A stretch of DNA of 63,908 bases, filler included, from Craspedostauros australis (Eukaryota), in the NCBI GenBank assembly GCA_030167865.1. It is 12 parts of 12 records of this genome, joined end to end, with 100 filler letters (N's around TTAATTAATTAA, not from the genome) between each part and the next. Parts side by side here need not be neighbours in the genome. Positions count along the whole stretch, not along the records: positions 53,595 to 59,301 come from JALAGF010005550.1; 11 more parts are not named here. One strand, written 5' to 3'. Positions 1 to 63,908 of the stretch are shown piece after piece. The notes below the pieces were generated by a model. The model saw only the letters and a list, made by a program, of their open reading frames with translations. It searched no databases and was not told where the DNA came from. Position 1 is the stretch's first letter. Every line of letters begins with the position of its first letter. The position numbers were made by a program, and so were the translations under genes.

Positions 1-1076
1 CGATTTGCTCGATGCAGAAGATTACGCCAAAATCAAGAGATTAATCATTAAGCGTCCCAGCCACCGCAACCCACAACTGTAACAGCGCTTGCAACAAAAC
101 GAGCAAGAGATTGAACAATTGCAACAACAGTTGGAACAGGAGGTGAAGCGGAAGCAAGAGATTGAACATTTGCAACAACAGTTGGGACAGAGATTGAAGC
201 TGAAGAAGCAAGAGAAAGAACACAAACACGGTAGCCACAAGAGGACCAACATCAGCATTGGAGAAGACCGACTCAAGTCCTTCTAACTGGGAACAGGACA
301 GATTCCGTCTTCTTGTGTGGACAGGACGACGAACAGTAACCAATCAAGGCAAACTCCGAAGTCCTAATGATCACCCTCCCATCCATTGAGATACTGATCG
401 ATATAGGAATCCAACATCACCACACGAATGATGGCACAGAAGACTACGCGGCCCCCATGCAAGCAACCGTCTCTCTTCCCAACCTCCAACCAAAACACCG
501 ATACGTCCTCCAATGCATCTGCGCAGGCGAGACATCGATTAACAACAACACTCATGACGATACTGATCCTGATAGCATGGACCAGCCACCCCACTCCTTC
601 AATGGACAGGACGATCTGCAACAGCTGATCCTTGTGGCCAACGAGTTCGGCTTCTGGCGACTCAAGCTTGTTCTTGAAGCAGAGTTGGCCTGCATGCATC
701 TCACAGAGGACACCATGATAGATGAGTTGATATTCGCCCATGAACACAACTGCGTGGTGTTGAAGGATGCGGCAATGAGAATGGCAGCTGAAAGTGAGAA
801 AGATATGTTCACTCATCCAGATTTCAGCAAACTGATTCTACAGCCCCAACTGATGGGAGCCATTCATGTCCTTTGCAGTGAGGGAATGGTGGCCGATGGA
901 GTTGATGATGGGTACGGTCGTATGTCCATGATGTAGTTGCACAAGGTTGTAGATGAAGACGAGGGTGCTGTGCAGGTGGATTCGTACATGGATCGCGTTG
1001 CGCTGTTGCGCTTCGTGCGTTCCATCACATCTTCCAGGGTGGCTGAGAGCGACGGCGCTGCCGAGGAAGAGAAATA
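1..1076 (+). pseudogene. Coiled-coil + BTB/POZ-domain pseudogene (paralog of the ANK-CC-BTB gene at 58093); 5' end outside window
   Basis: Heptad-like Q/E/K stretch (89-286), then TDSVFLCGQDDEQ*PIKANSEVLMITLPSIEILIDIGIQH...SLPNLQPKH, which aligns by eye with ADVTFLCRQGDEQQPIKANSAVLMITVPSIQTLINSGIQH...PLPNFQPKH at 59080-59290. Downstream LILVANEFGFWRLKLVLEAEL...LIFAHEHNCVVLKDAAM is BTB/BACK-like. Disrupted by a frameshift near 285, TAA at 337-339 and TAG at 934-936. Confidence 0.75.
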
Positions 1077-3037
1077 AAGCAGCAACAACAACAGCAGCAG
1101 ACTGAGGAGCAAGCATGTCATGGAATGAAGAAGATGAATTAGATGAGGAGTCAGAGTAGTACTAGTAACTATGATTCAAGCAGATGATCAGTGATCCATT
1201 CAATGCCGCGCCGCGCATGTCGAGCCATTCATTAGTTCAACCCTTTTGCTTGCATTCAGTGAAAAGACGTAGGTTGATCTGCACGTTGTGCTCGCTTTGC
1301 AATTGCTGTGCTTTGTGNTGTGGATGGTATCATGCTGCATACCAGAATCGCCAGAGCTGATGTTTTGGTCCGGATTTGTGACGCCTCAACCTGATAGGAA
1401 GATCCCATAGATGTTGGTGCGATGGTGAACTAGCGAGGAGCACGGAACGTCAGCACAGCCGAGCCTTGAGCAGATCCATTGCCAACGTCTCTNNNNNNNN
1501 NNNNNNNNNNNNNNNNNNNNNNNNNNNNNNNNNNNNNNNNNNAGTTCAACCCTTTTGCTTGCATTCAGTGAAAAGACGTAGGTTGATCTGCACGTTGTGC
1601 TCGCTTTGCAATTGCTGTGCTTTGTGGTGTGGATGGTATCATGCTGCATACCAGAATCGCCAGAGCTGATGTTTTGGTCCGGATTTGTGACGCCTCAACC
1701 TGATAGGAAGATCCCATAGATGTTGGTGCGATGGTGAACTAGCGAGGAGCACGGAACGTCAGCACAGCCGAGCCTTGAGCAGATCCATTGCCAACGTCTC
1801 TAGCTGACGTACGTATATCAGCTGATAAAGCATGCGTCCCTTCCACTCGAAATCAAGTCCAATAGTGTTGCCTGATGTCACTGCCGCACAGTTCACGCAA
1901 GCCAATTCTACCGCAACCGTCCGGGAAAGCAAAGAGTGCAGGGGGAGGATGCGAAACGCAACACATGCCCTCCGAAGGTGGAGCAGGAGCATTCATACCA
2001 ATGCACCATGCTTCGGGCAGCACGTTGGAACTTGTGCCGCGGATCTGCTGATGTTTTGATGGCTACAAGCCTTCACAACGCACTGCTGTGCCCGTCACTT
2101 GAGGGACTTCATTGGGGATGACTCGTCGGACATGTTGTATGGTACTCATGGCATCGGCTGCCTGATGTTCTCATCTCCATTGGATGTAGATTGCGGGGAA
2201 GATGTTGGTCATTTTTTGCCAATCCTCTCCTTCATCGTCGCCTGGCATGCAATGATCTCCTCCATGATAGAACTGGTGCTGGATTCATCGGCGACGGCAA
2301 TCATTGCTTTCCTAAATCCTGATCTGTGTGTGTTTTCAAACCCATGACACTTGATGAAGTGTCGAGGACGAATACTGGCGTTGGCAACTGTGAGCTTGCC
2401 ATGTGGAAGCATCCTCCATCCATGGATGCTCGACATGCAGGCACGCATGCAGAGCTTCTCCGTTTCATGCAGCTGTGTTGTATCCTGCTTTGGAGCATGT
2501 CGAGCAACCGCGGCTGCTGAAGTATTGCCGAGGATCAGCATATCTGGTTCGTGTTGCGCATCCTCGGGCTTCTTGAATCTGCGACGCCAGCTTCCGGCCA
2601 CATCCTGCGATGCCACCCTGACCATCGATTCGCGTGTCGCAGAAGCTGCCATTGATGATGCCTCTGAGCATGGTGGCATGATCTGCATCCGTGCACGTTC
2701 ACAACGTGATCATCGTGATCATCGTGACTTCATTCGTGTTGATGGAGTCGTCATGAGATTGTTGAATGCGTTGCTGGCATGCTTGCAGAAGCAATGCTGT
2801 GTTCTGCGTTTCTCCATCTCTCTGTCTCGCATCGCCTTCTCTTGATCGTGGCCGTTGCTTGCCGCCCCATCACGTCCCGTCATGCTTGGTTGCGTTCATA
2901 CCTCATCTCTTCTCTTCACTGCACTGATGGATCTCTGTCAACGCGATTGTCATGTGGTCATCATTGGCAACACCGCGCTTCATCGGCGCTCATCAATAGC
3001 AGTGGCACTTCATTCCACCTTCATCTGCCATCCTCGT

Positions 3038-3083
3038 CCCACACCACACCACACCACACCACACCACACCACACCACACCACA
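3038..3083 (+). repeat. (CACAC/ACACC)n pentanucleotide microsatellite
   Basis: About 9 tandem copies of ccaca/cacac read directly. Confidence 0.9.
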
Positions 3084-3787
3084 CGACCATGTCCATCCCT
3101 CTTCATGCCATCCCCACCACCATCGCCTTTGTCTCATCTCGTGTCTGCCATTCTGGCGAACAAGGAAGAGAAGCCACAAATTTGGTGATGTTGCGCGCCA
3201 TTTTTGTTCTTGTTTGGTCGTGTCCAAATGAGTCCCTAGCTTCCACGATCGAAGTGTGTGATCCATTCAGATGGGTCGAGAAAGGTATCCACAAAGATCC
3301 GTCACCCCCTTCAAACCGCGTCTCCAACTCCTCTCTCTTGTGCGTATCTCGTCCGAGCAACATCATTGAACCACTGGATGAAGCAGGTCCGAAGGCATCC
3401 ATCAAGCTGAAGTATTATGCGCTACCAATGCAGCAAGCGAGGCAACATCCAGCTTTGAATCAACAGATACGAAGATGGAGTTGAGTTGAGCATTCCTGTG
3501 TGATCGTAGAATTGGCCAAAACGGAATGGTGTCAAATCAGGATCTCTGCCGTCCCCATGAGCGTGGTGGACGCCTCGACCATTATCATTCGTACACTCAT
3601 GGTAGTCTCTTGTATTTAGTTCTATTGTAGGGTATTCTATTGTATTATATGTTTGTGTATGGTGAAAATTGTGTCTGTATGTCGACGGGCAGTGCAGGTA
3701 CTGCAGATGACATTCATGGTTGCGTACTCGCTCGGCGATTGGCTGCAACTGCATCTGCGACTTCAAGTCCAAGCGCAGGAAAGCAAG

Positions 3788-5114
3788 CTACTGAACCATC
3801 ATCGCTGGCAGCACCTTGTGCAGAACAGGACTGAACCATTGCTGGACGATGTCCTTCGATCCGTACCATCTCGATTCCGAGGCTTCAGATGNNNNNNNNN
3901 NNNNNNNNNNNNNNNNNNNNNNNNNNNNNNNNNNNNNNNNNTTCTGCAGCATGGAGGTGTGGTACACGTTGTCCAAGGTGATCTGGAGATTGGAACCCTC
4001 CAGGTGCGCAAGCGGGACAGGGACGATGCCATCACCGTCCTGGTGTCCTTGACCGGAAAGCAACTTGTACGATTGGTACGCAAGCATGTGATCAGCATCT
4101 GGCTGTGAGGTGATGGTGTTTGGAGAAGGGATGTGTGCTTGCTGCTGCTCGACATTCAATGCGGATCCGGCAGCAGACACGTAGAAGAGACGGTCGTTGA
4201 AGAAGGCACCTGGGAAGGTGTCNNNNNNNNNNNNNNNNNNNNNNNNNNNNNNNNNNNNNNNNNNNNNNNNNNNNNNNNNNNNNNNNNNNCCGAGCGTGAC
4301 GATTCCCAGAATGCTGTCGATGTCAATCTGCAGATCCTTGCCGTTGGTGTCATCCATTCCGTATCCGACAGCGGCTCTGTTTGTTGGAAGGAGGCGAATG
4401 ATGAATGATGAAAGATGCGTGTGATGATGCATGGAGGGAGAACGCGAGTGTTGATAGTGTGAGTGAAATGAATGGAATAGAGCAGAGTAGAGTAAAGCAC
4501 TGAAGCATGCACAGGAGCAGTCGCACAGGAGCAAAGCCGCACCAAACTCACCTTGCGAGCCAGCCACCGGCAGAGTGTCCCACCAGGATGATCTTGGCGG
4601 TCGTGCCTTCCTCCTTGGCGACATCCTGGATTCTCTTGACCTCTTTCGCCACCTTCTGAAGGTACCATCGGTACGCCCAGTTGGTTGCTGGCGCCTTGAA
4701 GGTCATGAAGTCGAGATCGCACATGCCGAATGCGATGGACTGCGCCCAATCATGTCGCTGGAGTGGCAGGACGTGGATGTGATCCATTGCGTTGGTCATA
4801 TCGTTGTCGGTGTTGCTGTTGTCGTTGCCCCACCATCCAGCGTCGATGGCTTGCTGTGCGATGTTGGGAACAAGGTCATCGACATAGTCGCTGGCTGCGG
4901 TTGCGAAGCCTGGGAGAACGAGGACGTGCGTTTGCTGTGGATTGATGTGAGTTGCCGTGGCGGCTGGTGGCGGTCCTTGTCGTGTGTGTGTGGTTGATGN
5001 NNNNNNNNNNNNNNNNGTGTTGTGTGTCACCCACGCTTGGCAGTTTGTGATGGAGTTGCACAGACACAGCAGCGTGAGTGCGATGAGTGCCGTCGTGTTG
5101 TTGTATGCTGTCAT
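3788..5114 (-). CDS. PGAP1-like alpha/beta hydrolase (esterase/lipase), 2 exons (5114-4552, 4376-3788), probably plastid-targeted; contains N gaps
   Basis: VLVLPGF oxyanion region, IILVGHSAGGWLAR nucleophile elbow (GxSxG), DGDGIVP and VYH acid/His motifs. Intron 4551-4377 has GTGAGT...CAG and joins in frame (WLAR|AAVGYG). Hydrophobic leader ends CQA|W. Confidence 0.8.
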
Positions 5115-7062
5115 TGCGGTTGCTGTTATTGTTGTTGCGGTTTGTGGAGTGGATGGGTTTGTATTTTGTGAGAGGNNNNNNNNNNNNNNNNNNNNNNNNN
5201 NNNNNNNNNNNNNNNNNNNNNNNNNGACGAAGAAGGTGCCAGCTTGCCGATTCAGGAGAGGCAACCTCCGCAATCTGTCATACAGGTTCCAGTCATGGCG
5301 GAATACATGCGAGTGCAGAGAACACAACTCCTGGAGCAGTCTCAGCCACACTTCCATCCCCAAGCATTGGTCTTGTTCGGCACACAGGAAATACAGGTGG
5401 GACCACAAGCAGCGAGCACCCGCAAAACACACAAAGTTGTGGTGTTGTCTGGTGAAAGTGAGCTTGGTGCAAACGTTTGGAAACATGAACACCGGTTTGT
5501 CATGAATTCGTTGCCACGTCCATCCTTGATGGCCAATCAGAAGCCTCTATCAGTCTTTCGTCAACACAGCTTCAGTGGTCTCACACCCAACCACGAACAA
5601 CACGTCACGAAAGACAATGTCCCTTCTCCCCACACAAAGAACAATAACAACCCGAGATGCATAGTTGGGCGTGCTGGTCGTGGATGACTTATCCTGCTCA
5701 TTCCAACTGTTAATTGGCTCTCGGAGAAAAGCCCATAAATCCACAAACATCATCATTGCGCTACAAGTACTCAAGAGAACAACAAGAACAACAAGACAAC
5801 AGGTCCTTCACGACTCAAACAGTCCACATTTTCACCAAACAAGATGGAGCAAACTGGTTGCAGAGCAACTGCAGAGAGGAGGATGGATCGCCTGCATGGT
5901 ATGCATGGCGAAGATGGTATTGGTCTGTATGATTGGATCCGTATCACCATGATGATGATGATGATGATGATGATCAGAAGCACGCGAGACGTCGCATTGC
6001 CAGCAGTCTATCAGTGTGCGGGTCTCCGTTCTCGCATTTGCAGTTGCGGATGCTGCCGCAGTCTCCCGTCACAACTGTACGTCATACTCAGACTCAAAAA
6101 GCGAGGTACACAGAATAGCTGGTCTTCAAGTGTCCCACGATTGGTGACGGTGCTCAAGCTGCTGTTCCCTGTCAATGCTCCCTCATCACGAAAGCTGCTG
6201 GACTACTGGGTTGCATGTACATGCTTCGACCATGTGTAGGTCGTCTGTGTGGATGATGAGACGTGCGCATCTGTCCGAGTATGAATACCTGTCGAGAGAA
6301 GCGGAGGAAGGATGGCACGACCAGGAGGATGTCCATGGTTCGGACTTGCAGCGCGCGAGTATCGTGCTGGTTTGTGTTGCTTGGCGTTGCCAGTGTCTGT
6401 AACTGTGTGATCGCTGACGAGCATTTCATCATCCCTCGCTCTGTCTCTGTGTGGACCAAAGGATGTGGTATGTGATTTGATTTGAATTGGGATTGGGATC
6501 ACCACACAAGACCAACCTCTGCACACTCCATGGGTGTGATTGCATCATTACTCTTGCCTCGTTCGGAAGCACATGTTGAGTGTTTGTGTGTGAACACCAA
6601 ATGTTCGCCGTTGGCGTGGACTGGTGAATGACTCGTACCGACAACCAACCAGATCGCTCCTTCACATTTCGGGATTGGTAATTGAATTTTGTTGGGAGAA
6701 GGGAGACGATAAGTAACGATTGGTCAAACTGGTGACGTTGCTGTGAATGGCGATTCTACATAGAGTATTATGACGCTAACGCCCACGAACGATGCAAATG
6801 ATGTCACGAACGAATGCAATTCACGTTGTTGCTGTGCCCGTTGTGCCCGTTGTGTTTTTGACTTGTCGTTCTTGTCCCTCTGTGCAGTCTTCTCCATTGT
6901 GGTTGTGCTCGTGAATGTGCGCAACTGTGTGTTGGTGTGGATTCTTCCGATGTCCATCCTCTCCTCACAAAATCAAAAGCGACACAACCACAACAACAAC
7001 GAAGCAAAAGAGGACAATTAGACTCCACCAAATCAACAACAAATAATACACACAACACAATC

Positions 7063-7347
7063 ATGAACAACAACAACAACAGCAAGCCAACCGCATCCAG
7101 CGTCAAGCTCTCCCTCTTCCTTGGACTCATCGTCCTCGCAGCACCATGCACCAACAACCAAGCACAGGCATTCACCACAAGACAGCCAGCATCAGCCAAC
7201 ACCCAGCTCTTCGCCACCATGTTCGAGTCCGAGCAACCATCGGCATCCCGTTTCGCATTCCTCCAGAACGCCAGACAAGCCATCGCATCCAACGTGCCAC
7301 AACAATCATTCCAGGATGCAGCCACACCTGCCGATCCTCTCTGGAGC
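7063..7347 (+). CDS. 5' end of a plastid-targeted protein of unknown function, truncated by scaffold end
   Basis: Signal peptide LSLFLGLIVLAAP, then AQA|FTT (ASAFAP-type cleavage) and a transit-like stretch ending TQLFA. Confidence 0.6.
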
Positions 7348-7391
7348 NNNNNNNNNNNNNNNNNNNNNNNNNNNNNNNNNNNNNNNNNNNN

Positions 7392-7403
7392 TTAATTAAT
7401 TAA
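7392..7403. other. Artificial scaffold-joining linker TTAATTAATTAA inside N-runs; also at 17488, 21795, 28237, 29844, 41285, 44897, 49065, 53539, 59346 and 62154
   Basis: Identical 12-mer with stops in all six frames, always flanked by N-runs. Genes and elements break abruptly at each one. Confidence 0.97.
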
Positions 7404-7450
7404 NNNNNNNNNNNNNNNNNNNNNNNNNNNNNNNNNNNNNNNNNNNNGTT

Positions 7451-7542
7451 GGATACTGTGGTATCCGCTGGTATCGCGGTATCCTGGTATTGTAGTATCG
7501 TAGTATCCTTGTGGTATCGTGGTGGTATCGTGGTGGTATCGT
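7451..7542 (+). repeat. Degenerate GTGGTATC(G)-type minisatellite
   Basis: About 10 imperfect copies of gtggtatc / gtagtatc at 8-11 bp spacing. Confidence 0.7.
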
Positions 7543-7569
7543 TGTGACGTCATTAGTTTTGGGTCGTGA

Positions 7570-8700
7570 TTCTGCCGCCAAATATTCTTGATGGCACGCA
7601 AGTGTGACTGATGCATACACATCCGAATACACACATTCCGACAATGTTGTCCATCTCGAGGTCAAGCCCAAGGGTGTCATTGCTCCCGGAAAGGGACACA
7701 ATGCATTGGAAACTCGCGCCGAACGGATCACCAATGAAATGGACCCCAGGACTGAATCTGGATCAGAAGGGACAGTCGTATGCAGGATGGCCGCTGATGC
7801 ATGCGTGGGGATGTTCGCAAGCTCTCCAAGTGGCAAAGGCATGCGCGCTGCAATCTTGCTGCAGTCACGGGATGGAGCTCGCGTTGCAGGATAGGAAGCA
7901 CAGCCGGGATGGCAACTGCATCGGGTTGATGTTCCTGAAGGACANNNNNNNNNNNNNNNNNNNNNNNNNNNNNNNNNNNNNNNNNNNNNNNNNNNNNNNN
8001 NNNNNNNNNNNNNNNNNNNNNNNNNNNNNNNNNNNNNNNNNNNNNNNNNNNNNNNNNNNNNNNNNNGCTTACTCTCTGACCTCTGTTCATGTCCATGCCT
8101 CTGCTCTTGCATTCCTCTGTTCTGCAAGCATCGGATAGGATCTTTACATCACTTCAGGTTCAACTGGTTTGGGTCAGTAGCTATCTCACAGTATCGTTCT
8201 TGTATCGAGGTACCTTTTGTCTGATACCCAGTACCTTGGTACTTCTTTAGTTTCGTTTCTCGTCGAGCTATTTGCTCGTAATGTGACCATTTCATGGTTC
8301 GTGTTGGTTCAGGATACGATTCATACGCACAACTAAGCTCGAACACGAGAGAGAGCTGTGCGGAATAAAGCATAATGCTAATAGTACAGGAGCTGCGGCC
8401 CTGGCGATCGCTCCTGAGCGTTGTAGTGAGCCTTGTCAATGGTGAAATGGGCCGTTGTTTTCACTTGGCCCGTGGATACGTTGTTCTACTCAATGTTGAA
8501 CGCTGTAGCAGTGTATCCCAGGAAAACGCCATCACGGGAGTGCTGATGCAGCTTTGCCCTTGGCTGTCCAGGTTTGCACGCAAACATCCTGGAGCCAAGA
8601 GCCCGTAGGTGTACAAGATCAGGACTCTACCATGGTAGGCCTCATGTGGCATGTGGCAACAGGCGAGTGCCATAGTCGCTTCTTCAAATACATGGAATGC
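7570..8700 (-). mobile_element. Degenerate Ty1/copia pol fragment (integrase C-terminal region plus downstream linker domain)
   Basis: Reverse-strand reading with stops and frameshifts: HMPHEAYHG.(fs)PDLVHLRALGSRMFACKPGQPRAKLHQHSRDGVFLGYTATAFNIE*NNVSTGQVKTTAHFTIDKAH is the copia post-integrase 'GxFLGY...H..FDE' region. Further downstream: GDPFGASF...TLGLDLEMD. Confidence 0.7.
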
Positions 8701-10694
8701 CNNNNNNNNNNNNNNNNNNNNNNNNNNNNNNNNNNNNNNNNNNNNNNNNNNNNNNNNNNNNGCATGCGTTAGTGGAGTAGTTTGATGGATGGCTTCATTG
8801 GTGTGTTCATGCCATGACAGTGTCTCATGGTCGTTGACAACGCTGCCAATACCAAACTGCACAGTGTTCCTCTACTCAGCACACATTGAGCATATGGTCG
8901 ATGGCCACAATGCCGTCGTTGTTGGCGACAATGTTGACCTGCGCCCCTGGTTGACTTGCTGTGGTGGACGTAATTGCCTTTGTTTTTCTTATATCTGTTG
9001 CTAACGGTGTTATTGGGGCGAATGTGTTGGTGCACTCAACACCTCTCNCCAAACGATGTGTTGGATTTGTTTGGTTTTGAGGCTTTGCGGGAGCAAAACA
9101 CTGTCTGTCCGTATGTACGTGTGCATACGTCATGACAATGAGACGAAATGATTGGACAACACAATTTTATAGTGACGTATGACGAATGTCAATGACAAAA
9201 GATGAGAACAATTTGGAAATTTAAAATTTGAAATTGAAACGTTCACATCGATCAGTAGTACAAATTACGTACAATTTTGCCATACATGAAGGAGGACGTT
9301 TTGGGAGTTGCGCGAGCCGATATTCGAAATGATCACTCTCGCTTTGGATTGATGACGACCGGATGGGCTCCGCGATTGCTTCTTCCCCAGCACACCCACT
9401 TCAATCCAGCAGACTGCATCTCATTGTATGCTTCAAAAATGATCCACTTCAGATCCTGGAGACGGTTTCTTCAACAAGGGTTGGATTGAACCACTGGGAT
9501 CGTACAATGTGAACAAGGACATTCCCGACAGTCCAACAAGGTCATCCACTGGGGTGATGATGCCAACGCCACTCTCCATCATCGCAGTGCTCTTTGAGTA
9601 GGGCATGGACTGGGCCACCACTCGTGCAGGAGCGGTTATTCCTCCCCCATGCACTATATTGAGCCAACCCAAACAAAGATGAGCGTTGGAAGAGCAGCTG
9701 AAGCACTTGGAGCAGTTGTGCACGGTGGCTGCTTTGTTTCGCGACGTTGAGTGTGTCGCAAAATTGTGTCGTCTGCCCGTGAGTACGTTTCATTCACGAA
9801 TGCTTGGCCCAAAATCGAGTTCGGGAGGGTCTCGGATCCGTGAACCAACCAGAAATGCACCGAATCAGTCTCATTGACAAAAACTTGCAATACGAGGAAC
9901 AACGCGAAAAACGCACTCACAAAGGCCCTATTAGAGATAGCTTGGCCATTTTCATGACCTCATAACTTTATAACCAAAGGCTGGACTCACTGTATAGCAC
10001 CTTTCCCTTATTACCAATGTGTTGAAGTATACATGGTTGAATTATAGTTTCTATAGGAGCCCATTTTTTCAAAATCCTGCCGTGGTCGTACGGTCATTGG
10101 CTGACGTGGGTCGTATGGTATCCAGAAAAAACAAAGCAGTTAGAGATACTCGTTGGGAGGTATTGACTTGTTTACGCCCATGTCGCCGCGTGGCTGTCTC
10201 CTTCGTTGTTCGTGTTGCGCAATCGTGGCTGTTTGCAACGTCACAAAGATGAGGGGCATCATTTTGATCCCGTCGCGGCCAACCACCAAAACGTTTGCTG
10301 AGCTGCGAAGAGAGGAAGAACAATCTCAGGAGACGGGAGAGAGGAGGACCGCCCAGCGCTCCAGGACGGGCAGTTCGTACGAGCAAGAAGAGCCACAGCA
10401 CCATCACGTCACCGCCATCGCACCAGCTGCAACCCACAAGTCCATGCCCAGGAGTCAACTCTCTCTACTCGTAGAGACAGAATAGAGTACTATAGTAGAG
10501 TAGCAGTTCGCATCATAGTTCACCGAAGAAGAGGACAGCACTCGACGAATATCCGGCGCAACAGGCACTTGTACGAGTACGCCGTTCACTGCACCTGTCA
10601 TTGCTCCTTCACCAGTAGCAGGAACAGGAAAGCACGGCAACGGCAACGGCAACAATAACAATAACAGCAACAGCGACCGACCACCGTCATGTGC

Positions 10695-12455
10695 ATGGGC
10701 GAGAAAAGCGATGCCCGTGAGAAGCGATGCGAGAGCGACACCATCAGCAACGTCAACTCTACAGATGCGGATGGCACGGTGGTCGTGAAGCGACGGCGAA
10801 AGACGGACAAGGTCGGAAGCTACGCGATTGATCGCGATGCAACATCCTCTTCGCAGTCCTCGCGGAAGCACGCACCTCCGAGTAAAGGCAAGAAGGGCAG
10901 CAAGCGCAAAAAATCCTCAGCGAAACAACGTCACGGAAAGGATGCCCCATCGGGTGGCATCGAGGCAATTTTGCCATCACTCATCGGCGTCGGCATCCTC
11001 GTCTTCAGCATCATGGCCCAGCAAGGCTTTCGCGGTCGGGCGTCTGTGGCAGGCGTGGATCTGGGAACGACGAATAGTGTGATCTGCGTGCAGCAGCAAA
11101 CCAAAGGGGTGGGAACGATCGATTGCATACCCGATCCTGCGACTAACTCGTCCATCATTCCGTCTGTTGTTTCCATTTTGGAACCTGCCGAACGCCCCGT
11201 CGGACCTTCCAGCAAGACTCCCTCCAATCTAGTCCCCCATCCCTCCGCCGTTGTCGTGGGACAACGGGCTAAGCACCGGATTGACTCGCACCCTCATCAC
11301 ACGTTGTACCATGCCAAACGAGTTTTGGGGAGAGACTTCGATGACGCCGCGGTAAAGGACTTGCAATCCGAAGTAGAATATGCCATCGTTGCCCTGCCAC
11401 CCCAATCGGAGGATCACAAAGTCGTCAACTCAAGCCCCAGTAACGGTTCACCGACCTCGATCGAGCAGGAGGTGGCATTTCGAGTTGACGACGTTCTCAT
11501 TTCCCCGCAGAATGTCGGCTCTTACGTCATCGATCATCTCATCAAAGTTACCAACGCATTCTTGGGACACGACAATGTCAAGTCGGCAGTGCTTGCCGTG
11601 CCTGCCAAGTTCGACGCCTTGCAGCGCCAGCGGACCATGGCCGCGTTTCAGAACGCTGGGGTGAAGGTCGTGCGGGTGTTGGAGGAGCCAACTGCCGCCG
11701 CTTTGGCATACGGCCTACACAAGAAGGACGGCGTCGAGAAGATCTTGGTGTATGATTTCGGCGGTGGGACGTTGGATTTGAGCATCCTGCACGTCAGTGA
11801 TGGGTTCTGCGAAGTGATCGGTAGCGACGGAGACGATCGTTTGGGCGGGGCCGACTTTGACGCTGCTGTTGCGGGCTTGCTTTCGGCCAGGCACTCGGAT
11901 GTGTTGGATCGGATCACTGCCACGAACGTGGACCCTGAAGAACTGGTGGCATCGTGCGCAAGAGTCAGGCCATCCATGCCGCTTTGCAGTGTTTCATCTT
12001 TTCATACCCTTGGAGAACGGCTCAAGATCGACCTCTCGATGGACGGAGGCAGGGCGTCGGCGCAATGCCTTGGCTTGATTGATGACAGCATGAACACGAT
12101 GGTCGATTCTGACTCTCAGATTCCAGCGCAATCGCCGTCGTCATCGTCAACGAACCGCGCCGCGGTTGGGCACGTGTGTCAAAGCCTGAAGGTGGTTGAC
12201 ATTGAGTTGACACTTGAGGATTACGACGATGCATGTGATTCGTTGTTCGGCCGCGCGATTACGCCTGCCTATCGGTTGCTGCAGGACCTGGCGCTGGAGA
12301 CAAGTGAGATTGACGAGATTGTGATGGTCGGTGGCACAACGCGGATGCCGCAAGTGAGACGACTGGTCAGTCAGGCGTTTGGGAATGCTCAACTCAACAC
12401 TCATATCGACCCTGACGTCACTGTTGCCTACGGTGCAGCATCCGTCATCGACTAA
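10695..12455 (+). CDS. Hsp70-family ATPase lacking the substrate-binding domain, with N-terminal membrane anchor (HSPA13/STCH-like)
   Basis: GVDLGTTNS, AVLAVPAKF, VLEEPTAAALAYG, VYDFGGGTLDLS, LGGADFD, VMVGGTTRMPQV and TVAYGAA motifs. The ORF stops four residues after YGAA, so there is no SBD. Hydrophobic segment ILPSLIGVGILVFSIMA precedes the NBD. Exact start uncertain. Confidence 0.85.
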   Translation: MGEKSDAREKRCESDTISNVNSTDADGTVVVKRRRKTDKVGSYAIDRDATSSSQSSRKHAPPSKGKKGSKRKKSSAKQRHGKDAPSGGIEAILPSLIGVGILVFSIMAQQGFRGRASVAGVDLGTTNSVICVQQQTKGVGTIDCIPDPATNSSIIPSVVSILEPAERPVGPSSKTPSNLVPHPSAVVVGQRAKHRIDSHPHHTLYHAKRVLGRDFDDAAVKDLQSEVEYAIVALPPQSEDHKVVNSSPSNGSPTSIEQEVAFRVDDVLISPQNVGSYVIDHLIKVTNAFLGHDNVKSAVLAVPAKFDALQRQRTMAAFQNAGVKVVRVLEEPTAAALAYGLHKKDGVEKILVYDFGGGTLDLSILHVSDGFCEVIGSDGDDRLGGADFDAAVAGLLSARHSDVLDRITATNVDPEELVASCARVRPSMPLCSVSSFHTLGERLKIDLSMDGGRASAQCLGLIDDSMNTMVDSDSQIPAQSPSSSSTNRAAVGHVCQSLKVVDIELTLEDYDDACDSLFGRAITPAYRLLQDLALETSEIDEIVMVGGTTRMPQVRRLVSQAFGNAQLNTHIDPDVTVAYGAASVID

Positions 12456-13257
12456 CAGACCATCCGATCGTTACATACGTGTAATACCTGCGCCCGTGAG
12501 GTACAGTGCTACCATTCAGATATTCGTGGAGTTGTCCGGTCTGCACCAAGATTCATTCACACAACATGTAGCTCGCAATCATGCGAGTACGAGCTATGCA
12601 CACACTATACTCCAGCACGATCTATGGTTACTGGCAGTACGAGCGAGTACCTGCAAGAATGGCACTAGTACGAATGCAAGAATGGCACTCTGACAGAATA
12701 CTCCACAGCTTTCAAGTGTAGTAGTCTGTCTACCTGATGCTCCTGTACCAGTACCAGTGTGTATGGGACTCTCTGCGTCAATACGATAAGAGCAGAGTAC
12801 TCCTACGAGCTACAATAGGTCGTATGTCTGGTGGGTGAGTAACCATATGTGTAGAGCACGGCCTATGGAACTCGCAAACTAATGGTCTGGCCTGAGGCTG
12901 AACACTGGTGCCGAGGCTCACGGTGACAAACGGACATCCTACAAGCATCTGGGGTGGAGTAGAGCAGCGCGGGACCACGGGGCTGTGAGATTTTATGGAT
13001 TCCCTCGAACAAGATATGAGGACTCTGTTAGAAAGGTTCAACTCGAGCACAACAGCGCGAGAAGATACGAGTACTCTACGTGGCACTCCTCCGAGTTCTG
13101 TTGTGTTGGTCTGTGTTCTGGAAATATGGATCTAATTCTACATTCGTGTCGCGTTCCTGGTGCTCAGCAAGTCCAGGTGTTGTTGCCGCGCACTTGTTGA
13201 ATGTTGAATGTTGGGTGTTGACTGCTGATTGCCTTTGGTGGTGCGAATGCCATCGCA

Positions 13258-15544
13258 TCACAGGCTGTACTCGACTGCGTGTCTGGACGGTGCTTCATCC
13301 TCCTTCAAGGCCTCCTCGGCGGCAGCCTCCTGGTTCACCTCTGGATCTGAGGCGTGCGTCTTGTCCCCAGGCAGATTCCATCGTCCTCCGGTGCTTCTGT
13401 CAGCCTCGCTGACGCTCTCCAAGCCGCTTGGATTGTTGCGTCGCTTGCGAGACTTGCCTTTCTGGCGATTGTATGCCTCGATGTATTCCTTCTTGACGCC
13501 GTCCTTGTCACCACCGGAAACACCGCCGTGGTAGCTGATGTCCAGTCCGACCAGCTCCTCTAGGGAATCGGCGCGGAACCATCCCATGTAGTTCAACCAG
13601 ATGAAGAAAGGGAACATGGTCGCGAACGTCCACCCGACGATGAACAGTATAGCCACGACCTGGTTGGCCAACAGCGCAGCGTCGACTCCATCCGACAGAG
13701 TGTAGAAGAATCCGACGTGTTCGTCGGTTCCGTAGGCATCGCGCATGAAGCGAGGTTCCGAGAACAGCCCGGTCGCAATCATGCCCCACGCCCCACTGGC
13801 CATGTGGACTGGGATGGCATCGACGGCGTCATCGACTCTCATGCGAATGAGGAGGGCGGAGCACCAGAGGTAGACCCACCCGGAAATCACGCCAATCAAC
13901 AACGCTGCCCAGGGCTCCACCGTCGCGCACCCGCTTGTGATGGCGACCAATCCTGCAAGACTCCCGTTCATGCACATGGTGAGGGAAAACGATGGTTCAC
14001 CAGTGCGGCGTTCTTCCAACCAAAGATTGGTGAACAGAGCCGACACGCCACCCGCAGCGCCTGCAAGCGCTGTCGAAACGGCAGCACGTGCTGCAATCTC
14101 TCCATTGTTGGGGCCGCCCAGCAGCAACGCAGAGCCGGGGTTGAATCCAAACCCTGTGTCCGGCGCCGAGGAGGAGGAGGAGGGAGATGGGGAGGAAGCA
14201 TGCGTTCGTATTGCAACGCCGAGCAACCGTGCAAATAGTGCGTGCGTGGATCATGTTGGCGTTGATTGATTTGATCGGTTCGACCGCCAAGCCGCAAGCA
14301 ACATTGGAAAATGCGACGCGCCAAGGCCGAGAAGTTGCGGGATGTGGAAGATTGAAGAAGAGACATTCAGAATGAAGCAGAGATGGTTTTTGTGAGATGT
14401 TCTTGCTTGTAGGTACCATACAGGTCATAGGTGCGTCAGGCCCTCGATACAATCCAGTACGAGTACGAGTACGATTGCGATGAAGATTACGGGGATCAGC
14501 AACAGGAGCAGAGCACAAGCACTCATCTCGTCACTCCCTTCAGACAACCTGTGGGATGCAGGAGTATTCTGTTCCGTTTATAGCATTGCATGCCACTTTG
14601 AGCAGACTGCGCGCACAGAACATCCATCATGGCTGGTCACATCGGGGCTGATTGGTTCTCTGTTTTGCTCGCTCTGCCACAGAGCACAAGTCACGTCATG
14701 CGAGACTTGATTTCGCCCGCGGACAACAGTGGTGCGGCGTGGGATCACATGCGGAACACAAATGCGCGCGCAACGATAACTTACATCCGAACCAAAGCAC
14801 CATGGTGCCCAGCAATTGCAATGCCACAGAATGTCCTGGGAACGGCTTCGGCACCTCCAGCGGCTCACCCTGCGCATCGAAAAACCGACCGCGCCGCGGG
14901 CCAAGGACCCAAGTGGCGAAAAGAGCTGTTACGCCACCTGTGATGTGCACAACTCCACTGCCAGCAAAGTCAACAGCCCCGCTGCCGAGGAAAGGGTCGT
15001 TGGTGGACGTGCTGAGGAAGCCGTTGTTGGACCAGATGGAGTGTGCCACCACGGGGTACACGAAGCCGCTGAGCAGAACAGAGTAGCACAGGTAGGCGGC
15101 CATCTGACACCGCTCGGCCAACGTGCCTGCGACGATGGTGACGGACGTCGCCGAGAAGGTATACTGAAAGAACCAGAAGGCCGAGCTGTTGCCGATGTCC
15201 GCAAAGCTCTTGAGACCGATGAACTTCTTCTCGCCAGAGTCATCCTGACCACCGAAAGCGATGGCAAAGCCGACGAGCCAGAATGCCACCGCGGCCCCGC
15301 ATGCATCTAGGAGGTTCTTGAGCATGGTGTTCTGCACGTTCTTGATGCGCACGCACCCCGCGCACAGCATGGCGAATCCCGTCTGCATGAAGAAGATCAT
15401 GGCGCCTGCCACCACGAAGAGGAACTTCTGGAGGTCCTCGTTGCGGTGCTGCTCCTCCTTCTGCAGCGTCGTTGTCACGCATTCCAGGAGGTTCGTCACA
15501 TTGTCGCCATGGGCTGCCACACATGTTCCGTAAATGTCCGACAT
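13258..15544 (-). CDS. AMT: Ammonium transporter (Amt1 type), 2 exons (15544-14785, 14153-13258), 551 aa
   Basis: FFMQTGFAMLCAG, LKNLLDAC, FFQYTF, IVAGTLAER, DFAGSGVVHITGG, LWFGW|FGFNPGS, NGSLAGLVAITSGC, DDAVDAIPVH and E.VGLD..HG motifs; both pore histidines present. Intron GTAAGT...CAG (14784-14154) restores the WFGWFGFN frame. Confidence 0.95.
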
Positions 15545-15803
15545 TTTGCTGATGTTATGCTGATGTTCTGTGTCGGTCTTTCCGCGCGTTCTGAAGATTT
15601 GGTCGCTCTGGAGACTTGTTGCCTTGTTTCGGTGGCCTGGTGCTCCTTTTTCTCTCCTTTCCTTCCCTTCCCTTTGTGGTCGCTGTCCAACAGTGTCGTG
15701 TGGACTGTTTGCGCCGTCGTATGACTTGCTAGTTTGGTGCGTGCTGCTTTTGGTGAATGGTGCGTCCTCTTTCGTGAAGGTCAATGTTGTGTGTGCGGCC
15801 TCG

Positions 15804-15870
15804 TGTTGAATTGTGTTGAATTGTGTTGAGTTGTGCTGAGTTGTGTTGAATTGCGCTGGGTTGTGTTGAA
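15804..15870 (+). repeat. (TTGTGTTGAA)n 10-bp tandem repeat upstream of the AMT start codon
   Basis: About 6-7 imperfect copies read directly. Confidence 0.85.
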
Positions 15871-16883
15871 CCGCGTCAAACTTCCGCGATCGCGCAGGTG
15901 AGCCTTTTCTTTCTGGATTTTCGCCGATGTTTTGGCGGAAGTGTGCTGTACCAGGTGCTCGTGAGCGTGTACGCAGGTGCGGCCACCAACGAACATCACC
16001 TGAGATCATTGGTCTTCTTGGACTGGTGCGTTTTCTGACCAGCAACCCGGGCGTCGCGCTCGTGTGACCAGAGCGCACAAAAAGCAAAGGAATGAATGGT
16101 GGGCGACTTTCTGCTTCCCGCATTTTCTTTTCCACGTGTGCCTGTTGCGCCATCCTCGCTTGGAATGTCCCCAAAGCGTGTGTGCGATCGAAATTTCTTT
16201 TGTCTTGACACGCGCATGGCCGAAATTGATCCACCACCAACCGGGCGGGCTCCCACCGAGACATCGTAGCAACCAATGAGGTTATTTGATTATCTGTCGT
16301 GACATGCATACATGTCCCAAACGTCGACCATAATGACTGTCCCAACAGCGTCTCTGCACCTGATCAGTATTGCCACTTCTTTGTTCGTGACGCAACATGG
16401 TGCGTGGTCCATCCCACAGCTATTTCTCCGCAATGATAAATTTGGCGGTCAAAGTCGCGATGTGGGCGTTTTTGTCAACCGCGCCTCTGTTCGTGTCCGT
16501 GTCCAAAAAGACGTTCACCGACGATTGGCTCCCATTGCTCGAATACTCCGAATGATACGACCGGAACGACAAACACGAACAGAAGCGGACACAAGTGCAG
16601 ACTGATGACTGGATTATTAGGTATGGCATCGAACAAGGCTGAATGCAAACGACGCCAACCGTTCACATCTGTATAAAATGTAAGTACTCCACACGTCTTA
16701 GTACGAGTATGCATGAAGGCGCAGTCATGGCCAATCCTAATCATATGTAAAACTTGTCTATGCGAATGTTACATGATTCTGTGCGCACCTTCTCCTGCCT
16801 ATTATGCCATATAATAGAATAATGTAATATTCTAGAATATATTATATCCACGAGGAAATTCTGTCGCGATAGAGGACCCCTGA

Positions 16884-16938
16884 TGTCTCAGGAGACAAAC
16901 TTTTTGACCTTTGTGCGAGGACCTTGTCTCCTGAGACA
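16884..16938. repeat. Perfect 15-bp inverted repeat with a 25-nt spacer
   Basis: TGTCTCAGGAGACAA (16884-16898) and TTGTCTCCTGAGACA (16924-16938) are reverse complements. Each arm is itself a near-palindrome, TGTCTC-N2-GAGACA. Confidence 0.85.
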
Positions 16939-18011
16939 AAACCAAAAATAACACGACGTTTCCTCGCGATGGGAAAAGTGGTCGACCAGTTGGACTAAAA
17001 CTAGAATTGGANACTCGTCTCGTCACACATTTTCTTCGTGTATTTTCTTCGTACATTTTTGTTGTCCACGTTTTCACGTAGTAATGGCGTAGTTTCGGAC
17101 ACTCGGTAGGTGTTGTCGTTGTTTGCATTCAATATAAAGTTGCTTGCTCTCTAATTTTAAGCAATGCTATTGCGAATAACACACTGGCGACTACCATAAC
17201 AAGAATAACACAGAGATTAAACCCACTTATGAGGCTGCGCTGGTGGCGCTATTCTCCGTCTCCTTTCAACTTCGTGCGGGGCACGAAGGGAGCACGGAAT
17301 CTATGCTTTGTGTGTGTATGCTGTTTATGTGGTTTTCTCCTTGTGTGCTGCCAAGGGCGTCTTTGCCAGTGGGGGAGGGGGGTTGGGTGAGCTTGTTGTC
17401 TGCATTTCAGCCACTTGAGCAGGGCGCCAGAGGCGGCCGGTTTNNNNNNNNNNNNNNNNNNNNNNNNNNNNNNNNNNNNNNNNNNNNTTAATTAATTAAN
17501 NNNNNNNNNNNNNNNNNNNNNNNNNNNNNNNNNNNNNNNNNNNCAGAGCAACCACAACCTGCACCTTGGAACCACCGCCGTCTTCGCGAGTACCTCGAGC
17601 CCCAGAGACCTTCTCTTCCCGCCGCCAGCGCAATCTGTCGAACATGAAGACTCTGTGTGAAGGGATCAACGCCTGCAGCAACGAGGATGATGCCGCCGTC
17701 TTCGAATCTGCCCTCCTCATGGAGACTGTCGCCATGAACAAGCTGAACCAGGAGGAGGAGAACGACAGTGCCGCCGAGAGTGACGAGGAGATGCATGTGC
17801 AGAAGGAATCATGCCAACGTATGATAATACACATGATAATCAGGCGCAACCACAGTGCGCCACATGACTACATCAACACAACAACACACCCACACATGCA
17901 TGACGCCCCCAAAGATATCTTTGAGAAGCATTGTGAATCTCAGACCATGGTGCCGCTTGCCTCCATGAGAGGCAAAGCGCAGTCGCATGCCATACATATA
18001 CCTGCCACAGC

Positions 18012-18080
18012 ACTACACATCGCAACACAACGCAACACAACGCAGCACATCGCAACACATCACAACGCAACACATCGCAA
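18012..18080 (+). repeat. (CACAACGCAA/CACATCGCAA)n 10-bp tandem repeat
   Basis: About 7 imperfect copies. Confidence 0.8.
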
Positions 18081-18308
18081 TGCATGGGCTGGGCTGGACA
18101 GAGGTACCATGACCTCGCAACATGAAGCGACGTTGAGCACAGAACAGAATACCACCCTCGCATAGTGCAATAAGCGAAGTCCACTGAACAATAGAATAGA
18201 AACGACTGACTTACGCCGACGATGGATGTGAAGAACTTGACAGCTGCCAAGCGAGACTACTTTGACAGGTGGTTGGTTGGTTCTTGTCCAATTTACAGCT
18301 ATGCTCTC

Positions 18309-20177
18309 TCATCTTGCAAGAGGGGTCAAGCAGTCGACAACATCAGTGCGGCCCTTTCGATTCGCAATGTTCAGCGCAGTCAAGCCACTGCTGGTCTTGA
18401 TGCTGATGTCTGCGTTGCACGATTCTACCAAGTACTTGACCGCCTCCAATTCACCACTCCAACTTACCAGCCAAAGTGGAGTTATGCCAGCGTTGTTTTG
18501 AATGTTGATTTCTGCGTTGCAACATTCTACCAAATACTTCACGACCTCCAATCTACCTTTGAAGCACGCTAAGTGCAGTGCCGTGTAGCCATAATTGCTG
18601 GTTTTGATGTTGACATCTGCCTTGCCTTGTTCGACCAACAGCTTTACAACGTTGAGATTCCCATCGAGACTTGCACGATGGAGGATGGTGTGGCCATCCC
18701 GGCCTTGTACCTTCAAATCAGCATCGGGTGCTGCGATCAGATACTTGATAACATCGAGGCGGTTGTGGTAACATGCCTTGTGGAGTGGAGTCTCGTGTGT
18801 GTTGTTCTCAGCGTTGATATTGGCCTTGCCGGATTCATCCAACCACTCCACAACATCAAGATGCCCACGTGCGGTTGCGAGATGGAGGACGGTGTTGCCA
18901 ATCCTGTCTTTTACGTTCAAATCGACATTTGGTGCTGCGACCAGAGACTTGACAGTATCGAAGTGGCTGTTGCGATATGCCTTGTAGAGTGGAGTCTCGT
19001 GTCTGTCGTTCTCAGCGTTGATATTGGCCTTGCCGGATTCAACCAGCCACTTCACAACATCCAGATGCCCATGCGCGGTTGCAAGATGGAGTGCAGTGTT
19101 GCCAGCCTTATTCTTGGCGTTGCCATCCACCATCAGGTCGTCTGATTCCAACAAATGCTTCACAACATCCAGATGTCCATGCACGGTTGCAAGATGGAGT
19201 GCAGTGTTGCCATTGTTGTTCTTGGCATTGCCATCCACCATCAGGTCGTCTGAGTCCACCAAATACTCCACCACATCCAGATGACCTCCAGCACTTGCGC
19301 AGTGAAGCGCAGTGTTGCCATTCCGGTCTTTGGCATTGATGTCCACCTGACCTGACTCCACCAACCATCTCACAACATCCAGAGGGCCTTTGGAATATGC
19401 AGACTGAAGAGCCGTGCCACCAGCGTCATTCTCAACATGAACATCTGCCTTGGACGACTTCACCAGGTACTCTGCAACATCCAAATGACCATTTCTGTAT
19501 GCAACATGAAGTGCGGTATCGCCGTCATTGTTCTGGACGTCGATGGCCACAGCACGAGTCTCCATCACATACTTCAAAACATCAAGATGACCCTTCAGAC
19601 ACGCATCGTGGATCGCAGTATTGCCGAATTCATCCTGCACATTGATGTCAACTCCACATGATCCAACGAGGTACTCCACAACATCCAAGTTCCCATGAAG
19701 ACACGCAGCATGGAGGGCATTCTCACCCTTCTCATCTTGAACGAAAGCACTTGCAGAATATGACTCGATCAGAGTCTTCACGATGGCCACATGTCCCTCG
19801 GTACATGCATTGTGAAGTGCCACCTTGCCGGAGTTGTCCTGGATCTTGACATTTGCAGCATGCGACCCAGCCAGGTATTCCACGACATCGAGGTTGCCCT
19901 GTGCGCATGCATAGTGTAGCGCAGTCTCTCCATACCTAGATTTGGCATTGACGTCCGCTCCACATGACTCCATCAACAGCTTGATCGTTTCAAGGTGGCC
20001 GTTGGAGCTTGCGAGGTGGAGTGGAGTCTTGTCGCGGCTATCCTTGATCGTGTCGATGGAGGTTTGTGGAAATGCTGTCCTCCACGCAGTGAGGGTGTCC
20101 GCATCTCCCTGTTCTGCGGCGCGAAGGAGATCCTGGTTGGTGATGGTTGGCGAGGGTGCATCACCAGGAGTCGACAT
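18309..20177 (-). CDS. Ankyrin-repeat-only protein: N-cap plus about 17 repeats, intronless
   Basis: Repeated G.TALH.A...GHLDVV..L motifs; includes a recent 108-bp and a 204-bp internal duplication. Likely ATG at 20177 (MSTPGDAP). Confidence 0.92.
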   Translation of the reverse strand: MSTPGDAPSPTITNQDLLRAAEQGDADTLTAWRTAFPQTSIDTIKDSRDKTPLHLASSNGHLETIKLLMESCGADVNAKSRYGETALHYACAQGNLDVVEYLAGSHAANVKIQDNSGKVALHNACTEGHVAIVKTLIESYSASAFVQDEKGENALHAACLHGNLDVVEYLVGSCGVDINVQDEFGNTAIHDACLKGHLDVLKYVMETRAVAIDVQNNDGDTALHVAYRNGHLDVAEYLVKSSKADVHVENDAGGTALQSAYSKGPLDVVRWLVESGQVDINAKDRNGNTALHCASAGGHLDVVEYLVDSDDLMVDGNAKNNNGNTALHLATVHGHLDVVKHLLESDDLMVDGNAKNKAGNTALHLATAHGHLDVVKWLVESGKANINAENDRHETPLYKAYRNSHFDTVKSLVAAPNVDLNVKDRIGNTVLHLATARGHLDVVEWLDESGKANINAENNTHETPLHKACYHNRLDVIKYLIAAPDADLKVQGRDGHTILHRASLDGNLNVVKLLVEQGKADVNIKTSNYGYTALHLACFKGRLEVVKYLVECCNAEINIQNNAGITPLWLVSWSGELEAVKYLVESCNADISIKTSSGLTALNIANRKGRTDVVDCLTPLAR

Positions 20178-21249
20178 GAGCGGAATGAGAGACGGTGAGG
20201 CCACGGAGAGTGATGTCCGGACTTGGTGGTTGTGGTTGCGCAATGGTGAGGCGAACAGCGCAAGGAGGCGTGGAAGGATGAAGACCTTGCTGGAGCTGGT
20301 GTGTGTCGAAAAGGGAGAACTTGTTGCTCAGATGTGATCAATGCGACGGGCTTTCATGTGATTTGAATGATTGCTTGGATGATCGTAGTCGCTTGATCGC
20401 ATCTGTGTCTGTTTTTTTATGAGGCTGGTGGTCTGTTTCATGATCGTTGGTGGTGGTGTCCCTTGTTCTGTTTCACGCAGCGTGCATGGCACTGCGTTGA
20501 TTGCTGTTTCACGATGTTTCTCATTTCCCAATGTTGCCGCGATACCGCTCGGTGATTGTCCCATCAACTTTGGCGTCAGCATGAACATAGTCTTGAACAT
20601 TGACTTGGACATGGGCGTGATCGTGAGCGTGAACTTGAACATACTCTTGAACGTCATCGTGGCCAGCCACACCAGGAGAAGTCGATCGTGGCTGCAGGCG
20701 TCGGAAGTCATCATTGTACCAACATCCTTGGAACGTGGAAACGACCGAGGATCCTGCGAGCGTGGAATCACGCAAAGCAACGGAGTCAACATGGGCGTGA
20801 CATGTTCCTTGCCACCAACAATTGCATCTTCTGTCACCATCCTTGTTGTTCTTTTTGTTGGTGCCAACAACTCAAACGAACGCCAAAGCCGCGCCAAAAA
20901 CAAGTCGATCTAGTCGAAGATCCGTGTTTTGGGTTGCGTTGTGGTTGTTGCCACGCTTCACTCATCCACCTGTCGTCCATGATTCATTGTTCTTGAATGA
21001 CGCGCTTGAATTGGTCGTGGTTGAACGACTGAGGAGTCGTCCACGATGACACACACCAACACACTCACACACAAGCACCATCATCGCTACTGTTCAATCG
21101 CAACTCCGTTGGACAACCGTGATGATGACCCTTCCCAACGATCAGAAATGATACCCCATGTGAGGCTTGCAAAGCAAAGCAATGAGACAAGACGAGGAAG
21201 TGCAGTGCCATGACGGAAAAGAAGAGGAGGAAGAGTTCACATCTCTTTA

Positions 21250-21674
21250 TCATCCTAACTCCCCTTCACTATGCTTGCACACAAGGCCACCATGGCGTCG
21301 CGAAGAGCTTGCTTTGATCCGCTCGTATCCACGGCAACGCACATGCCATCATCAACGCCCAAGACTCGTCCAACAAAACGGCACTTCATCATGCTTGTGC
21401 CCATGGTGACGTGGGCGGAGCGAGGTGCTTGCTTGAATTCATCCAAGCCAACGAAGTCTGCATCGACCTCAACGTTCAAGACAAGGAGGATGGGAAAACA
21501 CTGCTTCACTACGCCTGTATCAATGGTGATGCAGATATCGCCGGCGATCTTCTTGACTTCAGTCGAGTCAACAGCTATGCGGCAATCAATTTCAATATCC
21601 GAAACAACTACCATGGCTGCACGCCACTGCATCGTGCCTGTGAGTACGGCGAAGCGGATGTGGTGGAATGTTGA
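21250..21674 (+). pseudogene. Ankyrin-repeat pseudogene fragment, divergent from the 18309 gene
   Basis: ILTPLHYACTQGHHGVAKSLL*...NKTALHHACAHGD...GKTLLHYACINGD...GCTPLHRACEYGE. In-frame TGA at 21315-21317 and a stop mid-repeat at 21672-21674. Confidence 0.75.
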
Positions 21675-21850
21675 AACAGGTCTCAATCCTGTTGCTCATG
21701 TAGACCGGGTGGGGCTACAATTGGTTCACTAAGTTAGTTGTTCTGTTATCNNNNNNNNNNNNNNNNNNNNNNNNNNNNNNNNNNNNNNNNNNNNTTAATT
21801 AATTAANNNNNNNNNNNNNNNNNNNNNNNNNNNNNNNNNNNNNNNNNNNN

Positions 21851-22262
21851 TGTCAAGATGAAGACCGTCTCGACCAGCGACCGTACAAGGACCAGCTCCG
21901 TGGACGGAATCCCGCTGCTGGAACAGAGCTTGAGAAAGACACCCATCACTGCGTGCAGCAGCTCGCAAATGACAAGGAGAAGGAGGCCCCAGGACTCCAC
22001 GGACAGCCAGGATGGCTGGAAGAACATCGCTTCGTTTGTGGCGTTCATTGTGCACAATGTCCTCACGGTGTTTCGGTCTGCGTGCGTCGAAAATGGTTGC
22101 GATTGTGATCGTTGCCGTCGTCGTTGCGGAGACTGCCGCTAATGCTGTGGAGCCCCCCTCTGTCGAATCTCTGCTGTGTGGAATGGGAGGGTCATGACGC
22201 ATCTCCGTAGCCAAACGAGAGGCAGACGCTCTCGTCCTGGTTGTCATCTTCGGTGTCGGCAT
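21851..22262 (-). CDS. EamA/DMT (SLC35G-like) transporter, 5' fragment cut by scaffold end; 5' frame broken by a frameshift or small intron
   Basis: WGLLLLVICELLHAVMGVFLKLCSSSGIPSTELVLVRSLVETVFIL resembles the first two helices of EamA-domain proteins. The upstream ATG at 22262 is in another frame. Confidence 0.55.
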
Positions 22263-22809
22263 GGCTGTTCTTCTGGCTCCGCCAACGCAACACGCGAATT
22301 ACCGGGATGACACCCGGCAAAAAGCACGGTAAACGGAAAGTCGACTAATACGACTAATACGAAACCACAACGGTTCCGCCATCTTGGCATGAGAAAGCCA
22401 CACCCAACTTTCCGACGTCGACGAAGAACGAATCTCCTCGTTCATGTATTTTGTGAGCTGTGTGTGGAGGGTCTTTTGTCTTCGGAGAAACACGATCAGG
22501 TAACTCAAATCTCGTTAAGACGAGTGGAGAGGACCTCATATACACAAAACGCCTTTCTGTGGCTGTGACAGAATTTACCAATCTTGATACTCCGGGTCTC
22601 GTTTCTGTTTATTGGCTGTAGCATATGTTTGCGTCGTCACATAAGCACCCCGTCACCGCGGGCATGCGTCACAACGTCACAGAGAGAGGCGAATAAGTGC
22701 GGCTGACATTGCTCAGACAGAACCACGACATCACTCGCGCCAACGAGCACAAGGTGGAGTCACGCTCCGGAAATTCAGCGCACATGACGGACGGAAAAGA
22801 ACATTGCCT

Positions 22810-22985
22810 CCCAATTGACCACTGCGACCAAATTGATCAAACTACGAGCACTGTAGCGTCTGTACGTTATTCACCAATAAGGTGGATTTCCCATGATTTT
22901 TAACCCTCCATAACTCTAAAGAAGTTGGACGGAACAATTCTAATTCTTTCCATATGATGCATAATATATGATGTAGGAGAATACG
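22810..22985 (-). repeat. Dispersed repeat, part A; reverse-complement copy of about 40860-41030
   Basis: For example, revcomp ataacgtacagacgctacagtgctc...aatttggtcgcagtggtca matches 40973 ataacgcacagacgccacagagctc...aatttagtcgcagtggtca; agaattgttccgtccaa is shared. Confidence 0.8.
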
Positions 22986-23091
22986 TATTGTGGTTAGTAT
23001 TAACATCAAAACGGATCTCTCGACAAAGGTGCAACATTTCGCTGCAGCGGATCCATGTTACTCGAAGAGGGCGCAGGCGGCGACCGCCGAT

Positions 23092-23712
23092 TCAGCAACC
23101 GACTGCCTTGATGGTGAAGAGTTCAGTGACGACATGTTTCTCGATTCCTCGGACCCAGATCTCCATGAACTGGATGTTGGACAGCACATCTGAGGTTACA
23201 CAGAGACTGGGGTCGGCGGAGCATGGGGTGATGATCTTGCCGGTGGCATAGTCCCAGTAGTTGCTGAACTCGGCGAATGGGATGTTGTATACGTTCTTGC
23301 CTGGTCCAGAGATTGGGATGGGCGCGAGCCACCCGTATGGAAATGGATTTCCGAGAGACGGAGGATGACTTCCGATGGCGATGTAATATCCATCGTAGCC
23401 GTGGTCGGATTCCATGGTGATTTCGATGCCACCGCAGCCAGCAATGTTGGGGAAGGACTTGGTGCCAACGATCTTGACGAATCCTGGTCCGTCCATAAAT
23501 GGCTGAAAGAAGAGCAACCCTTCGAAGTAGGAACGATTGGCATCCTGAATGAGGGTGCCTTGGGAGGATCCTTCAGGGATGACCTCGTCGGACGTCACCT
23601 CCCAGCCGCTGCAGCAGTTCGTGAAGTCCTGCAAGAGGAGGTTGTCAGCGTTGGCGGCGGAGAACATGCCCATGAGGGTGGCAACGATGGCGGAGGAAAC
23701 GGAGAGCCTCAT
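23092..23712 (-). CDS. Secreted CIA30 / carbohydrate-binding-like domain protein (206 aa)
   Basis: Signal peptide MRLSVSSAIVATLMGMFSAANA. W..TSDEV..GSSQG, PGFV, FPNIAGCGGIEI, IPFAEFSNYWDYATG...C......C and IKAVGC match the CIA30-like pattern by recall. Confidence 0.7.
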   Translation of the reverse strand: MRLSVSSAIVATLMGMFSAANADNLLLQDFTNCCSGWEVTSDEVIPEGSSQGTLIQDANRSYFEGLLFFQPFMDGPGFVKIVGTKSFPNIAGCGGIEITMESDHGYDGYYIAIGSHPPSLGNPFPYGWLAPIPISGPGKNVYNIPFAEFSNYWDYATGKIITPCSADPSLCVTSDVLSNIQFMEIWVRGIEKHVVTELFTIKAVGC

Positions 23713-23851
23713 GGTGGTGTTGTTTTGTTGTTTTGTTGGTGTTGGTGTTTGGCGTTTGGCGTTTGGCGTTTGATGGGTGGATCTGTCCAAGTTTTGTCTT
23801 TGTGGGGATCTGCCGACACGTTCTTTTGAGCGCTCGGAGAAGCTTCAATTG

Positions 23852-24065
23852 TCAAATGGCCCAAAATGGCCCTTTTCCTTCCATTGTTTGGGCCTTGTTC
23901 GCAATTCTCAAATTTAGGGAGCGTGGTTCTACCTTGTGCCCACAAAGAATCGTTGGTGTGCGCGCGAAACTGCCCTGTTGTGTGGCGAGTGATGTATTGC
24001 AATGTGATGCGGTGCGATGTGCCACGGGCCGCCAACCAGGATGGTGGGCACTATCCTTTTTCCTC
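23852..24065 (+). repeat. Dispersed repeat, part B; direct copy of about 41025-41240
   Basis: cttccattgtttgggccttg...ctaccttgtgc...agaatcgttgg...gtgcgatgtgccacgggccgccaaccaggatggt is nearly identical at both loci. Confidence 0.85.
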
Positions 24066-25694
24066 CTCCTCCTATCTATCACGTTAGCGTGGTGGCAAGG
24101 TGGGCGCACATGCTGCAAAGCACGAGACGCGCACGATGCAAGTTGCGCAGTGCTGAATTGGATACTGCGAATTGCTGGTGCCGAAATGGAAGTGGATAGC
24201 ACCCTTGCCCCAGTCCTGTAAGCAGTGGCAACCCCAACCTGCACAGCCCTAACCCAGGTCATGGCCCTCTGGCCCTCTCATCTCAGCCCAAATTCTAACC
24301 CTGAGCAACTTAATGGCTCTGTCCAAACAACGTCATCAGCACACAGTTGCCTCTACCATCACTCTGGTCTTGCTCTTCCTGTAGACTCTTGCTTTTCTCT
24401 CCATCACATCATTTTTTGCTTCCTGCCGTGTTCTTGTCTCACCCCAGGAGAAGCGAAACAAACAGGAACTCAGCAACTCGAGAAGAGCAGAGCAAAGTAC
24501 ATCAGGAATGTGCCGTAATGACCATCGGCTGACTTTACAACAGAGAATGGGAACCTTATCCTGCTGTACCTATCTTGGCTCAGCGTCTTCCCCCCTTGTA
24601 TGACACGAGGGACCACACATGGAACGCACGAGATCATGGTGCGACGAACCTGCCAGTGATCACAGCGCCCCCGCTCACGAAGAATAGGAGGCTGGTAACA
24701 CACAAGCCAAAGTACCAGCAGCATCAACAACAGCAACATCTCACTATACCTGGTGGAATATGCTGATAGCTCTGCACCTTGTGCAATCCCATCCTAATAC
24801 CGTATGGCACAGCGCAGCGCACATCCCATCGCATGCTGGCGCAGTTTTGCTCCTCCACACCTGCTGTTCCAAGTCCACCGTGAGAAACTGCGTGCGATCA
24901 ATTGGGGCCAAAAACACCCGAAATCTGGACCCGTTTGCGCGACTGCAGATACACGTCTGAAAGCGGTTTGGAGTGCCTTGCTGCAGTCCGTCTGAGAGAG
25001 GAAAAAAGAACATTTTTGCCGCTCGCCAACATCCAATTTAGAGTCAGTGATGAGCCGCATCCAGGCCACATGCCAATAACTGAATCTAAAGCACGATACA
25101 GCACGACAGAATAGGTGCCTTCATGACCTCCTAACCCATCCAATATAAGTTTTAAGCATGTAGTTCTTCCATATATCTCCAAGAAGTATATAGCAAGGCT
25201 TCATGAAGTTTGTAGCAGGATCTCAGATGCGATTCCGGCTTGGGTGTAACATTTTCTCTGCGGCGGTTGTAAATTGCAATCATTTCACAACGGAGTAATA
25301 CGAGATAACATTTCTGGAGGTCCATTTCAAATGGTTGGTCGACTCGCAAACCCGGCTCGTACCACCTACTATGGTTACAACTGAGCCCTCGTTGGGAGAA
25401 CAACATACACCGCATAGGGCACGCCCCGCGTTCTCAACGACGAACAAGGACACCTCGCAGACATCCAAGGAGAGAAACATCCGGAATGAGGAACGAACAA
25501 CGAACCAGGAATAAGCGATCTTTTCCGGATGAGAAGGATTCCTGGACCTCGAGAGCTGCCAAAAGCCACCACACATCAACACAAGCCGCTACATGCCGAC
25601 AAACGTCACTCTCTCTCTGGCGCCGCTAACCACACCAACCACACCAACCAAATGAACATTGACAACTCACAAGTCCAAGGCAGAATTGTTGACG

Positions 25695-26729
25695 ATGGGT
25701 CGTTCTTCGGGTGGAATTCATGCGGAGTCTGGTGGACTCAAGCACTCCAACCACAAGGCTACCTTGGCAAGTGGCCATAGCAGGGTCGCAATTCCCTCGG
25801 CGAAACAGATGAACAATGGCGATGGAATCAGTCGTCGCCGGTCGACCACGACGAACAAGGCTGCAATACTCGCAGTGTTGGCATTTTCGCTCGTAGCCCT
25901 CCAATCCTCCGTGATGCAGATCTCACCATGGCGGTGTTCATCCTCAACAATGGGTAGCGCAAAGACAGAATCTGCGATCTTTGAGGGACCGCGGTCATCT
26001 CCCATTGTGGAACACACTCCCAAAGAAAAGAAAAACCGGTTGGTGCTTCACTTCGGACCACCGAAGACTGCCACGACCACCGTGCAAGCGGACTTGGTGG
26101 AGCTCAGAAACAAGCAGATCCTCGCCAGCGACCACTACTGGGATTCAGGACTAGAATGCCTGAAAGAGCCATTTACGGATCAACAGCTGCAATTGTGTTC
26201 AATCGAACAATTGTTCCACATATGGGCCCTGCATGAGCCTTACACCGAGTACAGGAACCAACTGGCACAGAAAATGCTCGTGAACAGTCAAGCGCTCGCA
26301 AGTATCACAGATCAAGCAGCATTGGGTTCATCATGGCAGCCACCGCCACCGAGATTGCCAGCCCCTTTGGTGGAAACGCAACGAGTACTTGATGTGGCCA
26401 AAGAGCAGAACATCTCGTTGGTGTACAGCAGCGAGTTCCAGGGCGAATTCTGGTGGTTTGATAAAACACGATTTCAGAGTCCGACGTACTTCAACAACTT
26501 GCGTCACTTCCTCGAAGACTGGGATGTATCGGTGGTCGTCACCTACCGACGCGCCTTTGACTGGATGCTCAGCGCCTGGAAGCAAATCGTCGGGATGGAG
26601 GCAGAGGAAGGCAAGCCCTCAATTCGTTGGCCTATGAAAGGTGGAGTAATAAACACAAACACGTGGACAATTATTCGAGAGTATATGACCCCATTCAGGA
26701 TAGAAACGTACGTTTTTGCGGATTTTTAA
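25695..26729 (+). CDS. Type II membrane P-loop sulfotransferase-like protein, probably 3'-truncated
   Basis: Signal anchor AAILAVLAFSLVALQ; RLVLHFGPPKTATTTVQ (PAPS 5'-binding-like loop); LVYSSE and VVVTYRRAFDWMLSAWKQ (3'-binding-like). Sequence turns AT-rich abruptly after about 26700. Confidence 0.7.
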   Translation: MGRSSGGIHAESGGLKHSNHKATLASGHSRVAIPSAKQMNNGDGISRRRSTTTNKAAILAVLAFSLVALQSSVMQISPWRCSSSTMGSAKTESAIFEGPRSSPIVEHTPKEKKNRLVLHFGPPKTATTTVQADLVELRNKQILASDHYWDSGLECLKEPFTDQQLQLCSIEQLFHIWALHEPYTEYRNQLAQKMLVNSQALASITDQAALGSSWQPPPPRLPAPLVETQRVLDVAKEQNISLVYSSEFQGEFWWFDKTRFQSPTYFNNLRHFLEDWDVSVVVTYRRAFDWMLSAWKQIVGMEAEEGKPSIRWPMKGGVINTNTWTIIREYMTPFRIETYVFADF

Positions 26730-28282
26730 GATATGCGCTTAGATCATCCTATTATGTTGTAGAGAGTATATGAGTGAAGTTAAAAGATCCTGGGCCTTGT
26801 AGTTAAAAAGTTTATATTTTTCGCATAAGTCTACAACTATAAGCGTTGAGCATGCGGACGTTGAGAGGCACATAGGGTTCGGAATCGCCAGTCGTGCTTC
26901 GGCTCGCTGTCCAGTCGTGTCCATCATCGGCGCTCTCGCATTTCGCACGGGTGAGACGGTTGGGTGCGAAGAAATGATGAGGATTGCGCAGTGGCGGCAG
27001 GCTTGCTGCGGCCGATGCTTCGTCTGGGCTGCCGATCAGGCATCGCAATCCAGAGTTGTGGGTTGGTGGGTAATCCAGATCTTGATGCCCAGCTTGACTT
27101 CCACACTGCTTTGTTCTCTGTTCTGCTGCTATTCACGGCCATCGTTGGCTTCTGGCCGTTTTTCATCTGCTTTGCTCTTGGCCTCTTGTTTCAGTGTCAA
27201 TCACTTGATTCTTCCGAATTGAACGCATTTTTGTGTGTTTTCCTGTTTCCAGAGACGCATGATTTTCTTGTTCTCAACGTATTTCACGTTTTGGACGAGA
27301 ACAAAGGCCTGACGTCATCAAATATTGATTCCAAATTTCTGATTTCTGATCATGTGTCGGCGAGAGGTGTTCTCCACGATAGTGTTTGAATTTTCAGTGA
27401 CCAATCATTTCTTCTCGATGTCGCACCATATCTTCACGAAAGAGGGACAGACCTTGTATTTGGCAGTGAATACCAGCGGCGGTTGGGATCTTGGCGGGAG
27501 AGAGTTCAACTCGTGATCCTGTTGTGTTGGGTGCAATCTCTCCAAGTTCGCCAACCTCTATCGCACCCACACACCACAANNNNNNNNNNNNNNNNNNNNN
27601 NNNNNNNNNNNNNNNNNNNNNNNNNNNNNGATCCTGTTGTGTTGGGTGCAATCTCTCCAAGTTCGCCAACCTCTATCGCACCCACACACCACAAGCTACG
27701 ATTCCAACAACAATGACAACAACAATCTAACCACAAAAGCAGCTCCTGAAGAATCTGCGTTGTGACCGCCAGTTGTCATGATCGGAGATCGTTCCATGGA
27801 AGCGATTGNNNNNNNNNNNNNNNNNNNNTACTGAATTCATTGTTGGGGGCAACACGCATCTCGCACACTCAAAATTTGTCACTCTGCCTGGGAAACCTTT
27901 GACCGTGCGAGATGTGTGCGCTCCGCGCGCGCGCAACACTTGTGATGTTGACATCTGTCGAAGGACCACTTTCGATTCACATTGTCCACGTCGCGTGCAA
28001 TGATTGGTGCAAAAACAAGTCCATCCGGTCGAGGGTTGTGACATGTTGGTGATTCCTTTGGTCTCTCTTGGGTCATTCATCCAAGGAATGTCGGATGAAG
28101 GATCAGGCGCGTGCCGCCGGGATTGATCAGTGTTTGCAGATTGAGATGGTGGCGCTCAAGTATCAGATCGGTGTTGCCCCTGGCATCTGGCCNNNNNNNN
28201 NNNNNNNNNNNNNNNNNNNNNNNNNNNNNNNNNNNNTTAATTAATTAANNNNNNNNNNNNNNNNNNNNNNNNNNNNNNNNNN

Positions 28283-29799
28283 NNNNNNNNNNGCTCGTGG
28301 CATGTGTGTGGAAGCATGTGCGGGTGTCACTTTTTTTTGGGACTGCTGGGCAGCACCACACGGGCGTCCCAGGCGCAGCTGATGGACAATGTTCGCAGAC
28401 GAAGACAACCAGCTTGTTGCAGACGATACATCGTCCTCGAGCAGATCTCTGTCCTCGTCTCAAGCGCCCTTTCCGATCCTTGTACACATTTGGCAGTTTT
28501 TTCTGTGATTTCACCAGGTGGTGATGGCCGCTTCGGTGTGATGATTGTTTCTGTTGCTGTTGTGGTTGGCTGTTGTTGTTGGTCGCGCTGTCGTTTGGCT
28601 CGTTGGATNNNNNNNNNNNNNNNNNNNNNNNNNNNNNNNNNNNNNNNNNNNNNAGAATAGATGTGGTTTCCAGACACCGTGGCGTGTCATGTTCGTTGTT
28701 GCAGATCATGTCCTGCGCGAGCATGTTGATGAAGGTTCGCAGCGTAACCTGTTTGTGCCTGTGGCGAGAACCGAGATGATATGTGTATGCCTTCATTGTA
28801 TCCACGACAGTGAGGGCGAACAAAGTTGTCACCAGGCGGAAATACCCGTCCTTTGTCACCCAGATCCTCTCGAGTCCCAACACATCTTGGCGAACATGAT
28901 TGTGCGTGTCCACNGCATTGCATGCACCAAAATACTTACTCGCCACCTNGGGTCGTGGAACCTCCTTCGTTNGATGCCTGCGTTCGTCGTCGATCCATCT
29001 TGCGATGTAGGGTGTGNATGCCCCCAAATGTCCTGATCCAGAGGAGAACACAAATGGAATCACTGAATTGCGCGAGTACTTGTATCCCAGGGCGTATATT
29101 TCTGTTGCGGTATCATCACGATCAACATCCCCATCGTCGCGGTTGCGTTTCAGAAGCAGCTGTGTTCCGGAGGGCCAGTCGCTCATCTTTTCTTGGAGGA
29201 ACTTGAGNNNNNNNNNNNNNNNNNNNNNNNNNNNNNNNNNNNNNNNNNNNNNNNNNNGTTTCGAGACACCGTGGCGTGTCATGTTCGTCGTTGAGGATCA
29301 TGTCCTCCGCAAGCATGTTGATGAAGGTTCGCAGGGTAACCTTTTTGTGCCTGTGGCGAGACCCGAGATGATACATGTATGCCTTCATTGCATCCACGAC
29401 AGTGAGGGCGAACAAAGTCGTCGCCAGGCGGAAATACCCGTCCTTTGTCACCCAGATCCTCTCGAGTCCCAACACATCTTGGCGAACATGATTGTGCGTG
29501 TCCACGGCATTGCATGCACCAAAATACTTACTCGCCACCTCGGGTCGTGGAACCTCCTTCGTTNGATGCCTGCGTTCGTCGTCGATCCATCTTGCGATGT
29601 AGGGTGTGNATGCCCCCAAATGTCCTGATCCAGAGGAGAACACAAATGGAATCACTGAATTGCGCGAGTACTTGTATCCCAGGGCGTATATTTCTGTTGC
29701 GGTATCATCACGATCAACATCCCCATCGTCGCGGTTGCGTTTCAGAAGCAGCTGTGTTCCGGAGGGCCAGTCGCTCATCTTTTCTTGGAGGAACTTGAG
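28283..29799 (-). mobile_element. piggyBac-like (DDE_Tnp_1_7 / PGBD) transposase, C-terminal half, present as two overlapping assembled copies
   Basis: VPRPEVASKYFGACNAVDTHNHVRQDVLGLERIWVTKDGYFRL...VVDAMKAY (third catalytic Asp region) and a C-terminal Cys-rich domain RGRCIVC...VCEHC...WCC...TCFHTH. 28654-29207 and 29258-29799 are near-identical. Confidence 0.8.
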
Positions 29800-29899
29800 N
29801 NNNNNNNNNNNNNNNNNNNNNNNNNNNNNNNNNNNNNNNNNNNTTAATTAATTAANNNNNNNNNNNNNNNNNNNNNNNNNNNNNNNNNNNNNNNNNNNN

Positions 29900-32800
29900 G
29901 TGCTCGGCATCGAGTGCGGCTGGTACGTGATGAGCACCATGATGTGGATGACAACAGCCATTGTGCTATTCGCCCTCCACACCGGTGTTCCACGGCATTA
30001 CCAACCCACCTCGACCCGAACAAGCCATGCAACCAACGTCTGGAAGAAGAAACAACGAAAGCGTTTTAAAACTCACCAACACTTCTACCATCATCCAGCC
30101 ATGCCAGCAAACAGTCTGTACGACTCTGTGTTTGGCAACGACGACTTCAAGCACTTCCTCCACGACAAACGCACCACCATCGCAAAATTCGACGCTCCAC
30201 GTGCGAACCACCGAAACAAAACCCGACGGGTTCGCCGATGCAGAGGTACAAGCCAAAACTCCTGTCGCGCGAAGCATACGCCCAGTCCCGCTNGTCCACC
30301 CAACAAACGCAACGAAGCACGACCAAGTGAACACGCAAGCGCCAACGTACTTGCCAACGCCTATTACACCCTCACGGCCATCTTCGGTTGTAAACACGCC
30401 TTTGCCGCGCCTCACAAGGTAGAAGAGGTCATCCCAAGCGGTGGCTCCTTCGATGTAGTGTGGGACACCGGTGCCTCCATCTGTGTCACCAATGACATGA
30501 ACGATTTTGTGGGCCCCACCTCTGCACCAACAAAACCAACCTTCCTTAACGGGTTCTTGCGTCGCACCAAAGTCAAGACGAAGGGCACAGTGGAGTGGTC
30601 GATCCTCGACACCAACGGCAAGCCACGATCCTTGCGTCTCCCGGCCTTCTACGTACCGGGATCATCCGTCAAACTCATCAGCACCACAAGCCTCCTCCAT
30701 CAGTACAAAGGAGAGAACATCATCGTGGAAGCCACCAACATCAAGCTGAGCGGTATCCCAGGAAACGAAGAACGAGGATCCATCATCGCCCACAACCGGA
30801 AAGCAAATCGTCTTCCCACATCACGTGCCTATCGCACAGGCGACCTCTCCGACGTGCCAGCCGCGCTCACAACAACCATCACTTCTGTGGCACAACACAA
30901 CCAAAATCTAAGCCAACCACAGAAGGAACTCCTCAAGTGGCACTACCGACTCGGGCACCTCTCCTTCCGACGCGTGCAATTCCTACTTCGATCCGGTGCA
31001 CTCGTCAACACCGAGGCATCACGAAAAATGCAAACAGCAGCCGCCCGTGTGCAGGAGTGCCCGCTATGNGCGGCATGCCAATTCGGCAAACAACACCGCA
31101 GACCNANGCCAGGCACAACACAGCACGCAATACTGGACCGACAGGGTGTGATCAAAACTGATCATCTCTTCCCTGGCCAACAGGTCTCCGTGGATCACTT
31201 CGTGGGACGCACGCTGGGCCGCCTATTCACTGGAAGGGGCAAATCTGACGCCTCGGAAATGTACAAGGGCGGAGCGATGTTTGTGGATCATGCATCAGGG
31301 TACATTCACGTGGAACCTGTCGCGTCCCTCACAACCCACGCAACACTTGAAGCGAAGACGCGATTCGAGTCCATGTGTCGCGATGTGGGAGTACCAGTGC
31401 GCTCCTATCTATCGGACAATGCCACCACCTTCACATCTCCAGACTACACCAAACACCTCGAGCGCTTCCACCAAGTGCATCGCTTCGCCGGAGTTGGTGC
31501 CCATCATCACAACGGAGTGGCCGAGCGGAGCATCCGTACCATCATCTCCATGGCACGCACAATGATGATGCATCAGAGTATTCACTGGCCGACGATGTTT
31601 GACGCACAGCATTGGCCCATGGCAGTCGTGCATGCGGCGTATATTCACAATCGGGTCCCCAACGCAGCCACCGGATTGACACCAATGGACATTCTCTCGC
31701 GTACGCGCATCCCGCTGAAGCAACTCCACAACCTTCATGTGTGGGGCAGCCCAGTGTACGTGTTGAACAAAGCTCTTGGCGATGGCCGCAAGATCCCACG
31801 ATGGGAACCACGCGGAGAACGGTACGTCAACATGGGCCTTTCCACCCGTCACGCATCAACGGTTCCCCTCGTGTTGTCACCACGGACAGGATCAATCACC
31901 CCGCAATTTCACGTCGTTTTTGACGATTGGTTCGCAACCATCGCAACAAACCCAAGCGACCTTCCCGACTACAACACCAGTGAGTGGACCCACATGTTCG
32001 GCGATACAACCTACCAAATCCCTTTTGACGACGAAGACATCATCGCCATGGAAGAAAGAGACATCGAACGTGAAGACGCAAACGACCACCAACGGTTCCA
32101 CTCCACAAACGATGCCCCGATGCCACCGCCATCATCAGGCGCGCCACCGGTATTCACGCGAACTCCGATCAACACAGATTCACCAGCTCACATTTTGGAA
32201 CAGCCGTCTGAACCGGAAATGAACAGCGACACAACACCGGTCGATCAAGTGCAACCACCTCAACCAACCTACCAACCAGCGGAGACTGTTGAAGATCACA
32301 CACGCACACCACCAGTGCCACCAACAGAGGGAGGCGAGGAGCCGAAAGAACGTGCCGTTACAACTTCGCCAAACCTGTTGCCACCAACAGAGGGAGCGAC
32401 AAACGATGACGAAAGTGGTGTAATGCCGATCGCAAGTGATTCCCCTCCAGCTTCGCCACCTCGTGAACCCATTCACGCGCCAACGAAAAGAGACAAGGCA
32501 AAATCATCCAAGCCACCTCCACTTCGCCGCTCGGAGCGTATCAACAAACGAGAGCCACGAGAACGCAAAACCGTCGAGCGACTCACCTACAACAAGTTAG
32601 GGGGCAAAGTCGTGTGGGCAGATGACGACACGCTACCCATCGAAGCTAGCGCTAACGTGACAACTCAACACACAGGTGACCACAGCAAGACCCAAGCGGT
32701 ACAGAGCATGAAGAAGGCCCTGCAGGAGTGCCGCCAGTCGCTAATGGAGTTCACGGAGCACCCTGACGACCAGGTAACACAAAAAGCCAAGGTCCTGGTC

Positions 32801-35800
32801 CGTGACGCGGAATCCATGCTCCGAAATTTGAAAACCATCGATACCGAAGAGCTACGAAAGGACGAACGGCGTTGGGCGCAGGGCGACCTCGAAATGGAAC
32901 GGATGCTACGTGCAAGACAGCTCGAGATCCGAGCCGAGATGCGCAGGGAACAAGAGGAGGCAGCGGCCGATGAAGCTACATCCCGGCATGAACACCACAT
33001 CCTCATGATGAGCATCCAGTCCGACTCGTCCTCAGAGGACGACGATTCATCCACCGGCAACACCATGGACCCCATCGACATCGGCCACCTGTGGCCACAT
33101 CACGTCAACATCACCCGGCACATCCGCCACTACTTTGACCATGTGGTGCAGTTCCGGTTCCCGACGGAAGCTGCAAGGAGCCAGTGCATCTACTACGCCA
33201 TCCGTAGATTTGTTGACGCTGTCGATGAAATGCTCGAAACAGGTGAGTATCACCTCCCCGTCTCGTACTTCGGATTCATACCAAGAATACAAGGTCAACG
33301 GTATACCCTGGAGCGAGCCATCGCGGCCATGGAAAACGGTCTATGACCACCGGACGAAGATGAACGGGTACAGGACTTCATGCGACGAGCGGGCTTCGCG
33401 TGGCATCTCATCACGCATGACGAGCGATTTGAGATTGGAATACTTCACTTGCACATCCAGCTTGGAGTCGCACCCGAGGTACCACCAACGATCATGGCAC
33501 CACCGAGCGAATTCGAACAGGCCGAACAGCACGCTTCGGCACCAACTCACCACGCCCACCATCCACCGCAGCATGATGATGAAACCGACGAACACTACGC
33601 AATGGCGGCAGCGGTCGAGCACAACGACAACGACAACGACAACCACAGTGCCCTCATCACATACGACCTGCTCAGCTTCTTCACCAGCGGCGGCGATCTC
33701 GACATCACGAACCGGCACTTCAGCTACAAGGCATCGAAAGCTGACCCCGACACTCTATCTTTCAGCGAGGCCATGAATGACGACAACAAGAATGAATGGA
33801 TGGCCGCCGCACACAAGGAAATCCACGATCTCACCAACAAAGGGACGTGGATTGAAGTGCCGAAATCCTCCACCACCGATCGCATCTTCCCGGGGACGTG
33901 GGTATTCCGACGCAAGCGAATGCCCGACGGGACGGTCAAGAAGTATATAGGCCGATGGTGCTGCAGAGGCGATATGATGACCGAAACGGAGGCAACCTAC
34001 GCTCCGGTTGTCGCATGGTCATCCGTCCGTGTCTTTCTCATCCTTTCCATTTTGCTCCGCTGGGTCACGACATCGATCGATTTTTCGAACGCGTTCGTCC
34101 AAGCCGACATCCACCGACCTGTCTACTTACACCTCCCTCGCGGTTTCCGATCAACAAATGGACCTGACACGTGCCTCAAGCTGATTAAAAGCCTTTATGG
34201 TCTCACTATAGCTCCCAAGCTATGGTATCAGCATCTCGTGCGCGCCCTCCTTGCGGAAGGGTTTCACGCGTGTGACCAAGAGAAGTGCCTGTTCATGCGC
34301 GACGGCATGATGATCGTTCTCTACGTGGACGACGCTGGTATCGCTTCGCGTACGGAAGAAGAGGCAGACGCATTCATCGAGTCCATGCGCAAACGCGGGT
34401 TTGATCTCACACGAGAGGGCACGTTCACGGAGTTCCTGGGAATATCACTGCACCGAGACCCCAAAAACAACACCATCCACCTCAAGCAGACCGGNTTAAT
34501 CAACAAGATCATNGAGGCCNCCGGNATGCAGNANTGCAAACCAAANGTNACACCAACAACACAACTCGCCCTCGGCGCCTCAACNGACCAACCGCCAATG
34601 AAGGAAGCATGGAACTACNGCTCCATCGTCGGCATGCTGCTCTACTTGACTACGAACACACGCCCCGACNTGGCCTTCGCCGTCTCTCAAGTGGCCCGAT
34701 TCAGCAACGACCCCCGCCAACCGCACGCAAAGGCCATCAAGATGATCGTGCGATACCTCCGCCACACAAACACCATGGGCACTATCGTACGGCCAACGGG
34801 CCAACTCAACTTGGAGTGTTACGTCGATGCCGATTTNNNNNNNNNNNNNNNNNNNNNNNNNNNNNNNNNNNNNNNNNNNNNNNNNNGGTCTCACTATAGC
34901 TCCCAAGCTATGGTATCAGCATCTCGTGCGCGCCCTCCTTGCGGAAGGGTTTCACGCGTGTGACCAAGAGAAGTGCCTGTTCATGCGCGACGGCATGATG
35001 ATCGTTCTCTACGTGGACGACGCTGGNATCGCTTCGCGTACGGAAGAAGAGGCAGACGCATTCATCGAGTCCATGCGCAAACGCGGNTTTGATCTCACAC
35101 GAGAGGGCACGTTCACGGAGTTCCTGGGAATATCACTGCACCGAGACCCCAAAAACAACACCATCCACCTCAAGCAGACCGGATTAATCAACAAGATCAT
35201 TGAGGCCGCCGGCATGCAGAATTGCAAACCAAACGTAACACCAACAACACAACTCGCCCTCGGCGCCTCAACTGACCAACCGCCAATGAAGGAAGCATGG
35301 AACTACTGCTCCATCGTCGGCATGCTGCTCTACTTGACTACGAACACACGCCCCGACCTGGCCTTCGCCGTCTCTCAAGTGGCCCGATTCAGCAACGACC
35401 CCCGCCAACCGCACGCAAAGGCCATCAAGATGATCGTGCGATACCTCCGCCACACAAACACCATGGGCACTATCGTACGGCCAACGGGCCAACTCAACTT
35501 GGAGTGTTACGTCGATGCCGATTTCGCTGGTCTGTACAAGCGTGAGTCCGACGATTCTCCCAACGCAGTACGCTCACGTACCGGCTACGTCATCATCCTC
35601 GGTGGCTGCCCGCTCGTGTGGAAATCGNNNNNNNNNNNNNNNNNNNNNNNNNNNNNNNNNNNNNNNNNNNNNNNNNNACAACTCATCAACGAAGTCAACG
35701 CATCAACGAGTCTCAATCAACCGCTGCAAACCAACATCCAATGCACCGTTTTTGAAGACAACGAGGCGTGCATCTCACTGGCGACAAACCACAAGGTCAC

Positions 35801-35972
35801 GGCGCGAACCAAACACTTTCTCACCAAATGGCATTTCTTCTGGCACTGGGTCAAGGAAGGCTTCATTCGAATCCTACACGTACCAACACCACATCAGGTC
35901 GCTGACATCTTCACCAAGGGCCTTGCGCGGGATGCTTTCGAACACCTGCGACGGATGCTCATGGGATGGTGA
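29900..35972 (+). CDS. Copia pol polyprotein; single frame 29900-34836 interrupted only by TGA at 33344-33346, continued in the overlapping contig 34887-35972
   Basis: ORFs 29900-33346 and 33380-34963 are in the same frame and separated by GGT CTA TGA CCA CCG. Confidence 0.85.
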
Positions 35973-36045
35973 TGGCACCACAAATTGTGAACTGTTGATC
36001 GAACAATGGAGGTTTTTACACCGGGGACATGCTTCGCACTACGCC

Positions 36046-36056
36046 GAGAGGGAGAG
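36046..36056 (+). promoter_or_regulatory. Polypurine tract of the copia element; 3' LTR starts about 36057
   Basis: GAGAGGGAGAG lies about 75 nt after the pol stop. LTR sequence 36140-36363 is repeated across an N gap (assembly overlap). Confidence 0.75.
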
Positions 36057-37130
36057 TTGGGACAGACTAGCTCCGGGACTTACTCGGGACTTGACTGTCC
36101 ATTCCGCGTACACGGTATTCGGTACCCAAGACCGATACTGTGATGAAAGGCTACCACACACACGATGTGTAGTTGAACTGCAATCCTTGCGTTGCTCGCC
36201 CTCCAGCTCATGCANNNNNNNNNNCTGTCCACCTCGTCACCCTGCCGAACATGCATCTGTCTTGAAGCATATCCATGTAAATGGATCAGCTACTGCTCTA
36301 CGGGTGATGATACTGGAAAGCTGTATGTGTGCAGGATCACCACGGCATGCTGCTGCGCAACAANNNNNNNNNNNNNNNNNNNNNNNNNNNNNNNNNNNNN
36401 NNNNNNNNNNNNNGTGATGAAAGGCTACCACACACACGATGTGTAGTTGAACTGCAATCCTTGCGTTGCTCGCCCTCCAGCTCATGCACCCCTGCCATCT
36501 GTCCACCTCGTCACCCTGCCGAACATGCATCTGTCTTGAAGCATATCCATGTAAATGGATCAGCTACTGCTCTACGGGTGATGATACTGGAAAGCTGTAT
36601 GTGTGCAGGATCACCACGGCATGCTGCTGCGCAACAAAGAACGGCTGAAGTACGACAGCACGAACCCCACCTTTTTACTCTATCGTCCTATCAATAGTAA
36701 GCTTAACACATAAAACAAGCAATCAGAAACAATCTTCACAGCTTACTTCCGAGTTTACTACAGTTACATCATCGTCTGATACAGCTTTGTCCTCAACATC
36801 AAACGGCGTCAAAACCGGTTGAAGGACAGACAATCCTCCTGACAACGTGCGAAAGACACGGAATACCAACTCGTCACCTTCATCACTCAACGCGCGCTCT
36901 GTTGGAGGGAGGAACAGCGCCATCCCTCCGCAGCCTCTTTCGTGAGAAGAGGGAGAGAAAAGACAGCGATCTGTTGTGGGCTACGCCACCGACCAACTCA
37001 TTCATCTGACCCCGGCTGTCGTCATACGAGCATCAGTAGCAACAGCAACATCAACATCCATCCACACCAATAAACTAAACAACAGAATCCTGGCTAACCT
37101 CCCAAGAGCGTGACGATATCCATTAGAAGC

Positions 37131-38762
37131 ATGAAGATGACGAATTGTTCCTCCAGCTACGCCGGACCTTCCGCACTCTCCCTTGGAGCTCTCTTGGTCC
37201 TGCTTTCGAGGGCACAAGGTTTCACCAGCATCGCCAGACCTGTGTCGCGGGTGATCCCGTCAACACCATCAGCACCATCAGCAACATGGCGACTGGGGCA
37301 TGCTGTAGATGGTGTCGCACGAACAGGGTTGTTGCAGATGCAGTCGGGTGATGAGGTCAAGCAGACACCAGATACTGAGCAGAAAGCGAACGACAGCCCC
37401 GGACTTGCCGCGCTCAATGGGAAGAGAGTGCTGCCCATGCGCATCGTGCTAGCTGGGCTTGGAGATCAGCAAGTGGCCGGCGTTTACGCTATCTACAACA
37501 AAGACTACAAACGAGGGTGCGTGTGTGAGAATGCCTTCAAATCGTGAATGCCTCGAATTTTATGTTAGACGGTGGTGAAGGGGAGTAGAGTCCACGTAGA
37601 GTGGAGCCCTTTGCCTCCCTTTCAACTCGTACAATGGTCGTTGTCAGCATTTCCGACCTGCCCATGCTTGGAATCTCCCTCACCCCACTGTTTCATCCGC
37701 GGTTGCCCGCTGTTCGACTTCAACGTCGCATTGCGCCTCGTCCGATCCTTCCGACGTCTCCTCAATGACACATATCTGAGTAGCCAGGATGGCTGGGAGT
37801 CCTGCGAATTCGTTGGCACCTCGTTCGACTTGGTGAGCTCGATCAACGCGCACATCAAGGTCAGCGGCGCGGACGTCATGGCGCACGCGAGGATCCTGTC
37901 ATTCTCATCCGCGAACAGCGACGCCATGCAGACCGTTTCCGATGAATGGAAAGTGAAGGTGAAGGATGCTGTTGGGCCATTCGCTGTGCGTAGCGCTATG
38001 GAAGCAGCCCTGCTTTTTGATGAGGACGACGATGATGACGACGACTTCGACGAAGATGACTTTGACGATTTTCCACCAAGATCTTCGACCAACATCGTTC
38101 GCAACGATGACGAAGAAGAGGAGTCTGAGGTCGCCGATGTCAAAGGAGGTGCAGGCAGTGGCTTGGAAAGCAAGGGCACCGATACGAGTGCGAGTGCGTC
38201 GGTTTCGACAACTGAGGACGGCCAGACAGTGTCACCCTTCGCTGAAGACACCAAACAAGCGCAAAACACAGGGCAGGACATGGAATTGAACAAGGAGAAT
38301 GTTGATTCTACGCTTGATGAAGTCCGGCCGTACCTGATCGCCGATGGCGGCAACGTCTCCGTCGATCGAGTGGATCCCACGACAGGGAACGTATACCTCA
38401 TCTTGGAGGGTGCCTGCGGCTCCTGTCCGTCGTCCACCGTGACTATGCAGATGGGAATAGAACGTGTCCTGCGCGAAAATTTCTCGAATCTTGGCGAGGT
38501 GCTGCAGGTGGAGACTGAAGACGAAGCAGGCTCGGATGGTTCGATCGACAGTCTTGTGAACAAGGAGATCGACAGATTGAAGCCGGCGGTGATGGCGATG
38601 GGTGGCAAAGTCGAGCTTCGCAGCGTGGATGCGGAGGGCACCGCCGAAGTCTTCTTCAGAGGCCCGGCGAGGGTCCAGCAAGGTCTCGAACTTGCCCTCC
38701 TTGACGTTGATGCTGTGGAGCGGATTGCATTCATCTCTGATGACGGCGAGGGCTCTGTGTGA
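37131..38762 (+). CDS. NFU: Plastid NFU-type Fe-S carrier with N-terminal GIY-YIG-like domain; 2 exons (37131-37516, 37784-38762)
   Basis: Signal ending AQG|FTS plus a transit-like region. Intron GTGCGT...TAG joins KRG|QDGW in frame. NifU_C domain LDEVRPYLIADGGNV...LEGACGSCPSSTVTMQMGIERVL (CxxC), followed by a second Cys-less NifU repeat, as in plastid NFU1-3. Confidence 0.88.
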
Positions 38763-39117
38763 TCATGCCCATGCGTATCGTAGAATCCGCGTAATAAACA
38801 GAGGGTATGAGTATGTATGTGTACCGGCGGCTCTACCATGCAAACATAAAACGGCGTAGAGTACTCGATGAGAACTCCACGATAGAATCAGGTGCTCTAT
38901 CTCAATTGGCTGTTGCGTGGAGCCTGAGTAGTACTCCGGCAGACACCGCAGATCTATTTTGCTTCAGTACTACTGCTCAATGACGAGTGCTAGGATTGCG
39001 AAGGACGATACATTGGTACTCGTATTAGCACATTGCATTCGTGCGTGTATGTGCGCGTATGTACCTGTGTGTAAACAACAAACAATGAAATGCTGCATTC
39101 TACACGCACTGTTGACT

Positions 39118-39738
39118 TCAGCTGCGTACTTCTCGGCGGGTGGTCGTTTTGGGGGCATCGACCGGCCCGGTGAGGTCGCCCCACATCTGCGATATCATCT
39201 TGGAAGGGTCCTGCTGGGCCTCCATCTGCGCTTTCATTCGTGCCTTTTCCTCAGGTTCCAACCCCTCCATCATCTTCGGCATCATGAACATCATCCCTCC
39301 TGAAAAGACCATCATGAGGACCATGGGGTTCTTGAGGAGGCTGAACAGCGAAAATCCTCTCCGGACCTCGAAGTAGGAGTACGTCGCGATCGGGTTGAGA
39401 ACGAGCGGATACTTGGTGGCTTGCTTCATGGCGCCAGGGTACGCGTATTGTAGGCACTTGGGATTGTCGCTGGATCCCTCCAGGATTTGAAGCTTGACCT
39501 GAGGGAAATGGTGGCTCGTGGAGTGGACGTCAAGCTGGTGGATGCCAGGGTCGACGCCGTATATGACGAAGGTTCCATCCGATCTGGAATAGGTCGTTCG
39601 CTCGTGATCATTCAGAGTGATCTTCGTGGTGATGTTGAACGGCGTCTTGTCCAAATTCTCGAGGCGCCCCTCAATAGTTGTTGTCTGGCGTCCTCTCGCC
39701 TCTGCTCCGCCAACCAGGCTGGATCTGCGTTGCACCAT
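39118..39738 (-). CDS. EMC7: ER membrane protein complex subunit 7 (DUF2012); true 5' exon not resolved
   Basis: DGTFVIYGVDPGIHQLDVHS...FPQVKL...YPLVLNP...YFEVRRGFSLFSLLKNPMVLMMVF..MPKMME is the EMC7 signature. No signal peptide in this frame, so an upstream exon is likely. Confidence 0.85.
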   Translation of the reverse strand: MVQRRSSLVGGAEARGRQTTTIEGRLENLDKTPFNITTKITLNDHERTTYSRSDGTFVIYGVDPGIHQLDVHSTSHHFPQVKLQILEGSSDNPKCLQYAYPGAMKQATKYPLVLNPIATYSYFEVRRGFSLFSLLKNPMVLMMVFSGGMMFMMPKMMEGLEPEEKARMKAQMEAQQDPSKMISQMWGDLTGPVDAPKTTTRREVRS

Positions 39739-40859
39739 TGCAGTTTCAGTCGTCACCGAGTGTGATGGAGAATATGCAGAAAATGGCCACAGCACCGTAC
39801 AGATGTTACGGCACCAGGCGCCAATCGTGATGGGCGGCATTGGAATCCAAGTGAAAGTCCATTGAGCATATCGTCATGCAGGTATGTGTGTGTATTAGTA
39901 TGGTGCACGTGCGGAGGGTTGCCAACGATTGGTGACGGCAGGGTTGCACCAGCAGGTTAGCCAAGACGTCATGTGGTCGGACGAGAAAGAGACAGAGCCA
40001 ACGAAGCAGCGCCTGCAGAGATCGGTGGTCATTCGACTACTTGACCAGCTTCTGTGACCAACTTTTGTGACCAGGACTTGCGGACTGTGGTGTTATCGCC
40101 ACCATCACCATCGTGACACATTTGAGTCCTTGCATATCATCGATCCCTAGAGCGGAACCCATTGATTGGTGTGTTCCAAATGGTGCGAGTATCTACTTGT
40201 ACGCGTATGCGACTCACCCGAGGATAGATGAAAGCAAGCATGCCCAAAGCAAGGTGCTTCCGAAGTTCATCATGATGTTGCTTGCTCCTACTCCTATTCG
40301 CATGAATGTCTTCACGTTGTTGGTCTTTCACGATCTCTTTGTGGTGTCGTCGATGGAAGATGTTGGAGATGGTGTCGACGATGATGTCGGCGGTGATGTT
40401 GGGGTTTCGTCTCCTTGCGTCGTGTCGTGCCTTCTCTCTCGCATTTGTGCGAGGGACAGCACAAAGAGGAGGATTTTCGTGACAGATTCGCCGTGTTGGT
40501 TGGACGGACTTGAATAGGCCCTTCGCAGCATTTGTGTTGTTTGTGGCACGGATTGCTTCCTTGTGGGATGATCGTTCGACAGTGAACAACAACGAAGGAA
40601 GTGGACCAGGAGCCGCTCGCCCTCCACCACAGCGGCGAATGGAAACAAGCTCCGGACAGATTCCGCGCACGAACAGATCGTAGAGTCCCACAAAAACACA
40701 ACACGGCATCCCTTCGATTGTGGCTCTTAAGGCATTCGTCTCACTCACATCCACACTCGCATCCACGCTCGCACCATCCTCGGACCACATAAGACCCGCC
40801 TGAGCGAAAATAGTACACCTTTCTCGGGAACGTCGTTTCTGTGTTGAAAAAAACTGCGT

Positions 40860-41240
40860 ATATCTCTTCTCCTACATCAAATACATCATATGGCAAGAAC
40901 TAGAATTGTTCCGTCCAATCATTTTAAAGTTATAGAGGGTTGAAAGTCATGTCAAATCTACGTATTAGGTGAATAACGCACAGACGCCACAGAGCTCATT
41001 GACGTTTCAATTTAGTCGCAGTGGTCATTCGTCCCAAAACGTTCCTTTTTCTTCCATCGTTTGGGCCTTGCTCGCGATTCTTGAATTTCCGGAGAGTGAC
41101 TCTACCTTGTGCTCGCACAGAATCGTTGGCGTGAACACAAAACTCTTGTTGCGCGGCGAGTGATGTTGTCAGTATCGTGATGCAGTGCGATGTGCCATGG
41201 GCCGTCAACCAGGATGGTAGGCATGGTCCTTGTTCCTCTT
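40860..41240 (+). repeat. Dispersed repeat (A+B contiguous); probable non-autonomous transposon fragment
   Basis: Homologous to 22810-22985 (inverted) and 23852-24065 (direct); cut by scaffold end. Confidence 0.75.
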
Positions 41241-41340
41241 NNNNNNNNNNNNNNNNNNNNNNNNNNNNNNNNNNNNNNNNNNNNTTAATTAATTAANNNN
41301 NNNNNNNNNNNNNNNNNNNNNNNNNNNNNNNNNNNNNNNN

Positions 41341-44300
41341 ACAATGATGATGTCTCCGACTTTGACAGCGGAACACCATTCAACGACTACGAGTGGACCA
41401 GGGAGGAGACAGCCGAGTACACTTTGGGAGTGCATGGCTACTACAGGTCTGCGATCGACCACGAAGAGTTGATCAACCGAGAACTCTCTCCATCCAAGAA
41501 TAAAGAGAAAGGCGGCCGCACTCACGACAACGAGGAGGATNNNNNNNNNNNNNNNNNNNNNNNNNNNNNNNNNNNNNNNNNNNNNNNNNNNNNNNNNNNN
41601 NNNNNNNNNNNNNNNNNNNNNNNNNNNNNNNNNNNNNNNNNNNNNNNNNNNNNNNNNNNNNNNNNNNNNNNNNNNNNNNNNNNNNNNNNNNNNNATGAGG
41701 CGTCGCGCTGGGACATGAACAGCGCATGATGCCCGTTGCGCCTTAAGCGCAGACCATTGAATGCATGGTACATGGACTGCCCAGAGATCATATTCTCCAT
41801 TCAGATTCTGGACGGGCCAAGAGGAGCAATCCTGTGGACCAAAGCGGAAAGGGAGGAGTGCAGAGGACTGCTCATGGACGCAGATCCGATCTGCCTCTCT
41901 GTTCGATAACCATTGAGCAACATGATGTTTGCCAATGATGTGTACTTTGAATCTTCGACGATCTACTATGATGCGATCGANNNNNNNNNNNNNNNNNNNN
42001 NNNNNNNNNNNNNNNNNNNNNNNNNNNNNNNNNNNNNNNNNNNNNNNNNNNNNNNNNNNNNNNNNNNNNNNNNNNNNNNNNNNNNNNNNNNNNNNNNNNN
42101 NNNNNNNNNNNNNNNNNNNNNNNNNNNNNAACAGATGCTGATTGGATACATGGGTCGCACGCAAGCGGTATGCACCGCATGATGAATCTGGCAACGACCA
42201 GAATCCTAATCATGAGAGACATGACATGGATGGATCAGTCAAATGGGCGATTCGAGAGTATTAAGAACGCCAACAGGTCAGTACTGATAGACCTGGGAAA
42301 TGACGACTCTACATTGGGGGACGGTTCCCCAGATAGAAGAGTGACTTGGGAGCGACGATCGGATACCATCCGAAGCATGGAGACCGACGACGCTGATCAN
42401 NNNNNNNNNNNNNNNNNNNNNNNNNNNNNNNNNNNNNNNNNNNNNNNNNCTCTGTTCGATAACCATTGAGCAACATGATGTTTGCCAATGATGTGTACTT
42501 TGAATCTTCGACGATCTACTATGATGCGATCGACGACTTCGAAAGTTGACCGTGCAGGTGCGTGCACTCACGCGCGTTGCACTAGATGATGCATGAGATT
42601 GGCGTGCGGAGCACACTCGATGTGGTTCGCAACGCGTACGCAATCAACGACATGCTGGAAAACAATAACGCCGCCCCGATCTAACAGATGCTGATTGGAT
42701 ACATGGGTCGCACGCAAGCGGTATGCACCGCATGATGAATCTGGCAACGACCAGAATCCTAATCATGAGAGACGTGACATGGATGGATCAGTCAAACGGG
42801 CGATTCGAGAGTATTAAGAACGCCAACAGGTCAGTACTGATAGACCTGGGAAATGACAACTCTACATTGGGGAAGGTTTCCCCAGATAGAAGAGTGACTT
42901 GGGAGCGACGAACGGATACCATCTGAAGCATGGAGACCGACGACGCTGATCAGAGCAGAAGAGCCGAAGAAGATATAGATACAGAAGACGCTGCTCGCGG
43001 GCGAGATGACTTGCTCCCTACCCAAGGGGACAATGAATCGTACGATAACGACGACGATGAATCCGGAAGGGACGATGAGACGGGACGAGACGATATGGTC
43101 GAANACGAACCAAGCACGGTCCCAATCGCAGAACCTGTTGCGCGCATGCCGAGGATGCTAAGTGCTCTCGCGGGGTACAATAATACACCCATCCAAAGGA
43201 GGAGCGAGAACTTGGATCAAGTGGAGAATCAGAATCAGAAGGATGATGAAGGGTATGAGACCACTCAAGAGACGACTACCACACTACCGGCGACAGGAGG
43301 ACCCGACATTCACACAGAAGGGTCAACATTCAACAGAGATATCGCAGGCATGATGATTGGCACCACTCATGAGAGGATGAGCTTGGGTGACTTCATCACT
43401 GTGAACCAAGCATTGAANNNNNNNNNNNNNNNNNNNNNNNNNNNNNNNNNNNNNNNNNNNNNNNNNNNNNNNNNNNNNNNNNNNNNNNNNNNNNNNNNNN
43501 NNNNNNNNNNNNNNNNNNNNNNNNNNNNNNNNNNNNNNNNNNNNNNNNNNNNNNNNNNNNNNNNNNNNNNNNNNNNNNNNNNNNNNNNNNNNNNNNNNNN
43601 NNNNNNNNNNNNNNGGCGAGATACCACAAGCACAGATTTGAGATCGATGTGCGATGAGAATGAAATCGACGAGAGAGAAAGCTTCAAATCTGGATATGAC
43701 ACAGCTATGAGAGCAAGAGCCATGAAGGGCAGATTCCAGATACAGTGAGTCAAGATACGTCGATACAAGAGCAATGAGAAACGCGGACATGTCGGATGAA
43801 GAATCCAATGACAGAGCTGGAAGGGAGGAACCTCAGATGAATGGAGGATGAATGGCAGGAGGCCACCAACAACTCCCATGACGAAGAAGCTGCAGCATGA
43901 TGAATCGATGCTATCCAGAAGAGGATGAAGGCGATCGACAACATGGTTGCAAGGCAACACGACGACAGAGCTGGCAGCTGACCACAATGTACCAATACCC
44001 AACGAGGGTGACGAACGAAGCATCAGAATCAGGAGATGACGATGGCTACGCAACTGCACAGGAGACAATGATAGCTCCAGTAGCAACAGACGGACCCAAC
44101 TTCGACCAAGACGGGTCAATCATCAACAAGGACGTCGCAGGCACAAGGATCGATGCTATCCAATGAAGGATGAGAGTGATCGACTTCATCGCTGCGAGTC
44201 AGGATGTTGAGAGCGAACGTGACGGCGAGAGAGATTCGTGCACATCAACACTGGAATGATGCCGAGTCTCTATGTGCCTGAGGAATGATAGGATCATGTG

Positions 44301-44852
44301 GATCCTGACAAGTGGAAGGGATGAAGTACAAGTGACTCGGAGGCAAGCTGCTGAAGGCAAGGAGCTCACATACTCTCCCACGAGACCAGTGGCGAGGATG
44401 CCACGGATGCTACGCGGCTTGGCACCACAACACAACGTGCCAGAACACCACTCCGACACAGATTCAAGCAGTGGAGGTGGTGAGTCAGCTGAGGAAACAG
44501 AGCAGACCTCAGCAACCGCAAGAGAGGGGNNNNNNNNNNNNNNNNNNNNNNNNNNNNNNNNNNNNNNNNNNNNNNNNNNNNNNNNNNNNNNCTGGGATCA
44601 TGCGGATCCAGCGAAGCAAAAGAAATGGCGAGATGCCATCAATAAGGAGTTCTACGACATGGTCAGACGAGGAGTCTGGCAGAAGATCAAGAAGAGTGAG
44701 ATGCCGAGAGATCGGCGATGCGTGAAGACAAAGGGGGTATTCAAGGAGAAGAGGAACAGCGTATTCAGCGCCAGACTCATTGCATGCGGATACTCGCAGA
44801 TCGCAGGAGTCGACTCCTCAACGCAACACACCCATGATGCATGACGCAACCT
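41341..44852 (+). mobile_element. Degenerate Ty1/copia pol (integrase C-terminus, expanded linker, RT start)
   Basis: MLIGY...HRMMNLATTRILIMRDVTWM (post-integrase region) and WDHADPAKQKKWRDAINKEFYDMVRRGVW...RRCVKTKGVFKEKRNSVFSARLIACGYSQIAGVD (RT N-terminus). Many stops and frameshifts. Same lineage as 59402-62109. Confidence 0.85.
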
Positions 44853-44952
44853 NNNNNNNNNNNNNNNNNNNNNNNNNNNNNNNNNNNNNNNNNNNNTTAA
44901 TTAATTAANNNNNNNNNNNNNNNNNNNNNNNNNNNNNNNNNNNNNNNNNNNN

Positions 44953-47900
44953 GATCATCATGTGACCAGCAAACTCTTGGAACTCAGGACCAGCTACAAA
45001 ACAGATCTTTTCTTTTGTGTATGCTTCTAGATAGGCGTTACCAATGTCACCCACCATGGGCTTGAGGTTGTTGAGTTCTGCGGCCAGCAGCGCAATCCTG
45101 AATGATCTGAGATTGACTACTCCAGCATATGCCATATCTTTGCATGGATCCGTTAAGTGCCCTCCTGCTACGCATCTTGCCTTGTGTCGAAGGTCGTGTT
45201 TCACGTCGTACACCCAGAGGAGCTTGATCTGCTTGTATCCATCTGGTTTCCGAGCGTTCTTTCCGAGATCCTTGAACGTGCCATACTCGTGGAGCTGATC
45301 CATTTCTTTTCTCTCAGCGTCTACCCACTTGGAGTTGCCGTTCTTCTCGTCAAGTTGGCGTGCTTCTTTTCCGTTGCGTGGAACTTGAACACCAAACTTG
45401 AAGATAGGACCTTGTGCACGTGTTTTGCGTTTGCCAGCATTGATAAGACGATTGAGTTTCTTCTTTCTCTTTGCTAATTTACGGAATCTTTTCCTGCCAG
45501 GCAGACCAAGGAGGTTGTTGTCTGCGGCATACTTCGCGCATGAGACAGGATCGTCCTTGGCTATCACGTCCAGCGGTTCCATTGTCACACTGCCATCCTC
45601 CCATTGTACCTTTACGTTGTAGGAGGAGCCGTTGTACTTGCTGTGACTGGAGTGGAATGGAGTGGAATGGACCTTCATGACCGGTGATGGCTTTGAAAAC
45701 GCACATCTCCCCGTCGCCAATCTCCTGTTCGTGTTGTTGCTCGATGATGTCGGCCAGATCCGTGTACGCGATGAGCTCTTCGGTGTCGTCGTCGCCGTAT
45801 GCGATGAGCATCTTGATGTTGTCATGGTTGGCTGCGTCTCCGTCCTTGATCTTGCGGATCACTCGAGCTCTCCACTTGAGACCATCCTGTTGATGAAGGA
45901 AGGTCAATCCGAGCAACTCGTCAGGACTGAATTTGGGGACTTTGACTACACCAGGATCTGATTCTCCATGTGATGTGGCTACCAGGTCAGATAGTGCATG
46001 CACAACGGGTTGTCTAGGTTTAGGCGTGCTGTCACTATCGAGGTCTTCTGGATTTCCGCTTTCGCTAGCTTCGTCATCCACGTCACCATCCTCCCCAGAA
46101 GCAGGCAGGGGGTAGTCTGCCCGAAGGTTTCGCGCGTCATCAGACACACGTCGGATGCTGGAGCGTGGCAACAGCCGTTGCGTTGCGTCATCTAGTACCC
46201 AGAACGTCAGTTCNTCACCCTTGTGNTCGCATGGTCCAGCCCAGCGNCCACGCCGTTCNTGCGTGGTNCCTGGGAAGGCAGCGTNCCCGACCTTGTAGTA
46301 CACTGGCTCCCACCAGTGGAAGCTGAGGTACTTGCTGACATCAGGGCGCTGGCCTGTGGCGGCTTGGATGGGCGTGATGTGGCCAGCCGTGGACTGTGAC
46401 AGATGGTTGAGCAGTCCCACGACATACAGGGTGCAGATGAGCCAGAACCTGGCAGGAGTGCCAGTTCTGTCCATGATGCCGTTGGTGGTGCGCTTCACAT
46501 CCTGGATGCGTCGCTCGACAGGATTCTGATGTTGGTGGTGTGGCTCGGACTGGTGGTCCGCGATGCAGTACTGCCGGAGGATNNNNNNNNNNNNNNNNNN
46601 NNNNNNNNNNNNNNNNNNNNNNNNNNNNNNNNATGTGGCTACCAGGTCAGATAGTGCATGCACAACGGGTTGTCTAGCTTTAGGTGTGCTGTCACTGTCG
46701 AAATCATCTGGATTTACGGTTTCGCTAGCTTCGTCACCCACGTCACCCTCCTCCCCAGAATCAGGCAGGGGGTAGTCAGCCCGTAGGTTTCGCGCGTCAT
46801 CAGACACACGTCGGATGCTCGAGCGTGGCAACAGCCGTTGCGTTGCATCATCAAGTACCCAGAACGTCAGTTCGTCACCCTTGTGCTCGCACGGTCCAGC
46901 CCAGCGTCCACGCCGTTCTTGCGTGGTGCCNGGNAAGGCAGCNTTCCCNACCTTGTAGTACACTGGCTCCCACCAGTGGAAGNTGAGGTACTTGCTGACA
47001 TCAGGGCGCTGGCCNGTGGCGGCTTGGATGGGCGTGATGTGNCCNGCCGTGGACTGNGACAGATGGTTGANCAGTCCCACGACATACAGGGTGCAGATGA
47101 GCCAGAACCTGGCAGGAGTGCCAGTTCTGTCCATGATGCCGTTGGTGGTGCGCTTGACATCCTGGATGCGTCGCTCGACAGGATTCTGATGTTGGTGGTG
47201 CGGTTCGGACTGGTGGTCTGCGATGCAGTACTGCCGGAGGATGTCCTTCATCTTGCCTCCGATCTGCGCTGTGGCGTTGTCGGACATCAACACGTCCATG
47301 GCACCATGCTCCCGAATGAAGTCNNNNNNNNNNNNNNNNNNNNNNNNNNNNNNNNNNNNNNNNNNNNNNNNNNNNNNNNNNNNNNNNNNNNNNNNNNNNN
47401 NNNNNNNNNNNNNNNNNNNNNNNNNNNNNNNNNNNNNNTCATGATGAGCAGGCGTGTCAGAGAACAACGTGTCCATGGAAACAACATCGTGTAGTCGGTC
47501 GACATTGGCTGCGGGGAATCTAGACTTACAGTGTTTACGCATGGGATAACGCTCAGACATGCGGTACCACTGGGTAGTACATGCAAGAGTGTCACGCACG
47601 CGGTCTGCTGGAANNNNNNNNNNNNNNNNNNNNNNNNNNNNNNNNNNNNNNNNNNNNNNNNNNACGCTCAGACATGCGGTACCACTGGGTAGTACATGCA
47701 AGAGTGTCACGCACGCGGTCTGCTGGAATCCACCCGAAGTATGGCCGCAGCGCATGGAAATTGGGCGCTTTACCCACGATGTTGCGTGGCCCGGCCGGTG
47801 TTGCCGTCTCCCCATCCCCGAGCGTTGCAGCGGATTGAACGTACTGAACGCACTTGGAGATGGCGATGTCGATGTCGTTGTCTTCTCCGCGTTCGGTTGC

Positions 47901-49020
47901 GGAAATGTTGTCCAGATCAGCCTCTCCGTCCAGGACAGATGGGTCCCATTCTTGGTCGGAAGTGAAGAACACGTGTGGCAGATCGTCTAGCTCCGCTTGA
48001 GTTGGCTTGTGCATGTCCATGTATGCGAGGCCTTGACGCACGGTGAGCGGGATGACGAACCCGTCTGGCGTGACGATGGTTTGCCGACCGCCAGGAAGGT
48101 TCTTGGGCCGTTCATTGACATCCAATCCAAACGCTGCGAGTTGATTGGCAGAATGGATGGTGCGCCCTTTCCCGTAGTTGGCGTACTGATGGAACCAACC
48201 GATCACCGGTCCTGAGGCGGTCTGGATGACAGCGGTGGCGGTGACCAGCGCGAGATCCTTGATCTCTGTGTCGCCGATTCCGGAAACATCAGCACGGTTG
48301 GACGTGGACTCCATCACCAGCATGTCCTCACCAACGAGACCGCCGTTAGCACCTCCATCCACCAATGCGCCTTGCACGGTCACGTTCGCGTTGTTGAACT
48401 TGTACGATACGTTTGTATGAGACAGGGTGTAGGTGCGACCGTCAATGACGAGGGTAGCCGGCGGGCTCCCGGACGCGCTAGACATGGCATTGGAAAGCAT
48501 ACGGTTGATTGCTGTTCCAGCGGTAGAACTAGGTTCGTTATTGTTACTACCATTGTCGTTGGTCTGGGTGTCCTGTTGGTCGTTCTGGTTGGATGTGGAG
48601 CCATTGCGGTTGGTGTTGTTGGCGGAACGCTGTGAGTTGTCACTCTTGCCGCGGCCTGAGTTGGCACGTCGAGCTTTGAGGAAGTCTTTGCGCTGCTTGT
48701 CTGTCAGCTTCTTGAACTCCTCACGCGGCAGCCGCTCTCGCGTCTCCTTGCTGTAGTCCTTGTTGGGCTTCCAGAGGTTGGGTCCTTCGTCCTTGCCTTT
48801 CTCTCTCTGCTTCTGCTGTTTGGAGTTGTTGGCCTGGCGTTGTGGCTTCGGTTTGCTGGCGTCATAGCCGTCGAGTTGCACAGCGTAGGATCGAACGAGC
48901 TCCACGAGGGTGTCGAATTCCATGGTGGTCGCCGACGTGCCGGGTGTGTAGGCCAGGATCGCGGTCTGCAGGTAGTCAGTCTGGAAGATAGACTGGTACA
49001 GAGCCTTGTCGGCCTCGATG
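44953..49020 (-). mobile_element. Ty1/copia retrotransposon of a second lineage: gag end-PR-IN-chromo-like-RT start, fragmented
   Basis: GALVDGGANGG protease; VSMDTLFSD, LMSDNA and SEPHHQHQNPVERRIQ integrase; YNVKVQWEDG..TMEPL; FKFGVQVP...WVYDVKHDLRHKARCVAGGH...GDIGNAYLEA RT. A 10-bp duplication frameshifts pol at about 45660. Confidence 0.92.
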
Positions 49021-49120
49021 NNNNNNNNNNNNNNNNNNNNNNNNNNNNNNNNNNNNNNNNNNNNTTAATTAATTAANNNNNNNNNNNNNNNNNNNNNNNN
49101 NNNNNNNNNNNNNNNNNNNN

Positions 49121-52100
49121 CGATTGCTGCGGCCAACCTTGTGCTTGGAACGCGAGGATGGTTCCACCTCTTCCTCATCCTGGCTGCTGCGATGCGACGA
49201 ACGAGTCTTGCGACGAGTGGATCGTTCGCCTCGTGCGGATGCCTCACGAGCGTCACTTGGATCCAGCTTCGAGGATGATCCTGTCTTCGTGCGTCTCGAT
49301 CGGCCCTCCTTCTGGTGCGACGATCCCAATTCGTTCTGATCCAGTGTGTGTTGATGACGCGATGACTTGCCACCATCGTCCTTCTTGGATGTCTTGTGTC
49401 TGTTCCGCGTTGATGGCGACTTCAAATCACGATCATGGTTGGACTTCTTTTCCAGGTCGGGAACGAGCAAGTTACCTTGGGCGCGCAGGCGACGCGACGA
49501 TCCGCTCTTCTTGTGGCTTGTGCTACTGGGTGTCTGGCTGCGCGATTGTGGGCTGAAGATGGTATCCGATTCGGACGGCGACATGAGGGTGGAGAAGCTA
49601 TCTGCGTGCTTCCCTCCCCTTGACGATGCGGCCGTGATGGTGCTGTTGTGAAGATCCGATGTCGCTCCAAGATTGCCATTGCCATTGCCATTGCCGCTGC
49701 TGTTGCTGGAGCGTCGTTTCGACGAGCTGGATTTGCCCTTGGACTTGCGCTGCGCTTTGGTTTCCGCCGAAGATTTTCCAACTGCGATGGCTGCCGCTGA
49801 TGCCGACGTGGCGTTGGAACGCCTCGCCTTGCTCTTCTTGGTGGATTTTGTCTTGATTTTCTCCACCTCACCATTGTCGCAAAGGCGACTTGACGACTGC
49901 AACTGCGACGATGAACCAAACATGGACGTTGCCGTGGTGGTCGCCGTGATGATCGAACCATTTCGGACCTTGGACGACGTTGCTTTTTTGTTCTGCGCAG
50001 CGGCCGAATCGCCGTCTCCCGTCATGAGGCTCTTCGTGCTGCGCCTCATATCCTTTTGGGAGGTGATGGTCTCACGGTGATCATCGGCATCCTTCCTCGC
50101 CTTGGATTGCGCATCGTCGTCGTTGTCATTGTGCTGCTGACTGGACTTGGACGGCGCGTCATTCTCATCATGATCGTCGCTCAACTGAAGTGACTGCTGC
50201 GACGGTGGTTTCAGTGGCTGACGCGATTCCGCGTTGCTGCTGTCGCCATCATCCGGAATCGAAGTGAAACCGGAATCTTCCAACGGCGATGACTCGTGGA
50301 TCATCGGGATGAAGAGATTGCGGTGACTTCCGCTGCGTTGACCGGGCGGTGAAAGGAAGGGCAGCTGATCACCGGCCGTCGACGTCGACGTCGCCATCGA
50401 CGTTGCCATCGACGTGGGCGTCTTTGTGTTGGCAGACGTCGTTGACGTCGTGTTGGATCGTTTGCTGCTCTTTCGTTTGGGTGCCTTCCTCGAATGCGTG
50501 GAGGTTTGCGGACGCTGTGCATCGTCATCGGTGCCCGTGGACTCCAACATCGTCGACGATCTCATGATACTGTGCGGGTCAAACTGCGGAATATCCTTGA
50601 GATCCGTCGTCATGTTCATGAGGCTGTCATCCAGCGACTTCGCGTGTGTGATCGACATGGAGCTGCGCGACTGCTGCACCTGCGGTGACTCGCAGTTGAA
50701 TGACACCTCATCCGGATCATCATGATCGTCATCATTGTCATGCTTATCAAAACTGCCCTTGCGATGATGCGAGGAAAAGAACTTGATGGGCAGACCGAAT
50801 CGTTTGCGATTGGGAGACACCGATCGTTGCCTGCGGCGATTCCTTGTGAGCGGAGACATGAGGATCCCGTTGCGTTGCTGCGGCATTGTTGTTGATGATG
50901 TCTCACCGCTCTTCGACGGCGCATCGGTCACCTTGCGTTGGCTCGACGACAGCTTGTCGATCGTATCCTTCTTGTTGATCGCGGACTTGGACTTCTTGGG
51001 CCGCNNNNNNNNNNNNNNNNNNNNNNNNNNNNNNNNNNNNNNNNNNNNNNNNNNTTGCTGCTGTCGCCATCATCCGGAATCGAAGTGAAACCGGAATCTT
51101 CCAACGGCGATGACTCGTGGATCATCGGGATGAAGAGATTGCGGTGACTTCCGCTGCGTTGACCGGGCGGTGAAAGGAAGGGCAGCTGATCACCGGCCGT
51201 CGACGTCGACGTTGCCATCGACGTGGGCGTCTTTGTGTTGGCAGACGTCGTCGACGTCGTGTTGGATCGTTTGCTGCTCTTTCGTTTGGGTGCCTTCCTC
51301 GAATGCGTGGAGGTTTGCGGACGCTGTGCATCGTCATCGGNGCCCGTGGACTCCAACATCGTCGACGATCTCATGATACTGTGCGGGTCAAACTGCGGAA
51401 TATCCTTGAGATCCGTCGTCATGTTCATGAGGCTGTCATCCAGCGACTTCGCGTGCGTGATGGACATGGAGCTGCGCGACTGCTGCACCTGCGGTGACTC
51501 GTAGTTGAATGACACCTCATCCGGATCATCATGATCGTCATCATTGTCATGCTTATCAAAACTGCCTTTGCGATGATGCGACGAAAAGAACTTGATGGGC
51601 AGACCGAATCGTTTGCGATTGGGAGACACCGATCGTTGTCTGCGGCGATTCCTTGTGAGCGGAGACATGAGGATCCCGTTGCGTTGCTGCGGCATTGTTG
51701 TTGATGATGTTTCGCCGCTCTTCGACGGTGCATCGGTCACCTTGCGTTGGCTCGACGACAGCTTGTCGATCGTATCCTTCTTGTTGATCGCGGACTTGGA
51801 CTTCTTGGGCCGCTTGCGTTCTCCAACACCATCGACACTCCTGCGACTATGCTGCGACGCTCGGCGATCCTTCTTTTTCTTCTTCTTCGTCTTCTCGTTC
51901 GGCGCCGCCGCGGCATCGGATTCCGTGACGCCATCATCATCATCATCATCATCTTCGTCGTCGTCCTTGAGATAGTGTCCGCGCAACGCCAACGGCACGC
52001 GCTTATTGTCGGGCCGCAACCCTCCGAAGAACTTGGTGATGGAGAGTCGCTGTTTGTGCGTGCCCGTCGTATGCGGTGCATGGCGCGCGGCCGGCGTGAG

Positions 52101-53494
52101 CTTGGGCACGGGCGAGGCCGGAATGAACTTTTTCGCGAATGAGGCCGATCGCTTGACAGCGTCGAGGGGTTTGGTGACGCGGACGTGCTCCGATCGCGAT
52201 GGATGCTGCTGTTTCTTTTTGGAAGCGTAGCTGCTGTCCCCGCTGGACGTTTTGCGTGGCGCGTCGATCGTGCGCGGGTGCTCCGATTGCGATTTTGGTT
52301 TGGAGCGATTGCGTCGCGGCATGGGTGGTTCGAAGGGTGGTGGCGATGGCATCGGTTTGATGCCGTTATCGGACGATGCATGCTGCGCCATGAAGTTGTC
52401 ATAATCCGTCCACACGCTGATGTCTTCATCCGACGGAACGACGGGCCGTTCTTGCGGATCGATGACGATGAGCACGGGAACGAAATGGGTCGATGCCGAC
52501 GGTGCCGGCGCTTCTCTCGTGATCATGCGGTCGATGGAGTTCGTGCGGCCGTGTCGGAAGGATCGATTGATCGAACGCAAGGCCGGACGGTCTTTCTCGT
52601 CTCGCAGTTCGTCGCGGAAGTCTTCATCGCCATCGTCTTCATCCGATTCCTCACTGCTACTACTACTGCTGCTGCTGCTCGAACTGGATTCCTCGCTGCC
52701 GCTGCTGTCCGTTTCGGAGTCATCGAGCGATTCCTGATCCCAGCTGGCATTCTCATGCAAGACGCAATGGATCGTCATGGGCACCGAGGCTGCGCTGCTG
52801 CTGTCCGAAGAAGAAGAAGACGATGATGATGACGACGACGACGACGAAGAGGAGGACGATGACGAGCTCTGTTGATCGGCGCGCTGAAGACTCTGCTGGC
52901 GCAGCTTTGAGAACTTGCCGGGCGGGTCGTTGGCATTGTCATGCGTATGCTGTTGCTGTTGCTGCTGCTTATTGGAATGCTGTTGCGCATACAGATGATG
53001 CACGTCGACTGGCTGATTGATGTGCAGTTGTTGCTGATGTTGCAGTTGCTGATGTTGCTGATGCGGAAGCTGATGATGGGGATGCTGCTGAAACTGATGC
53101 TGTTGCTGCTGCAATTGTGCATGCTGCAGCTGTGGCTGCGATTGCAGCAATATGGATGAGGAAGACGAATGCGAGGGCTGCAGTATGAGATGGGAGGACA
53201 CGAGCGACCTGGAAGAATGCTCGCGATGCGGCAACGCCGACGGTGGCAGCGGCGCTTGGGGAAGCAGATGCGCATGCGAGATGGTTGGATCCGGAAGGGG
53301 TGGCTGCACCAGAGCCGTGGCGCTCGTGTTGGAACTCTTCATCATCTGCAAGACGTGCAACTGCTCCATGAGGGCCTGGTTCTGCTGCGACAGCAACAGC
53401 AACGTATCATGATTGGATGCGCTGTTGTTGTTGAGATGGAGGGTGCTGCTGTTGTTGAGGGTGCTGCTGCTGCTGCTGTTGAGATTGCTGTCTG
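49121..53494 (-). CDS. Large low-complexity, intrinsically disordered protein (poly-Q/H, poly-S, acidic and K/R tracts); both ends off-scaffold, middle duplicated by contig overlap
   Basis: Long open frames 50928-53402 and 49069-50931 share the overlapping segment 50236-51004 / 51055-51810. No recognisable domain. Confidence 0.65.
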
Positions 53495-54136
53495 NNNNNN
53501 NNNNNNNNNNNNNNNNNNNNNNNNNNNNNNNNNNNNNNTTAATTAATTAANNNNNNNNNNNNNNNNNNNNNNNNNNNNNNNNNNNNNNNNNNNNAAAACA
53601 CAACGATGTCTGCAGGAAATCTCCTGCAAACAACACTGCCAAGAAACATGTCCTGCATGATTGTTGCCTCTTCATTGTTTTCATCATCATCTTCATTGTC
53701 TTCATCAACTTAATCATAAATTGCAAAAGTTCACAACTCAAAACACTCTTCAAACACAGTACAAATCAATTGCATTCACTCTCGTCTTCCCATCGTAAAC
53801 TCTGACACCAAACGACTTCATCAGTCGGTCCGAGTTGCGACATTGAACGCTTGCTCAAGGCAACGCAACAAACAATTTTCTCACAGCAACAAAANNNNNN
53901 NNNNNNNNNNNNNNNNNNNNNNNNNNNNNCAACAACAACAACAACAAACGATCCAATCCGGATTTGTTCCATCTACGGGGACATCTCGGACACGCGAAAA
54001 ACGACGCGAACTAACGCAATTTAACTATCCGCAAAGGCGCCATCATCATCGCCATCATCATCGCCGTCGCCACCGTCATCATCATCACAGTCCAAATCCA
54101 AACTCAATCTTCAATAGTTCGAACGCAACCACGAAC

Positions 54137-55938
54137 ATGGAGGTGTCTCGGCCACAACCTCAAGCCCCATCCAGTCCTGGAGCCTTGAGTTTGGGAATCG
54201 AATTGCAATCGAGCAAGAAGGACCAGGTGGCTCCTTCTCACAACAGATCTGCATGCAGTTCGTTGCGCCCAAGTGAAGACTCAAAGCAACGACGTTCACA
54301 CGAATGAAGCACGGATGCTCTGCGCGATGGGATGAAGGAAAGGATCTCCAAGGTGCTTGGCAATGGGCCCCGACGTCACCACTCCAGCAAAACAAGAGAC
54401 ATGTCATCACCATCACCATTGATATTACCATCGAGATCACCATCGCCACGGCATTGGCGGAGAAGCACACAGCACACCAGTGGCAAGCCGCGCTCGACAT
54501 CGTCAAGATCAAGCAGTGTGGAGCATTCGACATCATTGCGCCATCGTCGTGACGGAGCAATTCACACTTGCTCCTCTGGAAGAAGCCGCTGCTCACCATC
54601 GGCGCGGAGTCGTCGAAGTCTGTCCGATCGCGATCACACAAGACTGCGCAAGTATCGATGGACTCATCGCCATCATCACGGCGACAACGAGCATCTGGCA
54701 GTTCGGATGATATGAACGCAGCCTCGAGTTCACGCCAATCCAACTCAAATGCGCACTCCACCGGTACTGGTTTGCACCAACGCAAGGGCTCACCTTCCCG
54801 AACGCATGCCCGGGGAAGTTCGCAAAGGCCAAATCAACGTGGCCATAGCCAATCGACACCATGTGGCGAAGATCAGCGAAGGAAGTCCTCCGATGAACGA
54901 TCACCATCGGCGCGACAACGAAACAGATCAAGAAGATATCGAAATTGTAGTGTCGAACAGCATAGCAATGAGAGAGATGAGAATGGACGGCATTGCAAAC
55001 AACAACATGGCAACAAACGTTCGTCATCACACAAGGCCCTTCAATCAAATCGTTGTGGACGAAGCAGATCGTCAACTCGCGATGCTGTCTACCATGAGAA
55101 GTGTTAGGAATTGAGGGTACGACTTTTTCGGAATACCCGTAATTGCCGCACCTCCCAACATTGTTCGTCACAACTTTGAATATTATTCGTCACATGTTCT
55201 GAGACTATTTGTCACACCTTTGTATACCATGTCATTATGACTATGACTAAGCATACGGACGCGATTGATACCTGTATAACCGCGAAGAGGGTAGCCTGTC
55301 CTCTGGTGACGTAAGGAAGACACCCACGGCGGATCAGGAGGTCCCGATACCACGCCAACCATGGCAACCATCCAGACGACGACGTCGACCAGAACAGCAT
55401 GTCCATGGGCAAGTGACGCACCTTCTTCAGAGGACAGCACGCGCCCCTCCTGCGGACAAGAACATCCGCAGGTTTGGAACATCAGAAAGGATCAGAACAA
55501 CCGCAGGTTTGGAACATCACCAAAGATGGCATCGACCATGAGGAGATGGTGTCATGAGACCAACAACGGAAACATGAGATAGGCAGGAGCTCAAGACTGC
55601 AGATCCCTACCATGCAAGCGTAGACAGCTACGACGAAGCAGAGACAAGGAAGCAAGAACAGAGCATGATGAATGAAGAGGAAAGCACCTAAGAGACAACA
55701 GGACGCCCCGTGTCGCCACCACGACAGATGCCTGCCATGAAGACGAAATCGGAAGAGAAAGTGAGATTGTGCTCACAGTTCTAAAACGGTACAGTTTCTA
55801 ACAGCAGATTAGAATTTAGTACTAACTATAACCCCGGATTTCCAACAGAGAAGCTGTCCGGCACAAAACCACTGCAACTCACACCAAAGAAAGTGGTCAG
55901 GAGCAAGTGCGCGTCTCAGTACCGTGATCGCTCGATGA
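54137..55938 (+). pseudogene. Ser/Arg-rich low-complexity pseudogene interrupted by a solo LTR
   Basis: ORFs 53843-54307, 54332-54715 and 54749-55114 are in one frame, separated by single TGA codons. Removing the LTR and one TSD lets the frame continue STMR-SCPAQNHC...IAR*. Confidence 0.55.
55102..55847. mobile_element. Solo LTR (746 bp) with 6-bp target-site duplication GAGAAG
   Basis: Begins TGTTAGGAA and ends TTCCAACA (TG...CA, imperfect terminal inverted repeat). Flanked by GAGAAG at 55096-55101 and 55848-55853. Confidence 0.85.
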
Positions 55939-58092
55939 ATGGCACCCAACTAACACCAGTGATGCATCACGACACGATGGGATGGAATGAGATGTGCGGG
56001 CCGCTCCGTATTTGTATCATACTCATAGAGGTATGGTAGATCCACATCCCTGTATGTAATACACCTACGAATAGACTGTACTTCTCTACGTATGTTTNNN
56101 NNNNNNNNNNNNNNNNNNNNNNNNNNNNNNNNNNNNNNNNNNNNNNNCGAATAGACTGTACTTCTCTACGTATGTTTGGAACAGTACCGCATGCACTATA
56201 TCTGCTCGTGCAATAGAACACTGTGATGAAGGCACCGGAGGTTTCAAGACATTGAAGGGCTGGATACTGCTCCCATGCTGTCTCCGCCCTGTCTACGACT
56301 GGTCTGGTGCGCTCTCTACGGTACATACGCACACAGGGATGTTGCCAATGTCATTCATGAGCAGATTGGACATCTGTGGTTCCATCCACACTCCGCCATC
56401 AGCATCGTTGTTGGTTCGTTGCTCAGACAAAGGACGCATGGCAGCAGCATTATCACAAGCTGTGCGGTCGTCACCATGCCACCGGATTCGCACACAGAGC
56501 AATCTACTCCAAGTTACACTACCAAGCAGATGCAAAGCAACAGTGCCGATGCCAGTCGATCCAAGTTGCTGGCAGAGACGATCTACGAAGAACACATGGC
56601 GAACATGGCAGAGGGAAATGATGGGAAGCCGCGAGGAGCATGGTTGCTGCACGGTTCTATCGACCGTCCCCTATTACGCTATTGTCCTCATCTCTCCATG
56701 AGTTGCACTCCTGCCATTGCGCCAACACTGCAGTCGAGGCCCTTATCAAGTCTCAGGAGGAGCGATCACTCACCATTGGAGTAACAATTGCCAGGGTCAC
56801 CACCCATTCCAATCTTCGAAGCGACCAGTGCCAGCGTGGCGGAAATACAAGAACCGACGAGCTAGCGCAGTCCAAACATCCAGAGAGCTTGACGAGCAAA
56901 AGAAGAAACCAACGAACCAACCAACCAACGAGCAACCCCATGCAGAGTGCGAGTGCTGTATTGCGGATCATGGTTGACACAGAGTTTTCGTATGGTAACA
57001 GAAGCACGCGGTCAGCGATCCATGGCCCATGAGCACCGTACACCCACATGTCCTCCTTTGTGGTGATCCCAACTTCGTTGATGAGGTGGATGTTCCTGTC
57101 GATCGCCTCGGTTGAGCATCGATGCTCTGGAAGTCACGAGCCAAGACGGCGGCACTCATGCCTATTGATAGAATGCGCATGGTGTTGTGTGTTGGTGGTC
57201 CGTGTGGCAGGAACAGTGGAGGCAGCACAGTATCACTCCGCCTGATGCTTGCTGAACATGCCAACTCATCCCCAATACGCAATGTGGTGTTGATTTGGTG
57301 TGGAGGACTCTTGTTGCCCGCGCGGATGGTGATGGTTGCAATGCGGTGGGATGGTAACCAGTCAAATCCAAATGAGATGGGTGGCAACCAACACAGGCAA
57401 TCAACAAAGGCAGTCACATCGGTGGCTTTATTGGTGGCTTCGTTGTTGTTCGAGGCATTGGCTCACACCTCAAGTTGGTGCTTGCGATGGCAGGCGGACG
57501 AGGGTCAGCGGTCTTGCAGATGCCACGATGACGCAAGCAAGNNNNNNNNNNNNNNNNNNNNNNNNNNNNNNNNNNNNNNNNNNNNNNNNNNNNNNNNNNN
57601 NNNNNNNNNNNNNNNNNNNNNNNNNNNNNNNNNNNNNNNNNNNNNNNNNNNNNNNNNNNNNNNNNNNNNNNNGAGAACTCTGTTGTGGTGCTTCTTTCTT
57701 GTTGTTGGTCGCACGCATTTTCGTGATGGATGGGAACAGAAAGATCCAATCCGCGCGAACCAGACGGGTGCGATCAAGAGAAGGAGACAAACACAGGCAA
57801 ACAGAAGGAGGAGACCATGCGAACAAGACAACAGCACACACACCACCCAACCCCATACTCAACCGCGTGAACAACAGACATCGAATTGCCACCCATATTC
57901 ATCACACAGCGTATGGTACTCATACTCATACTCATACTAATACAAGCTGTTGCATACACAAACATCGATATCTCTTCCATAGGCAGCTCCGACCACAGAC
58001 ATCCTCGACAGCCAATCCAACGTATATCGTCCAACTTCCAACGTCCAACGTCTATCGTCCAGCAACCATCGACCATCCACCACACTCTCAAA

Positions 58093-59301
58093 ATGCCGAG
58101 TGTTACNAACNAACAACTCATTGATGCTGCCAAGGCAGGTGACTTGTCAGTGTTGAAGGAGTGGAAGAAGCAGAACAAGACGCAGAATGAAGGAGTTGAT
58201 GTCAACTGCGAAGACAGTAATGGTTGGACTCCCCTTCATTGGGCATGCTCCAACGGCCACCTGGAGTGTGTCAAGTACCTCATCGAATCATGTGAGGTGG
58301 ACATCAACTGCAAAACCGACCAAGGTTCCACTCTCCTTCATCTGGCATGCTCCAACGGCCAGCTGGAGTGTGTCAAGTACCTCATCGAATCATGTGAGGC
58401 AGACATCAACTGCAAAAACAACCATGGTTCCACTCCCCTTCATCGGGCATGCCTGTGTGGCCACCTGGAGTGTGTCAAGTACCTCATCGAATCATGTGAG
58501 GCGGACATCAGCTGCAAAGACAACCATGGTTCCACTCCCCTTCATCTGGCATGCTGCTGGGGCCAGCTGGAGTGTGTCAAGTACCTCATCGAATCATGTG
58601 AGGCGGACATCAACTGCAAAAACAACAAAGGCAGCACTCCCCTTCATCTGGCATGCCGCAACCACCGCCCGGAGTGTATCGAGTACCTGGTTACATCAGC
58701 CAATGCCGATACCGACATTCAAAACAACGACAACAAAACCCCCCTCAATTTGATGGGTGCGAAACTTCCAATCAAGATGATACAACGTCTCGATGGTCTG
58801 AGTCACCGCAGCTCACAACTGCAGGAGCAGTTGGAGGAGAACGAGCAAGAGAATGAACAACTGAAACGGCAGTTGGAACAGAAGGAGGAAGAGAAGACGC
58901 AGAAGGAGCAGGAGAACAAACAATTGAAACAGCAATTGGAACGGGAGGAGGAATCAACGCAGCGCTTGCTCTCGAAAAGTCAACAGGAGAACGAACAACT
59001 GAAACGGAAGTTGAAACAACATCTCAAGATCAGCATCGACCAAGATCGTTGCGCCGCTGTTCATGCTGAGGCCATCGCAGACGTTACCTTCCTGTGCAGA
59101 CAAGGGGACGAACAACAACCAATCAAGGCAAACTCCGCAGTCCTCATGATCACTGTCCCATCCATTCAGACACTGATCAACTCTGGAATCCAACATCAAT
59201 GCGCTCACGATGGTGCCCACGATGGCGCTCAAGATACAACTGAACCCATCCAAACAACCATCCCTCTTCCCAACTTTCAACCAAAACACGTCCGATACGT
59301 C
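58093..59301 (+). CDS. Ankyrin repeat (N-cap + 5) - coiled coil - BTB/POZ protein, 3' end off-scaffold
   Basis: Five 34-aa ANK repeats (G.TPLH.AC..GHLECVKYLIESCE), a Q/E/K heptad region, then ADVTFLC...IKANSAVL (BTB strand motif 'DV.F......AH..VL'). Confidence 0.88.
58200..58700 (+). repeat. 102-bp coding tandem repeat (ankyrin units)
   Basis: Identical 37-nt block ctggagtgtgtcaagtacctcatcgaatcatgtgagg at 58261, 58363, 58465 and 58567. Confidence 0.95.
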
Positions 59302-59401
59302 NNNNNNNNNNNNNNNNNNNNNNNNNNNNNNNNNNNNNNNNNNNNTTAATTAATTAANNNNNNNNNNNNNNNNNNNNNNNNNNNNNNNNNNNNNNNNNNN
59401 N

Positions 59402-62109
59402 TTGCCATCCTCATAGATCTCTCCGTTCCCGACCGTTATTGGGACATGGCCGAGTAGGCCACTGGATGAGGGTGCTTGGATGTCGTATAAGACAGGTAAG
59501 GCCATTGGGCTGTCCGAGTGCAACTGGTCGATTGCTAGATTGCGGTTTGTCTGGTAGATGCTATTGGGGGTTGCGGCAATCATGGGTATCTTTGCACTTA
59601 ATACCATTTCGGTTCCAGTCAGTCCTCATGGGATCTGCGGTAGAATAAGGTATCTTTGCAAAGTCATACCCCCGATTCCTGACATATGTACAGACCATCG
59701 ACCAAATCACTGGTCTGCTCTCGCGACATCAAGTGGCTCAACCAATCATACGGACAGTTCCGTGGCTGGGCACCAGCACCGAACCTATCCAGCGAAGCAG
59801 GAACAACAGATGCAGAAGGCTTCACAACCATCGGACGGAAGGGAGCGACACCAAAGACAGCAGTGCATCGAACATCAGAAGTAAAGAGAGCATCTTTCGC
59901 TGACAGCAACAGCTACTACATCCTATCGGATAGCGACGATGAGGATGATGGGAACGATGGAGCAGTAACCCAACTAATCCATAACGACAAGGAAGATCGG
60001 AGCGAATCCAATCATGAGGATGACGAGATCATACCATCCGGCGACGAAGCCGACGATGACACAGGCGTCACTCCTCCAAACACACCAGCGAGGTCTACAC
60101 ATGACACACCATCCAGACCTCCACCAAGCAAACCAAGCAAGCATGACATAGCTAGAAAGGAGAGAATCCGACATCACAAAGCACGAGGCAGGAAGGGAGA
60201 CACCAATCCCAAGTCAACTACAGGGAAGAGCATTCCCAGAGCTCTGCGTGAGCTCGCAGACTTCAACGAACGAGGTCGAAAGGAAGAAGGCTACGAGAGT
60301 AAGTCATCATCGAACGAAGACAGTGATGAACTGAGCGATGATATAACTGACGAATCCAACAACGAAACTACAGATGACGAAGAAATCATGGATGAAGAAG
60401 AGATCGAGATCACTCACCATAGTACAACAGGACTGTACGAGATGAATGCAATCATCACCGAGAGACCAGCGATCGACATCGGATTGTCGATGCAGGACGA
60501 GAACAAGGAACCAGAGAAGCACATCGAACCTACAACATTCGATGGAGCCTTCAATCACCCAGATCCCATCCCTCGAAAGGGATATCGAGCAGCCATCAAG
60601 AAGGAGTTCGACTCCATGGATACACGCAAGGTGTACAGTAAGATCAAACGAGACGCCATCCCACGCCGCCGCAGATGCTGCAAGTGCAAATGGGTCTTCA
60701 AGCTGAAGCGTGACGGCACACATCGAGCGCGGCTCGTTGCATGTGGCTATTCACAAGTCGCAGGAGTAGACTTCCAAGAGCATTATTCACCCGTCATCCA
60801 TGACGTGACCTATCAGGTCATGATGGTGATCATGCTGATCAAGAAGATGGACTGCGCACTCGTCGATGTCGTAACGGCATTCCTACATGGAGACCTCGAC
60901 NNNNNNNNNNNNNNNNNNNNNNNNNNNNNNNNNNNNNNNNNNNNNNNNGAAGCCCTGACCCTACACAAGCCAATCTACGGACTTGTGCAGAGCGCCAGGC
61001 AATGGTTCAAGATGTTGGTGTCGACCCTCAAGAACATCAACTTCGAACAGAGTGCAGCAGACCCGTGCCTGTTCTACAGGAAGACGAACGAAGGAAGCAT
61101 GATCGTGGCCATCTATGTGGGCGATTGCTTCTGCTGCAGAGACTCCAAGGCACTGGAGACCTTCCTGAAGGACATCCAAGGCAGCAAGTTCAAGGTAACA
61201 ATCGAGCGCGGACTTGGAGACTACCTCAGCTGCAACATCGAACTGAACCATGACAAGACTAGAGCGACATTGCGTCAACCACATCTCATCCNNNNNNNNN
61301 NNNNNNNNNNNNNNNNNNNNNNNNNNNNNNNNNNNNNNNNNNNNNNNNNNNNNNNNNNNNNNNNNNNNNNNNNNNNNNNNNNNNNNNNNNNNNNNNTGCA
61401 GAAGGTCGGACCGGAAGAACATGCCGAATACCGCCAAGGCGTCGGTATGCTACTCTTCCTCATCAAGCACTCGCGACCAGATATCGCAAACCCTGTGCGG
61501 GAACTCTCCAAGGTATTGATCGGGCCCACCAAGGCCGCAATGAAGGAGATGTATTGGATCATCAAGTATGTGATCGATACAANNNNNNNNNNNNNNNNNN
61601 NNNNNNNNNNNNNNNNNNNNNNNNNNNNNNNNATGTATTGGATCATCAAGTATGTGATCGATACAAAGGACTATGGATTGAAGATCCATCCAGCGCGTCC
61701 AGATGACGACGGCTGGAACATGGAACTCTTCTGCGATAGCGAATATGCAGGAGACAAGAACACAAGAATCAGCGTAGAGGGATTCATCCTATACCTATGC
61801 AAGGTACCAATCCTTTGGCGATCCAAGGCACAGAAGGCCGTCACACTCAGCTCATCCGAAGCAGAATACGTTGCCCTTTCCNAAGCGGCAAAGGANATCT
61901 TCTTCGTTGTGCAGCTACTCGAAAGTGTGGGCATCCCAGTGAAGACACCGATCAAGGTCCGCGTGGACAACATCGGAGCGATCTTCATTGCCAAGAACCC
62001 ATCAACATCCCAATGATTGCGGCATATCGACGTGCGCCATCACTACGTGAGGAACATGGTAATCAACAAGACCATCGAAATCATTTTCGTCAAATCCGAG
62101 CAGAACACA
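59402..62109 (+). mobile_element. Decayed Ty1/copia pol (integrase C-terminus, RT, RNase H)
   Basis: MYRPSTKSLVCSRDIKWL; EPTTFDGAFNHPD; KWVFKLKRDGTHRARLVACGYSQVAGVDF; DVVTAFLHG; YGLVQSARQWF; IYVGD (YVDD mutated); FCDSEYAGD, LSSSEAEYVA, VDNIGA, TSQ*LRHIDVRHHYVR. Confidence 0.93.
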
Positions 62110-62209
62110 NNNNNNNNNNNNNNNNNNNNNNNNNNNNNNNNNNNNNNNNNNNNTTAATTAATTAANNNNNNNNNNNNNNNNNNNNNNNNNNNNNNNNNNN
62201 NNNNNNNNN

Positions 62210-63908
62210 AGCTCGAACGCAACGAAGACGACGAAGACGGAGTATGGGGATTCCAAGGCATCATCGGCCACGAAGGACCTCTCACTCCGAACGTCAAGAC
62301 CTACAAGGGGTCCCGATACAATGTCATTGTACAATGGGATGACGGATCAACAACATCCGAACCACTCTCCACCATGTTNNNNNNNNNNNNNNNNNNNNNN
62401 NNNNNNNNNNNNNNNNNNNNNNNNNNNNNNGATCAGCCTGGATGGAAACGGCTGAAGAAGCTCTCTGACCGACAGGCTCGAATGGAGCGCAAGACCTCCA
62501 TCAACAAGGCCAAGAAACACACCAACGCACCCATCTACCAGTTTGGTGTTCAGGTACCACGCAATCACCAAGAAGCCGTACGCCTCGACAAACGCAACGG
62601 CAACACGCTCTGGGCAGATGCAGAACGTACCGAGATGGAACAGCTCTTCGGATATGAGACATTCCGATCACTCGGCAAGACCAAGACCATTCCAGATGGA
62701 TACCAACAGATCCGGCTGCAATGGGTCTACGCGGTCAAGCACGACCTCCGACACCGAGCACGATGTGTGGCTGGTGGCCACCTGACGGATCCATGCAAGG
62801 ACTCCTCCTACGCCGGAGTTGTCAGCTTGCAGTCACTCCGAATCGCCCTCCTCGCTGGCGAACTGAACGGACTCAAGACCATGGTCGGCGATATCGGCAA
62901 CGCCTACCTGGAGGCATACACGAAGGAGAAGATCTGCTTCGTAGCCGGCGACGAGTTCGGGGAGCACGCAGGCCACATGCTCACGATNNNNNNNNNNNNN
63001 NNNNNNNNNNNNNNNNNNNNNNNNNNNNNNNNNNNNNNNNNNNNNNNNNNNNNNNNNNNNNNNNNNNNNNNNNNNNNNNNNNNNNNNNNNNNNNNNTGGA
63101 TGCGTGATGCAGGTCCGCACTGGGAATACGTATGTGTATACGTAGACGATCTCATGGCGGTCATGTCTGACCCACGCTCCTTCTTCGACACTCTCACTTC
63201 GCAGTATGGCTACAAGCTCAAGGGTGTCGGTCCCATCTCTTACCATCTAGGAGCAGACTTTGGAAGAGACAGCGACGGCACANNNNNNNNNNNNNNNNNN
63301 NNNNNNNNNNNNNNNNNNNNNNNNNNNNNNNNCTTCGGATATGAGACATTCCGATCGCTCGGCAAGACCAAGACCATTCCAGACGGATACCAACAGATCC
63401 GACTGCAATGGGTCTACGCGGTCAAGCACGACCTCCGACACCGAGCACGATGTGTGGCAGGTGGTCACCTGACGGATCCATGCAAGGACTCCTCCTACGC
63501 CGGGGTTGTCAGCTTGCAGTCACTCCGAATCGCCCTACTCGCTGGCGAACTGAACGGACTCAAGACCATGGTCGGCGACATTGGAAACNNNNNNNNNNNN
63601 NNNNNNNNNNNNNNNAAGATCTGCTTCGTAGCCGGCGACGAGTTCGGGGAGCACGCAGGCCACATGCTCACGATTGTCAAGGCGCTCTACGGCCTCCGGA
63701 CATCCGGAGCTCGCTTCCACGAAGCACTGGCAGATACCCTCCGAGACATGGGCTTCCAGCAGTGCAGATCTGACCCCGATGTGTGGATGCGTGATGCAGG
63801 TCCGCACTGGGAATACGTATGTGTATACGTAGACGATCTCATGGCGGTCATGTCTGACCCACGCTCCTTCTTCGACACTCTCACTTCGCAGTATGGCTAC
63901 AAGCTCAA
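62210..63908 (+). mobile_element. Ty1/copia RT region, same lineage as 44953-49020, in overlapping contigs
   Basis: GIIGHEGPL...YNVIVQWDDGSTTSEPL; YQFGVQVPRN; WVYAVKHDLRHRARCVAGGH; GDIGNAYLEA; KALYGLRTSG; WEYVCVYVDDL. Confidence 0.92.

Follow-up and report, generated by a model that had tools for sequence, protein, structure and literature searches.

MATH-BTB proteins of the SPOP/BPM type are the textbook Cullin-3 adaptors. Ankyrin repeats occur in further cullin receptors, among them the ASB proteins (SOCS box, Cullin-5), the poxvirus ankyrin/F-box proteins (Cullin-1), the animal proteins ABTB1/2 and BTBD11, and plant NPR1. To our knowledge, little is known about how diatoms recognise viruses, oomycetes and chytrids inside the cell. 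An ankyrin-array target-binding part joined to a cullin-docking module is described for other cullin-ligase receptors (PMC3185573). A role in defence against pathogens has been suggested for the expanded MATH-BTB and F-box adaptor families of nematodes and plants, in a paper that itself terms the evidence for the MATH-BTB members indirect (PMC1866355). In fungal NLRs, the ankyrin, TPR and WD repeats are internally conserved, under positive selection on the concave face, polymorphic in repeat number and subject to concerted evolution (PMC4986451, PMC2873952), with highly internally conserved repeats defined as >85% identity over ≥100 residues (PMC4986451). Among engineered proteins, DARPins carry a 33-residue internal repeat at which defined surface positions are randomised (PMC8683736).

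The window considered here is a 63,908-nt stretch of 12 small scaffolds of Craspedostauros australis, joined end to end and containing 56 N runs in all; each junction consists of N runs flanking a short AT-rich spacer. At one place within it, identical sequence flanks a gap (1232–1492 and 1543–1803). The scaffold at positions 53595–59301 carries a gene combining ankyrin repeats with a BTB domain (Ank-BTB), and because the window joins separate scaffolds, the neighbouring ones are uninformative on its genomic context. A viral or transposon-borne origin of the gene was rejected, the retroelement ORFs being located on other scaffolds. We consider this likely to be a nuclear gene for a modular substrate receptor, present here for its 5' three quarters, namely a SPOP-type putative Cullin-3 adaptor in which MATH is replaced by an ankyrin array, itself expanded by intragenic duplication under diversifying selection. 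Its features are collected in Table 1. An intron-free reading suffices for the frame, two codons near the start of which contain N, while the 3' end is cut by the scaffold end (an N run) at 59301. The case as a whole consists of one truncated gene in a poor draft assembly together with a few transcripts.

Table 1. Features of the Ank-BTB gene and of its broken paralog, in window coordinates.
Feature	Position	Strand	Basis and remarks
ORF, 403 codons	58093..59301	+	ATG start at 58093; stop-free to scaffold end
N-terminal capping ankyrin repeat, residues 1–39	58093..58209	+	Pfam, alignment; common to relatives P0002 and P0003
Four tandem 102-bp (34-residue) ankyrin units (units 1–4)	58210..58617	+	84–92% nucleotide identity; each with the 37-nt block
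Fifth ankyrin unit and partial C-terminal capping repeat	58618..58788	+	Unit 5 has 65–68% nucleotide identity to units 1–4
Q/E/K/L-rich helical linker	58810..59028	+	Imperfect 63-nt repeats; coiled-coil-like heptads
BTB domain, first half	59038..59301	+	Alignment to P0003 (Pfam BTB 28.9 bits there); SPOP-like model
Pseudogenised paralog, other scaffold	1..1076	+	Ankyrin-array end, Q/E-rich linker, BTB and BACK-like tail

Pfam ankyrin models match the ORF (P0001) strongly over five stretches (Ank 179.8, Ank_2 182.5 and Ank_4 183.3 bits; E 1e-54 to 3e-55), and repeats of about 33 residues above the model cut-offs place it in the ankyrin clan (Ank). Five 34-residue units start in register at 58210, 58312, 58414, 58516 and 58618, and Tandem Repeats Finder reports a period of 102 over 58228–58688, with 4.5 copies, 87% matches, 0% indels and a score of 670. 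An identical framework block of 37 nt in four copies had been claimed in the earlier note, and it is exact, standing without mismatch at four sites spaced by 102 nt (58261, 58363, 58465 and 58567); allowing up to 3 mismatches, no further copy occurs in the window, and 0 are expected from 100 shuffles. The hairpin and helix-1 motifs quoted in that note likewise read as given, save in unit 5, where RN is followed by H and not G. Unit 5 must be much older than units 1–4, because its nucleotide identity to them is far lower (Table 1) and it differs at many silent sites. At the residue level units 1–4 are 71–82% identical over 136 residues (counted by hand from the unit table), which makes this the most uniform of the family arrays examined (maximum unit identity 0.82, followed by 0.76 in P0156). 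A protein search with the ankyrin region is dominated by generic ankyrin proteins (1733 matches at E≤1e-20), and no near-identical array turned up among the proteins searched: of the 120 matches listed, the highest identity is 48%, and none shares the framework.

The four young units differ from one another in a strikingly uneven manner. Variation affects 23 of 102 nucleotide columns, distributed 7/9/7 over the three codon positions, and 12 of 34 codons; the residue is altered in all 12, which agrees with the earlier statement that most differences between units change the amino acid. Purely synonymous codon differences are absent from the 34 codons, and the 22 residue-invariant codons, which offer 14.3 synonymous sites, show 0 differences. 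The first 51 nt of the unit have taken at least 22 changes and the last 51 only 3 (P 8e-5). The seven positions randomised in DARPins presumably correspond to unit positions 1, 3, 4, 6, 14, 15 and 27. On this presumed mapping, six of the seven vary between units (hypergeometric P 0.004), the other variable codons being 2, 8, 11, 17, 30 and 33. The 21 nt of the seven positions have accumulated at least 16 changes, and the remaining 81 nt have 9 (binomial P 3e-6). The proposal that differences cluster at the concave, target-facing positions is therefore borne out by the counts. Between pairs of units, pN at contact codons (0.19–0.49) exceeds pS in the framework (0–0.087), whereas the earlier note would have abandoned its reading had contact sites shown no enrichment or dN/dS of 1 or less. 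Fisher's test gives P<0.05 in 4 of the 6 pairs, which are non-independent.

The signal of selection lies in this contrast between contact-codon replacements and framework silent sites, rather than in pN/pS over the whole unit, which ranges from 0.87 to 2.45 and is not clearly >1; the comparison covers four units of one gene, with contact positions assigned by the presumed mapping. Zero silent change alongside contact replacements excludes simple neutral drift after duplication. Relaxed constraint or decay was rejected as well, given an open frame and silent sites that stayed unchanged while contact codons changed often. We read the lack of silent change as a probable mark of diversifying selection acting on the binding face, whether or not gene conversion has also homogenised the framework. 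Very recent duplication with strong positive selection would fit it, and so would conversion of the framework combined with selection for diversity.

Such an array could also be, in part, a product of assembly, in which units taken from different paralogs or alleles, all with the 37-nt block, were merged into one path, so that unit number and order would be wrong. The composition of the window from 12 small scaffolds with 56 N runs, the N bases within the gene and the sequence duplicated across the gap noted above all speak for this, as do the public reads. Run X1, which is small and whose identity as RNA is a guess, contains 52% of the sampled words, and yields 692 contigs on 1190 nt at ≥90% likeness, 116 of them at ≥99%; 167 of the 692 fit two places, and up to 33 contigs bear one alternative base. 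These contigs fit many related copies or alleles, and their counts are not copy numbers. Jumps of 102 nt and of a net 408 nt occur at some joints, but the sides of these joints measure only 21–22 letters and they are hence treated as weak. From run X2 just one contig could be placed, covering 2 of 30 bins. Because the public contigs break inside the repeats, the 37-nt blocks being longer than the word length, unit order and number rest on the draft scaffold. Against an assembly product stand the frame, which is open across all units, and the contigs with 0 differences that cover the unique linker portion 58725–58978; moreover, were the units to derive from different genes, contact and framework sites would still contrast, then as a property of the family. 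A composite array is accordingly judged unlikely, and a genuine intragenic expansion is preferred.

Behind the array lies a linker (residues about 240–312) composed of 17% Q, 16% E, 14% L and 13% K. Its leucines stand almost exclusively at heptad a/d positions, which are 56–62% hydrophobic against 0–3% elsewhere, the best 56-residue register reaching 56% against 2.5% elsewhere, and the 63-nt repeat of its DNA corresponds to three heptads. The earlier note had described an ankyrin array joined to a coiled coil and a BTB domain, of which the array, a helical linker and the BTB are supported, whereas a coiled coil is only plausible, being what the heptads and 63-nt repeats would fit. In the relative P0003 the linker is disordered (pLDDT <50 at residues 317–343) instead of heptad-patterned, and the linker is therefore a variable part of the Ank-BTB family.

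The C-terminal tail is recognised through its relatives. Pfam BTB (PF00651, cut-off 20.5 bits) does not match the window ORF even at E≤1, only the first half of the domain being present there, nor does it match the paralog ORF at 1–1076; the HMMER search suggested earlier thus fails on the fragment itself and succeeds on its relatives. Word-based protein searches return one relative from the window tail and two from the paralog ORF. P0003 combines seven ankyrin repeats with a BTB above the cut-off (Table 1), P0002 has one ankyrin repeat, a Q-rich linker and a BTB at 20.0 bits, just below the cut-off, and 21 of 24 further relatives scanned with Pfam pass it. The last 90 residues of the window ORF align to P0002 and P0003 with 19 invariant columns, and span helix 1, two strands, two helices, a variable loop, the third strand and the start of the next helix. 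The loop that we take to carry the Cullin-3 contact motif is variable and in part missing from the window gene.

Structural modelling places this tail close to SPOP. AlphaFold models the whole of P0003 with a pLDDT of 87.1, and since a fold search with that model returned only ankyrin and DARPin structures, the tail was modelled by itself (pLDDT 92.5, pTM 0.88). All of its ten best PDB fold matches are human SPOP (E 2.3e-8 to 5.1e-7), with a TM of 0.82 to the SPOP BTB entry 4j8z_B, and the next matches include NPR1 (rank 11, E 8e-7), KEAP1, and Cullin-3 complexes of vaccinia A55, KBTBD2 and KLHL3. By sequence, PDB searches gave 0 matches for the paralog ORF and, for a four-row tail profile, only matches at E 0.24–0.96, KBTBD2 among them. 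The tail model aligns with full-length SPOP over 196–208 columns, and in relatives of full length the BTB appears to run on into a helical bundle resembling the BACK of SPOP/BPM. The SPOP-type model BACK_BPM_SPOP (PF24570, cut-off 27.4 bits) scores below its cut-off in every clade member scanned (P0004 22.2, P0011 20.9, P0014 19.7, P0002 19.1 and the paralog 14.9). As the relatives carry Pfam BTB and the model folds like SPOP, the window tail is the first half of a SPOP-like BTB; the fragment is cut within that domain, the rest of which, with the putative BACK-like bundle, lies past the end of the scaffold. The C-terminal domain is thus, as had been anticipated, a BTB of the Cullin-3-adaptor type.

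Oligomerisation or scaffolding is part of how NPR1, a BTB-ankyrin co-activator, and some ankyrin-BTB proteins of animals work. By analogy, the diatom BTB tail could serve oligomerisation or scaffolding only, without recruiting Cullin-3, with the ankyrin face assembling or regulating partners. The presence of NPR1 among the fold matches is compatible with such a role, as are the sub-threshold BACK scores and the description of the ankyrin-BTB protein Btbd11 as a synaptic scaffold. Both by fold and by sequence, however, the tail comes nearest to SPOP/BPM-type MATH-BTB proteins, which makes a purely structural tail distinctly improbable. NPR1, for its part, is also reported to act with Cullin-3, which counts against the analogy.

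A tail profile scored against 1.84 billion cluster representatives recovers 303 of them at E≤1e-3, 21 at ≤1e-10 and 11 at ≤1e-30. Among 24 tail relatives scanned with Pfam, 7 are Ank+BTB (8 counting P0003) and 9 carry MATH. At least 8 Ank+BTB clusters (about 8–9) can be distinguished, with <50% identity between them; where a source is named, the members come from Craspedostauros australis or from a single transcriptome series. Two MATH/BTB neighbours are from Craspedostauros australis, and two further neighbours from Stauroneis constricta. In a quick maximum-likelihood tree of the tail (the top 24 of 44 alignment rows, with distant MATH-BTB rows as the root), the 9 Ank rows all group in a single clade (SH-aLRT 99) that also takes in one fragment and one row lacking Pfam ankyrin and is nested among MATH-bearing rows. 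MATH has no match on the window ORF or on the Ank+BTB relatives and is confined to the neighbouring clades. The simplest reading of the tree is that an ancestral SPOP-like adaptor swapped MATH for ankyrin repeats and then multiplied.

Within the family, repeat number and gene integrity vary. Members have from 1 to about 10 ankyrin repeats, and one 90% cluster includes three forms, two of 4 units and one of 6, among which one form has a chimeric unit; this could be unequal exchange or a transcript-assembly artefact. Neither the tail alignment nor P0003, when scanned against metagenome contigs, turned up a locus of the relatives. The paralog at 1–1076, whose 5' end is cut by the window start, bears a frame shift near 284–300, in-frame stops near 80, at 337–339 and at 934–936, and one missing codon. 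Its pseudogene status, as previously proposed, is evident from these lesions, and because this copy is broken at least one member of the family has died. The earlier expectation of several members with at least one pseudogene therefore holds, the clusters being well beyond the one or two members that would have spoken against a family.

Taken together, the preferred reading of a modular Cullin-3 substrate receptor runs as follows. The Q/E/K-rich helical linker joins the BTB to an ankyrin solenoid made up of the N-cap, the four young units, the old fifth unit and the C-cap. The array has grown by in-register tandem duplication of the 102-bp unit, after which nearly all fixed changes have been replacements at concave-face positions of the hairpin and helix 1, with framework silent sites static. 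Judging from the protein families involved, the BTB would dimerise and dock on Cullin-3, and the concave ankyrin face would bind a target that is consequently ubiquitinated.

What such targets might be leads to two further proposals. The earlier note had favoured an immune-like recognition repertoire, in which repeat duplication or shuffling and surface diversification generate binders that route viral or parasite proteins to Cullin-3 ubiquitination. The same pattern characterises fungal NLR repeats, with concave-face positive selection and polymorphic repeat number (PMC4986451, PMC2873952), and a defence role has been put forward for expanded MATH-BTB/F-box adaptors, on MATH-BTB evidence that the source itself calls indirect (PMC1866355). 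The seemingly lineage-specific distribution of the family, its variable repeat number and its pseudogene are in keeping with this, and so is the abundance of X1 contigs at ≥90% likeness, including those with an alternative base, although contig counts are not copy numbers and the diverged Ank+BTB clusters seen number only about 8–9. An immune function of this kind is on balance unlikely. In its full form, which we regard as a speculative and equally doubtful proposition, raphid diatoms of this lineage would carry in their germline a repertoire of binders acting inside the cell against viruses or intracellular parasites, with arrays remade by duplication, deletion and chimera formation of 102-bp units and by selection on contact residues; if true, this repertoire would be the ubiquitin-ligase counterpart of fungal NLR repeat diversification.

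A competing account arises because BTB/POZ families of the benthic diatom Seminavis robusta show sexual-stage bias, and are counted with the genes marked out by amino-acid diversification (PMC7335047). On this account the family would be fast-evolving adaptors in sexual reproduction or mating-type processes, driven by sexual selection or conflict and not by pathogens. The word ankyrin, however, has 0 occurrences in the text of the Seminavis paper (PMC7335047), and a reproductive role is considered very unlikely.

With its changing adaptor binding face, static silent sites, diverged copies, variable repeat number and dead members, the family is a candidate recognition repertoire. As such it would show the rule drawn from fungal NLRs and nematode/plant MATH-BTB proteins to apply in a third supergroup of eukaryotes and in a new combination of domains. 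If its targets are host proteins, it would still provide a natural example of the re-aiming of an ankyrin binder, of interest for protein design.

Compared with known systems, the diatom family is nearest to the SPOP and plant BPM MATH-BTB proteins. Both appear to have a tail of BTB and helical extension, with SPOP being the best fold match; the MATH-BTB proteins are the nearest sequence relatives outside the Ank clade, and they share the layout of the window gene, with the substrate-binding module first and the BTB behind it. The diatom family differs in having ankyrin repeats in place of MATH, in the Q/E/K-rich helical linker of the window subgroup, and in a SPOP-type BACK model that falls under the Pfam cut-off in its clade members. 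Because it is without MATH, the window gene is not a member of the SPOP/BPM family. The expanded MATH-BTB families of nematodes and grasses are lineage-specific, as the diatom family appears to be, and their changes are similarly concentrated in the substrate-binding part.

Other receptors share the combination of modules to a lesser degree. ASB proteins, poxvirus ankyrin/F-box proteins, ABTB1/2, BTBD11 and NPR1 all unite an ankyrin array with a cullin-docking or BTB module, as does the window gene. In NPR1, however, the BTB stands in front, ABTB proteins have two BTB domains, and the ASB and poxvirus proteins use other docking domains, while the SPOP-like tail clade of the diatom family is found in none of these. 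DARPins resemble the array in their fixed framework with variable hairpin and first-helix residues (six of the seven randomised positions, on the presumed mapping, vary here), and DARPin structures are matched by the ankyrin model of P0003. Unlike DARPins, the window protein is natural, has a unit of 34 and not 33 residues, shows extra variable positions and is fused to an effector domain.

In repeat dynamics the closest parallel is found in fungal NLRs, whose repeats share with the window array high nucleotide likeness, a hypervariable binding face, variable repeat number and broken members (PMC4986451, PMC2873952). The units of the window gene, at 71–82% residue identity over 136 residues, fall under the 85% by which the fungal class is defined (PMC4986451). 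The window gene also differs in being without NACHT or NB-ARC, the window ORF having no Pfam match to such a central NOD domain, in the N-terminal position of its repeats, and in its output module, a BTB. Literature on diatom ankyrin plus BTB and on Craspedostauros ankyrin, covered at the level of titles and abstracts, yielded no description of an Ank+BTB family. The earlier statement that no such system had been described is therefore true of diatoms within that literature, but it does not extend to the evolutionary pattern (PMC4986451) or to the idea of MATH-BTB/F-box adaptors in defence (PMC1866355), both of which have been published. The diatom Ank-BTB is best described as a putative SPOP-type adaptor with an ankyrin recognition array and fungal-NLR-like repeat dynamics.

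Repeat content may vary among the protein relatives of P0001, the truncated ankyrin-linker-BTB product. Three of them (P0006, P0155 and P0156) are near-identical and fall into one 90% cluster, differing only in internal ankyrin units that are present, absent or chimeric (4, 4 and 6 units), a pattern that reflects either true variation in repeat number or skipping in transcript assembly. P0007, a member of the ankyrin-BTB clade defined by the tail, gives no ankyrin match in Pfam, and its BTB domain contains an internal duplication of a loop and strand segment.

Features located elsewhere in the window are collected below.

Coordinates of additional features in the window
Feature	Position	Strand	Remarks
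Hsp70 fragment	10665-12455
Ammonium transporter	13258-16363
Ankyrin-only protein	18309-20177	-	622 residues, intact, without BTB
Additional ankyrin-like stretch	21255-21668	+	31-35% identity to P0001
Copia-type retroelement ORFs, several scaffolds	29852-35972, 44905-45858, 59683-62016, 62158-63906		RVT_2
Gag-pre-integrase, among the Copia-type ORFs	29852-33346
NifU-domain protein	37569-38762
TCCAACG, 7-nt unit, 6.6 copies	58016-58061		about 30-80 nt 5' of the start codon

The window comprises 12 small scaffolds with a total of 56 N runs, the linkers being N runs that flank a short AT-rich spacer, and the neighbourhood of features separated by these linkers is meaningless. One N run is flanked on both sides by an identical sequence (1232-1492 and 1543-1803), which looks like an assembly artefact, a duplication from gap closing. 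The Hsp70, ammonium transporter and NifU-domain genes are ordinary cellular genes on scaffolds other than that of the ankyrin-BTB gene; either an intron or a frame break divides the transporter between two ORFs. The unplaced scaffolds with Copia-type ORFs are rich in repeats.

The TCCAACG repeat may lie within the promoter or 5' UTR of the ankyrin-BTB gene. The additional ankyrin-like stretch is near a scaffold end, with no clear ATG-started ORF in its frame. The ankyrin-only protein harbors its own near-duplicate internal repeat pairs, and its N-cap resembles that of the P0001 gene, with 40% identity over 219 residues.
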